From the NCBI RefSeq assembly GCF_056746865.1, contig NZ_CM163382.1: a stretch of 64,000 nucleotides of DNA. One strand, 5' to 3'. How positions within the stretch are numbered: position 1 is the first letter of the stretch; each line of letters starts with the position of its first letter. Below, piece after piece: positions 1 through 64,000 of the stretch. The notes under the pieces are model-generated. The model ran no database searches and was not told where the DNA came from. It saw only the letters and a list, made by a program, of their open reading frames with translations. A program made the position numbers and the translations under genes.

Positions 1-732
1 CTGCACTTTGCCGCTGAACGATCGCGTCCGGCGGTGGAGCTGCTTGCCAGAGTGCCGCTGGAGAATGTCGAATATGTTGCCGATCTTGGCTGTGGCCCAG
101 GTAACAGCACCGCCCTTCTACAACAACGTTGGCCTGCTGCCAGGATAACGGGCATCGACTCATCTCCGGCGATGGTTGCCGAAGCACGCAGTGCTTTGCC
201 GGACTGCCTGTTTGTGGAAGCAGATATCCGCAACTGGCAACCGGAACAGGCACTCGATCTGATTTTTGCTAATGCCTCACTGCAATGGCTGCCCGACCAC
301 TACGAATTGTTTCCTCATTTGGTTTCGTTACTCAGTCCGCTGGGCGTGCTGGCAGTACAGATGCCAGATAACTGGCTGGAGCCGACCCATGTGCTCATGC
401 GCGAAGTTGCCTGGGAACAAAACTACCCGGATCGCGGGCGTGAGCCGCTGGCTGGCGTTCATGCTTACTACGATATTCTGAGTGAAGCCGGATGTGAGGT
501 CGATATCTGGCGAACCACTTACTATCACCAGATGCCGTCGCACCAGGCGATTATCAATTGGGTGACCGCCACTGGATTACGTCCGTGGTTACAGGATCTG
601 ACCGAGAGCGAACAGCAGCATTTTCTTACGCGCTACCATCAGATGCTGGAAGAGCAATATCCCCTCCAGGAGAACGGACAGATATTGCTGGCATTTCCGC
701 GTCTGTTTATTGTTGCCCGCCGTACGGAGTAA
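1..732 (+). CDS. tam: trans-aconitate 2-methyltransferase, 5' end truncated by the window edge
   Basis: Reading frame is open from base 1 ([20 protein letters not shown]...) to the stop at 732; SAM-binding motif [12 protein letters not shown] is present; synteny with yneE and uxaB. Confidence 0.9.
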
Positions 733-735
733 TTA

Positions 736-1650
736 TCACGTCAGCTGGTAATGGCGATCGGGAAGAATTTTCGCTGGAATTTCTGTTTCATCGTTCATCT
801 GTAACAGGTCAATTTCAATAGCGTTGCAGATGGCATCCAGCGGTAAATCATTGTTTTCAGTACCGAAGGGATCTTCCAGTTCTTCCGCCAGACAATCCAG
901 CGAAATAAAAGTGTAGGAAATCAGCACAGAGATAAAAGGCGTCATGTAATGCAGATCCACGACCAGCGCGAACGGCAGCATGATACAAAACAGATAAACG
1001 GTACGATGCAAAATCAGGGTGTAGGCAAAGGGAATTGGCGTATAGGCAATGCGCTCGCAGCCTGCCAGAACCGCTGAAATATCATTAAGCCGATCGTTGA
1101 GGCTAATAAACAGGATATCTGAAAGCTGTCCATTGCGGCGCTGAACCGCCAACCACTCCCCCATTATTAACAAGATACGGTTAGCTGGAGAGTTCGAAGC
1201 CAGTACACGCTGAAGATCTTCCGTCTTGAGATATTGAGCCAGCACTTCCGCCTGTGGTTGTTTGCGTAATGTCATGCGTAAACAGTGAGCGAAGGCGATT
1301 TGCAGCCGGGCAAATTCCCTTACACTTGCCGAATCTGGCAATGTCGTTTTTACCTCCCGCAGTAACGACCGTGAGGCAATCATCAACTGCCCCCAAAGTT
1401 TTCGCGCTTCAACGTAACGGGCGTACCCGGCATTATTACGAAAACCAAGAAAAATGGCGATGGCGACACCGAGAATGCTGAACGGTGCGAGGGTGAATTT
1501 GATGCCCAGATGCGTGTACCAAGGCAGCATGAAAATAACAGCGATAGAAAAGAGAAAATTGAGTAGTAAGCGCGAGGATATCTTGGATAATACTGAGCCA
1601 TGCCAGACAAAAATACGGCGCAGCCAGTGTTGTTGTGGACGAACTATCAT
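736..1650 (-). CDS. yneE: bestrophin-family membrane protein
   Basis: ORF 736..1701; start trimmed to the ATG at 1650 (MIVRPQQHW...), giving 304 aa; hydrophobic segments; synteny. Confidence 0.85.
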   Translation of the reverse strand: MIVRPQQHWLRRIFVWHGSVLSKISSRLLLNFLFSIAVIFMLPWYTHLGIKFTLAPFSILGVAIAIFLGFRNNAGYARYVEARKLWGQLMIASRSLLREVKTTLPDSASVREFARLQIAFAHCLRMTLRKQPQAEVLAQYLKTEDLQRVLASNSPANRILLIMGEWLAVQRRNGQLSDILFISLNDRLNDISAVLAGCERIAYTPIPFAYTLILHRTVYLFCIMLPFALVVDLHYMTPFISVLISYTFISLDCLAEELEDPFGTENNDLPLDAICNAIEIDLLQMNDETEIPAKILPDRHYQLT

Positions 1651-1819
1651 GGTTATCTTCAGGCGTGGAAAAGTCGCCCTATTAAACGTGATTACGATCA
1701 CATTCTCAAGACGCTACGTACAAATTACCTACAAGCTTACAACATTTACAGGTGTGGCATATGGCACCCGTTAATGATAAAGGCACATAGGATGTTGTAA
1801 CTAATATAGTGAAATAAGA

Positions 1820-1846
1820 AACCCGGTCGAAACCGGGTTCAGAGTA
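1820..1846 (-). terminator. putative intrinsic terminator downstream of uxaB
   Basis: Minus-strand hairpin CCCGG(n)CCGGG followed by a T-rich tract, immediately 3' of the uxaB stop. Confidence 0.5.
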
Positions 1847-3298
1847 TTAGCACAACGGACGTACAGCTTCGCGCATTCCTTTTTCGAGAATCACATCCAG
1901 GTCATTAGCCACCTGCTCGACCAGACCAGGCACTTGCGTCAGGTCCTGCTCCCAGTGGTCTTTTTCTGCCAAAACAATCGCTACCAGTTCCTGGGTACCG
2001 ATAACACGGTCACGATGCTGACTCCAGAGTTGCTGATAACGTTCCAGCCAGTGTGCATCGTCCTGTACCGGATATGTTTCTCCGTTACGCTCACCACGAT
2101 AGAACGCAATCAATGCCGCTAATGCGAAAGTAAGGCGCGCCGGAAGTGTGCCGTTTGCCTTCTGCCCTGCCAGCAGCTGCGGCAGGATGCGGGTGCGGAA
2201 CTTGGTCATACCGTTGAGCGCGATAGACAGCAGCTGATGCTTAATGTACGGGTTACGGAAACGCCCGGTGACTGCACTGGCGAAAGATTCCAGTTCATCA
2301 CGAGGCAAATCCAGTACCGGAATAATTTCTTCGTAGATGGCTTTTTCAACGAATGCGCAAATTTCAGCATCGTTCATCGCTTCACCTACGGTATCCAGCC
2401 CTGCCTGGAACGCCACCGGCACCAGCGCGGTGTGCGCACCGTTGAGGATTGCCACTTTGCGTTCTTTATACGGTTTAATATCGTCAACAATCAGCACGTT
2501 GAGCGGATATTTGTCCAGGCGCAGCTCAGTCGCTAAGGATTTCGGCCCCTGAATCACAAACAGGTAAAAGTGTTCAGCGGTGTCGAGGAAACCATCGTGA
2601 TAACCCAGTTCTTCTTCCAGTTTAGCCACTTCATCGCGCGGATAACCGGTAACGATACGGTCCACCAGCGTAGAACAGAAGCTGTTAGCCTGATCCAGCC
2701 ATTGAATAAATGCTTCTGGCAGTGCCCACTCTTGCGCATAGCGCAGCACCAGTTCACGCAACGCGTCGCCATTGTAGTCAATCAACTCACACGGAATGAT
2801 GATCCAACCTTTATCCAGCGCACCGTTGAAATGGCTAAAGCGTTCGAACAGCAGACGGGTCAGTTTTGCCGGATAGCTTACCGCTGGTGCGTCATCGAAT
2901 TTATCGCCCGCATGGTAGCTGATCCCCGCTTCGGTGGTGTTAGAGAAAACAAAGCGCATTTCCGGGTTGTGCGCCAGTTTCAGGAATTCATCGTATTCAC
3001 TGTAGACGCTGATTTCACGATTAACCGAGCGAATCAGACGCGCGTCGCTGACCGCTTCCCCCTTCTCATTCAGGCCACGGATAATGGTGGTGTACAGACC
3101 ATCCTGCGTGCTCAGTGACGGCGGGAATGAAGTTTCAATCGGACGAACAACGACCACGCCAGAATTCAGATCGGTGTGCTCATTCAGGAGATCGATTTGC
3201 CAGTCAACAAAGGCGCGCAGGAAGTTACCTTCACCAAACTGAATGATACGTTCTGGATACTGTGCACCGGGAAAATCGCGACGATTTAGTGTTTTCAC
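1847..3298 (-). CDS. uxaB: altronate oxidoreductase (tagaturonate reductase)
   Basis: 483-aa ORF recognised as UxaB (mannitol dehydrogenase family); synteny. Confidence 0.93.
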
Positions 3299-3524
3299 AA
3301 TGGGTTCCCTTCTGATTAGTCATACAACCTGTTTGAATTGGTACGACAGGTTAGCAAACTTTAATACGCCGAACCCCTGTTTTGATCAACTCCTGATGAT
3401 TAATGAGCAGTTTTATGAGAAAAGTGTGGCGCGGATCATGGTTTAATCGAGGAAATACGCCTTTTCCTGGATCATAAAGTGGTAGAACACATTGCATTCA
3501 AATCGCGCGGAATGAATAAAGATG

Positions 3525-4943
3525 TCAGACAACTTCCTCACCGTAACGCATAGTGCTGGTACGGTTGCGCCCATCTTTCTTCGAGCGATACAGACACGTA
3601 TCGGCTTCGACCATCAATTTATTAAAATCATCGGTCAGCGTTCGGTACGATGCGCGACCACTACCGACGCCAATACTTACCGTGAGATAAAGCGTTTTTT
3701 GTTGCCAGGTGAACGGTTGCAGTTCAACGCCTTTACGGATTTTTTCCGCCATTAGCAGACCATCGACAGGATTCACCGACGGCACTGCAACAGCAAATTC
3801 TTCGCCGCCCATGCGCGCCACCAGCCCCTTATCACCGACAATCTTCTGAATATGCCGGGCAAACACGCTTAACACTTTATCGCCACATTCATGTCCATAG
3901 TTATCGTTAATGCTTTTGAAATAGTCAATATCAAGCAGCATGACCGTCAGATGTTGTGTCTGTTTCAGCGATGGACTTTTCAGCGCCTCATAAAGACCGG
4001 ACCGTGAGTAAACCTGAGTCAGAAAATCAAAGTCGGCTCGCAGCGCAACTTGCTTCATTAGCGAATTGATCGCTGCCACGCTAAAAGAAACCATAATTGG
4101 GCATATCGCCATCGTAGCAATACCGAGACGTGCGGAGAACATTTGCGGAATGGAGAACGGCGAACCGACCGAGATATCAATCACCGAATTTGCCACCAGT
4201 ACGATTTCCACCGCACCGGTGACAAAGGTCAACAGACATGTTACCTGCGGCGTATAGCGCACGGCACACCAGATTAATGCAGGCAGCGGGAACGCCAGAC
4301 TCCCCGCTCCGCCAATGACTACCGAGGCAATAACCGACACAATAAGCGCGATAGCGGGCATCATCTGTTCTGCTTTAAAGCGCGGCAGCACTCCCGGAAT
4401 AGCCAACGTCAGCATACAAGGCACGATCAACACGCCCGTTGAGAATTGCTCACTGAACCAGTCCGCAAGCAAAGGCCAGAAATCCAGACTATCAATACTG
4501 ACCGAACCAATCGCCCCGACAATAGCGCATAATAATGCGGCAATCAGACAGTAATTAAATAGCCGTAAGGCACTTACTGGCTCATACTTATTTTTCCCCA
4601 GACGCTTATCCCGCGCGACCAGAAAGGCGACGGTAACAATAAACATCATATTGGAGAAATTGATAGCCAGTGAAACCAGCCCCCATTCGGTGGTTATGGC
4701 ATCATAAACCAGCATCGCCACATAACTGATCGCATAGTAATGCAGTCGATTAAGCCAGACATAGCGGGCAAACACCCCCGCCATTACGCCATTCAGCGGC
4801 CAGAAAAGAGAAAGTTCGTGAACCAACCGTAACTCTGCACCAATAAAATAGAACAGCGTGGTTAGCGCAAAAATAGCGATGCTATTACGTAGCAGATGAC
4901 CTTCCTGGAACAAACGGAAAGTTGAAATGGGCTGTACATGCAT
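3525..4943 (-). CDS. dgcF: membrane-anchored diguanylate cyclase
   Basis: 472-aa ORF with N-terminal hydrophobic segments and a C-terminal GGDEF domain (motif RMGGEEFAV); corresponds to yneF. Confidence 0.88.
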   Translation of the reverse strand: MHVQPISTFRLFQEGHLLRNSIAIFALTTLFYFIGAELRLVHELSLFWPLNGVMAGVFARYVWLNRLHYYAISYVAMLVYDAITTEWGLVSLAINFSNMMFIVTVAFLVARDKRLGKNKYEPVSALRLFNYCLIAALLCAIVGAIGSVSIDSLDFWPLLADWFSEQFSTGVLIVPCMLTLAIPGVLPRFKAEQMMPAIALIVSVIASVVIGGAGSLAFPLPALIWCAVRYTPQVTCLLTFVTGAVEIVLVANSVIDISVGSPFSIPQMFSARLGIATMAICPIMVSFSVAAINSLMKQVALRADFDFLTQVYSRSGLYEALKSPSLKQTQHLTVMLLDIDYFKSINDNYGHECGDKVLSVFARHIQKIVGDKGLVARMGGEEFAVAVPSVNPVDGLLMAEKIRKGVELQPFTWQQKTLYLTVSIGVGSGRASYRTLTDDFNKLMVEADTCLYRSKKDGRNRTSTMRYGEEVV

Positions 4944-5081
4944 TAATTATCTGTCCATACAATTGCGGGTGGCAATTATCTCAACGTAATAAGTAAATTC
5001 TTATAAAGGATAGCATGTTCGCTGACAGCGGCGGCAAATAAAGATATCCTGGGAATGCTATTTTATCGTTTTCCGCAATTA

Positions 5082-5441
5082 TCATGGCTGATTCATCTGT
5101 ATAACCAACCAGTGATAGATTACCGCCACGATATAACGTTGTTGTTCCTCGCTTAACGAAACACCCTGCGGAATGTTATGCCACTTAGCCAGACAACCGC
5201 GACAACAGGTTGCAGTGGCGTGCTGAGCGATAAACACCGGATGCCCGCGCATGGGGGTTTGCTTACCGTCGTTAGCCGGTAATGCCGGAGCAAGACGTTT
5301 AGCGACAAAATCCGCCGCATGTTGTTCGATGACTGGCGCGCCTTTCTCCAGACAATACTGACGCTCTTTCACCCCCAAACGAAAGCGAGAGCGAAATTTT
5401 GAACGGAATAAACGCGCGAAGAGTGGATCGAGAGACTGCAT
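5082..5441 (-). CDS. yneG: DUF4186-family protein YneG
   Basis: 119-aa ORF; its start codon overlaps the glsB stop by 1 nt (ATGA), suggesting translational coupling. Confidence 0.85.
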   Translation of the reverse strand: MQSLDPLFARLFRSKFRSRFRLGVKERQYCLEKGAPVIEQHAADFVAKRLAPALPANDGKQTPMRGHPVFIAQHATATCCRGCLAKWHNIPQGVSLSEEQQRYIVAVIYHWLVIQMNQP

Positions 5442-6367
5442 TAATAAACCGAACGCCCTAACTGTTTCGTCAATTGTTCAAGGACGGCGATACCCGCGAG
5501 CGAGTTACCTGCATCATCCAGTTCCGGACTCCAGACTGCGATGGCCATTTCATGCGGAACAATCGCCACAATACCGCCACCAACGCCAGATTTCGCCGGT
5601 AGTCCCACCCGCCAGGCAAACTCCCCCGCGTTCTGGTACATACCACTGGTCGCCATCAGCGCATTAATTTGCCGCGCCTGCATTGGCGTCACCACAGGTT
5701 CATCAATATGAATAGCTTTCCCCTGATTAGCCAGAAAGACAAACGTCCGGGCCAGCTCTACACAGCTCATTTTCAGAGCGCAGTAATGAAAGTAGTTTTG
5801 CAGAACGGTTGTCACGTCATGATGGAAATTGCCAAACGACTTCATCAGCCAGGCGATAGCCGCATTTCGCGCGGAGTGTTCAAATTCGGAACGCGCTACC
5901 ACCGTATCGTAGGAAATATCAGACACACCGCTTAAGCCGCGCACGACTTCCAGCATACGTTGCCGAGGAGCGCTTAATCGCCCTTGCAACATATCGCAGA
6001 CCACCAGCGCACCGGCATTAATAAACGGATTACGCGGAATACCCTGCTCCATTTCCAGTTGCACTAAAGAATTGAACGGTGATCCAGACGGATCTTTGCC
6101 GACGCGTTGCCAGATTTCCTCTTCGGAGTAATGACGCATGGCGACAACGAGACTCAGCACTTTGGAAATAGACTGAATGGAAAAACGTTCTTGTGCGTCT
6201 CCGGCCTGAAAAAGCTGTCCGTCAACGGTACAGATAGCAATGCCCAATCGGGAACCGTCTACTGTAGCCAGCGCCGGAATATAATTCGCGACTTTACCCT
6301 GACCAATGAGCGGCCGTACTTGCCGCAAGATGTTTTCTAAAATTGCATTATCCATGGCGACTGCCAC
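5441..6367 (-). CDS. glsB: glutaminase 2
   Basis: 308-aa ORF with the serine-dependent glutaminase S-x-x-K motif (SISKV); synteny. Confidence 0.92.
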
Positions 6368-6430
6368 TTTCTACTCCTGGACCGCAGGTCTGAAAAGACC
6401 TGCGAGTATATCAGAGCTGAATATGTAGCG

Positions 6431-7819
6431 TCAGATCCGGTCTTTCCACACCGTCTGGATATTACAGAATTCGTGTAAGCCGAAATGGGAAAGCTCACGA
6501 CCAAAGCCACTCTTTTTCACGCCACCAAAGGCCACTCGCGCGTCGCTGGCACAATAACCATTGATAAACACCCCACCGCATTCCAGACGTGCCGCCATCT
6601 GTCTGGCCCGGGTTTCGTCGGTGGTGAAAATGGTCGCTGAAAGGCCGAACTCGCTATTATTAGCCAGTTCCAGTGCATGTTCTGCATCTTTCGCAATGGT
6701 GATTGCCGCAACGGGGCCAAACATTTCTTCCCGAAACGCGGTCATTTCTGGGGTAACATTCGCCAGAACCGTTGGCGGATAGTAGTTACCTGCCCCAGCC
6801 ATCTTTTCCCCGCCCAGTAACAAACGCGCACCCTGCGCCAGGGTTTTCTCCACCTGATGATGCAGCTCATCACGTAAATCAAAACGAGCCATTGGTCCGA
6901 GAGTGTTCTCTTCGTCACGTGGATCGCCCATTTTCAAGGCTGCCGCAGCTGCCACAAAACGTTCGGTAAATGCCGAAGCAATTCCCTCTTCGATGATAAA
7001 GCGTTTTGCCGCTGCACAAACCTGTCCGGTATTCTGATAACGTCCGGCTACCGCCGCTTTAACCGCCAGTTCCAGATCGGCATCGTTAAGCACAATAAAT
7101 GGATCCGAACCGCCCAGTTCCAGTACGCATTTTTTCAGTGCCGCTCCAGCCTGTGCGCCAATAGCCGCTCCCGCACGAACACTTCCGGTCACCGTGACAG
7201 CAGCAATGCGCGAGTCTTTAATCATCTGACTGACGCCGTCGTTGTCGGCATTCAGCCAGCCATATACGCCTTGTGGGATACCCGCATCTTTAAACACCTG
7301 GGCAATGAGCTGTGCACAGCCCATCACATTCGGCGCATGTTTAAGTAAGTAGCCGTTACCTGCAAGAATGATGGGAACCGCGCCACGCATCACCTGCCAT
7401 AATGGAAAATTCCACGGCATAATCGCCAGAATTGTCCCCAACGGTCGATACTCAATAACTGCCTGCTGATTTTCCACCAGCGTAGGTTCCGCCTTCAGCA
7501 TTGCCGGACCATGTTCTGCATACCAGTCACACAAATTCGCCGATTTCGCCACTTCAGCACGCGCCTGGTTGATCGGTTTGCCCATTTCACGGGTGATCAT
7601 TTGCGCCATTTCTTCGCTACGGGCGCGCAGAGCCTTACCGATATCACGCAGTTTTTCAGCACGATAATCTATATTTGTCTCGCGCCAGTCGCGAAAGCCT
7701 GCTGCCGCCAGCTGAAGTGCGTTTTCGATATCATCAGCGCCAGCCCACGGCAGCACAGAAAGTTGTTCACCGGTGGCAGGATTTATCGAAATTGCATGAG
7801 TTGCCGGAGTAATGGTCAT
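6431..7819 (-). CDS. sad: NAD+-dependent succinate-semialdehyde dehydrogenase
   Basis: 462-aa ORF with aldehyde dehydrogenase signatures (LELGGSDP and catalytic Cys in GQVCAAAKR). Confidence 0.92.
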
Positions 7820-7919
7820 CGGGGTATCTCCTTTATGAGTTATGGTAAAAAGATACGCAGATTTACTCTTGCTTGAAAATGAATAATATTAAGCCACTTA
7901 TTCATGAATCGAGAATATT

Positions 7920-8795
7920 ATGGATCTGACCCAACTGGAGATGTTCAACGCGGTTGCCGAAGCTGGCAGCATTACCCAGGCTGCAGCAAAAGTGCATCGC
8001 GTGCCGTCGAATCTCACTACCCGTCTACGCCAGCTGGAAACAGAACTGGGGGTTGATCTGTTTATTCGCGAGAATCAGCGTTTACGTCTCTCGCCTGCCG
8101 GGCATAACTTTTTACGCTATAGCCAACAAATTCTCGCGTTAGTGGATGAAGCGCGGAGCGTTGTCGCTGGCGATGAGCCGCAAGGTTTATTTTCTCTTGG
8201 TTCGCTGGAAAGCACCGCAGCGGTGCGCATTCCGGCCACGCTGGCGCAATTTAACCGTCGTTATCCCAAAATTCAGTTTTCACTTTCCACCGGCCCTTCC
8301 GGCACTATGCTGGAAGGTGTGCTGGAGGGAAAACTGAATGCAGCGTTTATTGATGGGCCCATTAACCATACTGCCATTGACGGGATACCGGTGTACCGCG
8401 AGGAGCTGATGATCGTCACGCCACAAGGACATGCGCCAGTAACCCGCGCCAGTCAGGTTAATGGCAGTAACATTTATGCCTTCCGCGCCAATTGTTCGTA
8501 TCGTCGCCACTTCGAGAGCTGGTTTCATGCTGACGGTGCCGCTCCGGGAACTATCCATGAGATGGAGTCTTATCACGGAATGTTGGCCTGTGTGGTCGCA
8601 GGAGCAGGTATTGCGCTTATTCCGCGCTCTATGCTGGAAAGTATGCCGGGGCATCACCAGGTTGAGGCGTGGCCGTTAGCTGAGCAATGGCGTTGGTTAA
8701 CAACCTGGCTGGTCTGGCGTCGCGGTGCGAAAACGCGTCCGCTTGAGGCATTTATTCAACTACTGGATGTGTCTGACTCGGCAAAACAGAGTTAG
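7920..8795 (+). CDS. yneJ: LysR-family transcriptional regulator
   Basis: N-terminal HTH ([23 protein letters not shown]); divergent from sad; the exact start may lie a few codons upstream. Confidence 0.85.
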
Positions 8796-8878
8796 CAATG
8801 AGCTATTTTTGATAGTTCTTGCGGCTAATATGCTCTATATAGTGATGTTCCGATGACTTATGACTATATGGGGCAAAT

Positions 8879-9994
8879 ATGGTTACGCCAGTAAGCATCA
8901 GCAATTACATATCTCTTCCTGATGATTTTCCCGTACGTAATATTGCACCACAGGTAAAAGAAGTTTTAAAGGATTTCATTGATGCACTCAGTACAATAAT
9001 ATGTGATGAAGAGTGGCGTACGTCTTTAAACATCAACTCAGCCACAAAAAAGATATTTAATAACCTTGACAACTTATCATATATTCAGAGGACTTCTTTT
9101 CGGGGTAACGACACGCTATACAATGAAAAGGTTCAGTTTAAACTCACTTATCCCGTCAAGAATGGAAGACACAAAGAAAATATTGAATTTCAGGTAGTAA
9201 TAAATTTAAGCCCTATTTATTTAGATAATTTCCGCCATGATGGGGAAATTAATATTTTTTGCGCTCCCAACCCAAAGCCTGTCACTATGGGGCGCGTATT
9301 TCAGACCGGCGTCGAGCGTGTACTCTTTCTGTTCCTGAATGACTTTATAGAACAATTTCCAATAATCAACCCTGGCGTTCCTATCAAAAGAGCGCATACG
9401 CCACATATTGAACCCCTGCATCCGGATCACCATACCGCTGCAGATTACTTACGCCAGTTTGATTTGCTTGTCCTGAATTTTATCTCTCGCGGTAATTTTG
9501 TCATACTCCCCCGATTATGGAATAACTCTGAGGTTCACAGATGGTTCGGGAATAAAGAACCTAACTTGCTCACCGCTATTCTCGACATAACGGACAGCGA
9601 ATTAAAAGAGGATTTATTGCAAAGTCTGATGGATTCACTAGGTTCTAACAAACATGTACTACCCGAAGTCTGCATCTGCTTTTTATCCCTTTTAGCAGAA
9701 CAAGATTTTCCACATTTTCAGGACTTGTTTTTATTTTTCGCCAATATGTTATTGCACTATCACCAATTTATGAATCCCAATGAAAGTGATTTGATTGACG
9801 TGTTGATGCCAGCATCATTAAGTGATGATAAAATTATCAAACATATGGCGCGCAAGACCCTCAAACTTTTTGTAAAAAATGAAACGCCGCCAAAAGTTAC
9901 TCATGAAGACCTGGTGAAAAACAGGCCTCGCTCCCCTGTCAGACCACCTATACCCGCAACCTCCAAAACGCCAGACCTCCCTGAACGTCATTAA
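8879..9994 (+). CDS. yneK: uncharacterised protein YneK
   Basis: 371-aa ORF; markedly AT-rich compared with neighbouring genes; no recognisable catalytic motif. Confidence 0.8.
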   Translation: MVTPVSISNYISLPDDFPVRNIAPQVKEVLKDFIDALSTIICDEEWRTSLNINSATKKIFNNLDNLSYIQRTSFRGNDTLYNEKVQFKLTYPVKNGRHKENIEFQVVINLSPIYLDNFRHDGEINIFCAPNPKPVTMGRVFQTGVERVLFLFLNDFIEQFPIINPGVPIKRAHTPHIEPLHPDHHTAADYLRQFDLLVLNFISRGNFVILPRLWNNSEVHRWFGNKEPNLLTAILDITDSELKEDLLQSLMDSLGSNKHVLPEVCICFLSLLAEQDFPHFQDLFLFFANMLLHYHQFMNPNESDLIDVLMPASLSDDKIIKHMARKTLKLFVKNETPPKVTHEDLVKNRPRSPVRPPIPATSKTPDLPERH

Positions 9995-10143
9995 ACCGTG
10001 ATGTGACCGACTCTCTGACGCGTGAACGAATCAGCGTCAGAGAAACGGAAAACGCGATCCAGATCACAAATGCATTGTATTCACATCATTAACCGTTTTA
10101 AGATCATTTCATCACTTTTTCGCAACTCACCCGATAATCTGTT

Positions 10144-11334
10144 ATGACAACAAACACTGTTTCCCGCAAAGTGGCGTGGCTACGGGTCGTTACGCTGGCA
10201 GTCGCCGCCTTCATCTTCAACACCACCGAATTTGTCCCAGTTGGCCTGCTCTCTGACATTGCGCAAAGTTTTCACATGCAAACCGCTCAGGTCGGCATTA
10301 TGTTGACCATTTACGCATGGGTAGTAGCGCTAATGTCATTGCCTTTTATGTTAATGACCAGCCAGGTTGAACGGCGCAAATTACTGATCTGCCTGTTTGT
10401 GGTGTTTATTGCCAGCCACGTACTGTCGTTTTTGTCGTGGAGCTTTACCGTTCTAGTGATCAGTCGCATTGGTGTGGCTTTTGCACATGCGATTTTCTGG
10501 TCGATTACGGCGTCTCTGGCGATCCGTATGGCTCCGGCCGGAAAGCGAGCGCAGGCATTGAGTTTAATTGCCACCGGTACAGCACTGGCAATGGTATTAG
10601 GTTTACCTCTCGGGCGCATTGTGGGGCAGTATTTTGGCTGGCGAATGACCTTCTTCGCGATTGGTATCGGGGCGTTTATTACCCTTTTGTGCCTGATTAA
10701 GTTACTTCCCTTACTGCCCAGTGAGCATTCCGGTTCGCTGAAAAGCCTACCGCTATTATTCCGCCGCCCGGCATTGATGAGCATTTATTTGTTAACTGTG
10801 GTGGTTGTCACCGCCCATTACACGGCATACAGCTATATCGAGCCTTTTGTGCAAAACATTGCGGGATTCAGCGCCAACTTTGCCACGGCATTACTGTTAT
10901 TACTCGGTGGTGCGGGCATTATTGGCAGCGTGATTTTCGGTAAACTGGGTAATCAGTATGCGTCTGCGTTGGTAAGTACGGCGATTGCGCTGTTGCTGGT
11001 GTGCCTGGCACTGCTGCTACCTGCGGCGAACAGTGAAATACACCTCGGGGTGCTGAGTATTTTCTGGGGGATAGCGATGATGATCATCGGGCTTGGTATG
11101 CAGGTTAAAGTGCTGGCGCTGGCACCAGATGCTACCGACGTCGCGATGGCGCTATTCTCTGGGATATTTAATATTGGAATCGGCGCGGGTGCGTTGGTAG
11201 GTAATCAGGTCAGTCTGCACTGGTCAATGTCGATGATTGGTTATGTGGGCGCGGTGCCTGCTTTTGCCGCGTTAATATGGTCAATCATCATTTTCCGCCG
11301 CTGGCCAGTGACACTCGAAGAACAGACGCAATAG
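10144..11334 (+). CDS. sotB: MFS sugar efflux transporter
   Basis: 396-aa ORF with about 12 predicted TM segments (ydeA); synteny next to marC. Confidence 0.9.
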
Positions 11335-11337
11335 TTG

Positions 11338-11361
11338 AAAGGCCCATTCGGGCCTTTTTTA
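11338..11361 (+). terminator. intrinsic terminator after sotB
   Basis: AGGCCC-ATTC-GGGCCT hairpin followed by T6; overlaps the marC stop codon. Confidence 0.6.
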
Positions 11362-12024
11362 GTGGTACGTTTTAATGATTTCCAGGATGCCGTTAATAAT
11401 AAACTGCACCCCCATACATACCAGCAGGAATCCCATCAGACGAGAGATCGCTTCAATGCCCCCCTTACCCACCAGCCGCATAATTGCGCCAGAGCTGCGT
11501 AGACTTCCCCACAAAATAACCGCCACCAGGAAAAAGATCAGCGGCGGCGCAACCATCAGTACCCAATCAGCAAAGGTTGAACTCTGACGCACTGTGGACG
11601 CCGAGCTAATAATCATCGCTATGGTTCCCGGACCGGCGGTACTTGGCATTGCCAGTGGTACAAAAGCAATATTGGCGCTGGGTTCATCTTCCAGCTCTTC
11701 CGACTTGCTTTTCGCTTCCGGTGAATCAATTGCTTTCTGTTGCGGAAAGAGCATTCGAAAACCGATAAACGCGACGATTAAGCCGCCTGCAATTCGCAGA
11801 CCGGGAATCGAAATGCCAAATGTATCCATCACCAGTTGCCCGGCGTAATACGCCACCATCATGATGGCAAAGACGTACACCGAGGCCATCAACGACTGAC
11901 GATTACGTTCGGCACTGTTCATGTTGCCTGCCAGGCCAAGAAATAACGCGACAGTTGTTAATGGGTTAGCTAACGGTAGTAACACCACCAGCCCCAGGCC
12001 AATTGCTTTAAATAAATCTAACAT
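11359..12024 (-). CDS. marC: MarC-family inner membrane protein
   Basis: 221-aa hydrophobic ORF, divergent from marRAB. Confidence 0.92.
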
Positions 12025-12136
12025 TGGTGGTTGTTATCCTGTGTATCTGGGTTATCAGCGAAAAGTATAAGGGGTAAACAACGATAAAGTGTCACTCTTT
12101 AGCTAGCCTTGCATCGCACTGACCAAAACTTGAACC

Positions 12137-12235
12137 GATTTAGCAAAACGTGGCATCGGTCAATTCATTCATTTGACTTATACTTGCCTGGGCAATATTA
12201 TCCCCTGCAACTAATTACTTGCCAGGGCAACTAAT
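12137..12235 (+). promoter_or_regulatory. marO: marRAB promoter-operator (marO): marbox, -35/-10 and two MarR palindromic sites
   Basis: Marbox-like GATTTAGCAAAACGTGGCATC (12137-12157); TTGACT (12173-12178) and TATTAT (12196-12201) with 17-bp spacing; palindromes TTGCCTGGGCAA (12184-12195, overlapping the -10) and TTGCCAGGGCAA (12219-12230, next to the marR GTG start). Confidence 0.8.
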
Positions 12236-12670
12236 GTGAAAAGTACCAGCGATCTGTTCAATGAAATTATTCCATTGGGTCGCTTAATCCATATGGTTAA
12301 TCAGAAGAAAGATCGCCTGCTTAACGAGTATCTGTCTCCGCTGGATATTACCGCGGCACAGTTTAAGGTGCTCTGCTCTATCCGCTGCGCGGCGTGTATT
12401 ACTCCGGTTGAACTGAAAAAAGTGTTATCGGTCGACCTGGGGGCGCTGACCCGTATGCTGGATCGCCTGGTCTGTAAAGGCTGGGTGGAAAGGTTGCCGA
12501 ACCCGAATGACAAGCGCGGCGTACTGGTAAAACTTACCACCAGCGGCGCGGCAATATGTGAACAATGCCATCAATTAGTTGGCCAGGACCTGCACCAAGA
12601 ATTAACAAAAAACCTGACGGCGGACGAAGTGGCAACACTTGAGCATTTGCTTAAGAAAGTCCTGCCGTAA
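12236..12670 (+). CDS. marR: multiple antibiotic resistance repressor (MarR family)
   Basis: 144-aa ORF with a GTG start; winged-helix region; operon context. Confidence 0.95.
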
Positions 12671-12689
12671 ACAAAAAAGAGGTATGACG

Positions 12690-13073
12690 ATGTCCAGACG
12701 CAATACTGACGCTATTACCATTCATAGCATTTTGGACTGGATCGAGGACAACCTGGAATCGCCACTGTCACTGGAGAAAGTGTCAGAGCGTTCGGGTTAC
12801 TCTAAATGGCACCTGCAACGGATGTTTAAAAAAGAAACCGGTCATTCATTAGGCCAATACATCCGCAGCCGTAAGATGACGGAAATCGCGCAAAAGCTGA
12901 AGGAAAGTAACGAGCCGATACTCTATCTGGCAGAACGATATGGCTTCGAGTCGCAACAAACTCTGACCCGAACCTTCAAAAATTACTTTGATGTTCCGCC
13001 GCATAAATACCGGATGACCAATATGCAGGGCGAATCGCGCTTTTTACATCCATTAAATCATTACAACAGCTAG
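12690..13073 (+). CDS. marA: AraC/XylS-family transcriptional activator MarA
   Basis: Start set at [13 protein letters not shown] (127 aa); the ORF track extends it upstream; dual HTH. Confidence 0.93.
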
Positions 13074-13104
13074 TTGATAACGTGACAACGTCACTGAGGC
13101 AATC

Positions 13105-13323
13105 ATGAAACCACTTTTATCCGCAATTGCAGCTGCGCTTATTCTCTTTTCCGCGCAGGGCGTTGCGGAACAAACCACGCAGCAGGTTGTTACTTCCTGT
13201 GCCAATGTCGTGGTTGTTCCCCCATCGCATGAACAACCACCGTTTGATTTAAATCACATGGGTACTGGCAGTGATAAGTCGGATGCGCTCGGCGTGCCCT
13301 ATTATAATCAACACGCTATGTAG
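13105..13323 (+). CDS. marB: periplasmic protein MarB
   Basis: 72-aa ORF with an N-terminal signal peptide, immediately after marA. Confidence 0.9.
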   Translation: MKPLLSAIAAALILFSAQGVAEQTTQQVVTSCANVVVVPPSHEQPPFDLNHMGTGSDKSDALGVPYYNQHAM

Positions 13324-13353
13324 TTTGTTCTGGCCCCGACATATCGGGGCTTA

Positions 13354-14253
13354 TTAACTTCCCACTTTTACCGCTTTACGCCACCGCAAGCCAAATACAT
13401 TGATATACAGCCCGGTCATAATGAGCACCGCACCGAAAAATTGCAGACCCGTTAAGCGTTCATCCAGCAATAGTGCCGCACTTGCCAGTCCTACTACGGG
13501 CACCAGTAACGATAACGGTGCAACCCGCCAGGTTTCATAGCGTCCCAGTAACGTCCCCCAGATCCCATAACCAACAATTGTCGCCACAAACGCCAGATAC
13601 ATCAGAGACAAGATGGTGGTCATATCGATAGTGACCAGACTGTGAATCATGGTTGCGGAACCATCGAGAATCAGCGAGGCAACAAAGAAGGGAATGATTG
13701 GGATTAATGCGCTCCAGATTACCAGCGACATCACCGCCGGACGCGTTGAGTGCGACATGATCTTTTTATTGAAGATGTTGCCACACGCCCAACTAAATGC
13801 TGCCGCCAGGGTCAACATAAAGCCGAGCATCGCCACATGCTGACCGTTCAGACTATCTTCGATTAACACCAGTACGCCAAAAATCGCTAAGGCGATCCCC
13901 GCCAATTGTTTGCCATGCAGTCGCTCACCGAAAGTAAACGCGCCAAGCACGATAGTAAAAAACGCCTGTGCCTGTAACACCAACGAAGCCAGACCAGCAG
14001 GCATACCGAAGTTAATGGCACAAAAAAGAAAAGCAAACTGCGCAAAACTGATGGTTAATCCATACCCCAGCAGCAAATTCAGTGGTACTTTCGGTCGTGC
14101 GACAAAAAAGATAGCCGGAAAAGCAACCAGCATAAAGCGCAAACCGGCCAGCATCAGCGGTGGCATGTTATGAAGCCCCACTTTGATGACCACAAAATTT
14201 AGCCCCCATACGACCACTACCAGTAGCGCCAACACCCCATCTTTTCGCGACAT
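13354..14253 (-). CDS. eamA: cysteine/O-acetylserine exporter (DMT family)
   Basis: ORF 13354..14274 trimmed to MSRKDGV... (299 aa); two EamA-type repeats of TM helices. Confidence 0.88.
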   Translation of the reverse strand: MSRKDGVLALLVVVVWGLNFVVIKVGLHNMPPLMLAGLRFMLVAFPAIFFVARPKVPLNLLLGYGLTISFAQFAFLFCAINFGMPAGLASLVLQAQAFFTIVLGAFTFGERLHGKQLAGIALAIFGVLVLIEDSLNGQHVAMLGFMLTLAAAFSWACGNIFNKKIMSHSTRPAVMSLVIWSALIPIIPFFVASLILDGSATMIHSLVTIDMTTILSLMYLAFVATIVGYGIWGTLLGRYETWRVAPLSLLVPVVGLASAALLLDERLTGLQFFGAVLIMTGLYINVFGLRWRKAVKVGS

Positions 14254-14447
14254 TCTACCGCCTCTGAATTTCATCTTTTGTAAGCAATCAACTTAGCTGA
14301 ATTTACTTTTCTTTAACAGTTGATTCGTTAGTCACCCTTTACGACGGCATTAATGCGCAAATAAGTCGCTATACTTCGGATTTTTGCCATGCTATTTCTT
14401 TACATCTCTAAAACAAAACATAACGAAACGCACTGCCGGACAGACAA

Positions 14448-15635
14448 ATGAACTTATCCCTACGACGCTCTACCAGCGCCCTTCTTGCCTCGTCGTTGTT
14501 ATTAACCATCGGACGCGGCGCTACGCTGCCGTTTATGACCATTTACTTGAGTCGCCAGTACAGCCTGAGTGTCGATCTAATCGGTTATGCGATGACAATT
14601 GCGCTCACTATTGGCGTCGTTTTTAGCCTCGGTTTTGGTATCCTGGCGGATAAGTTCGACAAGAAACGCTATATGTTACTGGCAATTACCGCCTTCGCCT
14701 GCGGTTTTATTGCCATTCCTTTAGTGAATAACGTGACGCTGGTGGTGCTCTTTTTTGCCCTCATTAACTGCGCCTATTCCGTTTTTGCTACTGTGTTGAA
14801 AGCCTGGTTTGCCGACAATCTTTCGTCCACCAGCAAAACGAAAATCTTCTCAATCAACTACACCATGCTCAACATTGGCTGGACCATCGGTCCGCCGCTC
14901 GGCACGCTGTTGGTGATGCAGAGCATCAATCTGCCCTTTTGGCTGGCAGCTATCTGTTCCGCGTTTCCCATGCTTTTCATTCAAATTTGGGTAAAGCGCA
15001 GCGAGAAAATCATCGCCACGGAAACAGCCAGTGCCTGGTCGCCGAAAGTTTTATTACAAGATAAAGCACTGTTGTGGTTTACCTGCTCTGGCTTTCTGGC
15101 TTCTTTTGTTAGCGGCGCATTTGCTTCATGCATTTCACAATATGTGATGGTGATTGCTGATGGGGATTTTGCCGAAAAGGTGGTCGCGGTTGTTCTTCCA
15201 GTGAATGCTGCCATGGTAGTTACGTTGCAATATTCCGTGGGCCGGCGACTTAACCCGGCTAACATCCGCACGCTGATGACAGCAGGCACCCTCTGTTTCG
15301 TCATCGGTCTGGTCGGTTTTATTTTTTCCGGCAACAGCCTGCTATTGTGGGGTATGTCAGCTGCGGTATTTACTGTCGGTGAAATCATTTATGCGCCGGG
15401 CGAGTATATGTTGATTGACCATATTGCGCCGCCAGGAATGAAAGCCAGCTATTTTTCCGCTCAGTCTTTAGGCTGGCTTGGTGCGGCGATTAACCCATTA
15501 GTGAGTGGCATAGTGCTAACCAACCTGCCGCCTTCCTCGCTGTTTATCATCTTAGCGTTGGTGATCATTGCTGCGTGGGTGCTGATGTTAAAAGGAATTC
15601 GTGCAAGACCGTGGGGGCAGCCCGCGCTTTGTTGA
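14448..15635 (+). CDS. ydeE: MFS transporter
   Basis: 395-aa ORF with multiple TM segments; synteny. Confidence 0.88.
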   Translation: MNLSLRRSTSALLASSLLLTIGRGATLPFMTIYLSRQYSLSVDLIGYAMTIALTIGVVFSLGFGILADKFDKKRYMLLAITAFACGFIAIPLVNNVTLVVLFFALINCAYSVFATVLKAWFADNLSSTSKTKIFSINYTMLNIGWTIGPPLGTLLVMQSINLPFWLAAICSAFPMLFIQIWVKRSEKIIATETASAWSPKVLLQDKALLWFTCSGFLASFVSGAFASCISQYVMVIADGDFAEKVVAVVLPVNAAMVVTLQYSVGRRLNPANIRTLMTAGTLCFVIGLVGFIFSGNSLLLWGMSAAVFTVGEIIYAPGEYMLIDHIAPPGMKASYFSAQSLGWLGAAINPLVSGIVLTNLPPSSLFIILALVIIAAWVLMLKGIRARPWGQPALC

Positions 15636-15764
15636 TTTAAGTCGAACACAATAAAAATTTAATTCAGCCTTCGTTTAGGTTACCTCTGCTAATATCTTTC
15701 TCATTGAGATGAAAATTAAGGTAAGCGAGGAAACACACCACACCATAAACGGAGGCAAATAATG

Positions 15765-15769
15765 CTGGG
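15765..15769. repeat. IS2 target-site duplication, left copy (CTGGG)
   Basis: 5-bp direct repeat flanking the element. Confidence 0.85.
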
Positions 15770-15860
15770 TAGACTGGCCCCCTGAATCTCCAGACAACCA
15801 ATATCACTTAAATAAGTGATAGTCTTAATACTAGTTTTTAGACTAGTCATTGGAGAGCAG

Positions 15861-16226
15861 ATGATTGATGTCTTAGGACCGGAGAAACGCAGACGGCGTA
15901 CTACACAGGAAAAGATCGCTATTGTTCAGCAGAGTTTTGAACCGGGAATGACGGTCTCCCTTGTTGCCCGGCAACACGGTGTGGCAGCCAGCCAGTTATT
16001 TCTCTGGCGCAAGCAATACCAGGAGGGAAGTCTTACTGCTGTGGCCGCAGGAGAGCAGGTCGTTCCTGCCTCTGAACTTGCTGCTGCCATGAAGCAGATT
16101 AAAGAACTCCAGCGCCTGCTCGGCAAAAAAACGATGGAAAATGAACTCCTTAAAGAAGCCGTTGAATACGGGCGTGCAAAAAAGTGGATAGCGCACGCGC
16201 CCTTATTGCCCGGGGATGGGGAGTAA
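15861..16226 (+). CDS. insC: IS2 transposase OrfA (InsC)
   Basis: Translation [56 protein letters not shown]... with HTH; 121 aa from the internal ATG. Confidence 0.93.
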
Positions 16227-17089
16227 GCTTAGTCAGCCGTTGTCTCCGGGTGTCGCGTGCGCAGTTGCACGTCATTCTCAGACGAACCGATGACTGGAAA
16301 GATGGTCGCCGCAGCCGTCACTCAGATGATACGGATGTGCTTCTCCGTATACACCATGTTATCGGAGAGCTGCCCACGTATGGTTATCGTCGGGTATGGG
16401 CGCTGCTTCGCAGACAGGCCGAACTTGATGGTATGCCTGCGATCAATGCCAAACGTGTTTACCGGATCATGCGCCAGAATGCGCTGTTGCTTGAGCGAAA
16501 AACCGCTGTACCGCCATCGAAACGGGCACATACTGGCAAAGTGGCCGTGAAAGAAAGCAATCAACGATGGTGCTCTGACGGGTTCGAGTTCCGCTGTGAT
16601 AACGGAGAAAAACTGCGAGTCACGTTCGCGCTGGACTGCTGTGACCGTGAGGCACTGCACTGGGCAGTCACTACGGGCGGCTTCGACAGTGAAACAGTAC
16701 AGGACGTAATGCTGGGAGCGGTGGAACGCCGCTTCGGCAACGAGCTTCCGGCGTCTCCAGTAGAGTGGCTGACGGATAATGGTTCATGCTACCGGGCTAA
16801 TGAAACACGGCAGTTTGCCCGGATGTTGGGGCTTGAACCGAAGAACACGGCGGTGCGGAGTCCGGAGAGTAACGGCATAGCAGAGAGCTTCGTGAAAACG
16901 ATAAAGCGTGACTACATCAGTATCATGCCTAAACCAGACGGGTTAACGGCAGCAAAGAACCTTGCAGAGGCGTTCGAGCATTATAACGAATGGCATCCGC
17001 ATAGTGCACTGGGTTATCGCTCGCCACGGGAATATCTACGGCAGCGGGCCAGTAATGGGTTAAGTGATAACAGGTGTCTGGAAATATAG
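16184..17089 (+). CDS. insD: IS2 transposase OrfB (InsD), DDE catalytic domain; probably expressed as an OrfAB fusion by -1 frameshift
   Basis: 301-aa ORF in the -1 frame relative to insC, overlapping its 3' end; integrase-like core. Confidence 0.93.
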
Positions 17090-17100
17090 GGGCAAATCCA

Positions 17101-17105
17101 CTGGG
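17101..17105. repeat. IS2 target-site duplication, right copy (CTGGG)
   Basis: Identical to 15765-15769. Confidence 0.85.
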
Positions 17106-17220
17106 TAATATGAATGTTTTTATGGCCGTACTGGGAATAATTTTATTTTCTGGTTTTCTGGCCGCGTATTTCAGCCACAAATGGGATGACTAATGAACGG
17201 AGATAATCCCTCACCTAACC

Positions 17221-17259
17221 GGCCCCTTGTTACAGTTGTGTACAAGGGGCCTGATTTTT
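17221..17259 (+). terminator. intrinsic terminator of mgtS
   Basis: Perfect 10-bp stem GGCCCCTTGT / ACAAGGGGCC with an 11-nt loop, followed by TGATTTTT. Confidence 0.75.
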
Positions 17260-17267
17260 ATGACGGC

Positions 17268-17365
17268 AAAAAAAAACCGCCAGTAAACCGGCGGTGAATG
17301 CTTGCATGGATAGATTTGTGTTTTGCTTTTACGCTAACAGGCATTTTCCTGCACTGATAACGGAT
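17268..17365 (-). ncRNA. mgrR: putative PhoP-regulated sRNA MgrR (about 98 nt)
   Basis: Minus-strand hairpin CCGCCGG-UUUA-CUGGCGG followed by U9 (3' end near 17268); candidate -10 TACTGT (plus 17373-17378) puts the 5' end near 17365, giving about 98 nt; PhoP box upstream; location between mgtS and dgcZ. Boundaries are approximate. Confidence 0.5.
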
Positions 17366-17400
17366 CGTTGACACAGTAGCATCAGTTTTCTCAATGAATG

Positions 17401-17418
17401 TTAAACGGAGCTTAAACT
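17401..17418 (-). promoter_or_regulatory. PhoP box direct repeat (GTTTAA-N5-GTTTAA)
   Basis: The minus strand reads GAGTTTAAGCTCCGTTTAAC, matching the (T/G)GTTTA-N5-(T/G)GTTTA consensus; it overlaps the dgcZ stop codon and lies upstream of the putative mgrR. Confidence 0.55.
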
Positions 17419-18302
17419 CGGTTAATCACATTTTGTTCGTCAATAAACATACAGCGATTTCTTCCGGTTTGCTTACCCTCATACATTGCCCGGTCCGCTC
17501 TTCCAATGACCACATCCAGAGGTTCTTCAGGAAATGCGCGACTCACACCTGCAGTCACGGTAATGTTGATATGCCCTTCAGAATGTGTGATGGCATGGTT
17601 ATCGACTAACTGGCAAATTCTGATACCTGCACGACATGCTTCTTCATCATTAGCCGCTTTGACAATAATGATAAATTCTTCGCCACCGTAGCGATAAACC
17701 GTTTCGTAATCGCGCGTCCAACTGGCTAAGTAAGTTGCCAGGGTGCGTAATACTACATCGCCGATTAAATGCCCGTAGGTATCATTAACCAATTTAAATC
17801 GGTCAATATCCAACAACATTAAATAAAGATTCAGAGGCTCAGCGTTGCGTAACTGATGATCAAAGGATTCATCAAGAACCCGACGACCCGGCAATCCCGT
17901 CAAAACATCCATATTGCTACGGATCGTCAGCAAATAAATTTTGTAATCGGTTAATGCCGCAGTAAAAGAAAGCAACCCTTCCTGAAAGGCGTCGAAATGC
18001 GCGTCCTGCCAGTGATTTTCAACAATAGCCAACATTAATTCCCGACCACAGTTATGCATATGTTGATGGGCAGAATCCATTAGCCGAACGTAAGGTAATT
18101 CATCGTTATCGAGTGGTCCCAGATGATCAATCCACCGACCAAACTGGCACAGTCCATAAGAATGGTTATCCGTTATTTCTGGCTTACTGGCATCTCTCGC
18201 GACCACGCTGTGAAACATACTCACCAGCCACTGGTAGTGGGCATCGATAGCCTTATTGAGATTTAACAAGATGGCATCAATTTCCGTTGTCTTCTTGATC
18301 AT
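17412..18302 (-). CDS. dgcZ: zinc-sensing diguanylate cyclase DgcZ
   Basis: Start trimmed to MIKKTTEID (296 aa); C-terminal GGDEF (RYGGEEFII) and N-terminal zinc-binding-like region with His/Cys residues; corresponds to ydeH. Confidence 0.9.
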   Translation of the reverse strand: MIKKTTEIDAILLNLNKAIDAHYQWLVSMFHSVVARDASKPEITDNHSYGLCQFGRWIDHLGPLDNDELPYVRLMDSAHQHMHNCGRELMLAIVENHWQDAHFDAFQEGLLSFTAALTDYKIYLLTIRSNMDVLTGLPGRRVLDESFDHQLRNAEPLNLYLMLLDIDRFKLVNDTYGHLIGDVVLRTLATYLASWTRDYETVYRYGGEEFIIIVKAANDEEACRAGIRICQLVDNHAITHSEGHINITVTAGVSRAFPEEPLDVVIGRADRAMYEGKQTGRNRCMFIDEQNVINRV

Positions 18303-18556
18303 TGCCACTCCTTTTTCACAGTTCCTTGTGCGCGCTATTCTAACGAGAGAAAAGCAAAATTACGTCAATATTTTCATAGAAATCCGAAGTTATGAGTCAT
18401 CTCTGAGATAACATTGTGATTTGAAACAAAATCAGCAGATAAAAAAGTGTTTAATTCTGTAAATTAAGCCTGCATTATCGCAATTAAAAGGATGACAAAT
18501 AGCATAAACCAATACCCTAATGGCCCAGTAGTTCAGGCCATCAGGCTCATTTATTT

Positions 18557-18949
18557 TTATTTCTGCAAATGAGTGACCCGAACGACGGCCGGCGCGCTTT
18601 TCTTATCCAGACTGCCGCTAATGTTGATCATCTGGTCCGGCTGAACTTCTCGTCCATCAAAGACTGCCGCAGGAATAACAACATTAATTTCACCGCTCTT
18701 ATCGCGAAAAACGTAACGGTCCTCTCCTTTGTGAGAAATCAAATTACCGCGTAGTGAAACCGAAGCGCCATCATGCATGGTTTTTGCGAAATCTACGGTC
18801 ATTTTTTTTGCATCATCGGTTCCGCGATAGCCATCTTCTATTGCATGAGGCGGCGGTGGCGCTGCATCCTGTTTTAAACCGCCCTGGTCATCTGCCAACG
18901 CATAAGGCATGACAAGAAAACTTGCTAATACAATGGCCTGAAATTTCAT
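18557..18949 (-). CDS. ydeI: periplasmic OB-fold (YgiW/BOF family) stress protein
   Basis: 130-aa ORF with an N-terminal signal peptide ([19 protein letters not shown]). Confidence 0.85.
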
Positions 18950-19313
18950 ACTGACTCCTTAATTGCGTTTGGTTTGACTTATTAAGTCTGGTTGCTATTT
19001 TTATAATTGACAAATAAGAATACTGCCAATTGTTATAAGGCATTTAAAATCAGGCAACTAGCTGTCAAATATTAAGAGAATTTAACTCACTAAAGTAAGA
19101 AGAAGATTAAAGAGTCTTAAACATATTTCAGAACAATCAGATTTATAAATTTGAAAATTATTATAACGGAAGGGTATACAAAAAAAGTAATTTTGCTGGC
19201 GACTGCGAAACGGCATTCGCATTAGCGGTGAAGTTTGCCCCCACCCAGCTGCTGCAATTACTGCTCTAACCAGGCTGGCCTGGCGATATCTCCAGGCCAG
19301 CCATTGGTGGTGT

Positions 19314-21359
19314 TTATATGTTCAAGCCACGATGTTGCAGCATCGGCATAATCTGAGGTGCCTTACCGCGCCATTGTCGATACAGGCGTTCCAGATCTTC
19401 GCTGTTACCTCTGGAAAGAATCGCCTCGCGAAAACGCCGCCCATTTTCACGCGTTAATCCGCCCTGCTCAACAAACCACTGGTAACCATCATCGGCCAAC
19501 ATTTGCGTCCACAGATAAGCGTAATAACCTGCGGCATATCCGCCACCAAAAATATGGGCGAAATAACTGCTGCGATAGCGTGGCGGTATAGCGGGAAGAT
19601 CCATATTTTCTGCCACCAGCGCCCGCAATTCGAAATCATCGACATCCTGCATTGCTTCGTTTTCTTCCAGGCAATGCCAGCGCATATCGAGAAGTGCGGC
19701 GCTAAGCAGTTCGCTCATCTCATACCCTTTATTGAACAGGCTGGCATTACGCATTTTCTGTTGCAGTTCGTCAGGCATTGCTGCCCCGCTCTGATAATGC
19801 CGGGCGTAGCGAGCGAATACCTGCGGATGCGTTGCCCAGTGTTCGTTGATTTGCGACGGAAATTCGACAAAATCACGCGGCGTGTTGGTGCCGGAAAGTG
19901 TGGCATAACGCTGGCGGGCAAAGAGGCCGTGCAACGTATGACCAAATTCATGGAATAAGGTTATGACATCATCCCAGAGTAACAACGCAGGCTCACCGGC
20001 AGCGGGTTTCTGATAATTGCAGACGTTATAAATTACCGGATGCGTTTCATTAAGCGTTGATTGCTCAACAAAATTGCCCATCCATGCACCGCCGCTTTTT
20101 GAATCACGGGCGAAGAAATCACCGTAAAATAACGCCAGCCCCACGCCATTATGATCAAAAATTTCCCATACACGAACGTCAGGATGGTAGACAGGAATAT
20201 CAAAACGTTCGACAAACTTAATACCGAAGAGCTGATTCGCGGTCCAGAATACACCTTCATTCAACACCGTGTTTAATTCAAAATATGGCTTGAGCTGCGA
20301 TTCATCGAGATCGAATTTCTCACGTCTTACCTGCTCGGCATAAAATGCCCAGTCCCACGGCTGCGCGCTAAACCCGCCCTGCTGCTTATCGATAACCGCC
20401 TGTATGGAGGCTAATTCATCGCTCGCACGTTGACGCGCCGCTGGAACAATTTCCCGCATAAAGTTGAGTGCTGCTTCTGGCGTTTTTGCCATCTGATCGG
20501 CGATTTTCCATGCGGCATAATGAGGGAAACCAAGCAGTTTCGCCTGCTGCGCGCGGATCTCCACCAGACGTTGAATGATAGCGCGGGTATCATTGGCATC
20601 ATTTTTTTCCGCTCGCGTCCAGCCCGCAGTGAACAGTTTTTCACGCGTCGCGCGATCGCGCAGTTCAGCAAGCGCTGGTTGCTGGGTGGTATTCAGCAAC
20701 GGAATCAGCCATTTGTTATCCAGACCTTTCTCGCGAGCCGCCTCTGCCGCCAGCGCAATCTCTTGCTCACTCATTCCTGCCAGCTGCGCGAAATCGTTCA
20801 CAACCAGACCGCCGGATTTATTTGCTGCCAGTAACCGCTGGTTAAACTGGCTGGTCAGGGTCGCAGCTTCTGTATTCAGGACTTTTAATTTTGCTTTATC
20901 AGCTTGTGCAAGTTTGGCTCCGGCAAGGACAAAACGTTGATGAATGACCTCCACCAGGCGGATGGATTCACTATCAAGTCCCAGGGATTCACGGCGTTGC
21001 CAGACAGCATCTACCCGCGCGAATAATTCACCGTTCAGATAGATATCATTAGCCAGTTCCGCCAGTTCAGCGGAAAACTGTTCATCAAGACGCTGTAATT
21101 CATCATTAGTATGCGCCGCAGTCATCGCAAAAAAGACGCTGGTAACGCGGGTAAGTAATTCTCCGCTTTGTTCCAGTGCCAGAATAGTATTGTTGAAATC
21201 AGGTGTTTGCGGGTTAAGCGCGATGGCAGCAATTTCTGCCCGCTTTTGCTGCATTCCCTCATCGAATGCCGGGCGATAGTGATGATTGGCAATTTGATCA
21301 AAATGGGGAGCCAGATACGGCAGTGTGCTTTGCACAAGGAAAGGATTCATTGTTGTCAT
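19314..21359 (-). CDS. dcp: peptidyl-dipeptidase Dcp (M3 metallopeptidase)
   Basis: Start trimmed to MTTMNPFLVQ (681 aa); zinc motif HEFGHTLH present. Confidence 0.93.
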   Translation of the reverse strand: MTTMNPFLVQSTLPYLAPHFDQIANHHYRPAFDEGMQQKRAEIAAIALNPQTPDFNNTILALEQSGELLTRVTSVFFAMTAAHTNDELQRLDEQFSAELAELANDIYLNGELFARVDAVWQRRESLGLDSESIRLVEVIHQRFVLAGAKLAQADKAKLKVLNTEAATLTSQFNQRLLAANKSGGLVVNDFAQLAGMSEQEIALAAEAAREKGLDNKWLIPLLNTTQQPALAELRDRATREKLFTAGWTRAEKNDANDTRAIIQRLVEIRAQQAKLLGFPHYAAWKIADQMAKTPEAALNFMREIVPAARQRASDELASIQAVIDKQQGGFSAQPWDWAFYAEQVRREKFDLDESQLKPYFELNTVLNEGVFWTANQLFGIKFVERFDIPVYHPDVRVWEIFDHNGVGLALFYGDFFARDSKSGGAWMGNFVEQSTLNETHPVIYNVCNYQKPAAGEPALLLWDDVITLFHEFGHTLHGLFARQRYATLSGTNTPRDFVEFPSQINEHWATHPQVFARYARHYQSGAAMPDELQQKMRNASLFNKGYEMSELLSAALLDMRWHCLEENEAMQDVDDFELRALVAENMDLPAIPPRYRSSYFAHIFGGGYAAGYYAYLWTQMLADDGYQWFVEQGGLTRENGRRFREAILSRGNSEDLERLYRQWRGKAPQIMPMLQHRGLNI

Positions 21360-21495
21360 TTTCTTCTCCTGAACGCGAGGTGTTCCATAGCGTAGGCTTA
21401 CTGATAACGGAGTGCAATCTTGCAAACCAGTATTACCCGCTCTTAAGCATCACGTGCTATGTTATTGACACACAAAAGCGTTGAGGAACAGTGAG

Positions 21496-22242
21496 ATGAT
21501 CGTTTTAGTAACTGGAGCAACGGCAGGTTTTGGTGAATGCATTACTCGTCGTTTTATTCAACAAGGGCATAAAGTTATCGCCACTGGCCGTCGCCAGGAG
21601 CGGTTGCAGGAGTTAAAAGACGAACTGGGAGATAATCTTTATATCGCCCAACTGGACGTTCGCAACCGCGCCGCTATTGAAGAGATGCTGGCATCGCTTC
21701 CTGCCGAGTGGAGCAATATTGATATCCTGGTAAATAATGCCGGCCTGGCGTTGGGCATGGAGCCTGCGCATAAAGCCAGCGTTGAAGACTGGGAAACGAT
21801 GATTGATACCAACAATAAAGGCCTGGTATATATGACGCGCGCCGTCTTACCGGGTATGGTTGAACGTAATCATGGTCATATTATTAACATTGGCTCAACG
21901 GCAGGTAGCTGGCCGTATGCCGGTGGTAACGTTTACGGTGCGACGAAAGCGTTTGTTCGTCAGTTTAGCCTGAATCTGCGTACGGACCTGCATGGTACGG
22001 CGGTGCGCGTCACCGACATCGAACCGGGTCTGGTGGGTGGCACCGAGTTTTCCAATGTCCGCTTTAAAGGCGATGACGGTAAAGCGGAAAAAACCTATCA
22101 AAATACCGTTGCATTGACGCCAGAAGATGTCAGCGAAGCCGTCTGGTGGGTATCAACGCTGCCTGCTCACGTTAATATCAATACCCTGGAAATGATGCCG
22201 GTTACCCAAAGCTATGCCGGACTGAATGTCCACCGTCAGTAA
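21496..22242 (+). CDS. ydfG: NADP+-dependent 3-hydroxy acid dehydrogenase (SDR family)
   Basis: Start at MIVLVTGATAGFG (248 aa); Rossmann TGxxxGxG motif and YGATK active-site motif. Confidence 0.92.
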   Translation: MIVLVTGATAGFGECITRRFIQQGHKVIATGRRQERLQELKDELGDNLYIAQLDVRNRAAIEEMLASLPAEWSNIDILVNNAGLALGMEPAHKASVEDWETMIDTNNKGLVYMTRAVLPGMVERNHGHIINIGSTAGSWPYAGGNVYGATKAFVRQFSLNLRTDLHGTAVRVTDIEPGLVGGTEFSNVRFKGDDGKAEKTYQNTVALTPEDVSEAVWWVSTLPAHVNINTLEMMPVTQSYAGLNVHRQ

Positions 22243-22330
22243 TTTTTATACCCGGCGTAACTGCCGGGTTATTGCTTGTCACAAAAAAGTGGTAGACTCA
22301 TGCAGTTAACTCACTCACAAGCAAGAACGA

Positions 22331-23017
22331 ATGACCGTCGAAACGCAACTTAATCCCACACAGCCTGTCAATCAGCAGATTTATCGTATTCTTCGTCGCG
22401 ACATTGTCCATTGCCTGATTGCACCAGGCACACCGTTGTCGGAAAAAGAAGTTTCTGTTCGTTTCAATGTGTCACGCCAGCCGGTTCGTGAAGCCTTTAT
22501 TAAACTGGCGGAAAACGGCCTGATTCAAATTCGTCCGCAGCGTGGCAGCTACGTCAACAAAATTTCCATGGCCCAGGTGCGCAACGGCAGTTTTATCCGT
22601 CAGGCCATTGAGTGCGCGGTGGCGCGTCGGGCGGCGAGCATGATTACCGAAAGCCAGTGCTACCAACTGGAACAAAATCTTCACCAGCAACGCATTGCCA
22701 TTGAGCGCAAGCAACTGGATGATTTTTTTGAACTTGATGACAACTTCCATCAACTCCTGACGCAGATTGCCGACTGTCAACTGGCGTGGGATACCATTGA
22801 GAACCTGAAAGCGACCGTTGATCGCGTGCGCTATATGAGTTTCGACCACGTTTCTCCACCAGAAATGCTGTTACGCCAGCATCTTGAGATTTTCTCTGCC
22901 CTGCAAAAACGTGATGGCGATGCGGTAGAACGTGCAATGACGCAACATTTGCAGGAAATCAGCGAATCCGTGCGCCAGATCCGCCAGGAAAACAGCGACT
23001 GGTTTAGCGAAGAGTAA
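22331..23017 (+). CDS. rspR: GntR/FadR-family transcriptional regulator
   Basis: 228-aa ORF with an N-terminal winged-HTH (ydfH); synteny. Confidence 0.88.
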
Positions 23018-23193
23018 TTCATTTCCTCTCATCCCATTCGGGGTGAGAGTCTCTCCCCCCGCCTTATGGCTCATGCATGCATCAAAAAAGATGTGAGCTT
23101 GATCAAAAACAAAAAATATTTCACTCGACAGGAGTATTTATATTGCGCCCGTTACGTGGGCTTCGACTGTAAATCAGAAAGGAGAAAACACCT

Positions 23194-23397
23194 ATGACGA
23201 CCTACGATCGTAACCGTAACGCAATCACCACTGGCAGCCGTGTTATGGTTAGCGGCACCGGTCACACTGGCAAGATCCTGTCGATTGATACTGAAGGTCT
23301 GACCGCTGAGCAAATCCGCCGCGGAAAAACCGTAGTTGTTGAAGGTTGTGAAGAGAAACTGGCACCTCTGGACCTGATTCGTCTCGGCATGAACTAA
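23194..23397 (+). CDS. ydfZ: small protein YdfZ (putative selenium-binding)
   Basis: 67-aa ORF preceded by a strong SD (GGAGAA); synteny. Confidence 0.8.
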
Positions 23398-23432
23398 GCG
23401 TGTGAATGCCGCCGATGGCGGCATTGCTTTTT

Positions 23433-24893
23433 TTACTTCACGGAATATTTCGCAACGGTCGCTTTCGCACCATGCGCTAATAAAGACAAGTACGCTTCCG
23501 TCACTTTTGCAGTAAACAAGCTATTGTCTGGCAAATCATCACCAAAGATCGCCTTAATCGCCAGCAATGACTGGACGCGCGCTTTCCCTTCGGCACTACT
23601 TTGTACAGCCTTCTGAATAACAGGTAACAGTGGGTCACTGATTTCTATCGGATTTCCCTGTTCATCAACACCACCGACATAACGCATCCAACCTGCGACG
23701 CCCAGCGCCAGCAGATCGAACTTGCTGTCATGCGCCAGATGCCAGCGAACAGAATCCAACATCCGCTGTGGCAATTTCTGGCTGCCATCCATCGCAATCT
23801 GCCAGGTTCGATGACGTAGCGCCGGGTTGCTATAGCGTTCAATTAATCGGTTAGCGTAATCTTGCAAATCAACGCCCTGCACTTTCAACGTCGGCGCTTG
23901 TTCCTGCAACATCAAGGCATACGCTGCATGACGATAATGTTCATCTTCCATGCAGTCATTAATGTGCTGATATCCGGCAAGATACCCCAGATACGCCAGG
24001 AATGAATGACTGCCGTTGAGCATGCGCAACTTCATCTCTTCATAAGGCAGCACATCACTAACCAGTTCGGCTCCCGCTTTTTCCCATTCCGGACGTCCGG
24101 CAACAAAGTTATCTTCTATTACCCACTGGCGGAAAGGTTCACAGGCAACGCCAGCAGGATCGCGCACACCGGTAAGTTGTTCGATTTTCGCCAGCGTATC
24201 CTCTGTCACTGCGGGCACAATACGGTCCACCATTGTTGATGGGAAAGTCACGTTTACTTCGATCCATTGTGCCAGTTTTACATCAACAGCTTGCGCGTAG
24301 GAAGTGACAACGTCACGCATAACATGACCGTTTTCTGGCATGTTGTCACATGACATGACGGTAAATGCGGGAAGTCCTGCCGCTTTACGGCGAGCCAGCG
24401 CCTCAACAATCACCCCTGTTGCAGTTTTCGGCTGGTGGGGATTTTGCACGTCGGCAGCGACCATCGGGTGATCGAGCATTAACTGTCCGGTCGCCGGAGA
24501 GTGGAAATACCCTTTTTCGGTGATTGTCAGAGAGACAATCGCGATTTGCGGTTCACACATCGCAGCCAACACGGTTTCTAAGCCATCTATCTGTACGTGC
24601 AAGGCTTTTTTAACGACGCCAACGACGCGAGCCGTCCACGCATCGGCCGACATTTCCGCAACGGTATAAAGATTATCTTGCTGTTGTAAATCGGCAATTT
24701 GCTGTTCGCCGCCGATTAAATTGACCTCATAATATCCCCAATCACTGAAATGTTTTGTAGCAAGAATATCGGCATACACGCCCTGATGCGCACGGTGAAA
24801 TGCGCCAAAGCCTAAATGAACAATTCTTGGGGCCAAGTTATTACGATCATAAACAGGGAGCGTCGCTTTTGCTGATAACAAATTATTTCCCAT
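23433..24893 (-). CDS. ydfI: mannitol dehydrogenase-family oxidoreductase
   Basis: 486-aa ORF; Rossmann-type N-terminus ([12 protein letters not shown]); synteny. Confidence 0.88.
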
Positions 24894-24982
24894 AACAATT
24901 CCTTAAATTTAAATATGGCAAGCTGCATGTTTTGTTATATGAATAAAAAATCCCCTCTCCGGTAAGAGAAGGGATGGAGGAT

Positions 24983-26350
24983 TTACAGACTTCTTGAAGG
25001 TTGCGCAGCTGTTACAACACGCGGTTGATCTTCCGCGGCATCTTCCAGTGCACTTAAATCACGGTCTCTCACTTCTGGCATTTTCAGCGCAGAGATTAAA
25101 CCAATCACTGAATATGCCATGATCATAATGGCGATCGGATACCAGGATTCCGTCATGGTGCAGAAAATACCCGCCAGGATAGGACCAAAACCGGAAGCGA
25201 TAAGACCACCAATTTCTTTAGAAATCGCCATCCGGGTAAAGCGGTTTTTACAGCCGAACATTTCTGCCATGGTAATGTTTTCCAGAGCAAATAATCCCAG
25301 CACCGCACAGTTATGAATCACAATCAGTGCAACCATAATGGTGCTCGGGGCATAGCTTTTATCTACGATGATAGAAAGCATTGGCCACGCCAGCACAATC
25401 GCAGAGGTATTCATAATAATATACGGGATCCGGCGACCTATTTTATCGGATAACCAACCAAGGAACGGAATGGTCATAAAGCCGAGAATCGAACTGATCA
25501 TCAATGCATCTGTTGGAATTGCTTTGTTAAACAATAACGTCTGCACTAAATAGCCTGCAAGGAAAGTCTGAATTAAACCGGAGTTACCAGCCTGACCAAA
25601 ACGCAGCCCTGTTGCCAGCCAGAAGGATTTGCTCTGGAACATGCTACCAGCAGGTGCAGGTTTTGCTGTCGGTTGGTTGCTGTCGTTAACCTTCTCAAAG
25701 ACCGGGCTTTCTTTCAGATTCATACGCAACCAGATAGCAAAGACCATCACGACAACGCTCGCCAGGAACGGTATACGCCATCCCCACGCAAGCAGTTCCT
25801 CTTTACTGAGAATGAAGAACATAAAGGCCCAGATTGCCGTTGCGCTCAAGGTTCCGCAGTTAGTCCCCATAGCAACAAATGAGGAGATAATTCCGCGCTT
25901 ACCTTTTGGTGCATATTCCGCCAGCATCGTGCCGGCACCGGAAATTTCCGCGCCTGCCCCCAGCCCCTGAATAATACGCAGCGTCACCAGCAAAATTGGC
26001 GCAAACACACCAATTTGTGCATAGGTCGGCAGCACACCAATTAAGGTAGTACAGATCCCCATCATAGTGATGGTAATAAAGAGCACTTTTTTACGCCCGA
26101 TTCTGTCGCCCATTTTGCCGAAAATAAATGCTCCGACAATACGCGCCACATAACCTGCACCGTAGGTTCCCATTGCCAGAATTAACGCCATTGCCGTTGA
26201 TGATTCAGGAAAAAATATTTCATGAAACACTAACGCTGCGCCGAGCGAATATAACTGGAAATCCATAAATTCAAGCGCAGTGCCCAGCCATCCCGATACT
26301 GCTGCTTTCACCAAATCCTTAGTGCTTCTTTCGTGTTTTTCTATTGTCAT
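24983..26350 (-). CDS. ydfJ: MFS metabolite:H+ symporter, full-length
   Basis: 455-aa uninterrupted ORF with multiple TM segments, immediately upstream of rspB. Confidence 0.88.
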   Translation of the reverse strand: MTIEKHERSTKDLVKAAVSGWLGTALEFMDFQLYSLGAALVFHEIFFPESSTAMALILAMGTYGAGYVARIVGAFIFGKMGDRIGRKKVLFITITMMGICTTLIGVLPTYAQIGVFAPILLVTLRIIQGLGAGAEISGAGTMLAEYAPKGKRGIISSFVAMGTNCGTLSATAIWAFMFFILSKEELLAWGWRIPFLASVVVMVFAIWLRMNLKESPVFEKVNDSNQPTAKPAPAGSMFQSKSFWLATGLRFGQAGNSGLIQTFLAGYLVQTLLFNKAIPTDALMISSILGFMTIPFLGWLSDKIGRRIPYIIMNTSAIVLAWPMLSIIVDKSYAPSTIMVALIVIHNCAVLGLFALENITMAEMFGCKNRFTRMAISKEIGGLIASGFGPILAGIFCTMTESWYPIAIMIMAYSVIGLISALKMPEVRDRDLSALEDAAEDQPRVVTAAQPSRSL

Positions 26351-26407
26351 AATGGTTATCTCTAAAAAAGAGGTAAGATGCGTACTACTTACTCGCCGTT
26401 ATTGGTA

Positions 26408-27427
26408 TTATTCAGAAAAAGTGAGTAAGACTTTGCAGCAATGCTTTTGATCCTGTTCAAATAAACTAATGGCATCAGCAACATGCTGGAAATCAAACGT
26501 ATGGGTAATTAGTTTTTCTGGTTTAATTAACCCTTTACTTAACCAGTCGATAACGACCGGGAATTTATTTGCATTTAAGCGTGAAGAGAAAATAGAGAGT
26601 TCTTTTCCGGTAATTCCTTGCTGAATCACTTCAGACGGTTCACTGGAGAAGCCCATCAATACAATACGTGCCGCTGGAGAAGCCAGCGTTACGGCTTCTT
26701 TCAGGATTGAAGGATGACAAGCCGCATCGATAATTAATGTCGGCTTTATGCCTTTTTCAGCGAAAATCTCGCCAAGCGGTGTCTGGCTGTTATTAATCGC
26801 CCAGTCTGCCCCGCTCTCTTTCGCTTTTTCCAGTCGTTCATCAATGCGATCGGCAACAATCACATTCTTAACGTTATAGACGCCTTTTAATACCTGAACG
26901 ATCGTCAGGCCGATTGGACCGGCACCGTAAACCAGAACGGTATCATTTTCAGTCGGTTGACCATGACCGGTAACGTTAGCCGCAATGGTAAAAGGTTCGA
27001 TCATCACCGCATATTGATCGGCCACTGCTTCAGGAATTTTCCACGCATTTTTTGCCGGCACCACGGCATATTCACTGAAACCACCGTCAGCGTGCACACC
27101 TAATACAGCCAGTGTCGTACAAACGTTCGGCTTACCTATAGAGCACGGATAGCAATGCCCACAGCTGACCACCGGATCGACAGCAACGCGTTCACCGACT
27201 CTGGCGCTTTCCACGCCTTCACCCACTGCATCAATGACGCCAAAGAATTCATGACCAATGACGCGCGGATATTTCGCAAAAGGATTATGCCCACGATAAA
27301 TATGGCTATCTGAACCACAAATTCCGGCAAGTTTCACTTTTACTCGTACTTCACCCGCTGACGGGGTGGGTATTTCGCGTTCGATAATTGCCAGTTGATT
27401 CGGTTTTTCAATTAAAATGCTTTTCAT
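26408..27427 (-). CDS. rspB: starvation-sensing protein RspB (zinc-dependent dehydrogenase)
   Basis: Start trimmed to MKSILIEK (339 aa); zinc-ADH motifs GHEFFGVI and CGHCYPC. Confidence 0.92.
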   Translation of the reverse strand: MKSILIEKPNQLAIIEREIPTPSAGEVRVKVKLAGICGSDSHIYRGHNPFAKYPRVIGHEFFGVIDAVGEGVESARVGERVAVDPVVSCGHCYPCSIGKPNVCTTLAVLGVHADGGFSEYAVVPAKNAWKIPEAVADQYAVMIEPFTIAANVTGHGQPTENDTVLVYGAGPIGLTIVQVLKGVYNVKNVIVADRIDERLEKAKESGADWAINNSQTPLGEIFAEKGIKPTLIIDAACHPSILKEAVTLASPAARIVLMGFSSEPSEVIQQGITGKELSIFSSRLNANKFPVVIDWLSKGLIKPEKLITHTFDFQHVADAISLFEQDQKHCCKVLLTFSE

Positions 27428-27438
27428 TATCTTACTCC

Positions 27439-28653
27439 TTACCAGTTCCACAGCGTGCCATCTTCCAGACGTGCGACTGGCAGATAAGCAGGTTCATAGG
27501 GATATTTCGCCGCCAGCTTTTCATCGAATTCGATGCCAAGACCCGGTTTGTCTCCCGGATGCATATAGCCGTTATCGAAAGTCCAGTTGTGCGGGAAGAC
27601 TTCAAGCATTTGTTCGGAATAACCCATGTATTCCTGGACACCGAAATTGGGGACCCACAGATCAAAGTGCAGCGCCGCAGCCATGCAGACTGGTGACAAA
27701 TCGGAAGGACCGTGTGAGCCAGTACGTACCTGATACAACGAAGCAAAATCGGCAATCCGGCGCATACCGGTAATTCCGCCTGCATGGGTCAGCGTGGTGC
27801 GGATATAATCGATAAGTTGCTCTTCAATCAGTTGCTTGCAGTCCCAGATGCTGTTGAAGACTTCACCCACCGCGATGGGTGTGACGGTATGTTGGCGAAT
27901 GAGACGGAAGCATTCCTGGTTTTCCGCAGGCGTCGGGTCTTCCATCCAGAACATGCGATAATCTTCAATGCTTTTACCAAAGCGCGCCGCTTCAATAGGC
28001 GTTAAGCGATGGTGCATGTCATGCAGCAAATGTTCATTAAAACCAAACTTGTTACGTACCGCGTCAAACAATTTCGGCATGAAATCGAGGTATTTCTCCG
28101 TCGACCACAACTGCTCTTCCGGCCACTGTCCTTTGGTTGCGGGTTCATAAGCCAGACCTTTGCCTTTCGACATGCCGTAGGTGGTTTTCATACCAGGGAT
28201 TCCGCACTGCACGCGGATGGCTTTGAATCCCAGCTCCTGATGACGGGCATAATCATCCAGAGCTTCATCAATACTGTGACCGGTGGTATGGCAATAAACC
28301 ATCACCCCTTCACGAGACGCGCCGCCGAGTAACTGGTAAAGCGGCATGTTGGCAGCTTTGGCTTTAATATCCCACAGCGCCATATCAACCGCTGAAATGG
28401 CCGACATCGTCACCGGACCGCGACGCCAGTAAGCACCTTTATAGAAAAACTGCCAGATATCTTCGATACGGTGTGCATCGCGACCAATAAGCTGCGGACA
28501 AAGGTGATCCTGCAAATAAGAGGCCACGGAAAGCTCACGTCCATTGAGGGTGGCATCCCCAAGGCCCGTAATACCGTCCTCAGTGGTGATTTTTAATGTG
28601 ACGAAATTACGCCCCGGACAGGTAACAAAAACTTCAGCCTTTACGATCTTCAT
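27439..28653 (-). CDS. rspA: starvation-sensing protein RspA (enolase-superfamily mannonate dehydratase-like)
   Basis: Start trimmed to MKIVKAEVF (404 aa); operon with rspB. Confidence 0.92.
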
Positions 28654-28858
28654 GTTCGATTCCTTGCATCGCTTGTCGTGATGCATGAAATCTACGCAAC
28701 TGAGCTACTACCATACAAGTATGAAGATCGAAAAAAGCCGGAGTGATCACAAAAAAAGGCGTATATTTGCGCCGTGAATGGTTGACAAAAGATGAAATAG
28801 AATACCTTTTGTCAGCTGACACTTCCTTGTATCTTATTGATAAAATGGATTTATGTCC

Positions 28859-29185
28859 TTACGCGCGCCCCCAGCCCGCAACAATGATCAACATGCCGCA
28901 AAGCGCAATCAACGCCCCCGTCCAGTCATAAAGACTCAGTTTCACGCCATCCACAACGCGCAGCCACATCAACGCCGTGCAGACATAAACGCCACCATAA
29001 GCCGCGTAAACACGCCCACTCGCCGCAGGATGCAACGTTAACAACCAGACAAACAGTGCCAGAGAAATCCCCGCCGGAAGCAACAGCCAGATACTGGCGT
29101 TTCGTTTTAACCACAACCAGGGCAGAAAGCATCCAATAATTTCACACAGCGCAGTAGCAAAAAATAGTAACGTTGTTTTAATCAT
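28859..29185 (-). CDS. ynfA: UPF0060-family small inner membrane protein
   Basis: 108-aa hydrophobic ORF from MIKTTLLFF; synteny. Confidence 0.85.
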
Positions 29186-29319
29186 CTTTGTCACTTATTG
29201 ACATCATGTATAGTTATAGGACGACATAATATCATCAATATAAACATCCTCCTGGTACGTTTTGCGTTCGCAGTGGATGGTGTAGAATCACCTTTAATCA
29301 TTCATACAGGGAATGAATT

Positions 29320-29661
29320 ATGAAAATTACTCTCAGCAAACGAATTGGCCTGCTCGCTTTTCTGCTGCCTTGCGCACTGGCATTGAGCACAACTGTTCAT
29401 GCCGAAACTAACAAACTGGTGATTGAGTCTGGCGACAGTGCGCAAAGCCGCCAGCACGCCGCTATGGAAAAAGAGCAATGGAATGACACGCGCAATCTGC
29501 GCCAGAAAGTGAATAAACGCACTGAAAAAGAGTGGGATAAAGCCGACGCCGCTTTTGATAACCGCGATAAATGTGAGCAAAGCGCCAACATCAATGCCTA
29601 CTGGGAGCCAAATACTTTGCGCTGCCTGGACCGTCGAACTGGCCGCGTTATTACCCCCTAA
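29320..29661 (+). CDS. ynfB: DUF1283-family secreted protein
   Basis: 113-aa ORF with an N-terminal signal peptide. Confidence 0.85.
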
Positions 29662-29695
29662 CCTGTTATTGATTTAAGGAATGTAAGGACACGTT

Positions 29696-30256
29696 ATGCC
29701 AAGCGCCCACAGTGTTAAGCTACGCCCGCTGGAGCGTGAAGATTTACGCTATGTACATCAACTCGACAATAACGCCAGTGTGATGCGTTACTGGTTTGAG
29801 GAACCCTACGAAGCCTTTGTTGAACTCTCTGATCTGTACGATAAGCATATTCACGATCAGAGCGAACGGCGCTTTGTGGTGGAATGTGACGGCGAAAAAG
29901 CCGGTCTGGTGGAGCTGGTGGAAATTAACCATGTTCATCGCCGCGCAGAATTTCAGATAATTATCTCCCCGGAATATCAGGGGAAAGGTCTGGCAACGCG
30001 TGCCGCAAAATTAGCAATGGACTATGGCTTCACCGTTCTCAATCTCTATAAGCTGTATCTGATCGTCGATAAAGAGAATGAAAAAGCGATACACATTTAC
30101 CGCAAGCTTGGCTTTACGGTTGAAGGTGAATTGATGCATGAGTTCTTTATTAATGGTCAATATCGGAATGCCATTCGCATGTGCATATTCCAGCATCAGT
30201 ATCTGGCAGAGCACAAAACACCGGGTCAGACTCTCCTGAAGCCGACCGCACAATAG
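29696..30256 (+). CDS. speG: spermidine N1-acetyltransferase (GNAT)
   Basis: 186-aa ORF recognised as SpeG; synteny. Confidence 0.93.
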
Positions 30257-30258
30257 CA

Positions 30259-30969
30259 TTAATAATAATCGATAGTATTTTTGATGGTGTAAACCCGTTC
30301 GATGGCGGGTTTTACTCCTTCATCAACAATGATTAGCTGACAGTCCACCGGATTGGCGTGACTGTCATATTCACAGCTCTGTTTTACATTACCAACTCTT
30401 TGATTATTCAGTATAGTAACCGCTGTGTAATCTAATTTTTTGATCGGGTCCGTTGATGGCGTGGCGCTAACAGATAATGTTTTGTCGTGACTTTTCGTGG
30501 TTTTACCCAGCGGATACCCCTGATCATCATAGCGATATTCCATCTGCATCTGTTTGCTGCTGGCTTTAATCACAAAGCCATTATCATCGGTTTCCCAACT
30601 CACCCCGGCAGAAGGTAATTCTGCTAGCTGGCATTTTCCCTGCAAACGAACTCTTTTCTCCAGTGTCTGGGCATCACGGTAATAATTGGCGTCCAGTACC
30701 AGGGCAACCACGGTATTATTTTCCAGATCCAGTAATTCGAGTGAATCAAAACAGCCTTCTTCCGACAAAGTCCCCGAAACACGTTTCGTCACTTCACCTT
30801 GCTCATCCATTAATGTCTGAGTGAAATCTTTTACCGGACCACGCAGCGGATCAAAATCGAATTCATTAGAGAAACTGGCCATCTCAGGGGTAAATGAAAG
30901 TGTTACCTCTGTTCGGTCACATCCTGTGAGGAATATCGCGAGTAAGCATGGCAGTAATTTGTATTTCAC
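30259..30969 (-). CDS. ynfC: UPF0257-family lipoprotein
   Basis: Probable GTG start giving MKYKLLPCLLAIFLTGC (lipobox LTGC), 236 aa; the ORF track extends it upstream. Confidence 0.8.
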   Translation of the reverse strand: MKYKLLPCLLAIFLTGCDRTEVTLSFTPEMASFSNEFDFDPLRGPVKDFTQTLMDEQGEVTKRVSGTLSEEGCFDSLELLDLENNTVVALVLDANYYRDAQTLEKRVRLQGKCQLAELPSAGVSWETDDNGFVIKASSKQMQMEYRYDDQGYPLGKTTKSHDKTLSVSATPSTDPIKKLDYTAVTILNNQRVGNVKQSCEYDSHANPVDCQLIIVDEGVKPAIERVYTIKNTIDYY

Positions 30970-31076
30970 AACAGTCACCAGAGAGTAGAGATGATTCTCA
31001 ATCATAGTAGCAAATACAGTACTTTACACGTTAAATGCTATGCTTAAAGAAGTTATCTTCGCGTAAGGAGCTTATG

Positions 31077-31382
31077 ATGAAACTCTCAACCTGCTGTGCC
31101 GCGCTTCTGCTCGCCCTCGCCTCACCCGCGGTACTCGCCGCGCCGGGATCCTGTGAGCGCATACAGAGCGATATATCACAGCGCATTATCAATAATGGCG
31201 TACCCGAAAGCAGCTTCACGTTAAGTATTGTACCCAATGACCAGGTTGATCAGCCTGATTCCCAGGTCGTCGGGCATTGCGCTAATGATACGCATAAAAT
31301 TCTCTACACCCGCACCACCAGCGGTAACGTCTCTGCTCCCGCGCAGTCTACCCAGGATGGCGCGCCTGCCGAACCGCAGTAA
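31077..31382 (+). CDS. ynfD: DUF1161-family secreted protein
   Basis: Start at MKLSTCCAALLLALASPAVLA (signal peptide), preceded by SD AAGGAG; 101 aa. Confidence 0.85.
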   Translation: MKLSTCCAALLLALASPAVLAAPGSCERIQSDISQRIINNGVPESSFTLSIVPNDQVDQPDSQVVGHCANDTHKILYTRTTSGNVSAPAQSTQDGAPAEPQ

Positions 31383-31580
31383 CACATTATCGACTGAACG
31401 CCGGATACGACACATCCGGCGATTTGAACATACAACATAATCCCACCTTATTACTCATACCCTTCTATTGATATGGATTAATAATTCTTAACCCAAAATG
31501 GGTAGACTCCCTCTATTGTTAGCGCGCTAAATATTCAATATATAAACTTTTATATAACGATAAAGATCAGGGAGTGAGTT

Positions 31581-34007
31581 ATGTCCAAAAATGAACAAAT
31601 GGTGGGCATCAGCCGCAGAACACTCGTTAAATCTACCGCGATAGGTTCTCTGGCGCTGGCTGCAGGCGGTTTTTCTTTACCGTTCACCCTGCGCAGTGCA
31701 GCGGCAGCGGTACAGCAGGCCAGCGAGAAAGTGGTCTGGGGTGCCTGTTCCGTCAACTGTGGTAGCCGCTGTGCACTTCGTCTGCATGTTAAAGATAATG
31801 AAGTGACCTGGGTGGAAACTGACAACACCGGCAACGACGAGTATGGCAATCATCAAGTACGTGCCTGTTTGCGCGGTCGCTCCATCCGTCGGCGTATTAA
31901 TCATCCCGATCGCTTGAATTACCCAATGAAACGCGTGGGCAAACGCGGCGAAGGCAAATTCGAACGGATTAGCTGGGATGAAGCCCTGGATACTATCGCC
32001 AGTAGCCTGAAAAAAACCGTCGAACAATATGGCAATGAGGCTGTATATATTCAGTACTCTTCAGGGATCGTTGGCGGCAATATGACCCGCTCTTCGCCAT
32101 CCGCCTCGGCGGTCAAACGCCTGATGAACTGCTACGGCGGTTCACTCAACCAGTATGGCTCCTACAGCACCGCGCAAATTTCCTGTGCCATGCCCTACAC
32201 CTACGGCAGTAATGATGGCAACAGCACCACGGATATTGAAAACAGCAAGCTGGTCGTGATGTTTGGTAACAACCCGGCAGAAACCCGCATGAGCGGCGGT
32301 GGCATCACTTATCTTCTTGAAAAAGCGCGCGAGAAATCGAACGCAAAAATGATTGTTATCGATCCGCGATATACCGATACAGCTGCTGGTCGTGAAGACG
32401 AATGGCTACCTATTCGCCCGGGCACCGATGCCGCGCTGGTTGCGGGTATTGCCTGGGTATTGATTAACGAAAATCTCGTTGATCAACCTTTTCTCGATAA
32501 ATACTGCGTCGGCTATGACGAAAAAACCTTACCCGCAGATGCACCAAAAAATGGTCACTATAAAGCCTATATTCTTGGTGAAGGAGACGACAAAACAGCG
32601 AAAACGCCGCAGTGGGCTTCGCAAATTACCGGTATCCCGGTGGACCGTATCATCAAACTGGCGCGTGAAATTGGCACAGCAAAACCCGCTTATATCTGCC
32701 AGGGCTGGGGACCGCAACGCCAGGCAAACGGCGAGCTGACTGCACGCGCTATTGCGATGTTGCCTATTCTGACGGGCAATGTCGGCATCAGCGGCGGAAA
32801 TAGTGGCGCGCGTGAATCGACCTATACCATTACCATAGAACGCCTACCGGTGCTGGATAATCCGGTCAAAACGTCAATCTCCTGCTTCAGCTGGACAGAT
32901 GCTATCGATCATGGCCCGCAAATGACGGCAATCCGCGACGGTGTCCGGGGCAAAGATAAACTGGATGTGCCCATTAAGTTCATCTGGAACTACGCGGGAA
33001 ATACCCTCGTTAATCAGCATTCTGACATCAACAAAACGCATGAAATTCTGCAGGACGAATCGAAATGCGAAATGATTGTGGTCATCGAAAACTTTATGAC
33101 CTCATCGGCAAAATATGCCGACATTCTGCTGCCAGACCTGATGACCGTTGAGCAGGAAGATATTATTCCTAACGACTACGCCGGTAACATGGGATATCTC
33201 ATTTTCCTCCAGCCTGTCACCAGCGAAAAATTCGAACGCAAACCGATTTACTGGATCCTGAGTGAAGTCGCGAAACGTCTTGGACCTGAAGTCTATCAAA
33301 AGTTCACTGAAGGTCGCACTCAGGAACAATGGTTACAACATCTGTACGCCAAAATGCTTGCCAAAGATCCGGCGTTACCGTCTTACGACGAATTAAAAAA
33401 AATGGGTATCTATAAGCGTAAAGATCCCAATGGTCATTTTGTCGCCTACAAAGCATTTCGTGACGACCCCGAGGCAAATCCACTTAAAACGCCTTCCGGT
33501 AAGATTGAAATTTACTCCAGCAAGCTGGCGGAAATTGCCCGTACCTGGGAACTGGAAAAAGATGAAGTGATAAGCCCACTGCCGGTTTATGCCTCAACCT
33601 TTGAAGGCTGGGACTCCCCTGAACGTAGTACCTTTCCACTGCAACTGTTTGGTTTCCATTACAAATCCCGTACTCACTCGACCTACGGCAACATTGATGT
33701 CCTGAAGGCAGCCTGCCGTCAGGAAGTGTGGATCAACCCTATAGATGCACAGAAACGTGGGATTGCCAACGGCGATATGGTGCGGGTGTTTAACCATCGT
33801 GGCGAAGTTCGGCTACCAGCCAAAGTGACACCACGCATTCTCCCTGGGGTTAGCGCTATGGGCCAGGGAGCCTGGCACGAGGCCAATATGTCTGGCGATA
33901 AAATCGACCATGGCGGCTGTGTGAATACGCTAACCACTCTGCGCCCTTCACCACTGGCGAAGGGAAACCCGCAGCACACTAATCTGGTCGAGATCGAAAA
34001 AATATAA
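31581..34007 (+). CDS. ynfE: Tat-exported molybdopterin oxidoreductase catalytic subunit (DMSO-reductase family, DmsA paralog; selenate reductase)
   Basis: 808 aa; twin-arginine motif SRRTLVKS; N-terminal cysteine cluster CSVNCGSRC; molybdoenzyme domains. Confidence 0.93.
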   Translation: MSKNEQMVGISRRTLVKSTAIGSLALAAGGFSLPFTLRSAAAAVQQASEKVVWGACSVNCGSRCALRLHVKDNEVTWVETDNTGNDEYGNHQVRACLRGRSIRRRINHPDRLNYPMKRVGKRGEGKFERISWDEALDTIASSLKKTVEQYGNEAVYIQYSSGIVGGNMTRSSPSASAVKRLMNCYGGSLNQYGSYSTAQISCAMPYTYGSNDGNSTTDIENSKLVVMFGNNPAETRMSGGGITYLLEKAREKSNAKMIVIDPRYTDTAAGREDEWLPIRPGTDAALVAGIAWVLINENLVDQPFLDKYCVGYDEKTLPADAPKNGHYKAYILGEGDDKTAKTPQWASQITGIPVDRIIKLAREIGTAKPAYICQGWGPQRQANGELTARAIAMLPILTGNVGISGGNSGARESTYTITIERLPVLDNPVKTSISCFSWTDAIDHGPQMTAIRDGVRGKDKLDVPIKFIWNYAGNTLVNQHSDINKTHEILQDESKCEMIVVIENFMTSSAKYADILLPDLMTVEQEDIIPNDYAGNMGYLIFLQPVTSEKFERKPIYWILSEVAKRLGPEVYQKFTEGRTQEQWLQHLYAKMLAKDPALPSYDELKKMGIYKRKDPNGHFVAYKAFRDDPEANPLKTPSGKIEIYSSKLAEIARTWELEKDEVISPLPVYASTFEGWDSPERSTFPLQLFGFHYKSRTHSTYGNIDVLKAACRQEVWINPIDAQKRGIANGDMVRVFNHRGEVRLPAKVTPRILPGVSAMGQGAWHEANMSGDKIDHGGCVNTLTTLRPSPLAKGNPQHTNLVEIEKI

Positions 34008-34067
34008 CCCACTACAACCATAAATTCTGACATGACATTTTGTTTGAAAAGCAATAAGTGAGTAATG

Positions 34068-36491
34068 ATGAAAATCCATACCACAGAGGCGCTCATGAAG
34101 GCTGAAATCAGCCGTAGAAGTCTGATGAAAACCTCCGCACTTGGCAGTCTCGCGCTGGCAAGCAGTGCTTTCACTCTGCCATTTTCCCAAATGGTCCGAG
34201 CGGCAGAGGTACCGGTAGAAGAGAAAGCGGTCTGGAGTTCCTGCACCGTTAACTGCGGGAGCCGCTGTCTGTTACGTTTGCATGTGAAAGATGACACCGT
34301 GTACTGGGTGGAGTCTGATACGACAGGTGACGACGTCTACGGTAATCATCAGGTTCGGGCGTGTTTACGCGGACGCTCTATCCGTCGACGGATGAATCAT
34401 CCTGATAGGTTGAAATATCCCATGAAGCGTGTCGGCAAGCGCGGTGAAGGTAAATTTGAACGGATAAGTTGGGACGAAGCCCTGGATACCATCAGTGATA
34501 ATCTTCGGCGGATCCTAAAAGATTACGGCAATGAGGCTGTACATGTTCTCTATGGAACAGGCGTAGATGGCGGAAACATCACCAACTCAAACGTCCCGTA
34601 CCGTCTGATGAACTCTTGCGGTGGTTTTCTCAGTCGCTATGGCAGCTACAGTACCGCACAGATCAGTGCCGCAATGAGTTATATGTTCGGTGCCAATGAT
34701 GGCAACAGCCCGGATGATATCGCCAATACGAAACTGGTCGTTATGTTCGGAAATAACCCGGCAGAAACTCGGATGAGCGGCGGTGGTGTCACTTACTACG
34801 TCGAGCAAGCCCGAGAACGTTCAAATGCACGCATGATCGTCATCGATCCACGTTATAACGACACAGCTGCCGGACGTGAAGATGAATGGCTGCCCATTCG
34901 CCCTGGCACCGATGGAGCACTGGCCTGTGCGATTGCCTGGGTACTGATTACTGAAAACATGGTCGATCAGCCATTTCTCGACAAATATTGTGTTGGTTAC
35001 GATGAAAAAACGCTGCCCGCCAACGCACCACGTAACGCGCATTATAAAGCCTATATTCTGGGCGAAGGGCCTGACGGCATAGCTAAAACGCCGGAATGGG
35101 CAGCAAAAATCACCAGCATACCGGCAGAAAAAATTATCCATTTGGCACGAGAGATCGGTTCAGCAAAACCTGCTTATATTTGTCAGGGTTGGGGGCCACA
35201 ACGACACTCCAACGGCGAACAAACGTCCCGCGCTATTGCCATGCTTTCCGTTCTCACCGGTAACGTCGGCATAAACGGCGGCAACTCAGGTGTACGCGAA
35301 GGTAGCTGGGATCTGGGGGTAGAATGGTTCCCGATGCTTGAGAATCCTGTTAAAACGCAGATTTCCGTCTTTACATGGACAGATGCCATCGACCACGGTA
35401 CGGAAATGACCGCGACCCGTGATGGTGTTCGTGGAAAAGAAAAACTGGATGTCCCCATCAAGTTTTTATGGTGCTACGCCAGTAACACATTGATCAATCA
35501 ACATGGCGACATCAATCACACCCATGAGGTGCTTCAGGATGACAGCAAGTGCGAGATGATTGTTGGCATTGACCACTTCATGACTGCCTCGGCTAAGTAT
35601 TGCGATATCCTGTTGCCCGACCTGATGCCAACAGAGCAAGAAGACCTTATCTCTCACGAATCTGCCGGGAATATGGGCTATGTGATCCTCGCCCAACCCG
35701 CAACCTCAGCAAAATTTGAACGCAAACCCATCTACTGGATGCTGAGTGAAGTTGCCAAACGCTTAGGACCAGACGTTTATCAAACCTTTACTGAAGGTCG
35801 CAGTCAGCATGAATGGATCAAATATCTCCATGCGAAAACGAAGGAACGTAACCCTGAGATGCCCGACTACGAGGAGATGAAAACGACCGGGATCTTTAAG
35901 AAAAAATGCCCGGAAGAACACTACGTCGCTTTCCGCGCATTCCGTGAAGATCCACAGGCAAACCCGTTGAAAACACCTTCGGGGAAAATCGAAATTTATT
36001 CTGAACGACTGGCGACGATTGCGGATACCTGGGAATTGAAAAAAGATGAAATTATTCATCCCCTTCCTGCGTATACCCCAGGTTTTGATGGCTGGGACGA
36101 TCCCCTGCGGAAAACCTATCCACTGCAGTTAACGGGCTTCCACTACAAAGCGCGTACCCACTCCAGCTACGGCAATATTGATGTGTTACAGCAGGCCTGC
36201 CCACAAGAGGTGTGGATCAACCCTATTGATGCTCAGGCACGCGGTATCCGTCATGGCGATACCGTGCGGGTATTTAACAATAATGGAGAAATGCTGATTG
36301 CCGCAAAAGTGACTCCGCGTATTCTGCCTGGCGTTACCGCCATCGGGCAAGGTGCGTGGCTTAAAGCGGATATGTTTGGTGACCGGGTCGATCACGGCGG
36401 CAGTATCAATATTCTGACCTCTCACCGCCCTTCACCGCTGGCAAAGGGAAACCCGTCGCACAGCAATCTTGTCCAGATCGAAAAGGTTTAA
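34068..36491 (+). CDS. ynfF: Tat-exported molybdopterin oxidoreductase catalytic subunit (DmsA paralog)
   Basis: 807 aa from MKIHTTEAL; twin-arginine motif SRRSLMKT; close paralog of ynfE in tandem. Confidence 0.93.
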   Translation: MKIHTTEALMKAEISRRSLMKTSALGSLALASSAFTLPFSQMVRAAEVPVEEKAVWSSCTVNCGSRCLLRLHVKDDTVYWVESDTTGDDVYGNHQVRACLRGRSIRRRMNHPDRLKYPMKRVGKRGEGKFERISWDEALDTISDNLRRILKDYGNEAVHVLYGTGVDGGNITNSNVPYRLMNSCGGFLSRYGSYSTAQISAAMSYMFGANDGNSPDDIANTKLVVMFGNNPAETRMSGGGVTYYVEQARERSNARMIVIDPRYNDTAAGREDEWLPIRPGTDGALACAIAWVLITENMVDQPFLDKYCVGYDEKTLPANAPRNAHYKAYILGEGPDGIAKTPEWAAKITSIPAEKIIHLAREIGSAKPAYICQGWGPQRHSNGEQTSRAIAMLSVLTGNVGINGGNSGVREGSWDLGVEWFPMLENPVKTQISVFTWTDAIDHGTEMTATRDGVRGKEKLDVPIKFLWCYASNTLINQHGDINHTHEVLQDDSKCEMIVGIDHFMTASAKYCDILLPDLMPTEQEDLISHESAGNMGYVILAQPATSAKFERKPIYWMLSEVAKRLGPDVYQTFTEGRSQHEWIKYLHAKTKERNPEMPDYEEMKTTGIFKKKCPEEHYVAFRAFREDPQANPLKTPSGKIEIYSERLATIADTWELKKDEIIHPLPAYTPGFDGWDDPLRKTYPLQLTGFHYKARTHSSYGNIDVLQQACPQEVWINPIDAQARGIRHGDTVRVFNNNGEMLIAAKVTPRILPGVTAIGQGAWLKADMFGDRVDHGGSINILTSHRPSPLAKGNPSHSNLVQIEKV

Positions 36492-36501
36492 GGAGTAGCC
36501 C

Positions 36502-37119
36502 ATGACCACACAATATGGATTTTTTATCGATTCCAGCCGCTGTACTGGCTGTAAAACCTGCGAACTGGCGTGCAAAGATTTTAAAGATCTTGGCCCGGAA
36601 GTCAGTTTCCGCCGTATTTATGAATATGCTGGCGGCGACTGGCAGGAAGATAATGGCGTCTGGCACCAGAACGTGTTCGCTTATTATCTCTCCATCTCCT
36701 GTAACCATTGCGATGACCCCGCATGTACAAAAGTCTGCCCCAGCGGCGCAATGCATAAGCGTGAAGATGGCTTTGTGGTGGTTGATGAAGATGTTTGTAT
36801 CGGCTGCCGCTACTGCCACATGGCTTGTCCGTACGGCGCGCCACAGTACAATGCTGAAAAAGGACACATGACGAAGTGCGATGGTTGTTATTCGCGCGTC
36901 GCCGAGGGGAAACAACCCATATGTGTCGAATCCTGCCCGCTGCGTGCACTTGAGTTCGGTCCAATTGAAGAGCTGCGCCAGAAGCACGGCACTCTGGCTG
37001 CCGTCGCGCCACTACCGCGCGCGCATTTCACAAAACCCAATATCGTTATCAAACCTAACGCCAACAGCCGCCCGACCGGCGATACCACTGGTTATCTGGC
37101 TAATCCGGAGGAAGTGTAA
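36502..37119 (+). CDS. ynfG: 4Fe-4S ferredoxin-type electron-transfer subunit (DmsB paralog)
   Basis: 205 aa with four Cys clusters (CTGCKTCELAC, CNHCDDPAC, CIGCRYCHMAC, CDGC...C). Confidence 0.93.
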   Translation: MTTQYGFFIDSSRCTGCKTCELACKDFKDLGPEVSFRRIYEYAGGDWQEDNGVWHQNVFAYYLSISCNHCDDPACTKVCPSGAMHKREDGFVVVDEDVCIGCRYCHMACPYGAPQYNAEKGHMTKCDGCYSRVAEGKQPICVESCPLRALEFGPIEELRQKHGTLAAVAPLPRAHFTKPNIVIKPNANSRPTGDTTGYLANPEEV

Positions 37120-37120
37120 A

Positions 37121-37975
37121 ATGGGAAATGGATGGCATGAATGGCCACTGGTTATCTTTACCGTATTGGGTCAATGCGTAGTAGGCGCGCTGATTGTTAG
37201 CGGAATTGGCTGGTTCGCCGCCAATAATGACGCAGACCGTCAGCGTATTGTCCGTGGCATGTTTTTCCTCTGGCTGTTGATGGGCATCGGGTTTATTGCC
37301 TCTGTCATGCACCTGGGATCGCCACTGCGAGCGTTTAACTCGCTGAATCGAATCGGAGCTTCTGGTCTGAGTAACGAGATTGCTGCCGGTTCCATATTTT
37401 TTGCCGTTGGCGGATTATGGTGGCTGGTGGCAGTCATCGGTAAGATGCCGCAAGCGTTGGGGAAACTCTGGTTACTTGTCAGCATGGCGCTCGGCGTCAT
37501 TTTCGTCTGGATGATGACCTGCGTGTATCAAATCGACACAGTGCCAACCTGGCATAACGGTTACACTACGCTGGCTTTCTTCCTGACAGTATTGTTGAGC
37601 GGTCCAATACTTGCTGCCGCAATTCTGCGGGCAGCCCGCATTACATTTAATACCACACCCTTTGCCATCATTAGCGTTCTGGCGCTGATCGCTTGTGCCG
37701 GGGTGATTGTGCTGCAAGGTTTGTCTCTGGCGTCTATTCACTCATCCGTACAACAAGCCAGCGCACTGGTACCAGATTACGCCTCCTTACAGGTCTGGCG
37801 TGTGGTATTGTTATGCGCAGGTCTAGGATGCTGGCTTTGTCCGCTCATTCGTCGCCGTGAACCTCACGTTGCCGGACTTGTTCTGGGGCTAATCCTCATA
37901 CTTGGCGGTGAGATGATCGGGCGTGTGCTCTTTTATGGCCTGCACATGACGGTAGGAATGGCTATTGCAGGTTAA
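37121..37975 (+). CDS. ynfH: membrane anchor subunit (DmsC paralog)
   Basis: Start at MGNGWHEWPLVIF, 2 nt after the ynfG stop; 284 aa; polytopic. The ORF track entry 36881..37975 is over-extended. Confidence 0.9.
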   Translation: MGNGWHEWPLVIFTVLGQCVVGALIVSGIGWFAANNDADRQRIVRGMFFLWLLMGIGFIASVMHLGSPLRAFNSLNRIGASGLSNEIAAGSIFFAVGGLWWLVAVIGKMPQALGKLWLLVSMALGVIFVWMMTCVYQIDTVPTWHNGYTTLAFFLTVLLSGPILAAAILRAARITFNTTPFAIISVLALIACAGVIVLQGLSLASIHSSVQQASALVPDYASLQVWRVVLLCAGLGCWLCPLIRRREPHVAGLVLGLILILGGEMIGRVLFYGLHMTVGMAIAG

Positions 37976-38017
37976 CAAATTGGTGCGGGGCAACCCGCAC
38001 ATTTCAGGATGTTAGGA

Positions 38018-38632
38018 ATGACCCATTTTTCACAGCAAGATAATTTTTCTGTCGCGGCGCGCGTGTTGGGCGCGCTGTTTTATTACGCTCCAGAGAGTGC
38101 GGAAGCCGCACCTCTGGTTGCGGTACTCACCCGTGACGGCTGGGAAACTCAGTGGCCTCTACCAGAAGCGTCATTAGCGCCGCTGGTGACGGCTTTTCAG
38201 GCACAGAGTGAAGAGACTCGCGCCCAGGCCTGGCAGCGTTTGTTTGTCGGTCCGTGGGCTCTGCCATCACCGCCGTGGGGGGCGGTCTGGCTGGATCGCG
38301 AATCTGTGCTGTTTGGCGATTCAACATTGGCACTTCGTCAGTGGATGCGCGAGAAAGGCATTCAGTTTGAAATGAAGCAAAACGAACCGGAAGATCATTT
38401 TGGTTCACTGCTGTTGATGGCTGCGTGGTTGGCGGAGAATGGTCGCCAGACAGAATGCGAAGAATTGCTGGCATGGCACCTTTTTCCGTGGTCAACACGT
38501 TTTCTTGACGTTTTTATCGAAAAAGCAGAACACCCTTTCTACCGTGCACTGGGTGAACTGGCTCGCTTAACGCTGGCGCAATGGCAATCACAACTGTTAA
38601 TTCCTGTCGCGGTTAAACCACTCTTTCGATAG
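38018..38632 (+). CDS. dmsD: Tat proofreading chaperone DmsD
   Basis: Start at MTHFSQQDNFS (204 aa); TorD-family; operon context. Confidence 0.92.
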   Translation: MTHFSQQDNFSVAARVLGALFYYAPESAEAAPLVAVLTRDGWETQWPLPEASLAPLVTAFQAQSEETRAQAWQRLFVGPWALPSPPWGAVWLDRESVLFGDSTLALRQWMREKGIQFEMKQNEPEDHFGSLLLMAAWLAENGRQTECEELLAWHLFPWSTRFLDVFIEKAEHPFYRALGELARLTLAQWQSQLLIPVAVKPLFR

Positions 38633-38825
38633 GATCACCGTAATATTGCCGGATGGTGTCGATTAGGCGCAATTCGGCAATAATAGGTTACAGTGTCACG
38701 TTTTTTATCTCTTAAAGCACGCACTGCTTTTGCGTCTGGCTTCTTTTGCCGCAAAATAGTCGCCCGTATTTCATTGCCCATTTCTGCTCATGCATCATCT
38801 ACACATCTATCCGGATCTGCGCACT

Positions 38826-40082
38826 ATGTTCCGCCGTCTGCTTATCGCAACAGTCGTCGGTATTCTTGCGGCCTTTGCCGTTGCCGGGTTTCGTCATGCA
38901 ATGCTGCTACTGGAGTGGTTGTTCCTCAATAATGACTCGGGCAGTCTGGTCAATGCAGCGACAAATCTTTCCCCCTGGCGACGGCTGCTAACTCCGGCGC
39001 TCGGCGGACTGGCGGCGGGTTTGTTGCTGATGGGCTGGCAGAAATTTACCCAGCAACGCCCTCATGCGCCGACCGATTACATGGAAGCGTTGCAAACCGA
39101 TGGGCAGTTTGATTACGCAGCAAGCCTGGTTAAATCCCTTGCCTCTCTGCTGGTAGTAACCAGCGGCAGTGCAATTGGTCGCGAAGGTGCGATGATTCTT
39201 TTAGCTGCCCTTGCCGCCTCCTGTTTTGCCCAACGTTTTACGCCACGCCAGGAGTGGAAATTATGGATCGCCTGTGGAGCTGCGGCGGGAATGGCTGCGG
39301 CCTATCGCGCCCCGCTTGCTGGCAGTTTATTTATAGCCGAAGTGCTGTTTGGCACTATGATGTTGGCCTCTCTCGGCCCGGTGATTATTTCCGCCGTCGT
39401 GGCATTGCTGGTTAGCAATCTGATTAATCATAGCGACGCGTTACTCTACAGTGTACAACTCTCAGTGACGGTTCAGGCTCGTGACTATGCGCTGATTATC
39501 AGTACAGGTGTGCTGGCAGGTCTGTGCGGACCACTGTTGTTAACGTTGATGAACGCCTGTCATCGTGAATTTGTAAGTCTCAAGCTTGCGCCGCCCTGGC
39601 AACTGGCACTGGGCGGGTTGATCGTGGGTCTGCTTTCCCTGTTCACACCTGCAGTGTGGGGCAACGGCTATAGCACCGTACAATCCTTTTTAACCGCTCC
39701 GCCACTGTTAATGATCATTGCCGGGATCTTCCTCTGTAAACTGTTTGCCGTGCTGGCGAGTAGTGGTTCTGGCGCGCCCGGTGGTGTCTTTACACCGACG
39801 CTATTTATCGGTCTTGCCATTGGCATGTTGTATGGTCGTAGCCTGGGATTATGGTTCCCTGATGGCGAAGAAATTACGCTTTTACTCGGATTGACCGGGA
39901 TGGCGACACTGTTGGCGGCAACCACGCACGCGCCGATTATGTCGACGTTGATGATATGTGAAATGACCGGGGAGTATCAGCTACTCCCCGGTTTATTGAT
40001 TGCCTGCGTAATTGCGTCGGTAATTTCGCGGACGTTACACCGTGACTCTATCTACCGCCAGCACACTGCGAAGCATAGCTAA
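38826..40082 (+). CDS. clcB: ClC-family voltage-gated chloride channel / H+-Cl- antiporter
   Basis: Start at [11 protein letters not shown] (418 aa); ClC selectivity-type motifs GSAIGREGA and [10 protein letters not shown]. Confidence 0.9.
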
Positions 40083-40730
40083 GCGGATGTATTGCCCCAG
40101 TTCACGCTGTTCGGCGCGCGGCAGATAAGGCAGTTCACCAATGAGCGGTGCCGGAAGTTTTTTACCGAGCACATCAATGATTTCCGCATAATGCGCCAGT
40201 CCTGGATTGATTCGGTTAGCCACCCAGCCAATGAGCGGTAGCCCGTCGTTGGCGATCGCCTGAGCTGTTAGCAGTGCATGGTTAATGCAACCTTCCTGAA
40301 TACCGACAACCATCAACACCGGCAGTTGTTCCTGCACCACCCATTCAGAGAGCGGACGCAAATCATTCATCAGACTGCGCCAGCCGCCAGTCCCTTCTAC
40401 CACGACATGATCGACTTTATCGGTCAGGTTTGCCAGGCCGTTTGAAATGAGGGTGTAATTGATTGGGCAACTGTGCGCCACGCTACTTTCTTCTTCGCTT
40501 AACGCGATAGGATTAACTGCTTCATAAGGCAGTTCGATGGTTGAAACACTCTGCAACACCAGGGCATCTTTATTACGCAGCCCTTCGGGTGTCTCTTTGC
40601 TCCCCTTCGCTACGGGTTTATATCCCGCAACCGTTTTTCCCTGGGAGGCTAACGCTTGTAGCAATGCGCGGGAAACCACCGTTTTCCCTACAGAAGTGTC
40701 TGTACCGGTAATAAAGAAACGCTTCAGCAT
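40035..40730 (-). CDS. ynfK: dethiobiotin synthetase paralog (BioD-like ATPase)
   Basis: Start at [17 protein letters not shown] (P-loop); 231 aa; its 3' end overlaps the clcB 3' end by 48 bp (convergent). Confidence 0.9.
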
Positions 40731-40854
40731 CACTAACTCCACCGTTATGCTTCACAAATATAAACCAGGAAAATAATTAACCTTGAAAGTCTAAGTTATG
40801 CTTTCCTGGCCCAAATTGAGATAGCGCAAATTTTGGTAGAACAGTTAAAAAATG

Positions 40855-42075
40855 TTAACCCTGCAACAGACGAATCAACAAAGAACCGTTATACATCGCG
40901 TCTTTTACCAGCGCAGCCCCTGCCATCGTGCCCTGGTTAGAAAACTGAGTACTCTCAACGCTAATGTGCTGACTATACGCAGGAAGGGCCTGCTGACGGA
41001 TGCTATCTGAGATGACCGGGAAGAGGATATCTGCCGCTTTACTTAACGGTGAGCCAATCAGTATTTTTTGTGGGTTAAATAAATTCACCATGATGGCAAG
41101 AATGCGCCCTACATGCGCGCCCACCCCGGTAATGATGTCTTTTGCCAGCAGATCGCCGCGCAATGCCGCCTGACACAATGAGTCCACGGTTAACGGTTGT
41201 CCATGTAACATCGAGCTCATGGATTGATTGAGACGCAGCTGTGCCAGCTCAAGAATACTGTCCACACTGGCGATGGTTTCGAGGCAGCCGTGATTCCCGC
41301 AATAACAGCGTTTCCCATACGGGTCGACCTGCGTGTGACCTATTTCCACAAGGCTACTGCTGCCTACGTGTAGCAGATGACCATCGGTAATGACGCCCGC
41401 CCCCACGTTGTGATCGATAACCACCTGAATCACATCGCGCGCCCCGCGTGAGGCACCAAACAAGGCCTCAGCCATCGTCCATGCGCTGATATCATGCTGA
41501 ATATAAACCGGTACGCCGGTATGCTGCTCCAGCGCCTCGCCGAGCGGCATCTCTTTTACATCCTCGTAGAACGGCATGCGATGTACAATACCATTTTCCG
41601 TATCAATAATTCCCGGCAAGGTAATGGCAATCGAAGTCAGACGCTCAAGTTTTTTCTGGTGGCGGATAAAAAACTGATCGATATGGGAAATGATACGATC
41701 CAGCAATGGTGAGTCATCTTTTAACGCCAGTTCCTGCGCCTCCTCCACCACCAGTTTGCTGCTCAGATCGCGCAGAGCAAGGAAAATCTCCCCGCGACTA
41801 ATGCGCAGAGAAAGATAGTGCCAGGCTTCAGTTTCAACCACCAGCCCCACTGCCGGACGGCCACGGTTCCCCGCTTCTTTGATTTCCAGCTCTTGCACCA
41901 GGTGTGCTTCGAGCATCTCACGGACAATTTTAGTGATACTGGCAGGAGCCAGCTGCGCCAGACGGGAAAGATCGATACGCGAGACTGGACCAAGCTGATC
42001 AATCAGGCGATAAACCGCGCCCGCGTTGGTCTGCTTTATTTGATCAATGTGCCCAGGCTGATTTTCAGCAACCAC
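40855..42075 (-). CDS. mlc: ROK-family global glucose regulator Mlc (DgsA)
   Basis: 406-aa ORF with an N-terminal HTH and ROK sugar-kinase-like fold with zinc cysteines (CYCGNHGC). Confidence 0.93.
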   Translation of the reverse strand: MVAENQPGHIDQIKQTNAGAVYRLIDQLGPVSRIDLSRLAQLAPASITKIVREMLEAHLVQELEIKEAGNRGRPAVGLVVETEAWHYLSLRISRGEIFLALRDLSSKLVVEEAQELALKDDSPLLDRIISHIDQFFIRHQKKLERLTSIAITLPGIIDTENGIVHRMPFYEDVKEMPLGEALEQHTGVPVYIQHDISAWTMAEALFGASRGARDVIQVVIDHNVGAGVITDGHLLHVGSSSLVEIGHTQVDPYGKRCYCGNHGCLETIASVDSILELAQLRLNQSMSSMLHGQPLTVDSLCQAALRGDLLAKDIITGVGAHVGRILAIMVNLFNPQKILIGSPLSKAADILFPVISDSIRQQALPAYSQHISVESTQFSNQGTMAGAALVKDAMYNGSLLIRLLQG

Positions 42076-42209
42076 CGCATACTCCCTATATTTTCGCGCT
42101 CCGAAATAATCTGTAGGCTATGGTGAAGCACTTCAATACGTGTCGTCAAATTTTTACTTAGGCATGTGATTAACAGCACATTTTTCGGGCTTTTTCGCTG
42201 AAATTTCCC

Positions 42210-43103
42210 TCACCTGAGAGCATTCAGCAGATGAATACGAAAGTTACGCGCAGCCGGACTTTGTTCATGGTGTTTCGGCCAGACCAACCACATTTCAGAA
42301 ACCGCATCCTCTTCAGCAATCGGCACCCAGCGCATTTCGTTGAGCTGAACACGTTTAAATGACGCAGGCAAAATTGAAACACCCAGACCAGCGGAAACCA
42401 GACCGATGATGGTCATTGCCTCACCCACCTCCTGAGTGATGACGGGCGTCAAATTGTAACGTCGCATCAGCCCGAGAATATCGTCATACAGCCCTGTCCC
42501 TACGTGCGGATCAAAAAAGACAAAGGGTTCTTTCGCCAGTTCAGCCAGCGTTACACTCGGGTTATTTGCCAGGGGATGATCGTGCGGGATCATCGCCATA
42601 AGCGGTTCATGGACGATGACTGCGTGTTCAAGCGTCTCCGGTAACGCTGTGTTACGCAGCAATCCCATATCCAGCGTTCCTTCAATGAGCGGAGCGATTT
42701 GCTCGCGAGTGTTCATTTCGCGGGTTTGTAAATGGACATCGGGATAATCACGGCGAAACAGCGATAACGTATCGGACACCGCCCGAATAAAAGGAGCGGA
42801 CGAAGTAAAACCAATGCGCAACTCCCCCGCTTCGCCCTGATGCAGCCTTTCAGCGCGAGCGGCAGCATCATCCACCATAGACAAGATTTGCCGACTATCT
42901 ACAAGAAACTGTTTTCCTGCTGCCGTCAGCAATACACTGCGATTGGTCCGTGCCAGCAGTCGGGCACCAATTTGTTGCTCCAGCGCCTGAATCTGTTGAC
43001 TTAGCGGTGGTTGCGAAATATTCAGGCGGGCAGCGGCGCGCCCGAAATGCAGCTCTTCTGCAACCGCAACAAAGTAACGCAGATGACGAAGTTCAATATT
43101 CAT
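42210..43103 (-). CDS. ynfL: LysR-family transcriptional regulator
   Basis: 297-aa ORF with an N-terminal HTH (MNIELRHLRYFVAVAEELHFGRAAARLNISQPPLSQQIQALE); divergent from ynfM. Confidence 0.88.
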   Translation of the reverse strand: MNIELRHLRYFVAVAEELHFGRAAARLNISQPPLSQQIQALEQQIGARLLARTNRSVLLTAAGKQFLVDSRQILSMVDDAAARAERLHQGEAGELRIGFTSSAPFIRAVSDTLSLFRRDYPDVHLQTREMNTREQIAPLIEGTLDMGLLRNTALPETLEHAVIVHEPLMAMIPHDHPLANNPSVTLAELAKEPFVFFDPHVGTGLYDDILGLMRRYNLTPVITQEVGEAMTIIGLVSAGLGVSILPASFKRVQLNEMRWVPIAEEDAVSEMWLVWPKHHEQSPAARNFRIHLLNALR

Positions 43104-43209
43104 ATTTAAAACATCTTATTTGAGATTATTAATATATTAGACAGAACAATTCGATTTTCCTAATCTATTCATAAGCCTGATCCACAGGCATATTTAGCAA
43201 GGATTTCAA

Positions 43210-44463
43210 GTGAGCCGTACTACAACTGTTGATGGAGCTCCGGCAAGCGACACTGACAAGCAAAGCATTTCTCAGCCAAATCAATTTATTAAACGCGGTA
43301 CGCCGCAATTTATGCGTGTCACCCTGGCGCTTTTCTCTGCCGGACTGGCAACCTTCGCACTTCTCTATTGTGTGCAACCTATCCTTCCGGTGCTTTCGCA
43401 GGAGTTTGGCTTAACGCCTGCTAACAGTAGTATTTCACTGTCCATTTCAACGGCGATGTTGGCTATCGGTTTGCTGTTTACTGGCCCGCTATCCGATGCC
43501 ATTGGTCGCAAACCAGTGATGGTCACGGCGCTACTGTTGGCCTCCATTTGTACGTTACTTTCGACAATGATGACCAGCTGGCACGGCATTTTGATTATGC
43601 GCGCCTTGATTGGGCTTTCGTTAAGTGGCGTGGCAGCTGTTGGCATGACTTATCTTAGCGAGGAAATCCACCCCAGTTTCGTGGCCTTTTCGATGGGGTT
43701 GTATATCAGCGGCAACTCAATTGGCGGCATGAGCGGACGCTTAATTAGCGGTGTCTTCACGGACTTTTTCAACTGGCGAATTGCGCTGGCGGCAATCGGT
43801 TGTTTCGCGCTGGCCTCGGCGTTAATGTTCTGGAAAATCCTCCCTGAATCACGCCATTTTCGCCCGACTTCGCTGCGACCTAAGACGTTGTTTATCAACT
43901 TTCGTCTGCACTGGCGTGACCGGGGATTACCGTTATTGTTCGCAGAAGGCTTTTTGCTGATGGGGTCGTTCGTCACGCTGTTTAATTACATCGGCTATCG
44001 GTTGATGCTCTCCCCCTGGCATGTCAGCCAGGCCGTGGTTGGCTTATTATCGCTGGCTTATTTGACCGGTACATGGAGCTCACCCAAAGCCGGAACAATG
44101 ACCACCCGCTATGGGCGCGGTCCGGTGATGTTGTTTTCGACGGGGGTTATGCTGTTTGGTTTACTGATGACCTTATTTAGCTCGCTGTGGCTGATCTTTG
44201 CCGGAATGTTATTCTTCTCAGCCGGATTCTTCGCAGCCCACTCCGTTGCCAGCAGCTGGATCGGCCCCCGCGCAAAACGCGCTAAAGGCCAGGCCTCCTC
44301 GCTGTATCTGTTCAGTTACTATCTGGGGTCGAGTATTGCCGGGACGCTGGGTGGTGTTTTCTGGCATAACTATGGCTGGAACGGCGTCGGCGCATTTATT
44401 GCTCTGATGCTGGTCATTGCTCTGCTGGTCGGGACGCGTTTGCATCGTCGTCTGCACGCCTGA
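43210..44463 (+). CDS. ynfM: MFS transporter
   Basis: 417-aa ORF with multiple TM segments; divergent from ynfL. Confidence 0.88.
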   Translation: MSRTTTVDGAPASDTDKQSISQPNQFIKRGTPQFMRVTLALFSAGLATFALLYCVQPILPVLSQEFGLTPANSSISLSISTAMLAIGLLFTGPLSDAIGRKPVMVTALLLASICTLLSTMMTSWHGILIMRALIGLSLSGVAAVGMTYLSEEIHPSFVAFSMGLYISGNSIGGMSGRLISGVFTDFFNWRIALAAIGCFALASALMFWKILPESRHFRPTSLRPKTLFINFRLHWRDRGLPLLFAEGFLLMGSFVTLFNYIGYRLMLSPWHVSQAVVGLLSLAYLTGTWSSPKAGTMTTRYGRGPVMLFSTGVMLFGLLMTLFSSLWLIFAGMLFFSAGFFAAHSVASSWIGPRAKRAKGQASSLYLFSYYLGSSIAGTLGGVFWHNYGWNGVGAFIALMLVIALLVGTRLHRRLHA

Positions 44464-44465
44464 AA

Positions 44466-44505
44466 AATAAGTCCGGACTGCGGTAAATACCCATCCGGAC
44501 TTATT
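44466..44505 (+). other. 12-bp perfect inverted repeat (stem-loop) immediately downstream of ynfM
   Basis: AATAAGTCCGGA (44466-44477) pairs with TCCGGACTTATT (44494-44505) around a 16-nt loop; no U-tract follows. Confidence 0.5.
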
Positions 44506-44886
44506 GCCTGCTCAAACCAACGTTAATAGCCATCCTAAAATAGACGAAGCGCCAGCCAATTCCCGCAGCGCATCTAGCGTCATCAGGACTATAAGTACCC
44601 AAATAAACGGATTCATTTTGCTGTGTGTCATTTATTACTGATGCGCAGTTATTCTACCGCTTTGTAAGTAGTAAAATAGTTAACCTGATCAAGACTACTA
44701 TTATTGGTAGCTAAATTTCCCTTAAGTCACAATACGTTATTATCAACGCTGTAATTTATTCAGCGTTTGTACATATCGTTACACGCTGAAACCAACCACT
44801 CACGGAAGTCTGCCATTCCCAGGGATATAGTTATTTCAACGGCCCCGCAGTGGGGTTAAATGAAAAAACAAATTGAGGGTATGACA

Positions 44887-45195
44887 ATGAAAAAAGTATT
44901 AGCTCTGGTTGTTGCCGCTGCTATGGGTCTGTCTTCTGCCGCCTTTGCTGCAGAGACTGCGACCACACCTGCTCCGACTGCGACGACCACCAAAGCAGCG
45001 CCTGCGAAAACCACACATCATAAAAAACAGCATAAAGCAGCACCTGCCCAGAAAGCGCAGGCGGCTAAAAAGCATCATAAAAATGCGAAAACTGAACAGA
45101 AAGCCCCTGAACAAAAAGCGCAGGCAGCGAAGAAACACGCCAAGAAACACAGCCATCAGCAACCGGCAAAACCTGCTGCACAACCCGCAGCGTAA
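44887..45195 (+). CDS. asr: acid shock protein Asr (periplasmic, Lys/Ala/His-rich)
   Basis: Start at [21 protein letters not shown] (signal peptide); 102 aa; low-complexity repeats [10 protein letters not shown] / [12 protein letters not shown]. Confidence 0.9.
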
Positions 45196-45287
45196 GTTTT
45201 CAACAGTAATACTGGCGCGCCCCCTCGCGCCTGAAAATTACGGTGCTAAGCGGGTAACGTTTAGCACCGCCTTTAGCGGAGGGTAGT

Positions 45288-45371
45288 ATGGTGGGCCGTT
45301 ATCGCTTTGAGTTCATTCTTATCATCCTTATTTTATGCGCACTGATTGCCACCCGTTTTTATCTTTCCTGA
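45288..45371 (+). CDS. ydgU: small membrane protein YdgU (27 aa)
   Basis: ORF MVGRYRFEFILIILILCALIATRFYLS with a single hydrophobic helix, between asr and ydgD. Confidence 0.6.
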   Translation: MVGRYRFEFILIILILCALIATRFYLS

Positions 45372-45470
45372 TCGTAGTTATCTGATTTTACTCCCACTTT
45401 CATCCCGTCCCGTCTATAGTATTTATGAGGGTTTGCTTTTAATAATCATAATTACCCACCAGAGTGTGAT

Positions 45471-46292
45471 ATGCGTACAACCATTGCTGTAGTGTTGGGT
45501 GCAATTAGTTTGACGTCTGCTTTTGTGTTTGCAGATAAACCAGACGTTGCCAAATCGGCAAACGATGAGGTCAGCACCCTGTTTTTTGGTCATGATGATC
45601 GTGTGCCAGTGAATGACACGACCCAATCACCGTGGGATGCGGTTGGCCAACTGGAAACGGCCAGCGGCAATTTATGTACGGCGACGCTGATTGCACCCAA
45701 TCTGGCATTAACGGCAGGACACTGTTTATTGACGCCGCCAAAGGGTAAAGCCGATAAAGCGGTAGCGCTGCGTTTCGTGTCAAATAAAGGTCTTTGGCGC
45801 TATGAGATCCACGACATAGAAGGCCGCGTTGATCCGACACTGGGAAAGCGGTTAAAAGCAGATGGGGATGGTTGGATTGTTCCTCCCGCAGCTGCGCCGT
45901 GGGACTTCGGTTTGATTGTGCTACGTAATCCCCCTTCTGGCATTACACCGTTGCCGTTATTTGAGGGAGATAAAGCCGCGCTTACCGCCGCATTAAAATC
46001 GGCTGGCCGTAAAGTGACTCAGGCAGGATACCCTGAAGATCATCTCGATACGTTGTACAGTCATCAAAACTGTGAAGTGACTGGCTGGGCGCAAACGTCG
46101 GTGATGTCGCATCAGTGCGATACCTTGCCGGGTGACAGCGGTTCGCCTCTGATGTTGCATACCGATGACGGCTGGCAATTAATTGGGGTGCAAAGTTCGG
46201 CTCCTGCCGCGAAAGATCGCTGGCGCGCCGATAACCGGGCCATTTCTGTTACCGGTTTTCGCGACAGGCTGGATCAACTGTCGCAAAAATAA
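45471..46292 (+). CDS. ydgD: secreted trypsin-like serine protease
   Basis: 273 aa with a signal peptide; catalytic His (LTAGHC) and Ser (GDSGSPL) motifs. Confidence 0.9.
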
Positions 46293-46330
46293 TGTTCAAA
46301 CGCTGCCCGACAGCGCGGGCAGCGTGTTCA

Positions 46331-46660
46331 TCAGGCAAGTTTCACCATGATCATTCCAGCCAACAGCAAGACCAGGCCAATCCAGCCTTTACGATTTAAC
46401 CGTTGACCAAACAAGATCCAACCTGCGGCTAACGTGGCGGCAATACCAAACCCGCCCCACAATGCATAAGCGACAGACAAGTCGATCCCTTTAACGGCCT
46501 GAGAAAGCGCACTAAAGGCAGCCAGCACCGCCGCCAGGGAGAGCAAGCCAAATATTTTGCGACGAAAGCCGTCAGAAAATTTCAAAAAGACGTTAGCAAC
46601 GATTTCCAGCACGATTGCCAATGCCAGCCAGGCGGCGTGAACCCATTCAAACTGCGCCAT
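46331..46660 (-). CDS. mdtI: SMR-family spermidine exporter subunit MdtI
   Basis: 109-aa ORF with four TM helices; overlaps the mdtJ 3' end. Confidence 0.92.
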
Positions 46661-47012
46661 GGTTCACCTCCAGTTCAGGTTTACGCGCTTTACGGGTACC
46701 TGATTTGATCAATACAATCCCGGCGACCAGGGTGGTTAACCCGGCAATTTTCATCAGCGATAAACTTTCGTCGAATAACAAAACACTAAACAAGGTAATA
46801 AATAAAATACCGATACCTTCCCACAGCGCATAAGCCACGCCTAAGGCGATCTTTTTAACGGCGAAAGAGAGAAATATATACGACAGAGAAATCATCACCA
46901 GCATTAAAATAAAGCCGCCATTTCCCTCACTGACGCTCGCCCATTTCATAGACAGCGTACCGGTAATTTCTGTAGCAATAGCCAGACCTAATAAAATCCA
47001 ATAAATATACAT
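46647..47012 (-). CDS. mdtJ: SMR-family spermidine exporter subunit MdtJ
   Basis: 121-aa ORF with four TM helices; 14-bp overlap with mdtI. Confidence 0.92.
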
Positions 47013-47423
47013 TGTCCTTCTCCTGCAAGAGAATTATTTTAATTTTCGCTTAATTCAGCGAAACCAAAGTAAAGTGGTCAAGCCCCGCGCATAGCGCAAG
47101 CTTTGGCAGAAGAAAGGACTAAAGCGCGTTGCGCCAGTGCTGCTCACCTACGAGCAAGATAGTGGATGAGGTACGAAGATGGGTAAATGTAGAAAATAAC
47201 GTCCTGAACAAATTGTCCATAATATTACAATTATCCGCAGTGTTGCTTCTCGTCATCGCGGATGATAATTGTCCTCGGTAGTTGAACACGCCTGATTTGT
47301 ATCATAGCTTAAGAATTAACTCAAAATATTTTCACTTCTTTACCTGAGCGGTTTGATTTTCGTTATGATGACGGAGCGAAATAGACATTATTATTAGCAA
47401 AGGAAGAAAAAACGGGGACAAGC

Positions 47424-48458
47424 ATGGCAAAGCCGATCATCACGCTCAATGGCCTAAAAATCGTCATTATGTTGGGAATGCTGGTCATTATTCTCTGCGG
47501 TATCCGTTTTGCCGCCGAGATCATCGTGCCGTTTATTCTCGCATTATTTATTGCTGTTATTCTTAACCCGCTGGTGCAACACATGGTCCGCTGGCGAGTG
47601 CCGCGTGTACTGGCGGTGTCGATTTTGATGACCATCATCGTGATGGCGATGGTGTTGCTGTTAGCTTATCTGGGTTCCGCACTCAACGAGTTGACGCGGA
47701 CGTTACCGCAATATCGCAACTCTATTATGACGCCGCTGCAAGCGCTTGAACCGTTGTTGCAACGCGTAGGGATTGACGTCTCAGTTGACCAGCTGGCGCA
47801 TTACATTGATCCGAACGCGGCGATGACGTTGCTCACCAACTTATTGACGCAGTTATCTAATGCCATGTCATCAATATTTTTATTGCTGCTGACGGTGCTG
47901 TTTATGCTGCTCGAAGTGCCACAATTGCCCGGAAAATTTCAGCAAATGATGGCGCGTCCGGTTGAAGGGATGGCGGCGATTCAGCGTGCGATTGACAGTG
48001 TGTCTCATTATCTGGTGCTGAAAACAGCCATCAGCATCATCACCGGCCTGGTCGCCTGGGCGATGCTCGCCGCACTCGATGTTCGCTTCGCTTTTGTCTG
48101 GGGATTGCTGGCCTTTGCGCTTAATTACATCCCGAATATTGGTTCAGTTCTCGCGGCAATCCCCCCTATCGCTCAGGTACTGGTGTTTAATGGCTTCTAC
48201 GAAGCGTTGTTCGTGCTGGCGGGATATCTGCTGATTAATCTGGTCTTCGGCAATATTCTGGAGCCACGCATCATGGGGCGTGGGCTGGGGCTTTCCACAT
48301 TGGTGGTATTTTTGTCGTTGATTTTTTGGGGATGGTTGTTAGGACCGGTGGGTATGCTGCTTTCCGTGCCGTTGACAATTATTGTCAAAATTGCGCTTGA
48401 ACAAACAGCGGGAGGTCAAAGCATCGCCGTTCTGTTAAGCGATCTCAATAAAGAGTGA
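47424..48458 (+). CDS. tqsA: AI-2 exporter family transporter TqsA
   Basis: 344-aa polytopic ORF (ydgG); synteny. Confidence 0.9.
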
Positions 48459-48482
48459 CGGCCTCCGCAGAGGCCGTCAGGG
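48459..48482. terminator. bidirectional hairpin between tqsA and pntB
   Basis: GACGGCCTC-CGCA-GAGGCCGTC perfect inverted repeat between convergent genes. Confidence 0.6.
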
Positions 48483-49874
<1,392 letters not shown>

Positions 49875-49881
49875 TTACCCC

Positions 49882-51477
<1,596 letters not shown>

Positions 51478-51937
51478 TCATGTACGAGCTAAATGTTACT
51501 CCGTTAAAATAAATTAGTAACAAACGCCCTATAACGTACTGAAAATTATGCCTGTGATCTAGCGCCAAAAATCAGTATTTCGGCGTGAACTCGCAAAATA
51601 TTAACGATTCAGCCGTGATAGTGGGATAAACACCTTAGAACGCCGGATAAAGACTGATAATTGTCTTCGACGGTCAGGTAAAACGAGACATCGCCCCAGT
51701 ACGAATCACTACTTAACATTAAATTAACTTATACAATTCAGTTGCTTCAGTAGTATTGATGCTGATACGGCTGTTTTTTAAGCATAGACGGTCATTTGAG
51801 CAGGATTAAAATTGGTTTAAGGAATGTGATATGAAAAATGACGCAGACAGTTACACCGTTTAAATGCAATAATCAGCCACGTTTCTCGTTAATAACAATA
51901 CCAGTACCTGGTTTGCGCAAGGCGAAGGATTATTTTT

Positions 51938-52882
51938 ATGAAGCTTAAGAACACCCTCCTGGCGTCGGCACTGCTTTCTGCTACGGCATTCTCCGTTAAC
52001 GCAGCAACAGAACTGACACCGGAGCAAGCGGCAGCGGTTAAACCTTTTGACCGTGTAGTGGTTACCGGTCGTTTTAATGCTATTGGCGAAGCGGTGAAAG
52101 CCGTTTCTCGTCGCGCAGATAAAGAAGGTGCCGCCTCTTTTTATGTTGTCGACACTTCTGATTTTGGTAACAGCGGTAACTGGCGTGTGGTCGCTGACCT
52201 CTATAAAGCCGATGCTGAAAAAGCAGAAGAAACAAGTAATCGCGTAATTAACGGAGTTGTCGAACTGCCGAAAGATCAGGCCGTTCTGATTGAACCGTTT
52301 GACACGGTCACCGTCCAGGGCTTTTATCGTAGCCAGCCAGAAGTCAATGATGCCATCACCAAAGCGGCAAAAGCGAAAGGTGCCTACTCTTACTACATCG
52401 TTCGTCAAATCGATGCCAACCAGGGCGGCAACCAGCGTATTACTGCATTCATCTATAAAAAAGATGCGAAGAAACGTATCGTCCAGAGCCCGGACGTAAT
52501 CCCGGCAGATTCCGAAGCAGGACGTGCAGCTCTGGCTGCCGGTGGCGAAGCTGCGAAGAAAGTTGAGATCCCGGGTGTTGCGACTACCGCATCACCAAGC
52601 TCTGAAGTCGGTCGCTTCTTTGAAACCCAGTCATCAAAAGGCGGGCGTTACACTGTCACGCTTCCTGACGGCACTAAAGTCGAAGAACTGAACAAAGCGA
52701 CCGCAGCGATGATGGTCCCGTTCGACAGCATCAAATTCTCTGGCAACTACGGCAACATGACTGAAGTCTCCTATCAGGTTGCGAAACGTGCCGCGAAGAA
52801 AGGTGCTAAGTATTACCACATCACCCGCCAGTGGCAGGAACGTGGTAATAACCTGACCGTCAGCGCAGATCTGTATAAATAA
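51938..52882 (+). CDS. ydgH: periplasmic protein YdgH with three DUF1471 repeats
   Basis: 314 aa with a signal peptide; three internal repeats of about 90 aa, each ending ...YYxVxxxxxxxxxxxxxxxADLYK-like. Confidence 0.9.
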   Translation: MKLKNTLLASALLSATAFSVNAATELTPEQAAAVKPFDRVVVTGRFNAIGEAVKAVSRRADKEGAASFYVVDTSDFGNSGNWRVVADLYKADAEKAEETSNRVINGVVELPKDQAVLIEPFDTVTVQGFYRSQPEVNDAITKAAKAKGAYSYYIVRQIDANQGGNQRITAFIYKKDAKKRIVQSPDVIPADSEAGRAALAAGGEAAKKVEIPGVATTASPSSEVGRFFETQSSKGGRYTVTLPDGTKVEELNKATAAMMVPFDSIKFSGNYGNMTEVSYQVAKRAAKKGAKYYHITRQWQERGNNLTVSADLYK

Positions 52883-53067
52883 CTATTCAGTTACTCCTAT
52901 AAGGCGGCTTGATGCCGCCTTTCGCATTTTTAGTCACAAATTTCCCCGCGACCATTGCATGCAGACACATCTCTTCGTAAAATCCCGCGCTTCAGTGGCA
53001 AACTCCATTTTTATGCGTTTTGCCCTAATATTTATTCTTCTTATCACGTTTTAATCACTGGATATCG

Positions 53068-54450
53068 ATGGAAAAGAAACTGGGACTGAGCGCACTCACC
53101 GCGCTGGTATTAAGCTCAATGCTGGGCGCGGGTGTTTTCAGTCTGCCGCAAAATATGGCGGCAGTTGCCAGCCCGGCAGCACTGCTCATCGGCTGGGGTA
53201 TTACTGGCGCAGGCATTTTATTGCTGGCCTTTGCCATGCTGATCCTCACGCGCATTCGTCCCGAACTTGACGGCGGTATCTTTACCTATGCCCGCGAAGG
53301 GTTTGGCGAGCTAATCGGCTTTTGTTCCGCATGGGGATACTGGCTGTGCGCGGTCATCGCCAACGTCTCCTATCTGGTGATCGTTTTTTCCGCGTTAAGC
53401 TTTTTTACGGACACGCCGGAATTGCGCCTGTTTGGCGATGGTAATACCTGGCAATCGATCGTCGGTGCATCGGCTTTATTGTGGATTGTTCACTTTTTGA
53501 TCCTGCGCGGGGTGCAAACCGCTGCCAGCATTAACCTGGTGGCAACACTGGCAAAATTGTTGCCGCTGGGTCTGTTTGTTGTGCTGGCGATGATGATGTT
53601 CAAACTGGATACCTTCAAGCTCGACTTCACCGGACTTGCACTTGGCGTACCCGTTTGGGAACAGGTGAAAAACACCATGCTGATCACCCTGTGGGTTTTC
53701 ATTGGTGTGGAAGGTGCCGTGGTTGTTTCTGCGCGTGCGCGTAATAAACGTGATGTTGGCAAAGCGACACTGCTGGCGGTTCTCTCCGCTCTGGGCGTTT
53801 ACTTGCTGGTAACGCTGCTTTCGCTGGGCGTGGTGGCACGTCCTGAACTGGCTGAAATTCGTAACCCGTCAATGGCCGGTCTGATGGTGGAAATGATGGG
53901 ACCATGGGGCGAAATCATCATCGCTGCCGGTTTGATCGTTTCCGTTTGCGGCGCGTACTTAAGCTGGACCATCATGGCGGCAGAAGTTCCGTTCCTGGCA
54001 GCCACTCATAAAGCATTCCCGCGCATTTTTGCGCGCCAGAACGCACAAGCTGCGCCATCCGCTTCACTGTGGCTGACCAATATCTGCGTGCAAATTTGTC
54101 TGGTACTCATCTGGCTGACCGGTTCCGATTACAACACATTGCTGACCATCGCCTCAGAGATGATTCTGGTGCCCTATTTCCTGGTCGGCGCGTTCTTGCT
54201 GAAAATCGCAACCCGTCCACTGCATAAAGCGGTAGGTGTCGGTGCCTGCATTTATGGCTTATGGTTATTGTACGCCTCTGGTCCAATGCACTTGCTGTTA
54301 TCCGTTGTTCTGTATGCGCCGGGGCTGCTGGTTTTCCTGTATGCGCGTAAAACGCATACACATGATAATGTACTGAACCGTCAGGAAATGGTGCTGATTG
54401 GCATGCTGTTAATTGCCTCAGTTCCGGCGACCTGGATGCTGGTGGGATAA
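53068..54450 (+). CDS. ydgI: APC-family arginine:ornithine antiporter
   Basis: 460-aa polytopic ORF (also known as arcD); synteny. Confidence 0.9.
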   Translation: MEKKLGLSALTALVLSSMLGAGVFSLPQNMAAVASPAALLIGWGITGAGILLLAFAMLILTRIRPELDGGIFTYAREGFGELIGFCSAWGYWLCAVIANVSYLVIVFSALSFFTDTPELRLFGDGNTWQSIVGASALLWIVHFLILRGVQTAASINLVATLAKLLPLGLFVVLAMMMFKLDTFKLDFTGLALGVPVWEQVKNTMLITLWVFIGVEGAVVVSARARNKRDVGKATLLAVLSALGVYLLVTLLSLGVVARPELAEIRNPSMAGLMVEMMGPWGEIIIAAGLIVSVCGAYLSWTIMAAEVPFLAATHKAFPRIFARQNAQAAPSASLWLTNICVQICLVLIWLTGSDYNTLLTIASEMILVPYFLVGAFLLKIATRPLHKAVGVGACIYGLWLLYASGPMHLLLSVVLYAPGLLVFLYARKTHTHDNVLNRQEMVLIGMLLIASVPATWMLVG

Positions 54451-54486
54451 CGTTCATCCCATCGTTGGATAGCAAAGGAGATAACG

Positions 54487-55209
54487 ATGGGTAAAACCCA
54501 GCCCTTGCCAATATTAATTACTGGCGGAGGTCGTCGCATCGGCCTCGCACTCGCCTGGCATTTCATTAATCAAAAGCAACCGGTGATTGTCAGCTATCGG
54601 ACGCACTATCCAGCCATTGATGGACTAATTAAGGCAGGTGCGCAGTGTATTCAGGCTGATTTTTCGACCAACGACGGTGTGATGGCGTTTGCCGATGAAG
54701 TACTAAAAAGTACCCATGGTCTGCGTGCTATTTTGCATAACGCCAGCGCGTGGATGGCGGAAAAACCGGGTGCGCCACTGTCCGACGTACTGGCTTGCAT
54801 GATGCAGATCCACGTTAATACCCCATACCTGCTCAACCATGCGCTAGAAAGATTACTGCGTGGGCACGGACACGCCTCCAGCGATATCATTCACTTTACC
54901 GATTATGTGGTGGAGCGCGGTAGCGACAAACATATTGCCTATGCTGCAAGCAAAGCGGCACTGGATAATATGACTCGCTCGTTTGCCCGCAAGCTGGCAC
55001 CGGAAGTGAAAGTGAATTCTATTGCGCCATCGCTGATCCTGTTTAATGAACATGATGATGCCGAATATCGACAACAGGCGCTGAATAAATCACTGATGAA
55101 AACCGCGCCTGGCGAGAAAGAAGTGATCGACCTGGTCGATTACTTACTTACCAGCTGCTTTGTCACCGGACGCAGTTTCCCTCTTGATGGCGGTCGTCAT
55201 CTGCGTTAA
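54487..55209 (+). CDS. folM: dihydromonapterin reductase / alternative dihydrofolate reductase (SDR family)
   Basis: 240-aa ORF; Rossmann motif ITGGGRRIG; YAASK active-site motif. Confidence 0.92.
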   Translation: MGKTQPLPILITGGGRRIGLALAWHFINQKQPVIVSYRTHYPAIDGLIKAGAQCIQADFSTNDGVMAFADEVLKSTHGLRAILHNASAWMAEKPGAPLSDVLACMMQIHVNTPYLLNHALERLLRGHGHASSDIIHFTDYVVERGSDKHIAYAASKAALDNMTRSFARKLAPEVKVNSIAPSLILFNEHDDAEYRQQALNKSLMKTAPGEKEVIDLVDYLLTSCFVTGRSFPLDGGRHLR

Positions 55210-55541
55210 TGCAGCTTTATCCAGCATATAATCAACACCCATGCGCTTATCCCCCAACACGCAACAGAACCAACAAAAGCGGCGGGCAAGCGCATCATTC
55301 CGGTGAAATACCACAGCGACGCCAGGTAAACAAAATAGGGAATAATCGACCACATGCTAAAAATGATGGTTGCGCGTAAGGCTTCAATGCCGCGTTCGCT
55401 GGCAACAATATAATGCGCGATGAGCGCAAAGGTCGGGAAAAGTGGGATCAGCCCGGCGATATAATAATTTTTCGTTTTTGCTAAAACACCAATCAACAGC
55501 ACTACCAGCGCACCGAGCGCGGCTTTGATTACCAGCCCCAT
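55206..55541 (-). CDS. ydgC: GlpM-family inner membrane protein
   Basis: 111-aa hydrophobic ORF; its 3' end overlaps the folM stop by 4 bp. Confidence 0.85.
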   Translation of the reverse strand: MGLVIKAALGALVVLLIGVLAKTKNYYIAGLIPLFPTFALIAHYIVASERGIEALRATIIFSMWSIIPYFVYLASLWYFTGMMRLPAAFVGSVACWGISAWVLIICWIKLH

Positions 55542-55669
55542 CTTTTTACCTTAACACTTCCATAACAAGTCATCAGTAGAATACCTGATGAAAACTTGTT
55601 TAGAAACGATTGATAGTAAGTAAAAACAGCGCGGTGTATTGTGACGTTTTTATATCTACCGTGAATAAT

Positions 55670-56389
55670 ATGAACACTATCGTATTTGTGGAAGATGATG
55701 CGGAAGTCGGTTCACTGATTGCCGCGTACCTGGCAAAACATGATATGCAGGTTACCGTAGAGCCGCGCGGCGACCAGGCCGAAGAAACTATTCTGCGAGA
55801 AAATCCGGATTTGGTGTTACTCGACATCATGCTACCAGGCAAGGACGGCATGACCATTTGTCGTGATTTACGCGCAAAGTGGTCCGGACCGATTGTTCTT
55901 CTAACCTCTCTCGATAGCGATATGAACCACATCCTGGCACTGGAAATGGGTGCCTGCGACTATATTCTCAAAACGACGCCCCCTGCTGTTTTGTTAGCGC
56001 GTTTACGTTTGCATTTGCGTCAGAATGAGCAAGCCACGCTGACCAAAGGTCTTCAGGAAACGTCACTGACTCCCTACAAAGCCCTGCATTTCGGCACGTT
56101 GACCATCGATCCTATCAACCGCGTAGTCACCCTGGCTAACACTGAAATCTCGCTCTCGACAGCTGATTTCGAATTATTGTGGGAATTAGCTACCCATGCC
56201 GGGCAAATCATGGACCGCGATGCATTGCTGAAAAATTTACGCGGCGTCAGTTATGACGGACTGGATCGTAGCGTGGACGTGGCTATTTCGCGGTTAAGAA
56301 AAAAACTGCTCGATAACGCCGCAGAACCTTATCGCATTAAAACTGTGCGTAACAAAGGCTATCTTTTTGCGCCTCATGCATGGGAATAA
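55670..56389 (+). CDS. rstA: OmpR-family response regulator RstA
   Basis: Start at MNTIVFVEDD (239 aa); receiver domain plus winged-helix. Confidence 0.93.
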   Translation: MNTIVFVEDDAEVGSLIAAYLAKHDMQVTVEPRGDQAEETILRENPDLVLLDIMLPGKDGMTICRDLRAKWSGPIVLLTSLDSDMNHILALEMGACDYILKTTPPAVLLARLRLHLRQNEQATLTKGLQETSLTPYKALHFGTLTIDPINRVVTLANTEISLSTADFELLWELATHAGQIMDRDALLKNLRGVSYDGLDRSVDVAISRLRKKLLDNAAEPYRIKTVRNKGYLFAPHAWE

Positions 56390-56392
56390 GCG

Positions 56393-57694
56393 ATGAAAAA
56401 ACTGTTTATCCAGTTTTACCTGTTATTGTTTGTCTGCTTCCTTGTGATGTCTCTGCTGGTTGGGCTGGTGTACAAATTTACCGCCGAACGCGCGGGCAAA
56501 CAGTCGCTGGATGATTTGATGAACAGTTCGCTGTATCTGATGCGCAGCGAATTGCGTGAGATCCCCCCACACGATTGGGGTAAGACGCTGAAGGAGATGG
56601 ATTTAAATCTCTCTTTCGATCTGCGTGTCGAGCCGCTGAGTAAATATCATCTTGATGATATTTCCATGCACCGGCTGCGTGGCGGCGAAATTGTCGCCCT
56701 GGACGATCAGTACACGTTTTTGCAACGTATCCCGCGCAGCCACTACGTGCTGGCAGTTGGTCCTGTTCCTTATCTTTATTACCTCCATCAGATGCGATTA
56801 CTGGATATCGCCCTGATCGCTTTTATTGCCATTTCCCTCGCCTTTCCGGTGTTTATCTGGATGCGTCCGCACTGGCAGGATATGTTAAAACTGGAAGCAG
56901 CGGCGCAACGATTTGGCGATGGGCATCTCAATGAGCGTATCCACTTTGATGAGGGTTCGAGCTTTGAACGACTTGGCGTCGCATTTAACCAGATGGCGGA
57001 CAATATCAACGCCTTGATTGCCAGCAAAAAACAGCTTATTGACGGTATCGCTCATGAACTGCGAACACCGTTAGTGCGCCTGCGTTATCGACTGGAGATG
57101 AGCGATAACCTGAGCGCCGCCGAATCCCAGGCGTTGAATCGCGATATCAGTCAACTTGAAGCTTTAATTGAAGAGCTGCTGACTTATGCCCGACTCGATC
57201 GCCCACAAAACGAGCTTCATCTTAGCGAACCAGACCTGCCGTTGTGGCTGTCAACGCATCTGGCAGACATTCAGGCAGTAACGCCCGATAAAACGGTACG
57301 GATTAAAACGCTCGCGCAAGGCCATTATGCGGCGTTGGATATGCGCTTAATGGAGCGCGTGCTGGATAATTTGCTCAATAACGCCCTGCGCTACTGTCAC
57401 TCAACGGTTGAAACCAGCCTGCTACTGTCGGGGAATAGAGCGACATTAATTGTTGAGGATGATGGCCCAGGGATTGCCCCAGAAAACCGCGAACATATCT
57501 TTGAACCTTTTGTTCGCCTCGATCCCAGCCGGGATCGCTCAACCGGCGGCTGCGGGCTGGGGTTGGCGATTGTCCACTCTATAGCACTAGCAATGGGCGG
57601 TACGGTTAATTGTGACACCAGCGAACTGGGTGGTGCCCGCTTCTCGTTTAGTTGGCCGTTATGGCATAACATCCCGCAATTTACCTCTGCTTGA
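56393..57694 (+). CDS. rstB: sensor histidine kinase RstB
   Basis: 433 aa; TM segments, HAMP, H-box HELRTPL, ATPase motifs (DDGPGI, GGCGLGL). Confidence 0.93.
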   Translation: MKKLFIQFYLLLFVCFLVMSLLVGLVYKFTAERAGKQSLDDLMNSSLYLMRSELREIPPHDWGKTLKEMDLNLSFDLRVEPLSKYHLDDISMHRLRGGEIVALDDQYTFLQRIPRSHYVLAVGPVPYLYYLHQMRLLDIALIAFIAISLAFPVFIWMRPHWQDMLKLEAAAQRFGDGHLNERIHFDEGSSFERLGVAFNQMADNINALIASKKQLIDGIAHELRTPLVRLRYRLEMSDNLSAAESQALNRDISQLEALIEELLTYARLDRPQNELHLSEPDLPLWLSTHLADIQAVTPDKTVRIKTLAQGHYAALDMRLMERVLDNLLNNALRYCHSTVETSLLLSGNRATLIVEDDGPGIAPENREHIFEPFVRLDPSRDRSTGGCGLGLAIVHSIALAMGGTVNCDTSELGGARFSFSWPLWHNIPQFTSA

Positions 57695-57736
57695 CATTAC
57701 GCGCACGATGGTCAAGTCACCACCATTGTGCTATAA

Positions 57737-60099
<2,363 letters not shown>

Positions 60100-60212
60100 G
60101 GCCTGATCCTCACCTGATTAATTTTTTCTTTCTGTTTTGCTTTCGTTAAGCAACTTTTAGCTCACTCATTATTTACTATTTGATAACAAATGTTTGGTCT
60201 TTCGTGCCATGT

Positions 60213-60238
60213 AAAAAAACCGCCCCGAAGGGCGGCTC
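60213..60238 (-). terminator. intrinsic terminator of fumA
   Basis: On the minus strand, GCCGCCC-TTCG-GGGCGG hairpin followed by T7, immediately after the fumA stop. Confidence 0.8.
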
Positions 60239-60241
60239 TGT

Positions 60242-61888
60242 TTATTTCACACAGCGGGTGCACTGTGTGAGTTGTATCTGCTGGAAGAAGTCATTTCCTT
60301 TATCATCCACAAGGATAAACGCCGGGAAATCTTCCACTTCAATTTTCCAGATGGCTTCCATTCCCAGTTCCGGATATTCAACACATTCCAGGCTCTTAAT
60401 ACTACCCTGCGCCAATACAGCGGCCGGACCACCGATACTGCCAAGGTAGAAGCCGCCGTGTTTTTTACAGGCATCCGTCACCTGCTGGCTGCGGTTGCCT
60501 TTCGCCAGCATGATCATACTTCCGCCCTGCGCTTGCAGTTGATCGACATAAGAATCCATCCGGCCGGCGGTCGTTGGGCCAAGAGAACCGGAAGCATAAC
60601 CTTCCGGCGTTTTGGCCGGACCCGCGTAGTAAATCGGATGATCTTTAATGTACTGCGGCAGCCCTTCACCGTTATCCATCCGCTCTTTCAGTTTGGCGTG
60701 AGCAATATCACGACCAACGATAATCGTGCCATTCAGCGATAAGCGTGTAGAAACGGGATACTGCGACAACTGTGCGAGGATCTCTTTCATCGGACGGTTA
60801 AGGTCAACGCGCACCGCTTCGCCTTCTCCCGCTTTGCGCAGCTCTTCCGGGATATATTTGCCTGGATTATGTTCCAGTTTTTCGATCCAAATCCCCTGAC
60901 GGTTGATCTTTGCTTTGATATTACGGTCAGCAGAACAAGAGACGCCCATACCGACCGGGCAGGATGCGCCGTGACGTGGCAGGCGAATCACGCGGATGTC
61001 GTGAGCGAAGTATTTACCGCCAAACTGCGCACCCAGACCAAGATTTTGCGCTTCGATCAGCAATTCTTTTTCCAGTTCCACATCGCGGAACGCCTGTCCG
61101 TGCTCATTCCCTTCCGTTGGCAGTTCATCATAGTATTTAGCGGAAGCCAGTTTCACCGTTTTAAGGTTCGTTTCTGCAGAAGTTCCACCAATAACGAACG
61201 CAATATGATACGGAGGACAGGCCGCCGTACCCAGCGTGCGCATCTTCTCAACCAGGTAATTTTTCAGTTTCCCCGGCGTTAGTAACGCTTTGGTTTCCTG
61301 ATAGAGATACGTCTTGTTTGCCGAACCGCCACCTTTGGCGATACAGAGGAATTTGTACTCGTCGCCATCAACGGCATAAAGATCGATCTGCGCTGGTAGA
61401 TTGGTGCCGGTATTCACCTCTTTATACATATCCAGCGGCGCGTTTTGCGAGTAGCGCAGATTATCTTCGATATAAGTGTTATAGACACCGCGTGCCAGCG
61501 CCGCTTCATCACCGCCACCGGTCCATACACGCTGCCCTTTTTTACCAACAATAATCGCGGTGCCGGTATCCTGACAGGTTGGCAGAACGCCTTTCGCCGC
61601 GATGTCGGAGTTGCGCAGGAATTGCAGCGCCACATATTTATCATTTTCGCTGGCTTCCGGGTCACGCAGAATGTCGGCCACCTGTTGTTGGTGAGCCGGA
61701 CGCAGCATAAATGACGCATCATGAAACGCCTGACGCGCCAACAAAGTTAACGCTTCGGGTGCGACTTTCAAAATCTCCTGCCCTTCAAATTCAGATACGC
61801 TAACGTGTTCGCTGGTTAGCAGGTAATACTCAGTATCATCTTTTTTGAGTGGAAAAGGAGCCTGATAATGAAAGGGTTTGTTTGACAT
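60242..61888 (-). CDS. fumA: fumarate hydratase class I (Fe-S, aerobic)
   Basis: 548-aa ORF recognised as FumA; upstream of fumC. Confidence 0.95.
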
Positions 61889-62086
61889 TGTTCTCTCACT
61901 TACTGCCTGGTTTGGTTATGCTCTGGGCGGGTGTTCCGTTGCCCTGTTAAAAGCGAGTAACAATATCCTACACACTTTTTTAACAAAAACTGAGACTAGT
62001 ACGACTTTTTGCGGCTCCAGGTTACTTCCCGTAGGATTCTTGCTTTAATAGCGGGATTAATTTCCACATATAAACAGGGATTGATC

Positions 62087-63262
62087 ATGCAAAAACTCAT
62101 TAACTCAGTGCAAAACTATGCCTGGGGCAGCAAAACGGCGTTGACTGAACTTTATGGTATGGAAAATCCGTCCAGCCAGCCGATGGCCGAGCTGTGGATG
62201 GGCGCACATCCAAAAAGCAGTTCACGAGTGCAGAATGCCGCCGGAGATATCGTTTCACTGCGTGATGTGATTGAGAGTAATAAATCGACTCTGCTCGGAG
62301 AGGCCGTTGCCAAACGCTTTGGCGAACTGCCTTTCCTGTTCAAAGTATTATGCGCAGCACAGCCGCTCTCCATTCAGGTTCATCCAAACAAACGCAATTC
62401 TGAAATCGGTTTTGCCAAAGAAAATGCCGCAGGTATTCCGATGGATGCCGCCGAGCGTAACTATAAAGATCCTAACCACAAGCCGGAGCTGGTTTTTGCG
62501 CTGACGCCTTTCCTTGCGATGAACGCGTTTCGTGAATTTTCCGAGATTGTCTCCCTACTCCAGCCAGTCGCAGGTGCACATCCGGCGATTGCTCACTTTT
62601 TACAACAGCCTGATGCCGAACGTTTAAGCGAACTGTTCGCCAGCCTGCTGAATATGCAGGGGGAAGAAAAATCCCGCGCGCTGGCGATTTTAAAATCGGC
62701 CCTTGACAGTCAGCAGGGTGAACCGTGGCAAACGATTCGTTTAATTTCTGAATTTTACCCGGATGACAGCGGTCTGTTCTCCCCGCTGTTGCTGAATGTG
62801 GTGAAATTGAATCCTGGCGAAGCGATGTTCCTGTTCGCTGAAACGCCGCACGCTTACCTGCAAGGCGTGGCGCTGGAAGTGATGGCGAACTCCGATAACG
62901 TGCTGCGTGCGGGTCTGACGCCTAAATACATTGATATTCCGGAACTGGTTGCCAATGTGAAGTTCGAAGCCAAACCGGCTAACCAGTTGTTGACCCAGCC
63001 GGTGAAACAAGGTGCAGAACTGGACTTCCCGATTCCTGTGGATGATTTTGCCTTCTCGCTGCATGACCTTAGTGATAAAGAAACCACCATCAGCCAGCAG
63101 AGTGCCGCCATTTTGTTCTGCGTCGAAGGCGATGCAACGCTGTGGAAAGGTTCTCAGCAGTTACAGCTTAAACCGGGTGAATCAGCGTTTATTGCCGCCA
63201 ACGAATCACCGGTGACTGTCAAAGGCCACGGCCGTTTAGCGCGTGTTTACAACAAGCTGTAA
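62087..63262 (+). CDS. manA: mannose-6-phosphate isomerase
   Basis: Start at MQKLINSVQNYAWGS (391 aa); zinc-site motif QVHPNK present. Confidence 0.95.
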   Translation: MQKLINSVQNYAWGSKTALTELYGMENPSSQPMAELWMGAHPKSSSRVQNAAGDIVSLRDVIESNKSTLLGEAVAKRFGELPFLFKVLCAAQPLSIQVHPNKRNSEIGFAKENAAGIPMDAAERNYKDPNHKPELVFALTPFLAMNAFREFSEIVSLLQPVAGAHPAIAHFLQQPDAERLSELFASLLNMQGEEKSRALAILKSALDSQQGEPWQTIRLISEFYPDDSGLFSPLLLNVVKLNPGEAMFLFAETPHAYLQGVALEVMANSDNVLRAGLTPKYIDIPELVANVKFEAKPANQLLTQPVKQGAELDFPIPVDDFAFSLHDLSDKETTISQQSAAILFCVEGDATLWKGSQQLQLKPGESAFIAANESPVTVKGHGRLARVYNKL

Positions 63263-63362
63263 GAGCTTACTGAAAAAATTAACATCTCTTGCTAAGCTTA
63301 TTAAAGGCTTATAACACCTTCAGGCGGCCAGTCCGCCTGATTTCATTTTATGGATAATCATT

Positions 63363-64000
63363 ATGAATAAATCGCTGGTAGCGGTAGGCGTCATTGTTGC
63401 GCTAGGCGTAGTCTGGACAGGCGGCGCATGGTATACAGGCAAGAAGATTGAAACCCATCTCGAAGACATGGTCGCGCAGGCGAACGCGCAACTCAAACTG
63501 ACCGCTCCTGAATCCAACCTGGAAGTGAGTTATCAAAACTATCATCGCGGCGTATTCAGCAGTCAGCTGCAACTGTTGGTGAAACCCATTGCCGGGAAAG
63601 AAAATCCGTGGATTAAAAGCGGTCAGAGCGTCATCTTCAACGAATCGGTTGATCATGGTCCCTTCCCCCTTGCCCAGCTTAAAAAACTGAACCTGATCCC
63701 GTCGATGGCATCAATTCAAACCACGCTGGTTAATAACGAAGTTAGCAAGCCACTGTTTGATATGGCAAAAGGTGAAACGCCTTTTGAGATTAACTCCCGC
63801 ATTGGTTACAGCGGAGATTCCAGTTCCGATATTTCGCTCAAGCCACTGAATTACGAGCAAAAGGATGAAAAAGTCGCCTTTAGCGGCGGCGAGTTCCAGT
63901 TAAATGCAGACAGAGACGGCAAAGCTATCTCCCTTTCCGGGGAGGCGCAAAGTGGTCGGATAGACGCGGTTAACGAATATAACCAGAAAGTACAGTTGAC
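63363..64000 (+). CDS. ydgA: DUF945-family protein YdgA, 3' end truncated by the window edge
   Basis: ATG at 63363 (MNKSLVAVGVIVALGVVWTGGAWYTGKKIE...), open reading frame to the window end; absent from the ORF track because no stop is reached. Confidence 0.8.
   Translation, partial: MNKSLVAVGVIVALGVVWTGGAWYTGKKIETHLEDMVAQANAQLKLTAPESNLEVSYQNYHRGVFSSQLQLLVKPIAGKENPWIKSGQSVIFNESVDHGPFPLAQLKKLNLIPSMASIQTTLVNNEVSKPLFDMAKGETPFEINSRIGYSGDSSSDISLKPLNYEQKDEKVAFSGGEFQLNADRDGKAISLSGEAQSGRIDAVNEYNQKVQL

Follow-up and report, generated by a model that had tools for sequence, protein, structure and literature searches.

We conclude with high confidence that the 64-kb stretch of DNA analyzed here (the window) carries an unoccupied phage attachment site (attB) within ydfJ, that rspA, rspB, and ydfJ are contiguous at this locus, and that YdfJ is most likely a complete symporter and importer, the expression, transport activity, and substrate of which we infer from the sequence. 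We establish the anatomy of this site, map its att sequence, and determine how frequently the site is empty or occupied in the E. coli population. With no prophage at ydfJ, the three genes form one uninterrupted string behind the RspR-controlled rspA promoter, followed after a hairpin by ydfI, with the regulator gene rspR just beyond. With its N-terminus and its context for transcription and translation all native, YdfJ would most likely be made as a complete 12-helix metabolite:H+ symporter. This protein would probably import a sugar acid that is processed by RspB (a dehydrogenase), YdfI (a fructuronate reductase), and RspA (a D-mannonate dehydratase) along a three-step route that ends at 2-keto-3-deoxygluconate. 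A phage with a tyrosine integrase has recombined at the segment TCCATAA in K-12 and in the majority of other E. coli, and its insertion leaves ydfJ without promoter, ribosome-binding site, and codons 1–28.

The ydfJ Locus in the Window and in K-12

The list of open reading frames contains ydfJ as an uninterrupted 455-codon ORF with an ATG start on the minus strand (24983..26350). The upstream gene rspB (26408..27427, minus strand), which codes for a Zn-dependent dehydrogenase, ends at 26408 and leaves a spacer of 57 bp (26351..26407, minus strand). No phage gene or Qin-like DNA was found between ydfJ and rspB. The first-pass annotation had described an intact 455-codon ydfJ that starts 57 bp from the rspB stop without any phage genes in between, and all three elements of this description proved correct. 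Reading of the spacer revealed a weak Shine-Dalgarno sequence (GAGA) 9–12 nt before the ydfJ ATG, and a simple consensus scan of the same segment detected no promoter-like or terminator-like site.

The gene rspA (27439..28653, minus strand) codes for an enolase-superfamily protein of the D-mannonate dehydratase (ManD) family. The three genes rspA, rspB, and ydfJ point in the same direction and are separated by 11 and 57 bp, respectively. On the other side of ydfJ are ydfI (23433..24893, minus strand), which codes for a mannitol-dehydrogenase-family enzyme of the fructuronate reductase subfamily, and rspR (ydfH; 22331..23017, plus strand), which codes for the GntR/FCD-family repressor of rspAB (PMC8249747). 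All five ORFs are full length in the window. RefSeq genomes that are 100% identical to the window over 24500..27000, for example M7424, carry annotations for ydfI, ydfJ ("MHS family MFS transporter YdfJ"), and rspB, and rspR is also annotated in identical genomes.

The gene order in E. coli K-12 MG1655 is ydfI, ydfJ (b1543), Qin, ynfP (b4534), and rspB (b1580). The feature annotated as "cryptic prophage Qin" (1632277..1652745) has a length of 20,469 bp (20.5 kb) and lies between ydfJ and ynfP/rspB. By blastn, positions 24000..26273 of the window align to the ydfJ side of MG1655 with 97.2% identity, and positions 26255..28000 align to the rspB side with 98.3% identity. The two alignments abut and overlap at 26255..26273, where the host sequence of the window is continuous. 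This comparison, which the first-pass annotation had proposed as a check, maps the attachment point within ydfJ to 26258..26273. Both the MG1655 annotation and the split alignment agree with the earlier assertion that Qin separates ydfJ from rspB in K-12, and this strain does not contain an intact ydfJ contiguous with rspB, because Qin sits between the two genes.

The description of K-12 ydfJ as a pseudogene stood only in part. The gene is indeed truncated, but MG1655 RefSeq does not label it a pseudogene and lists ydfJ as a 427-aa CDS (1631002..1632285) together with ynfP, a 36-codon N-terminal stub next to rspB. MG1655 ydfJ lacks its original promoter and starts at the codon for Met29 of the full-length protein, and the first 28 ydfJ codons survive beside rspB inside ynfP. 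In every other occupied strain that we opened, PGAP labels the same truncated ydfJ as a pseudogene ("missing N-terminus").

Comparison of the Qin interior with the 64-kb window by blastn and tblastx returned matches to an IS2 copy alone (15770..17100). Qin genes (dicB, dicF, relBE, cspB/F/I, intQ, and others) were not found in this stretch, and the IS2 copy, the sole Qin-similar DNA in the window, is unrelated to the prophage.

This insertion is the most unusual feature of the window. The element is complete (1331 bp, ORFs at 15816..16226 and 16184..17089 on the plus strand), is inserted after codon 2–3 of mgtS, a gene for a small protein, between two CTGGG target duplications (15765..15769 and 17101..17105), and separates mgtS and mgtT from their promoter. 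A GTG ORF (17074..17193) that opens within the end of IS2 continues in frame into the 30 MgtS codons left beyond the insertion. The insertion is absent from K-12 and from M7424, which is otherwise 99.95–99.98% identical to the window, and the IS2-mgtS junction is spanned by none of 5426 complete E. coli genomes. The insertion looks private to the window strain. Just downstream of the disrupted mgtS-mgtT pair, the Hfq-binding sRNA STnc560 (MgrR region; 17187..17400, minus strand; 281 bits) is intact; no other Rfam match in the window reaches the gathering threshold.

Two further segments differ from K-12. A stretch of 498 bp (4511..5008) that is absent from K-12 comprises the 5' part of the diguanylate cyclase gene dgcF (yneF) and its upstream region. 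This gene measures 1419 bp in the window and in M7424 ("sensor domain-containing diguanylate cyclase") and 948 bp in K-12, and the K-12 version appears to be N-terminally deleted. At 19187..19190, a K-12 segment of 477 bp (1624735..1625211, most of ydeJ) has no counterpart in the window, and at the same spot M7424 is annotated with no more than a short pseudogene remnant ("2-oxo-tetronate isomerase, missing N-terminus").

Mapping and Occupancy of the Attachment Site

The segment common to both K-12 alignments is GAAATCCATAAATTCA (26258..26273, ydfJ codons 26–31). Together with the junction alignments, this overlap defines the attB core for Qin/mEp460-type lambdoid phages as GAAATCCATAA(ATTCA). 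The core has a single match in the 64-kb window at up to two mismatches (0.06 expected by chance), and its flanks on both sides correspond to the host arms of the junctions in K-12 and in the occupied strain M16807. Joining the two K-12 phage arms gave a rebuilt attP of 616 bp. This sequence is contiguous in the free phages PhiR42_1, mEp460_ev081, HannyBb, and Tritos, with 98–99.5% identity and 100% coverage. In all four phages attP adjoins the integrase gene, and in mEp460_ev081 the excisionase gene is next to it. The attP of mEp460_ev081 reads exactly CTCTTGAAATCCATAATTCACAGG. Contiguous host sequence, a single core, and the match of this core to the attP of real phages support the earlier proposal that the window contains an unoccupied attachment locus.

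The readable ydfJ-side junctions have the form CTGGAA[A/G]TCCATAA-TTCA followed by phage sequence. The phage arm begins with CAGG in K-12, EC31, ML35, and M16807, and with CAGA or TAGA in 30EVA2 and CV261. These junctions contain two A's where attB has three. The rspB-side junction is CTCTTGAAATCCATAAATTCAAGCG. Host alleles of the CFT073 type are distinguished by a synonymous A-to-G exchange inside the core, giving GAAGTCCATAA. M16807 is occupied and has an allele of this type. Its ydfJ-side junction contains the host G at the equivalent of window position 26261, its rspB-side junction contains the phage A at this position, and the AA/AAA indel segregates the opposite way. Since the SNP and the A-indel segregate oppositely in M16807, strand exchange most likely occurs within TCCATAA (26262..26268), which corresponds to ydfJ nucleotides 83–89 in codons 28–30. 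The overlap region of tyrosine recombinases is usually seven bases long. Nakamura et al. (2021, PMC8112680) took attB from a strain with an empty site and reported an att of 18 or 19 bp for ydfJ phages. Our mapping is consistent with this att and somewhat narrower.

We also considered whether the phage supplies an in-frame ydfJ start (MGKNTCEF-MDFQ...) that is broken in K-12 by a 1-base deletion. This idea was ruled out by the AA form, which puts an in-frame TGA two codons before Met29. Since this form is common to all readable ydfJ-side junctions and to the attP of mEp460_ev081, we take AA to be the native phage arm.

A related attP arm was found in Stx2a-converting phages. In 15 records, the integrase-side arm (int 3' end and spacer) is ~90% identical up to the core. 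The single record that we opened, Stx2a_PV98-693 (LC727850.1, about 300..400), contains the core CTCTTGAAATCCATAA and then a shorter opposite arm. Judging from this similarity, Stx2a-converting phages probably target ydfJ too.

The occupancy of the site was surveyed by counting genomes with one match covering at least 80% of the query among 5426 complete E. coli genomes. The empty site, represented by a 400-bp query centered on the core, is present in 2006 genomes (37%). The K-12-type ydfJ-side junction occurs in 3168 (58%) and the K-12-type rspB-side junction in 2707 (50%) of the same 5426 genomes. Among the remaining records listed, the 400-bp query breaks at positions 190–208, which correspond to window positions 26255..26273. 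The occupant in M16807 (NZ_CP031256.1) is a 45.4-kb, apparently complete Qin-like lambdoid prophage (4095..49544 of the record) with intact int, xis, terminase, portal, capsid, and tail genes, as well as the Qin-typical genes dicB, hokD, rem, cspB/I, and pinQ. The Qin element of K-12 is a 20.5-kb remnant of a lambdoid prophage of this type. In CV261, the occupant has DinI-like and DUF1076 genes at its end.

Previous reports have named ydfJ as the gene that harbors Qin in strains W, K-12, B, and Crooks (PMC3032704) and have located a lambda-like prophage between ydfJ and rspB in SE11 (PMC2608844). Also described before are the position of Qin at the ydfJ 5' end, where 28 codons and the promoter are lost, as well as the att sequence and phage-free strains (PMC6379469, PMC8249747, PMC8112680). 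The empty ydfJ site is a common, ordinary variant that was already known.

YdfJ and the rspAB Gene Cluster

In agreement with the first-pass assignment of ydfJ as an MFS transporter gene, the protein matches the Pfam families MFS_1 (4.4e-37) and Sugar_tr as well as TIGR00883 (metabolite/H+ symporter; 462.9 bits, curated cut-off 443.45). Residues 23–418 of YdfJ cover positions 1–400 of the 400 positions of the TIGR00883 model. With this end-to-end match above the cut-off, YdfJ corresponds to the family model of the MHS transporters (TC 2.A.1.6), which include ShiA, ProP, and KgtP. In contrast, the scores against the equivalog models for ShiA (270 vs 538 bits) and ProP (224 vs 544 bits) are well below the respective cut-offs, and because of these low scores the substrate of YdfJ would differ from those of ShiA and ProP. 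The sequence GTALEFMDF (residues 23–31) aligns with model positions 1–9, and the region of the conserved G-x-x-x-E-F/W-x-D-F motif is complete. The truncated YdfJ of K-12 begins at model position 7. Kyte-Doolittle hydropathy analysis gave no clear boundaries for the amphipathic first helix of YdfJ. A search by sequence for a solved homologue found no PDB relative at E ≤ 1e-5.

Between lineages, ydfJ evolves with a dN/dS of 0.01–0.03, a value in which occupied and empty lineages are inseparable, the truncated copies being identical to intact alleles. This ratio indicates that ydfJ is under strong purifying selection between lineages. Since YdfJ in the window is full length, resides in its native context, covers the family model completely, and has this low dN/dS, it is plausibly functional as a sugar-acid importer.

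The neighboring genes code for enzymes with clear family assignments. RspB (339 aa) matches the equivalog model NF007489 over its full length (694.7 bits, 1–339 of 339) and the Pfam families ADH_N and ADH_zinc_N; its next-best NCBIfam matches include L-idonate 5-dehydrogenase. RspA matches the ManD equivalog NF043051 with 744 bits and NF011654 with 819.9 bits, both at full length. YdfI matches NF011611 (650.4 bits, cut-off 603) along with Mannitol_dh and Mannitol_dh_C, and RspR matches GntR and FCD. By these family matches, a ManD dehydratase, a fructuronate reductase, a Zn-dependent dehydrogenase, a transporter, and a GntR regulator are co-located in the window. The families plausibly fit a route from an imported sugar acid to D-fructuronate, then to D-mannonate, and finally to 2-keto-3-deoxygluconate, with YdfJ as the importer. 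L-Gulonate has reportedly been assigned to the cluster of CFT073, which would point to this compound as the probable substrate, and the pathway in that strain is said to be cryptic.

The motif ATACNNGTAT occurs once in the window, as the RspR box ATACAAGTAT at 28713..28722, ~60 bp upstream of the rspA start. The RspR motif and the footprinted operator are known to lie upstream of rspA (PMC8249747). The distance between rspR and this putative operator is ~5.6 kb in the window and 26 kb in K-12 (PMC8249747). A simple consensus scan upstream of rspA detected no sigma-70-like promoter. Within the 89-bp spacer between ydfJ and ydfI, a terminator-like hairpin with a T-run follows the ydfJ stop (24950..24975, minus strand). 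It consists of an 11-pair stem and a subsequent TTTTTTATT, and has a predicted folding energy of -16.4 kcal/mol (z = -2.78). Because this strong terminator-like structure follows ydfJ, co-transcription of ydfI is uncertain. The arrangement speaks against simple co-transcription of ydfI with rspAB-ydfJ; ydfI may have a transcript of its own or be reached by read-through.

Intactness of a gene does not by itself guarantee a phenotype, and a substantial minority probability goes to the alternative that ydfJ is intact yet physiologically silent, that rspAB-ydfJ-ydfI constitutes a cryptic or relic pathway, and that prophage occupancy is nearly neutral. Such neutrality would account for the observation that ~60% of E. 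coli tolerate disruption of ydfJ, given the share of complete genomes that carry the disrupting ydfJ-side junction. The truncated ydfJ of CV261 has a further frameshift, and the reportedly cryptic nature of the CFT073 pathway points in the same direction. On the other hand, the low dN/dS across lineages argues for long-term constraint on YdfJ; in the window, moreover, none of the five genes is disrupted and the RspR operator is preserved. We favor the reading of YdfJ as a complete importer within a contiguous gene cluster.

History of the Site and Relation to Known Systems

Codons 29–455 of the window ydfJ (24983..26266) do not differ in a single base from the truncated ydfJ of EC31, an occupied strain (414..1697 of the compared stretch). 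Similarly, the intact ydfJ of CFT073 is identical to the truncated one of M16807, which is also occupied. Since intact and truncated alleles are identical, occupancy flips within lineages faster than ydfJ diverges, in a time too short for even one substitution in this gene. These allele pairs indicate that prophage gain and loss at ydfJ is recent and recurrent.

From such turnover one could suspect that the site in the window was vacated by a Qin-like prophage and is not a never-used site. We consider this history possible but rather unlikely. The prophage could have been lost by precise excision through integrase and excisionase, which would regenerate attB free of scars, or by homologous recombination with DNA from an empty-site strain that replaced the occupied locus. 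Occupancy that changes faster than the gene itself, with EC31 sharing the window allele and M16807 sharing the CFT073 allele, is consistent with this possibility. Full-length prophages with intact integrase and excisionase genes do reside at ydfJ, as exemplified by the element in M16807, and free phages with a ydfJ attP exist. However, recent integration into EC31-like strains accounts for the identity equally well. Precise excision is traceless, and the sequence fits a never-used and a vacated site alike. Finally, the core in the window contains the host-type AAA and no phage-derived base. The identity of this core to that of alleles found occupied, such as the EC31 allele, suggests that a phage could integrate at the site.

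Considerably less probable is the notion that excision-competent Qin/mEp460-type prophages in ydfJ act as a reversible switch for an operon of sugar-acid import and breakdown, with the empty site as the "ON" state in which the RspR-regulated genes rspAB-ydfJ are transcribed together and the lysogen as the "OFF" state. The polymorphism of 37% empty and 58% occupied genomes would then stem from selection for this metabolic capacity and not from neutral phage traffic. If this were true, the empty site would be a ready landing pad for Stx2a-converting phages with the same core. That the contiguity is an assembly artefact from which a prophage was collapsed out is exceedingly improbable, given that 2006 closed genomes contain this sequence in the same uninterrupted form, many of them with 100% identity over 2.5 kb, and that the reading frame passes cleanly through the junction, where there is only one att core.

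With an unoccupied attB in ydfJ as the preferred reading, the gene should be annotated here as a full-length 455-aa gene, and rspA-rspB-ydfJ(-ydfI) together with rspR as one contiguous regulon, unlike the split layout of K-12. Empty-site strains, and not K-12, would be the right background for tests of YdfJ transport and of the RspAB/YdfI pathway. Temperate phages of the mEp460 kind could integrate at the free attB, which, judging from the shared core and the related integrase-side arm, may also serve some Stx2a-converting phages. Beyond correct annotation, the significance of the empty site is small.

A close reference point is the ydfJ::Qin locus of K-12. Window and K-12 share the chromosomal locus, the att core, 97–98% nucleotide identity on both sides, and the same flanking genes (dcp, ydfG, rspR, ydfZ, and ydfI on one side; rspB, rspA, and ynfA on the other). 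In contrast to the window, K-12 carries the 20,469-bp Qin remnant between the equivalents of window positions 26268 and 26269, and its ydfJ is preceded by an in-frame TGA two codons upstream of Met29 that the window ydfJ does not have. The mEp460-type phages are the phage partners of attB, and none is present in the window. The attP sites of mEp460_ev081, PhiR42_1, HannyBb, and Tritos contain the same 11-bp core GAAATCCATAA as the window, flanked by exactly the phage arms of the K-12 junctions. An uninterrupted ydfJ beside rspB is also present in C227-11, an O104:H4 strain (Nakamura et al. 2021, PMC8112680), and in CFT073. Both deviate from the window at this locus by allelic differences only, such as the CFT073-type A-to-G exchange in the core.

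Follow-up and report, generated by a model that had tools for sequence, protein, structure and literature searches.

Four genes for small exported or membrane proteins, ynfA, ynfB, ynfC and ynfD, are packed around the spermidine acetyltransferase gene speG in Escherichia coli, and the locus raises the question of whether they act together. The first-pass annotation of the 64,000-nucleotide stretch analyzed here (the window) had reported these five genes with their positions, orientations, signal peptides and LTGC lipobox, and the open reading frames, RefSeq annotation and Pfam matches bear out all of it. The locus is probably a vertically inherited part of the Enterobacteriaceae core chromosome, composed of four separate transcription units that do not make up a system; the sole deeper link joins ynfB to ynfD, which appear to be an old pair that was later split.

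An ordinary core-genome locus

The arrangement, in which ynfA diverges from ynfB-speG, ynfC faces speG and ynfD points away from ynfC, is an E. coli core locus, carried by 5396 of 5426 complete genomes of the species, and several E. coli chromosomes match positions 28859-31382 at 100% identity. The five proteins match Pfam models far above cut-off (UPF0060, DUF1283, GNAT, UPF0257 and DUF1161, in gene order), and NCBIfam equivalogs match YnfA, DUF1283, SpeG and YnfC. Searches for PDB relatives by sequence, with single sequences and then with profiles, return nothing significant; no Rfam RNA family lies within 27000-33000, and consensus promoter and terminator scans of the region do not rise above shuffled sequences.

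The next 32 kb hold 31 genes, and 17 of them, judged by product names, likewise have membrane or exported products; at this local density of about 50%, four or more envelope genes among five are expected with a probability of about 0.26. The genome-wide rate of envelope genes is taken here to be 0.35, an assumed value, at which the probability is about 0.05 per five-gene window, so that each genome should contain many such windows. The clustering of envelope proteins is no greater here than by chance. The locus is known, ordinary and already annotated E. coli core genome, with one modest new lead.

The ynfB-speG operon

The genes ynfB (29320-29661, plus strand) and speG (29696-30256, plus strand; spermidine N1-acetyltransferase) are the first and second genes of an operon (PMC3213128), and RNA folding finds no structure in the 34-nt spacer between them. 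YnfB is a DUF1283 protein (Pfam PF06932, 2.4e-45, 153 bits against a cut-off of 25) that has been detected by proteomics; its signal peptide (29320-29403) ends, by its sequence, in VHA followed by E, and its charged mature part of 85 residues carries two cysteines, C85 and C102, that are invariant in alignments even in relatives of 41-63% identity. SpeG matches NCBIfam NF011709 at 1.5e-122, along with a GNAT model of Pfam. A Sec-exported, presumably disulfide-bonded YnfB is thus co-transcribed with the cytoplasmic SpeG, of which it would have no need; Kluyvera, Phytobacter massiliensis and Pseudenterobacter lack speG, and there ynfB abuts ynfC.

The 134-bp divergent region between ynfA and ynfB-speG (29186-29319) is conserved. 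Within it, GTGTAGAAT is nearly invariant upstream of ynfB in a ten-genus alignment, and a conserved -10-like TAGAAT at 29283-29288 is assigned to ynfB; the consensus promoter scan at this site is not above chance. At the other end of the operon, speG and ynfC face each other with 2 bp between their stop codons in E. coli; in many species the stops overlap, and the two transcripts must therefore overlap. ExcludonFinder lists speG/ynfC as an excludon (PMC12288877). The locus resembles excludon pairs in being convergent with overlapping transcripts, but differs from them in that ynfB, not speG, converges on ynfC where speG is missing, and in that antagonism here is putative.

The DUF1283-DUF1161 pair

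Outside Enterobacteriaceae, the DUF1283 gene is followed directly, on the same strand, by a gene for DUF1161, the family of YnfD, with neither speG nor ynfC between them. This adjacent tandem pair, a new observation, is present in Morganella, Proteus and six metagenomic lineages, eight distinct loci that form a small sample counted with kinship ignored. The intergenic gaps are 17-82 bp, and 259 bp in locus L095; the short gaps in most of these loci suggest an operon. Since the pair occurs there without speG and ynfC, the E. coli arrangement looks derived: speG and ynfC would have been inserted into an ancestral ynfB-ynfD pair, and ynfA added upstream. Insertion is preferred to deletion by parsimony, over few lineages and with no species tree.

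A tentative reading, for which we would not claim an even chance, is that YnfB and YnfD each supply half of a single ancient function in the periplasm, encoded by an ancestral operon and possibly assembled into a disulfide-stabilized heterocomplex; the operon would have been split by speG and ynfC, leaving speG on the ynfB promoter and ynfD on a stress promoter of the sigma-S/Cpx type. It is also possible, and again somewhat short of probable, that the adjacency reflects inherited gene order only, with no functional relation between the proteins. Several tandem loci have the ydfG...bioD/mlc context, and also ynfL/ynfM, in common with E. coli, consistent with inherited order. So is the far wider distribution of DUF1161: Pseudomonas, Budvicia, a Providencia plasmid and loci L098 and L104 have it without DUF1283, and no DUF1283 remnants were found alongside these solitary genes. 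The separate promoters and different stress responses of ynfB and ynfD in E. coli fit inherited order as well. What argues against mere inheritance of order is that the pair persists, in most cases tightly spaced, among varied neighbors: MFS/cytochrome c peroxidase (L096), an unknown 790-aa gene (L101), MFS/Usp (L106) and rspA/ynfE (L095). In addition, all DUF1283 genes examined, save those in truncated loci and in two rearranged ones, are followed on their own strand by a gene for DUF1161.

Neither YnfB nor YnfD contains an enzymatic motif by Pfam, where the DUF models alone match. The DUF1471 family, which includes YhcN and BhsA, comprises small stress-induced periplasmic proteins of E. coli. 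YnfB and YnfD are like them in having mature parts of fewer than 100 residues, in Sec export and in responding to stress, the last shown for ynfD.

ynfD and its control region

The ynfD gene (31077-31382, plus strand) encodes a DUF1161 protein (Pfam PF06649, 6e-19, 68.6 bits against a cut-off of 25) composed of a signal peptide (31077-31139) whose sequence ends in VLA followed by A, a 58-aa domain (31140-31313) and a disordered tail. Two cysteines of the mature part, C5 and C47, are shared by 90% or more of the 72 sequences in the family alignment, and the AF2 model (pLDDT 82, about 90 in the domain) consists of a helix and three strands. Giant PKD-repeat/T9SS proteins that repeatedly match YnfD residues 40-87 were set aside as spurious; Pfam identifies them as PKD_5/PKD_6 and not as DUF1161, and what matches is a short motif whose score is summed over repeats.

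A conserved 107-bp control region (30970-31076) is common to the divergent ynfC and ynfD, and its conserved block (31001-31047) holds a direct repeat and a sigma-S-type -10 element. The latter, GCTATGCTTAA at 31037-31047, lies 30 nt before the ynfD ATG and matches exactly the sigma-S -10 consensus KCTAYRCTTAA, of which the window contains two instances where 0.2 are expected. About half of the species loci have it in front of ynfD, and it stays with ynfD where insertions split ynfC from ynfD, as they do in about ten loci. A gSELEX peak of RpoS falls between ynfC and ynfD (PMC5493296). With both a -10 match and binding of the RpoS holoenzyme, the predicted ynfD promoter is of the sigma-S type.

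The direct repeat AATAC-N5-TTTAC (31013-31027), which on the minus strand reads GTAAA-N5-GTATT, is by counts against shuffles unique in the window as an exact repeat and conserved across genera, and in a scan of 77 loci its distance to each of the two genes is mostly constant. The minus-strand GTAAAGTACTGTATT agrees with the CpxR box GTAAA-N5-GTAAA at 8 of 10 positions; the window has 1.25 sites per kb that differ from the box at two positions, and the CpxR site is a candidate. The sigma-S-type -10 and the conserved CpxR-like repeat of ynfD, within a region shared with ynfC, are new predictions from the DNA sequence.

Co-expression under stress, which the first-pass annotation had put forward as a check, is not what the transcripts display: in one RNA-seq data set, inhibition of LolCDE raises ynfD 4.2-fold and 6.9-fold, as against 1.5-fold and 1.7-fold for ynfC and 1.4-fold and 1.5-fold for ynfB (PMC5105897, supplement). 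The same paper labels ynfD as CpxA-regulated (PMC5105897). A reading in which CpxR, acting at the shared repeat, drives ynfC and ynfD together as an envelope-stress pair is nonetheless unlikely. The label, the 8 matching positions, the fixed spacing and, in locus L030, duplication of the repeat on either side of an insertion all speak for it; the weak response of ynfC where ynfD rises 4- to 7-fold and the frequency of two-mismatch CpxR sites speak against it, as do the other genes induced beside ynfD in that table, which we take to be typical RpoS genes. On the favored reading, YnfD is a small periplasmic DUF1161 protein that is expressed from a predicted promoter of the sigma-S type and rises under envelope stress.

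Between ynfD and ynfE, a stable plus-strand hairpin (31399-31421) begins 17 nt past the ynfD stop codon; in RNA folding it has -13.7 kcal/mol and z = -4.3, with none of 200 shuffles as stable, and it is probably a terminator or a 3' stabilizer. The terminator scan missed it because its U tract is weak.

YnfC, a putative inner-membrane lipoprotein

The ynfC gene (30259-30969, minus strand) encodes a UPF0257 lipoprotein (Pfam PF06788, 442.5 bits against a cut-off of 25; NCBIfam NF002798, 418 bits against 263). Its lipobox LTGC (30919-30930) belongs to a pattern, L-[AST]-[GA]-C, that is present in the species orthologues, and the next codon (30916-30918) specifies Asp at position +2 after the lipobox cysteine. 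This Asp is found in nearly all full-length orthologues (CDN, CDD, CDE, CDK, CDR), though Kluyvera georgiana has CE and one truncated copy has CN, and it predicts retention in the inner membrane by Lol avoidance, with the protein facing the periplasm. Going by the Lol-avoidance literature, Asp-Arg, the pair in E. coli YnfC, may retain a lipoprotein less strongly than Asp-Asn or Asp-Asp does.

The structural model, of moderate confidence (pLDDT 70.6), is a porin-like beta sheet or barrel; YnfC would be a large protein of this kind with two predicted disulfides, most likely one that binds a ligand or a partner. This model and the conservation of Asp+2 are new for YnfC, at the level of prediction. 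The closest known systems are the Bacteroides 'porin-like' soluble lipoproteins (PDB 4ghb, 3tzg) and the Tubby-like Pfam clan CL0395; membership in the Tubby C-terminal-like clan, defined by a 12-stranded barrel around a central C-terminal helix, did not hold up for YnfC. A relation to YD/Rhs-repeat proteins was likewise rejected: the sole match, to Tre23, has an E-value of 0.2 and is not significant, Pfam RHS_repeat gives no match at E<=10, and YnfC, unlike Rhs/YD-repeat shells, has no internal repeat, its hhalign HMM self-comparison being empty.

YnfA, an SMR-like exporter

The first-pass annotation held that none of the four proteins has an assigned function, which is outdated for YnfA. The protein has been described as an SMR-like efflux protein in Shigella flexneri (PMC9295541), and its family, UPF0060, has been linked to thallium(I) resistance by an RB-TnSeq phenotype (bioRxiv 10.1101/072470). 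In Shigella, a ynfA knockout lowers MIC90 2-8 fold, with restoration by complementation, reduces ethidium and acriflavine transport, and makes the cells more sensitive to cationic dyes and to polymyxin B, to the latter by 8-fold (PMC9295541).

The E. coli gene (28859-29185, minus strand) encodes a 108-aa inner-membrane protein that matches UPF0060 (Pfam PF02694, 2.3e-48, 163.3 bits against a cut-off of 24.9) and the NCBIfam equivalog NF002586 (160.7 bits against 114). Its GRAVY is 1.17, with only three hydropathy peaks above 1.6 in a 19-residue window; the published TMHMM prediction is four helices (PMC9295541). Glu15, in helix 1, is invariant across 29 species. YnfA resembles SMR proteins such as EmrE and MdtJI in its length of about 108 residues, its putative four-helix topology, an invariant Glu in what would be membrane helix 1 and the loss of ethidium/acriflavine efflux and of resistance to cationic compounds in the Shigella knockout. 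By profile, YnfA falls outside SMR: it does not match the Pfam SMR model even at E<=10, and its hhalign alignment to EmrE, collinear over 57 columns at 32% identity with a pairwise E-value of 0.0018, has a probability of only 15%, short of significant similarity. A published tree sets it apart as a subfamily of its own (PMC9295541). A further difference from SMR is that metal cations, e.g., Tl(I), rather than drugs are suggested by the phenotype of its family and by the gene contexts; YnfA homologues do occur on plasmids inside metal islands, and distant ones belong to metal-efflux clusters that Phaeobacter and Hymenobacter plasmids carry. YnfA would be a four-helix SMR-like exporter of small cations, be they toxic cations and dyes or metal ions.

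These properties invite the idea that ynfA and ynfB-speG handle polycations together, SpeG neutralizing spermidine and YnfA exporting polyamines, acetyl-polyamines or other polycations. The cationic sensitivities of the Shigella mutant, the conserved divergent promoter region shared with ynfB-speG and the presence in the same window, 15 kb away, of the SMR pair MdtJI, an annotated spermidine exporter with a related job, would fit such a unit. It is improbable all the same: either gene can do without the other, speG having stayed in Trabulsiella where ynfA is gone and ynfA in Kluyvera where speG is gone, speG is inactivated in Shigella where ynfA still functions (PMC3213128, PMC9295541), the distant homologues in metal-efflux operons are not beside polyamine genes, and the conserved family phenotype concerns thallium(I).

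Gene order and gene loss

The order rspA-ynfA-ynfB-speG-ynfC-ynfD-ynfE is kept in the 80 Enterobacteriaceae species loci sampled, from 299 species with DUF1283. The flanking genes rspA and ynfE, unrelated to the cluster, are as syntenic as ynfA-ynfD. Besides the losses of speG and ynfA described above, ynfC and ynfD are missing from two loci (L042 and L066), and the losses of speG, of ynfA and of ynfC/ynfD are independent of one another. Homologues of YnfA, YnfC and YnfD/DUF1161 outside Enterobacteriaceae reside in unrelated gene contexts; apparent plasmid copies of YnfC and YnfD were rejected, the matches being chromosomes filed as plasmids.

That all four genes, with or without speG, form one coordinated envelope-stress or polyamine module is largely refuted and highly improbable: the tight packing, the order conserved across Enterobacteriaceae and the conserved cysteine pairs in all three exported proteins (YnfB, YnfC and YnfD) are outweighed by equally conserved flanks, independent losses, unrelated distant contexts, unlike responses of ynfB, ynfC and ynfD to LolCDE inhibition in the one data set, and the local density of envelope genes. 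The first-pass annotation was right to see no coordinated four-gene system. If taken to mean that the sequence holds no link at all between these genes, that judgment is incomplete in four respects: the ynfB-speG operon, the speG/ynfC convergence, the ynfC/ynfD control region and the ynfB/ynfD tandem outside Enterobacteriaceae.

Significance

The main result is a low rating of the locus, which is textbook E. coli core genome. For individual genes, the annotation of YnfA should drop "function unknown" in favor of an SMR-like exporter of cations, whose link to metal resistance is conserved, and the prediction of YnfC as a periplasmic lipoprotein anchored in the inner membrane, whose soluble fold is porin-like and unusual, shows where experiments on it should begin. 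The DUF1283-DUF1161 pairing offers a concrete and cheap hypothesis for two orphan y-genes, which Proteus and Morganella still have adjacent, and would also show how speG came to follow a gene for a periplasmic protein.

Gene Content of the Locus

Five genes lie at 28859-31382, exactly as the first-pass annotation had read them: ynfA (28859-29185, minus strand; UPF0060/YnfA), ynfB (29320-29661, plus; DUF1283), speG (29696-30256, plus; SpeG, GNAT), ynfC (30259-30969, minus; UPF0257/YnfC lipoprotein) and ynfD (31077-31382, plus; DUF1161). The family assignments come from Pfam and NCBIfam (Pfam for ynfD), with scores of all five products well over the cut-offs. The signal peptides claimed for YnfB (ending …TTVHA, followed by ETNK) and YnfD (…AVLA, followed by APGSC) and the YnfC lipobox LTGC can all be read from the sequence. 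Several E. coli chromosomes are 100% identical to the locus DNA, which is matched in 5396 of 5426 complete E. coli genomes. The locus is real, correctly described and already known, and its interest is low; the clustering of envelope proteins singled out earlier is unremarkable: judged by product names, membrane or exported products are also encoded by 17 of the 31 genes that make up the following 32 kb.

Upstream of rspB, a Qin-like prophage region occupies the window from 1 to about 26000; in 118UI, an annotated comparison strain, an integrase adjoins rspB. Compared position by position, 118UI and the window show 19735 mismatches in the first 32 kb, so the window has either another variant of the prophage or an indel; the downstream 32 kb are near-identical. 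There, clcB (38790-40082) is annotated as a pseudogene with an internal stop, the annotation being that of 118UI.

Absence of a Four-Gene System

Scanning a single genome for each species finds DUF1283 in 299 species; the best 80 loci, all from Enterobacteriaceae, were kept. In these best 80 of the 299 species loci, the order rspA< ynfA< >ynfB >speG <ynfC >ynfD >ynfE is near-universal and takes in rspA and ynfE, unrelated flanking genes that are equally syntenic. The locus members drop out independently of one another: Kluyvera, Phytobacter massiliensis, Pseudenterobacter and one further genome lack speG, and there ynfB directly adjoins ynfC; Trabulsiella lacks ynfA, which one Citrobacter has as a pseudogene; several of the compared loci have a truncated ynfC or none; and insertions of 0.3-3.4 kb split ynfC from ynfD in about ten. 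Outside Enterobacteriaceae, YnfA, YnfC and YnfD homologues are found in unrelated neighborhoods. In one RNA-seq data set, a LolCDE inhibitor raises ynfD 4.2- and 6.9-fold, with changes of 1.5- and 1.7-fold for ynfC and 1.4- and 1.5-fold for ynfB (PMC5105897 supplement).

Together, the independent losses, the unrelated flanks and outside contexts, and the unequal inhibitor responses essentially refute the four-gene idea: there is no coordinated four-gene system. This bears out the first reading, which saw nothing to indicate one and named a lack of co-regulation and of a link common to the four as what would speak against it; essentially this is found.

Individual cases of decay include an in-frame stop in ynfA of one Citrobacter amalonaticus genome, a shortened ynfC in both Phytobacter massiliensis and Trabulsiella guamensis, and the absence of ynfC from Escherichia sp. 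MOD1-EC7003; among the relatives' loci, single-species decay is listed at L026 7524-7841, L031 8668-9090, L034 9138-9665 and in L002.

[quoted passage not shown] Because of this pattern, and because ynfB is kept where speG is absent, YnfB does not depend on SpeG. Regulation of ynfB by GadE/GadX has been reported, and the protein has been detected in Klebsiella envelope/exoprotein and UPEC proteomes. Strongly hydrophilic, with a GRAVY of -1.4, mature YnfB is 85 aa long and contains two Cys residues that are invariant; RNA folding finds no structure in the 34-nt ynfB-speG spacer. speG and ynfC are convergent, their stop codons 2 bp apart, and the pair appears in an excludon listing.

YnfA as a Probable Cation Exporter

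The statement that none of the four proteins has an assigned function is outdated by published work on YnfA efflux and a UPF0060 phenotype. Loss of ynfA in Shigella flexneri lowers dye efflux, and resistance is regained by complementation (PMC9295541); for UPF0060, Price et al. (bioRxiv 10.1101/072470) describe a thallium(I) phenotype that is conserved. YnfA homologues occur in 379 plasmid records: in one, from Phaeobacter, the gene overlaps the HTH regulator gene upstream of it and is followed by two cation transporter genes, and in another, from Hymenobacter, it has a CzcA-type RND pump on one side and a heavy-metal P-type ATPase on the other. Profile searches do not place YnfA formally in the SMR family, although its helix-1 Glu15 is invariant. 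YnfA is most likely a small cation exporter. The SMR pair mdtJI, annotated as a multidrug/spermidine exporter, lies at 46331-47012 (minus strand), about 15 kb from speG and SMR-like ynfA; its coordinates are those of 118UI, which differs from window 32001-64000 at only 4 bases.

Control of ynfD

Within the 107-bp spacer between ynfC and ynfD, alignment reveals a block (31001-31047) that is near-invariant from Escherichia to Atlantibacter. The sigma-S -10 consensus is KCTAYRCTTAA, and GCTATGCTTAA at 31037-31047 matches it exactly; the window has two matches against 0.2 expected. This -10 keeps with ynfD where insertions part ynfC and ynfD, and agrees with the genes listed beside ynfD among those induced by the LolCDE inhibitor, which we take to be of the RpoS type. 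It also agrees with an RpoS gSELEX peak between ynfC and ynfD (PMC5493296). The window's only other exact match, TCTATGCTTAA (51778-51788, minus strand), lies upstream of pntA in the spacer between that gene and ydgH.

The same block contains a direct repeat, AATAC-N5-TTTAC (31013-31027), whose other strand, GTAAA-N5-GTATT, agrees with the CpxR box at 8 of 10 positions and which, in the majority of 77 scanned loci, keeps a fixed distance to each of the two genes. Control by CpxR through this candidate repeat is plausible, and sigma-S/Cpx-type control of ynfD is a useful prediction of the analysis, as is an inner-membrane location of YnfC. In Enterobacteriaceae bacterium RIT714 (locus L030, 9696-10057), the ynfC-ynfD gap is 453 bp and the repeat occurs twice, with one copy at the usual spacing to either gene, as if the insertion had duplicated the control region. 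A stable hairpin lies 3' of ynfD; Rfam detects no RNA family in the region. The sole YnfC relative seen outside Enterobacteriaceae (32% identity; L091 4923-5639) is on a 352-kb Chimaeribacter arupi plasmid, adjoining an ABC substrate-binding protein gene and with no other ynf gene near.

Pairing of DUF1283 and DUF1161

In Morganella morganii, a DUF1161 gene follows the DUF1283 gene by 19 bp on the same strand with nothing between, and Proteus mirabilis has the same tandem. Among nine further DUF1161 representatives, the tandem is found in six lineages (L095, L096/97, L099, L101, L102/103 and L106/107), the two genes being 17-82 bp apart except for 259 bp in L095, which reads rspA< >ynfB >ynfD >ynfE without ynfA, speG and ynfC. 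Across these lineages the tandem's flanks vary: rspA and ynfE-like; MFS and cytochrome c peroxidase; adh_short and an unknown 790-aa gene; adh_short with bioD and ROK; or adh_short with MFS and Usp. A DUF1161 gene lies downstream of every DUF1283 gene seen, truncated or rearranged loci excepted; DUF1161 is also found solitary, and a search near such genes reveals no DUF1283 remnants. The DUF1283 core and both Cys residues are kept down to 41% identity. Morganella-type DUF1283 proteins (L092 4574-4927, L096 3610-3972, L099 463-768) have at the N-terminus a further Cys pair, C-x-x-G-S-T-C-V, which proteins of the E. coli type lack.

Elsewhere, P0387 (Candidatus Electrothrix, 307 aa) consists of four DUF1161 domains in tandem and P0419 (234 aa) of three, with a Cys pair in every domain, which shows that DUF1161 is able to function as a repeated module. 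In the Pseudomonas fulva group (L082-L084), luciferase-like oxidoreductase, OsmC and aminopeptidase genes are flanked by two DUF1161 paralogues (2423-2647 and 6001-6255) that lie 3.4 kb apart. Proteins of giant size, 1000-6300 aa (P0373, P0376, P0380, P0390, P0402 and others), each match residues ~40-87 of YnfD as many as 34 times; three scanned with Pfam and one read directly are PKD-repeat proteins. They share with YnfD a short motif, T-V-x-P...V-x-Q-P...V-V-C-x-G, at repeat boundaries, and this resemblance is probably spurious: Pfam calls no DUF1161 in those scanned.

Read most economically, ynfB and ynfD formed an ancestral unit that was later split, speG and ynfC having been inserted between the two genes, and ynfA added upstream, in Enterobacteriaceae. 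YnfB and YnfD may also be linked physically or functionally. In the literature searched, no paper names ynfB with ynfD, or DUF1283 with DUF1161. The YnfB-YnfD pair is a new, modest and testable lead.

Follow-up and report, generated by a model that had tools for sequence, protein, structure and literature searches.

Ancient paralogous catalytic genes ahead of a single electron-transfer module in the ynfEFGH-dmsD operon of Escherichia coli

Membrane-bound molybdoenzymes of the DmsABC type follow a paradigm in which each of the A, B, and C subunits is present once. The layout of the ynf operon with two catalytic subunits has been under discussion since 2003. To judge by their titles, a study by Fujita et al. 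from 2021 (cited in PMC12096835) reportedly deals with the selenate/tellurate reductase, and one by Xu et al. from 2009 (cited in PMC3547828) is said to describe the anaerobic, FNR-dependent control of the ynf operon. YnfE and YnfF have been characterized as paralogous selenate/tellurate reductase isoenzymes that are served by YnfG, YnfH, and DmsD (PMC5203670, PMC12724226). The operon is controlled anaerobically in an FNR-dependent manner, and DmsD of Salmonella binds the signal peptides of DmsA, YnfE, and YnfF (PMC5203670). A Salmonella strain with a deletion of ynfF, in which YnfE is the sole catalytic subunit, still reduces selenate, and YnfF adds little to this activity (PMC5203670). Both DmsABC and the Ynf enzyme depend on DmsD (PMC10609526). 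The SrnA subunit from Enterobacter cloacae is reported to be 86% identical to E. coli YnfE, and its operon shares the B, C, and D genes (PMC12724226).

Positions 31581–38632 of the window, which is the whole 64,000-nucleotide stretch of DNA that was analyzed, contain five co-directional genes on the plus strand, all of which are intact and without internal stops upon re-translation. The locus is very probably the ynfEFGH-dmsD operon of E. coli, encoding a DmsABC-type, membrane-bound, periplasm-facing selenate/tellurate-reducing molybdoenzyme, in which ancient paralogous catalytic subunits would form alternative heterotrimers sharing one module. The gene names, coordinates, and features listed in the initial annotation are correct: this part of the window is 100% identical over 8,501 bp to the genomes of E. 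coli strain 118UI and others, in which RefSeq labels the genes ynfE, ynfF, ynfG, ynfH, and dmsD, and the proteins pass the expected Pfam and NCBIfam models. The locus agrees with the ynfEFGH-dmsD (ynfEFGHI) operons of E. coli K-12 and Salmonella in the order, size, and spacing of its genes, in its motifs, and in its neighbors, ynfD upstream and clcB downstream. The allele in the window has ~98% DNA identity to that of K-12 MG1655 (~2% nucleotide difference) and otherwise shows no difference of substance. The locus was matched in 5,424 of the 5,426 complete E. coli genomes that formed the survey set. The arrangement with two catalytic genes has already been described, and its detection in this window contains nothing novel; the operon is annotated in nearly all E. 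coli genomes, and the comparative patterns presented below do not make it a new kind of system. The annotation of an internal stop in the neighboring clcB is due to a TGG-to-TGA change in strain 118UI only, and clcB is intact in the window.

The first gene, ynfE (31581–34007), is an uninterrupted 808-codon open reading frame for an 808-residue Tat-exported Mo-bisPGD catalytic subunit. The second, ynfF (34068–36491), encodes another Tat-exported Mo-bisPGD catalytic subunit of 807 residues, or 808 if translated from the ATG at 34065. Adjacent ATG codons at 34065 (808 codons) and 34068 (807 codons, the choice of RefSeq) precede the gene. The reported lengths of 807 and 808 residues are right in that the two frames are near-equal; however, each spans 808 codons from its first ATG, and therefore the value of 807 for YnfF is a matter of start codon. 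The catalytic pair is followed, as previously noted, by a single ynfG, a single ynfH, and dmsD. The product of ynfG (36502–37119) is a 205-residue DmsB-type ferredoxin with 16 cysteines and without a signal peptide. Its TAA codon ends at 37119, and a single A at 37120 separates it from the ATG of ynfH at 37121, which is the 1-nt gap that had been claimed. The 284-residue product of ynfH (37121–37975) is a DmsC-type membrane anchor, and dmsD (38018–38632) encodes a 204-residue Tat proofreading chaperone of the NarJ/TorD family for YnfE, YnfF, and DmsA. The call of dmsD was correct, but its annotated start at ATG 38018 is not the first in-frame ATG, which is at 38009 and would give a protein of 207 residues.

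Pfam domains match expectation in all five proteins. PF04879, PF00384, and PF01568 score above the gathering threshold in both YnfE and YnfF, and the NCBIfam models tell the two proteins apart. YnfE passes the YnfE model NF041885 with 1798 bits (cutoff 1675); its 1479 bits on the YnfF model and 1347 bits on the DmsA model are below the respective cutoffs of 1650 and 1600. YnfF passes its own model NF041884 with 1773 bits (cutoff 1650) and stays below those of YnfE (1481 bits, cutoff 1675) and DmsA (1318 bits, cutoff 1600). YnfG passes TIGR02951 (264.8 bits, cutoff 214.1), and its 16 cysteines are expected to bind four [4Fe-4S] clusters. YnfH matches the DmsC domain PF04976 with E = 7e-128. DmsD scores 342 bits on NF008632 (cutoff 162) with residues 1–204 covered and also matches PF02613.

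The Ynf enzyme resembles E. coli DmsABC in its three-subunit design, in which a ferredoxin with four clusters and an anchor of the DmsC type accompany a Tat-exported Mo-bisPGD subunit that contains an FS0 cluster. The spacings of 10 nt between the A and B genes and of 1 nt between the B and C genes (dmsB/dmsC in K-12) are identical in the two operons. By contrast, the dmsABC operon includes only a single catalytic gene and lacks a gene for a chaperone, and DmsA differs from YnfE and YnfF in the length and sequence of the active-site loop. The E. cloacae srnABCD selenate reductase, compared here from its published description, differs in having a single catalytic gene and lacking ynfF; other Enterobacter species in the sample likewise have an operon with one catalytic gene in the same ynfD-to-dmsD neighborhood. 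The dms/ynf operons of Rahnella and Mesocricetibacter are similar in that two tandem genes of the DmsA family precede one gene each for the B and C subunits and dmsD, and their first catalytic gene belongs to the YnfE clade, as does ynfE; however, the second clusters with DmsA and not with YnfF in a neighbor-joining tree. The description of the layout as unusual thus holds relative to the standard dmsABC operon, but the layout is not unique, since, in the biased sample of relatives, both catalytic genes also lie between ynfD and ynfG in Salmonella, Citrobacter amalonaticus S646, and Pseudocitrobacter.

Both catalytic subunits begin with the twin-arginine signals that had been reported, SRRTLVKS in YnfE (residues 11–18; 31611–31634) and SRRSLMKT in YnfF (34110–34133), both of which lead into a hydrophobic segment and an alanine-rich end. 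The N-terminal cysteine clusters are also present in both proteins in the form C-X3-C-X3-C-X31-C. In YnfE, the FS0 [4Fe-4S] cluster motif comprises C56-X3-C60-X3-C64-X31-C96 (31746–31868) within the Pfam Molybdop_Fe4S4 domain (residues 49–108), and the motif scan and Pfam place that of YnfF at 34242–34364. The predicted molybdenum ligand is a serine conserved in both proteins, Ser196 of YnfE (32166–32168) and S195 of YnfF in the 807-residue numbering (34650–34652), which aligns with Ser147 of Rhodobacter DorA and the first serine of the DYSSAQI motif of DmsA.

The alignment of YnfE with YnfF that had been suggested as a way to locate divergent active-site residues identified the loop of the active-site funnel, which is the most indel-rich region across YnfE, YnfF, and DmsA. 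The YnfE loop, residues 159–180, YSSGIVGGNMTRSSPSASAVKR (32055–32120), aligns with the DorA segment from Rhodobacter that includes Y114 and W116. The corresponding loop of YnfF, YGTGVDGGNITNSNVPY (34551–34601), is four residues shorter than that of YnfE and six residues shorter than that of DmsA, and has an asparagine at the position where YnfE (R170) and DmsA carry an arginine. The difference is fixed in the 13-member YnfF clade, and 61 positions discriminate between the clades. Mutagenesis of DmsA at T148, R149, A178, Q179, and R217 (old numbering) reportedly affects substrate specificity. A search of a copy of the PDB for structures of DmsA, YnfE, and YnfF yielded none, and the nearest structures were those of Rhodobacter DorA and TorA.

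The mechanism proposed here takes the selenate/tellurate activity, the dependence on DmsD, the menaquinol donor, and the anaerobic control from the literature. YnfE and YnfF would each contain Mo-bisPGD with a serine metal ligand and one N-terminal [4Fe-4S] cluster. DmsD would hold the twin-arginine signal peptide of either subunit during cofactor insertion, after which the folded catalytic subunit would most likely be exported by the Tat system along with YnfG, a ferredoxin without a signal peptide, and would then dock on the quinol-oxidizing anchor YnfH. Electrons would then pass from menaquinol through YnfH, YnfG, and the FS0 cluster to molybdenum and the substrate. In this scheme, YnfE is the chief selenate reductase, and the distinct active-site loop of YnfF probably gives it a different range of substrates.

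Because there are two catalytic genes but only one ynfG and one ynfH, we infer that YnfE-YnfG-YnfH and YnfF-YnfG-YnfH are most likely alternative heterotrimers that compete for one shared module. The subunit exchange or condition-specific use suggested in the initial annotation agrees with the published view of paralogous isoenzymes and with the reduction of selenate by YnfE alone in the Salmonella deletion strain. A single YnfEFGH complex in which both catalytic subunits are obligate, for example as a heterodimeric pair on one YnfG-YnfH module, would be in keeping with the adjacency and co-transcription of the genes and with the frequent use in papers of the name "YnfEFGH selenate reductase", which suggests a single complex. 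However, versions with a single catalytic subunit function in E. cloacae SrnABC and in the Salmonella strain without ynfF, natural operons at the same locus encode only YnfE, only YnfF, or a chimera, and ynfF is dead while ynfE, ynfG, ynfH, and dmsD are intact in 546 of the 5,426 complete E. coli genomes. Together with the DmsABC stoichiometry, these observations make an obligate complex very improbable.

The duplication that gave rise to ynfE and ynfF is ancient. The proteins are highly similar, as had been stated, with 566 of 799 residues identical (71%, E = 0, BLASTP), which is well past chance. YnfE, YnfF, and DmsA are nearly equidistant, with identities of 71% for YnfE-YnfF, 68% for YnfE-DmsA, and 67% for YnfF-DmsA. 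The two genes have a DNA identity of 69.5%, a saturated pS of 0.71, and a dN of 0.215. Their tandem arrangement and equal frame lengths are all that would speak for a recent duplication, an assembly artifact, or homogenization by gene conversion. The longest in-register exact match between the genes is only 17 nt, which together with the pS value rules out recent duplication and recent gene conversion, and no conversion tracts are present. Furthermore, other genera share the arrangement, as do thousands of complete genomes that are independent of each other, so that a recent or artifactual origin of the pair is extremely improbable. The YnfE and YnfF clades are separate in the neighbor-joining tree, each with a bootstrap value of 100, in a sample of relatives that is biased since its loci were chosen with peptide patterns derived from YnfF.

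Both ynfE and ynfF are under purifying selection. Comparison of E. coli with Salmonella enterica arizonae gives dN values of 0.080 (ynfE) and 0.052 (ynfF) at saturated dS, and the protein identity between E. coli and Salmonella is 87.7% for YnfE and 91.9% for YnfF. YnfF is therefore conserved at least as well as YnfE between Escherichia and Salmonella. At the same time, the pair is evolutionarily unstable. Within the biased sample, operons at the same locus encode only YnfE in Enterobacter, Phytobacter, and Kosakonia, and some Citrobacter have only YnfF; other Citrobacter encode a chimera with the ynfE signal peptide on the body of YnfF. Of the 5,426 complete E. coli genomes, 665 lack the inner part of ynfF and 115 lack the 5' part of ynfE. 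The 546 genomes with dead ynfF share one clonal double deletion within the gene and include the ST131 strain EC958; unlike in the ST131 lineage, ynfF is intact in the window, where a frameshift or premature stop was looked for in both paralogs on re-translation and none was found.

The strong purifying selection on YnfF despite its small part in selenate reduction is a recognized question. The losses within ynfF in E. coli, the absence of the gene from the three genera with YnfE-only operons, and the listing of ynfE and ynfF among the metabolic genes that most often become pseudogenes across the E. coli pangenome (PMC13322260) would fit a reading in which YnfF is a functionally redundant spare copy drifting to loss and YnfE alone matters. 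We consider this unlikely, given the lower dN and higher identity of YnfF, the coherence of its clade across genera with a fixed distinctive loop, the intact copy in the window, and the Citrobacter that retain YnfF without YnfE or keep its body under the ynfE signal peptide. It is possible, with a chance that we put somewhat below even, that selection acts on YnfF separately, as an enzyme that has a physiological substrate of its own and a specificity set by the loop, and that competes with YnfE for YnfG-YnfH. If YnfF is such an enzyme, the repeated collapse to YnfE-only, YnfF-only, or chimeric operons would represent a niche-specific choice of one activity. Handles on substrate specialization are provided by the fixed difference in the loop, by the operons that naturally have one catalytic gene or a chimera, and by the ynfF pseudogene of ST131.

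The region upstream of ynfE contains an FNR-like box, TTGATATGGATTAA (31468–31481), with one mismatch to TTGAT-N4-ATCAA, ~106 nt ahead of the ATG. A -10-like hexamer TAGACT on the plus strand (31503–31508), assigned to the presumed ynfE promoter from its spacing to the box, places the latter near -41.5, as in FNR-activated promoters of class II; the box is a candidate by its match to the consensus, and the whole 64-kb window gives 12 hits with at most one mismatch, with both strands counted and palindromes perhaps counted twice. The spacer between ynfE and ynfF with its ribosome-binding region, AGTGAGTAATG, extends over 34008–34067. The string AGTGAGT[T/A]ATG occurs ahead of ynfE and ynfF alike, and therefore the translation start region was part of the duplicated unit. 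A consensus scan of the 57-nt ynfE-ynfF spacer detected no internal promoter or terminator. The ynfH-dmsD spacer contains a 7-bp G+C-rich hairpin, GTGCGGGGCAACCCGCAC (37983–38000, plus strand), which was rejected as a structured element because the folding energy of its 61-nt context, -18.7 kcal/mol, is not significant relative to shuffled sequences (z = -1.7). Rfam identified no structured RNA at the gathering threshold in positions 31000–39000, and its sole match in the window is STnc560 at 17187–17400.

The segment 31581–38632 contains five ORFs in the same direction, none of which has an internal stop: ynfE (31581–34007, 808 aa), ynfF (34065 or 34068 to 36491, 808 or 807 aa), ynfG (36502–37119, 205 aa), ynfH (37121–37975, 284 aa), and dmsD (38018–38632, 204 aa, or 207 aa if an in-frame ATG at 38009 is used). 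RefSeq gives the genes these names and the flanking genes as ynfD and clcB. Several E. coli chromosomes match the 8.5-kb stretch at 100% identity, and 5,424 of the 5,426 complete E. coli genomes contain a match. YnfE and YnfF both have Fe4S4, molybdopterin, and dinucleotide-binding Pfam domains, YnfG has a four-cluster ferredoxin domain, YnfH belongs to DmsC, and DmsD to the NarJ/TorD family. The NCBIfam models split the two catalytic subunits cleanly: YnfE scores 1798 against the YnfE model (cutoff 1675), and fails the YnfF (1479, cutoff 1650) and DmsA (1347, cutoff 1600) models, while YnfF passes its own model with 1773 and fails those of YnfE (1481) and DmsA (1318).

The initial annotation described two highly similar, intact catalytic genes with twin-arginine signals and N-terminal cysteine clusters, and its account of the operon is accurate. 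YnfE and YnfF are 71% identical over 799 aligned residues (E = 0), the motifs SRRTLVKS and SRRSLMKT are present, and both proteins have a C-X3-C-X3-C-X31-C cluster. Re-translation of ynfE and ynfF from the window strain reveals no frameshift or premature stop. The stop codon of ynfG and the ATG of ynfH are separated by one base, as had been noted, and the spacing of dmsB and dmsC in K-12 is identical. The locus is an annotated operon that has already been studied, and the interpretation of the initial annotation, subunit exchange or condition-specific use, agrees with published work. The ynfEFGH-dmsD finding is already known, and the side observations, which lie outside the window, are modest additions.

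The duplication that gave rise to ynfE and ynfF is old. The genes share 69.5% of nucleotides, with saturated synonymous differences (pS 0.71) and a dN of 0.215, and YnfE, YnfF, and DmsA are nearly equidistant (71, 68, and 67%). Because the longest identical in-register run is 17 nt, neither recent duplication nor gene conversion is suggested. Purifying selection on both genes is strong. When E. coli is compared with Salmonella enterica arizonae, dS is saturated, whereas dN is 0.080 for ynfE and 0.052 for ynfF; at the protein level, YnfE is 87.7% and YnfF 91.9% identical. The possibility that YnfF is a decaying spare copy is weakened by this strong conservation, but such decay is possible in particular lineages such as ST131.

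A search for divergent residues, as proposed in the initial annotation for the active site, yields 61 positions that discriminate the YnfE and YnfF clades, defined as at least 90% conserved inside each clade and differing between the clades. The clearest cluster is the loop formed by YnfE residues 159–180 (YSSGIVGGNMTRSSPSASAVKR), which is aligned with the segment of DorA, the Rhodobacter DMSO reductase, that holds Y114 and W116. The loop of YnfF (YGTGVDGGNITNSNVPYR) is four residues shorter, and that of DmsA is YGTGTLGGTMTRSWPPGNTLVAR. The residue at the position of YnfE R170 is arginine in YnfE and DmsA and asparagine across the whole YnfF clade. We infer that this loop sets the substrate range. 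Residue S196 of YnfE and its YnfF equivalent are aligned with Ser147 of DorA and are predicted to be molybdenum-ligand serines. The PDB entries searched contain no structures of DmsA, YnfE, or YnfF.

YnfF was used to scan species-representative genomes, which gave 56 loci, the genes of which were mapped; selection of the loci by YnfF-derived peptide patterns makes this sample biased. Seventy catalytic subunits were placed in an NJ tree (100 bootstraps), in which YnfF and, within Enterobacterales, YnfE form clades with a bootstrap value of 100 each; the two clades are sisters with a value of 87. The conserved gene order is ynfA-ynfB-speG-ynfC-ynfD, one or more catalytic genes, and ynfG-ynfH-dmsD. 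At this locus, Escherichia, Salmonella, C. amalonaticus S646, and Pseudocitrobacter have both ynfE and ynfF; Enterobacter, Phytobacter, and Kosakonia have only ynfE, in agreement with the published srnABCD of E. cloacae; and other C. amalonaticus genomes and one Citrobacter MAG have only ynfF. The sole catalytic gene of C. youngae CCUG 30791 (L012:3739-6213), Citrobacter sp. Cu233 (L013:6923-9397), and wls619 (L011:6923-9397) is a chimera, in which the N-terminus and Tat signal peptide are of the YnfE type and the body from about AVWSSCTVNCGSRCLL on is of the YnfF type; this looks like a collapse of the tandem pair by deletion between the two paralogues. In five Rahnella species (L018, L019, L038, L041, L054) and in Mesocricetibacter (L044), the first catalytic gene is from the YnfE clade and the second is from the DmsA clade, not YnfF, and the pair lies ahead of one B gene, one C gene, and dmsD. 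Therefore, the two-catalytic-gene layout exists outside Enterobacteriaceae with a different second partner. In Kluyvera cryocrescens and an Enterobacteriaceae isolate (L034:787-8718, L037:2970-10899), dmsABC is directly followed by a full A-B-C set with an A gene from the YnfF clade, and no dmsD was detected after this second set within the locus. The single-copy, chimeric, and other layouts show that, in this biased sample, two catalytic genes with one ferredoxin and anchor module are a minority form, which is recurrent and collapses easily. A 350-bp contig of Alkalicoccobacillus porphyridii P16 (L060, coverage about 1) codes for 116 residues that match E. coli YnfF at 100% identity, and is very likely E. 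coli contamination of the Bacillales assembly.

The operon product is a membrane-bound selenate reductase, in which catalysis is mainly by YnfE; YnfF shares 71% identity with YnfE and contributes little to selenate reduction, and DmsD binds the signal peptides of DmsA, YnfE, and YnfF (PMC5203670). YnfE and YnfF are regarded as paralogous isoenzymes in the literature. SrnA of E. cloacae restores activity, which the authors attributed to a posited complex of SrnA with YnfG and YnfH of E. coli, and menaquinone is the stated electron donor (PMC12724226). The literature and the natural single-copy operons agree in favouring a pair of alternative heterotrimers (YnfE-G-H and YnfF-G-H), which would use one shared module, over an obligate complex containing both YnfE and YnfF.

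Among the 5,426 complete genomes of E. coli, 665 lack the internal part of ynfF at 34800–35350, 115 lack the 5′ 1.4 kb of ynfE, and 104 have no match to either gene. Most of the ynfF losses are explained by one event, a clonal double deletion equivalent to 34782–35361 (580 bp) and 36136–36409 (274 bp) of the window (L003:5488-7057, L062:27264-28833), the exact junction of which is found in 546 of these genomes. ynfE, ynfG, ynfH, and dmsD are intact beside it. Its carriers include MNCRE44 and EC958 (O25b:H4-ST131), in which RefSeq annotates ynfF as a frameshifted pseudogene. Expression of 'ynfF' in EC958 was reported in 2025 in a paper from which the words pseudogene, truncated, and frameshift are absent (PMC12096835). 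In other strains, integrase and IS100 genes lie beside a ynfE that lacks its 5′ part, and a further strain has IS1 at the site from which ynfE and most of ynfF have been lost. In every loss of ynfE or ynfF examined, ynfG, ynfH, and dmsD are retained. According to a 2026 pangenome paper, ynfE and ynfF belong to the metabolic genes that most frequently become pseudogenes (PMC13322260). In addition, ynfE of Escherichia sp. MOD1-EC7003 is split over two reading frames (L006:4522-6937), and ynfF of E. albertii NBRC 107761 has an in-frame stop near codon 290 (L007:629-3055); both could be additional pseudogenes of independent origin or errors in the draft assemblies.

A candidate FNR box with one mismatch to the consensus (31468–31481), accompanied by a suitably spaced −10-like hexamer, fits the published anaerobic control. 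The string AGTGAGT[T/A]ATG is common to the starts of ynfE (31570–31583) and ynfF (34054–34067); therefore, the translation start region was part of the ancestral duplicated unit. In this register, the start of ynfE matches the first ATG of ynfF (34065), and the RefSeq start is 34068. The 42-nt ynfH-dmsD spacer contains a perfect 7-bp G+C-rich hairpin (GTGCGGGGCAACCCGCAC, 37983–38000) that is not followed by a T-run and has a folding z-score of only −1.7; it might modulate the expression of dmsD relative to ynfEFGH. Downstream, clcB (38790–40082) is intact; in strain 118UI, which is identical over 31000–39500, TGA replaces TGG at codon 270 of clcB, and RefSeq annotates a pseudogene. Of the Rfam families, the window has a match only to the Hfq-binding sRNA STnc560, which is full-length with 281 bits at 17187–17400 on the minus strand.

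What the first reader, a model, noticed from the sequence alone, without database searches (positions are those of the whole stretch)
40035..40082. Convergent 48-bp coding overlap between clcB and ynfK
The last 16 codons of clcB (plus strand) and the last 16 codons of ynfK (minus strand) share the same DNA. Convergent overlaps of this length constrain both C-termini and can cause transcriptional interference. One of the two annotated C-terminal tails may not be under protein-level selection.
Basis: seen in the sequence. Interest (0 to 1): 0.2.

Follow-up and report, generated by a model that had tools for sequence, protein, structure and literature searches.

The report
Conserved clcB–ynfK convergent gene overlap
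Two real E. coli genes on opposite strands share their last 48 bases, an already annotated arrangement kept across the enterobacterial family; the chloride-channel gene also carries a conserved hairpin inside its coding sequence that probably shapes the 3' end of its neighbour's mRNA.

Summary
clcB (38790-40082, +) and ynfK/bidA (40035-40730, -) share 40035-40082, with each ClcB codon the exact reverse complement of a YnfK codon. It is not an annotation artefact: stop codons fix both ends, and PGAP and the K-12 record annotate the same overlap. The pair is already listed as a convergent "excludon".

Across 80 Enterobacteriaceae loci, YnfK is always 231 codons. This holds even in 17 loci where clcB is lost or reduced to a remnant. 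The ClcB stop drifts, giving overlaps of 27, 39, 45, 48 or 66 nt. So YnfK's 11-residue tail beyond the BioD fold is under its own protein-level selection, and only ClcB's last ~6 residues look dispensable.

The more interesting feature lies outside the given coordinates. A 9-11 bp hairpin inside clcB (39966-39992) sits 42 nt past the ynfK stop. It has frozen synonymous sites and a compensatory G-C/C-G swap, and it persists in most lineages that lost clcB, twice gaining a U-tract.

It most likely forms or protects the ynfK mRNA 3' end together with Rho; this function is inferred, not shown. Overall this is ordinary in kind, a well-documented instance of a known arrangement.

The parts
38790..40082 (+). 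clcB CDS (430-aa PGAP form; the K-12 annotation starts at 38826, 418 aa)
   Evidence: ORF. PGAP annotation. NCBIfam equivalog NF002437 ClcB, 863 bits against a cut-off of 425. Pfam Voltage_CLC.
40035..40730 (-). ynfK (= bidA, second dethiobiotin synthetase) CDS, 231 aa
   Evidence: TIGR00347 bioD, 134 bits against a cut-off of 83. Residues 3-220 align to E. coli BioD structure 1a82 end to end.
40035..40082 (.). 48-nt dual-coding overlap with codons in register (phase 123:321)
   Evidence: Codon-pair table.
40038..40070 (-). YnfK residues 221-231, an extension specific to the Enterobacteriaceae clade beyond the BioD fold (consensus GxVLxVDRVxA)
   Evidence: BioD1 ends at YnfK L220. More distant BioD relatives have unrelated tails of 3-14 residues. 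Length and the D227/R228/A231 motif are kept in clcB-less loci.
40029..40061 (+). Conserved ClcB juxtamembrane tail R-T-L-x-x-D-S-I-Y-R-Q
   Evidence: Conserved in 60 orthologues. The ClcA equivalog profile aligns up to ClcB residue 412.
40062..40079 (+). Variable last six ClcB residues (HTAKHS); the stop position drifts among genera
   Evidence: overlaps of 27 nt (3 loci), 39 (1), 45 (15), 48 (33), 66 (11).
39966..39992 (-). Conserved hairpin inside the clcB CDS. Arms are 39992-39982 and 39976-39966 (core 9 bp), loop 39981-39977. It encodes Clc[10 protein letters not shown] and starts 42 nt downstream of the ynfK stop
   Evidence: dG -21.5 kcal/mol, z -6.7. 93% of cells paired; pair 29/43 is C-G in 33 and G-C in 22 sequences. 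Thr ACC and Pro CCC are the only zero-entropy codons among 162 conserved codons of at least 4-fold degeneracy. Retained after clcB loss. Single copy per E. coli genome.
39966..40034 (-). Inferred ynfK 3' UTR, fully antisense to clcB codons
   Evidence: Inference from the hairpin position. A Rho termination region is reported at K-12 1666514, which is window 40025, minus strand.
39993..39995 (+). ClcB Leu codon abutting the hairpin, unusually TTA/TTG (85%)
   Evidence: Rank 1 of 46 conserved Leu columns for TTR usage. Unexplained.

Best explanation
This is a genuine, ancient tail-to-tail dual-coding overlap between two functional genes. Shown: the codons are in register, so each gene's stop codon is the reverse complement of a Leu codon of the other, and each protein restricts the other's codon choice. 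Shown: the family-conserved parts of the two proteins do not overlap each other. YnfK's clade-specific 11-residue extension lies over ClcB's conserved RTLxxDSIYRQ, and ClcB's variable last six residues lie over the end of YnfK's BioD fold. Inferred: the overlap arose by tail extension or stop-codon drift and was then fixed. Because there is no intergenic DNA, each gene's mRNA 3'-end signals must lie inside the partner gene. Shown: a G+C-rich hairpin within clcB (39966-39992), 42 nt past the ynfK stop, is under nucleotide-level selection independent of ClcB coding. Inferred: it is the 3'-end element of the ynfK mRNA. It would act as a stable stem-loop without a U-tract that, together with Rho-dependent termination just downstream, defines and protects the transcript end. 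This also limits how far FNR-induced ynfK transcription runs antisense into clcB. No comparable conserved structure exists for clcB inside ynfK, so clcB transcripts probably end by Rho or collision.
For: Overlap and annotation. Conservation: ynfK is 231 codons in all 80 loci, and clcB-containing loci have overlaps of 27-66 nt. Reciprocal constraint and release: with clcB present, YnfK 226 is GTA/ATA in 63/63 (opposite Tyr), R228 is AGA/CGA (opposite Ser TCT/TCG), and the stop is TAA/TAG (opposite Leu TTA/CTA). Without clcB these become Ala GCC/GCG (9/13), Arg CGC/CGT and TGA, while D227, R228, A231 and the length are kept. Domain limits: BioD1 ends at YnfK L220, and the ClcA profile reaches ClcB Q412. 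Hairpin stability: -21.5 kcal/mol, z -6.7. Hairpin pairing: 93% of cells paired versus 20-44% when the 3' partners are slid. Covariation: G-C/C-G covariation couples a Glu/Gln replacement with a synonymous Leu change, with at least two independent swaps on the ynfK tree. Synonymous constraint: of 162 conserved codons of at least 4-fold degeneracy in clcB, only Thr ACC (60/60) and the rare Pro CCC (60/60) in the two arms have zero synonymous entropy. The lowest synonymous-entropy window of the whole gene is 39948-39990. Natural experiment: about 11 inferred independent clcB losses. The hairpin core is kept in about 7 of them, the former coding spacer is deleted, and in two C. amalonaticus lineages the tail becomes T7-T8, i.e. 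a canonical terminator. Other clcB-less lineages, such as Kosakonia, carry an unrelated canonical terminator right after the ynfK stop. Literature: a Rho termination region on the ynfK strand at K-12 1666514, with read ratios 85/11 without bicyclomycin (BCM) and 292/159 with it (PMC7815308). Rho-dependent transcripts end at stable stem-loops lacking U-tracts (PMC6061677). ynfK is directly FNR-activated (PMC3688515). clcB-bidA is listed as a convergent excludon (PMC12288877). No synonymous-constraint dip occurs in the 3' half of ynfK, and there is no significant structure after the clcB stop (z +0.8).
Against: No 3' end at the hairpin was called in the curated Term-seq tables of PMC7815308, though ynfK is poorly expressed aerobically. 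The Rho-region coordinate comes from 800-nt windows, so it does not place the end precisely. Strand assignment is unresolved: mean predicted stability is identical on both strands (-17.7 kcal/mol). The loop-proximal pair and the TTR-rich Leu402 codon favour the clcB-sense strand, while 45 G-U cells in the 9-bp core favour the ynfK-sense strand. The C/G ratio downstream on the minus strand is only 1.2-1.5, a weak rut signature. Covariation rests on essentially one pair with few independent events. The AlphaFold model of YnfK is poor (pLDDT 67.5; tail residues 225-231 below 50) and says nothing about the tail's role.
Confidence: 0.6

Rival explanations
1. The hairpin is a bidirectional terminator or pause site that acts on both strands, of the RNAP-collision type or as a conditional intrinsic terminator. 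In the clcB sense it would stop untranslated read-through, for example from the FNR-induced ynfEFGH-dmsD operon upstream, 90 nt before the clcB stop. Ribosome-coupled transcription of clcB would pass through.
For: In E. coli the plus-strand hairpin is followed by UUUAUUGAUUG and is called terminator-like. The Leu codon abutting the stem is TTA/TTG in 85% of sequences, rank 1 of 46 Leu columns. The hairpin is equally stable on both strands. After clcB loss it sits between convergent genes with an A-tract on one side and a T-tract on the other. No terminator-like or promoter-like site lies between dmsD and clcB. The collision model requires a hairpin in the overlapping zone (bioRxiv 10.1101/2022.10.23.513370).
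Against: The plus-strand U-tract is not conserved across genera. Termination there would truncate the clcB mRNA. Published data indicate Rho dependence on the ynfK strand, whereas collision-type terminators are described as Rho-independent. In the clcB-sense RNA, 45 core cells would be A-C mismatches.
Confidence: 0.2
2. The hairpin acts within the clcB mRNA itself, as a translational pause during insertion of the last transmembrane helix or as an mRNA stability element. It would have nothing to do with ynfK.
For: It lies in the clcB CDS, folds stably in the clcB-sense RNA, and encodes the conserved helix-R motif.
Against: It is retained in about 7 lineages where clcB is deleted or a pseudogene, while the flanking clcB sequence decays or is deleted. 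In the clcB-sense RNA the hairpin weakens to -8 to -11 kcal/mol in several species, whereas the ynfK-sense hairpin is never weaker than -13.7.
Confidence: 0.07
3. The palindrome is a DNA site for a dimeric DNA-binding protein rather than an RNA structure.
For: It is a perfect 11-bp inverted repeat in E. coli, and the G-C/C-G swap also preserves DNA symmetry.
Against: Many one-sided transitions that break DNA symmetry but keep G-U pairing are tolerated: 45 cells in the core. Loop length and sequence vary freely. After clcB loss it gains U-tracts, the hallmark of RNA terminators.
Confidence: 0.05
4. The overlap is an annotation artefact, or one of the two tails is untranslated or non-functional.
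For: YnfK residues 221-231 lie beyond the solved BioD fold and are predicted with low confidence. The last six ClcB residues are variable, and three loci truncate them.
Against: Stops are unambiguous and conserved. YnfK tail length and the D-R motif survive clcB loss with codon turnover. ClcB's DSIYRQ lies inside the overlap and is family-conserved. The minimal overlap is still 27 nt.
Confidence: 0.03

Closest known systems
Convergent (tail-to-tail) overlapping gene pairs of E. coli (Lillo & Krakauer 2007, PMC2174442)
   Same: It is one of about 58 convergent overlaps in E. coli. Phase 123:321 is a common class (32-33% of overlaps longer than 4 nt). Origin by stop-codon drift fits. That paper already notes that terminators of such genes must lie in the partner's coding sequence.
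   Different: At 48 nt it is far longer than the modal 4-nt overlap. Here the overlap is traced across a whole bacterial family, with natural clcB-loss controls.
Convergent excludons (ExcludonFinder, NAR 2025, PMC12288877)
   Same: clcB-bidA is explicitly listed among the 165 convergent excludons of MG1655, i.e. overlapping transcription is seen in at least 50% of transcriptomes.
   Different: Classical excludons overlap in their UTRs, whereas here the coding sequences themselves overlap. A reciprocal expression effect for this pair has not been shown.
Protective 3' stem-loops of Rho-dependent transcripts (Dar & Sorek 2018, PMC6061677)
   Same: A stable stem-loop without a U-tract lies shortly after the stop, and Rho-dependent read-through is reported for this 3' region.
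   Different: The stem-loop is embedded in, and constrained by, the coding sequence of another gene. No steady-state 3' end has yet been mapped at it.
Bidirectional terminators between convergent genes (Ju et al. 2019; Wang et al. preprint 10.1101/2022.10.23.513370)
   Same: A hairpin lies in the zone where convergent transcription units meet. After clcB loss it behaves like a typical A-tract/hairpin/T-tract bidirectional terminator.
   Different: In genomes that keep clcB it lies 90 nt upstream of the clcB stop, so it cannot be clcB's productive terminator. Rho dependence is reported for this region.
E. coli BioD (dethiobiotin synthetase, PDB 1a82/1dad)
   Same: YnfK aligns over residues 3-220 to the whole of BioD (E 5e-65).
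   Different: YnfK carries an extra 11-residue C-terminal tail, and it is this tail that makes most of the overlap.

Membership tests
Convergent overlapping protein-coding gene pair | Two ORFs on opposite strands share nucleotides at their 3' ends | tested here: met
   40035-40082 is shared.
Convergent overlapping protein-coding gene pair | Both ORFs are bona fide genes of known protein families | tested here: met
   ClcB equivalog 863 bits and bioD equivalog 134 bits, both above their cut-offs. Pfam hits. PDB homologues.
Convergent overlapping protein-coding gene pair | Both stop positions, and hence the overlap, are conserved in orthologues | tested here: met
   The ynfK stop is fixed in 80/80 loci. 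The clcB stop lies 27-66 nt inside ynfK in 63/63 clcB-containing sequences.
Convergent overlapping protein-coding gene pair | Both proteins are translated to the annotated C-termini | not testable with these tools
   Needs proteomics or ribosome profiling.
Convergent excludon | Transcripts of the two genes overlap in vivo | not testable with these tools
   Literature only: clcB-bidA is in the MG1655 excludome list (PMC12288877).
Convergent excludon | Expression of one gene lowers the other (interference or RNase III cleavage) | not tested
   No data found. clcB (b1592) is absent from the FNR differential-expression tables, while ynfK is 16-fold FNR-dependent.
Intrinsic (Rho-independent) terminator | G+C-rich stem-loop | tested here: met
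   11-bp stem, -21.5 kcal/mol.
Intrinsic (Rho-independent) terminator | U-tract directly after the stem on the terminated (ynfK-sense) strand | tested here: not met
   The tail is CAUUUCACAU, and the scan found no minus-strand terminator. A U-tract appears only after clcB loss (L009, L016).
Intrinsic (Rho-independent) terminator | Termination independent of Rho | tested here: inconclusive
   Published bicyclomycin (BCM) data show Rho-dependent read-through in this region: 0.13 rising to 0.54.
Protective 3' stem-loop of a Rho-dependent transcript | Stable stem-loop lacking a U-tract downstream of the stop | tested here: met
Protective 3' stem-loop of a Rho-dependent transcript | Rho-dependent termination of the transcript | tested here: inconclusive
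   Literature table: Rho score 4.2, p 1.5e-6 at K-12 1666514, but at 800-nt resolution.
Protective 3' stem-loop of a Rho-dependent transcript | Steady-state 3' end immediately 3' of the stem | tested here: inconclusive
   No such end appears in the curated Term-seq tables searched. Those conditions were aerobic, whereas ynfK is FNR-induced.
Protective 3' stem-loop of a Rho-dependent transcript | C-rich, G-poor rut region just downstream | tested here: inconclusive
   C/G is 1.2-1.5 over the next 200 nt on the minus strand.
Collision-type bidirectional terminator | The hairpin lies in the region transcribed from both sides, and 3' ends of both transcripts flank it | tested here: inconclusive
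   The location fits, but a clcB-sense end here would truncate the CDS. No 3'-end data are available.

The most novel reading that the evidence does not exclude
The hairpin embedded in clcB could be a translation-gated, two-way insulator between two FNR-induced convergent units (ynfEFGH-dmsD reading through into clcB, and ynfK). In the ynfK sense it would set the mRNA 3' end. In the clcB sense it would terminate only RNA polymerases not closely followed by a ribosome. Full-length clcB mRNA would then be made only when clcB is being translated, and anaerobic induction of ynfK would down-tune ClcB.
Probability: 0.12. Interest if true: 0.55.

Novelty: new member of a known kind. Interest (0 to 1): 0.3.

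Why it matters
The overlap itself is already annotated and catalogued, so it changes nothing on its own. The comparative picture is a clean worked example of how convergent overlapping genes coexist. Each protein's dispensable-looking tail lies over the other's conserved end, and each stop codon is pinned by a Leu codon of the partner. The repeated natural loss of clcB shows which constraints belong to which gene. It also shows that a neighbour's 3'-end RNA structure can freeze synonymous sites, and even steer a Glu/Gln replacement, inside a membrane-protein gene. That matters for reading synonymous constraint, for recoding or refactoring E. coli genomes, and for deleting clcB without disturbing ynfK.

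Tried and rejected
1. Rfam scan of 38000-42500 at E up to 1 gave no known RNA family.
2. A test for a repeated element (REP-like) was negative: the 49-nt hairpin region occurs once per E. coli genome.
3. Strand assignment by comparing predicted stability of the two RNA strands gave no difference (-17.7 versus -17.7 kcal/mol, p 0.79).
4. A search for a reciprocal clcB terminator inside ynfK found no synonymous-constraint dip and no significant fold.
5. AlphaFold2 on YnfK with a shallow alignment gave pLDDT 67.5 with the tail below 50, so it was not used further and no fold search was run.
6. Supplements of Dar & Sorek 2018 and of ExcludonFinder are not held, and Ju et al. 2019 could not be retrieved.
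7. The ClcB homologue search returned only close Enterobacteriaceae orthologues. The planned control, clcB orthologues not adjacent to ynfK, could not be done.
8. My first overlap table over-called L059 as 240 nt, and L003 and L062 as 48 nt, because in-frame stops inside the BLAST hit were skipped. All three were corrected to 27 nt.
9. The 'annotation artefact' reading was considered and rejected (see rival explanations).

Full report
OBSERVATION. The window is E. coli. The 2.2-kb stretch around the finding is 100% identical to NZ_CP030768 and is present in 5415 of 5426 complete E. coli genomes. Mechanical ORF listing gives clcB at 38790-40082 (+) and ynfK at 40035-40742 (-). PGAP annotates clcB at the same coordinates and ynfK (named bioD there) with its start at window 40730, so the two CDS share 48 nt. 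The K-12 record has the same arrangement, with clcB at 1665315-1666571 and bidA (b1593, formerly ynfK) at 1666524-1667219.

Reading the sequence shows the frames are in register. Every ClcB codon in 40035-40082 is the reverse complement of a YnfK codon. The ynfK stop TAA lies opposite ClcB Leu TTA, and the clcB stop TAA lies opposite YnfK Leu217 TTA. In this phase, antisense stops arise only opposite TTA/CTA/TCA codons. These make up 3.8% of codons in four local genes, so 15 open codons is not unusual (P about 0.56). The length alone is therefore not remarkable. Because C-termini are fixed by stop codons, the overlap cannot be an annotation choice.

BOTH GENES ARE REAL. ClcB matches its NCBIfam equivalog at 863 bits (cut-off 425) and YnfK matches bioD at 134 bits (cut-off 83). 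Pfam and PDB searches agree. ynfK is directly activated by FNR (PMC3688515).

COMPARATIVE ANALYSIS. A scan of one genome per species with a YnfK alignment returned 80 loci across Enterobacteriaceae. They include Escherichia, Salmonella, Citrobacter, Klebsiella, Raoultella, Enterobacter, Kluyvera, Kosakonia and Buttiauxella, among others.
- YnfK is exactly 231 codons in all 80 loci.
- clcB is convergent and overlapping in 62 of them (63 sequences with the window), with overlaps of 27 nt (3), 39 (1), 45 (15), 48 (33) and 66 (11).
- clcB is absent in 13 loci and reduced to a 3' remnant in 4.
- On a ynfK tree, clcB-containing taxa occur throughout, including basal Buttiauxella. The absences are best read as about 11 independent losses (inference; remnants prove it directly for some).

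WHICH TAIL IS SELECTED? The solved E. coli BioD structure ends at the residue aligned to YnfK L220. YnfK 221-231 is therefore an extension. More distant BioD relatives have unrelated tails of 3-14 residues. The extension is less conserved than the body, with pairwise identity 0.60 versus 0.91.

The clcB-less lineages nevertheless keep its length and the L224, D227, R228 and A231 residues while changing the codons. Arg AGA/CGA becomes CGT/CGC, Ala GCG becomes GCC, and the stop TAA/TAG becomes TGA. Val226, which is forced to GTA/ATA opposite ClcB Tyr in 63/63 sequences, becomes Ala in 9/13. This is direct evidence for protein-level selection on the YnfK tail, and for constraints imposed by ClcB that relax once clcB is gone.

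On the ClcB side, R-T-L-x-x-D-S-I-Y-R-Q is conserved and alignable to the ClcA equivalog profile up to residue 412. The last six residues vary and the stop drifts. Three loci stop right after SIY(R/H).

The family-conserved parts of the two proteins thus do not overlap each other. Each protein's less-constrained tail lies over the other's conserved end. This fits origin by stop-codon drift, the mechanism favoured for convergent overlaps by Lillo & Krakauer (PMC2174442).

THE EMBEDDED HAIRPIN (outside the given coordinates). With no intergenic DNA, ynfK's 3'-end signals must lie inside clcB. The terminator scan flagged an inverted repeat at 39965-39993. It folds at -21.5 kcal/mol, with z -6.7 on the ynfK-sense strand.

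Evidence for selection on the structure itself:
- In an ungapped alignment of 63 sequences, the 9-11 bp stem is paired in 93% of cells, against 20-44% when the 3' partners are slid.
- One pair covaries: C-G in 33 sequences and G-C in 22. This couples a Glu/Gln replacement in ClcB with a synonymous Leu CTC/CTG change. The ynfK tree implies at least two independent swaps.
- Among 162 conserved codon columns of at least 4-fold degeneracy in clcB, only two have zero synonymous variation. These are Thr ACC (60/60) and the rare Pro CCC (60/60), one in each arm. The next lowest entropy is 0.41 bits.
- The lowest synonymous-entropy window of the whole gene is 39948-39990, as low as the dual-coding overlap itself.
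- In E. coli the 49-nt region is single copy and identical in 5295 of 5417 genomes.

The clcB-loss lineages give the strongest evidence. The hairpin core CCGGG(G/C)AG...CT(C/G)CCCGG persists in L011, L022, L053, L058, L046, L057, L016 and L009. Meanwhile the former coding spacer between the ynfK stop and the stem has been deleted by 15-35 nt. In L016 and L009 the tail TCATTTCAC has become T7-T8, which makes a canonical intrinsic (bidirectional) terminator. Other clcB-less lineages, such as Kosakonia, carry an unrelated canonical terminator right after the ynfK stop. ynfK shows no comparable constrained structure in its 3' half, and the RNA after the clcB stop is not significantly structured.

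MECHANISM. Published DirectRNA-seq with and without bicyclomycin (BCM) reports a Rho termination region on the minus strand at K-12 1666514, which is window 40025. It is classified as 'primary ynfK / antisense clcB'. The downstream/upstream read ratio rises from 0.13 to 0.54 with BCM (PMC7815308). Dar & Sorek showed that Rho-dependent transcripts end at stable stem-loops lacking U-tracts, which protect them from 3' exonucleases (PMC6061677).

The ynfK-sense hairpin has exactly that form, with the tail CAUUUCAC fixed by ClcB's C-E-M-T codons. My best reading (inferred, confidence about 0.55-0.6 for this step) is that the hairpin is the ynfK mRNA 3'-end stem-loop working with Rho. It also limits FNR-driven antisense transcription into clcB.

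Caveats:
- No Term-seq 3' end was called there under aerobic conditions.
- Predicted stability is equal on both strands.
- The Leu codon abutting the stem is TTA/TTG in 85% of sequences, rank 1 of 46. This gives a partial U-tract on the clcB-sense strand.

A bidirectional or translation-gated role therefore remains possible. It would be in line with the RNAP-collision model for convergent genes, and with the absence of any terminator-like site between the FNR-induced dmsD and clcB.

WHAT IS KNOWN. The overlap is in RefSeq and the K-12 record. clcB-bidA is listed among the 165 convergent excludons of MG1655 (PMC12288877). The general point that terminators of convergently overlapping genes must sit in the partner's CDS was made in 2007. 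I found no description of this particular hairpin, its covariation or its survival after clcB loss. The literature tools cover open-access papers only.

VERDICT. The overlap is ordinary in kind and already known. The embedded, selectively maintained 3'-end hairpin is a new, well-supported instance of a known kind. Interest is modest (0.3).

Noticed in passing
window 38790-38825: The clcB start differs between annotations: PGAP uses 38790 (430 aa) and K-12 uses 38826 (418 aa). tBLASTn hits in other genera begin at residue 1 of the long form. The NCBIfam ClcB profile has 11 extra N-terminal positions. The first codons show high synonymous variation with conserved residues. All of this suggests the longer form is the real one.
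   Followed up: partly
window 39993-39995 (ClcB Leu directly 3' of the hairpin): The Leu codon is TTA/TTG in 85% of 60 orthologues, against a mean of 24% over 46 Leu columns. TTA is also the reverse complement of an in-frame TAA in the ynfK frame, which would be a back-up stop 14 codons past the real one. The cause is unknown: a U-tract, an A-tract or a back-up stop are all possible.
   Followed up: partly
window 40712-40730 (ynfK codons 1-6): Synonymous variation is very low at the 5' end of ynfK (Arg4 is CGT in 80/80 loci). This is probably a constraint from the translation-initiation region.
   Followed up: no
window 38633-38789 (dmsD-clcB spacer): The simple scan finds no terminator-like or sigma-70-like site here. 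clcB may be reached by read-through from the FNR-activated ynfEFGH-dmsD operon, which would make both sides of the convergent pair anaerobically driven.
   Followed up: partly
L036, L013, L070 (genome contigs records): Record titles disagree with sequence placement. 'Chryseobacterium sp. 18061' (L036) carries a typical Enterobacteriaceae ynfK-clcB locus. 'uncultured Raoultella' (L013) groups with Citrobacter braakii. 'Escherichia sp. ESNIH1' (L070) groups with Pseudescherichia. These are likely contamination or mislabelling.
   Followed up: no
L009, L016, L032, L057, L058, L071 (downstream of ynfK): In several clcB-less loci the convergent neighbour is a 382-aa ABC-transporter ATPase ending ...SGRTRRALNIH. 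In L058 it abuts a 56-codon clcB remnant, which suggests that replacement of clcB by this operon is one route of loss.
   Followed up: partly
one search hit list (E. coli ClcB variants): Many E. coli and Shigella ClcB database entries are 377-405 aa at about 93% identity instead of 418/430 aa. This hints at frequent internal deletions or alternative starts (possible pseudogenisation) within the species. L003 (E. coli E69) has a premature TAG six codons before the normal stop.
   Followed up: no
window 39951-39980, minus strand: A weak sigma-70-like match (CTGATA-18-TATCAT, 9/12) overlaps the hairpin loop. It is probably chance: 3 such sites were found in the region against 1.1 expected.
   Followed up: no
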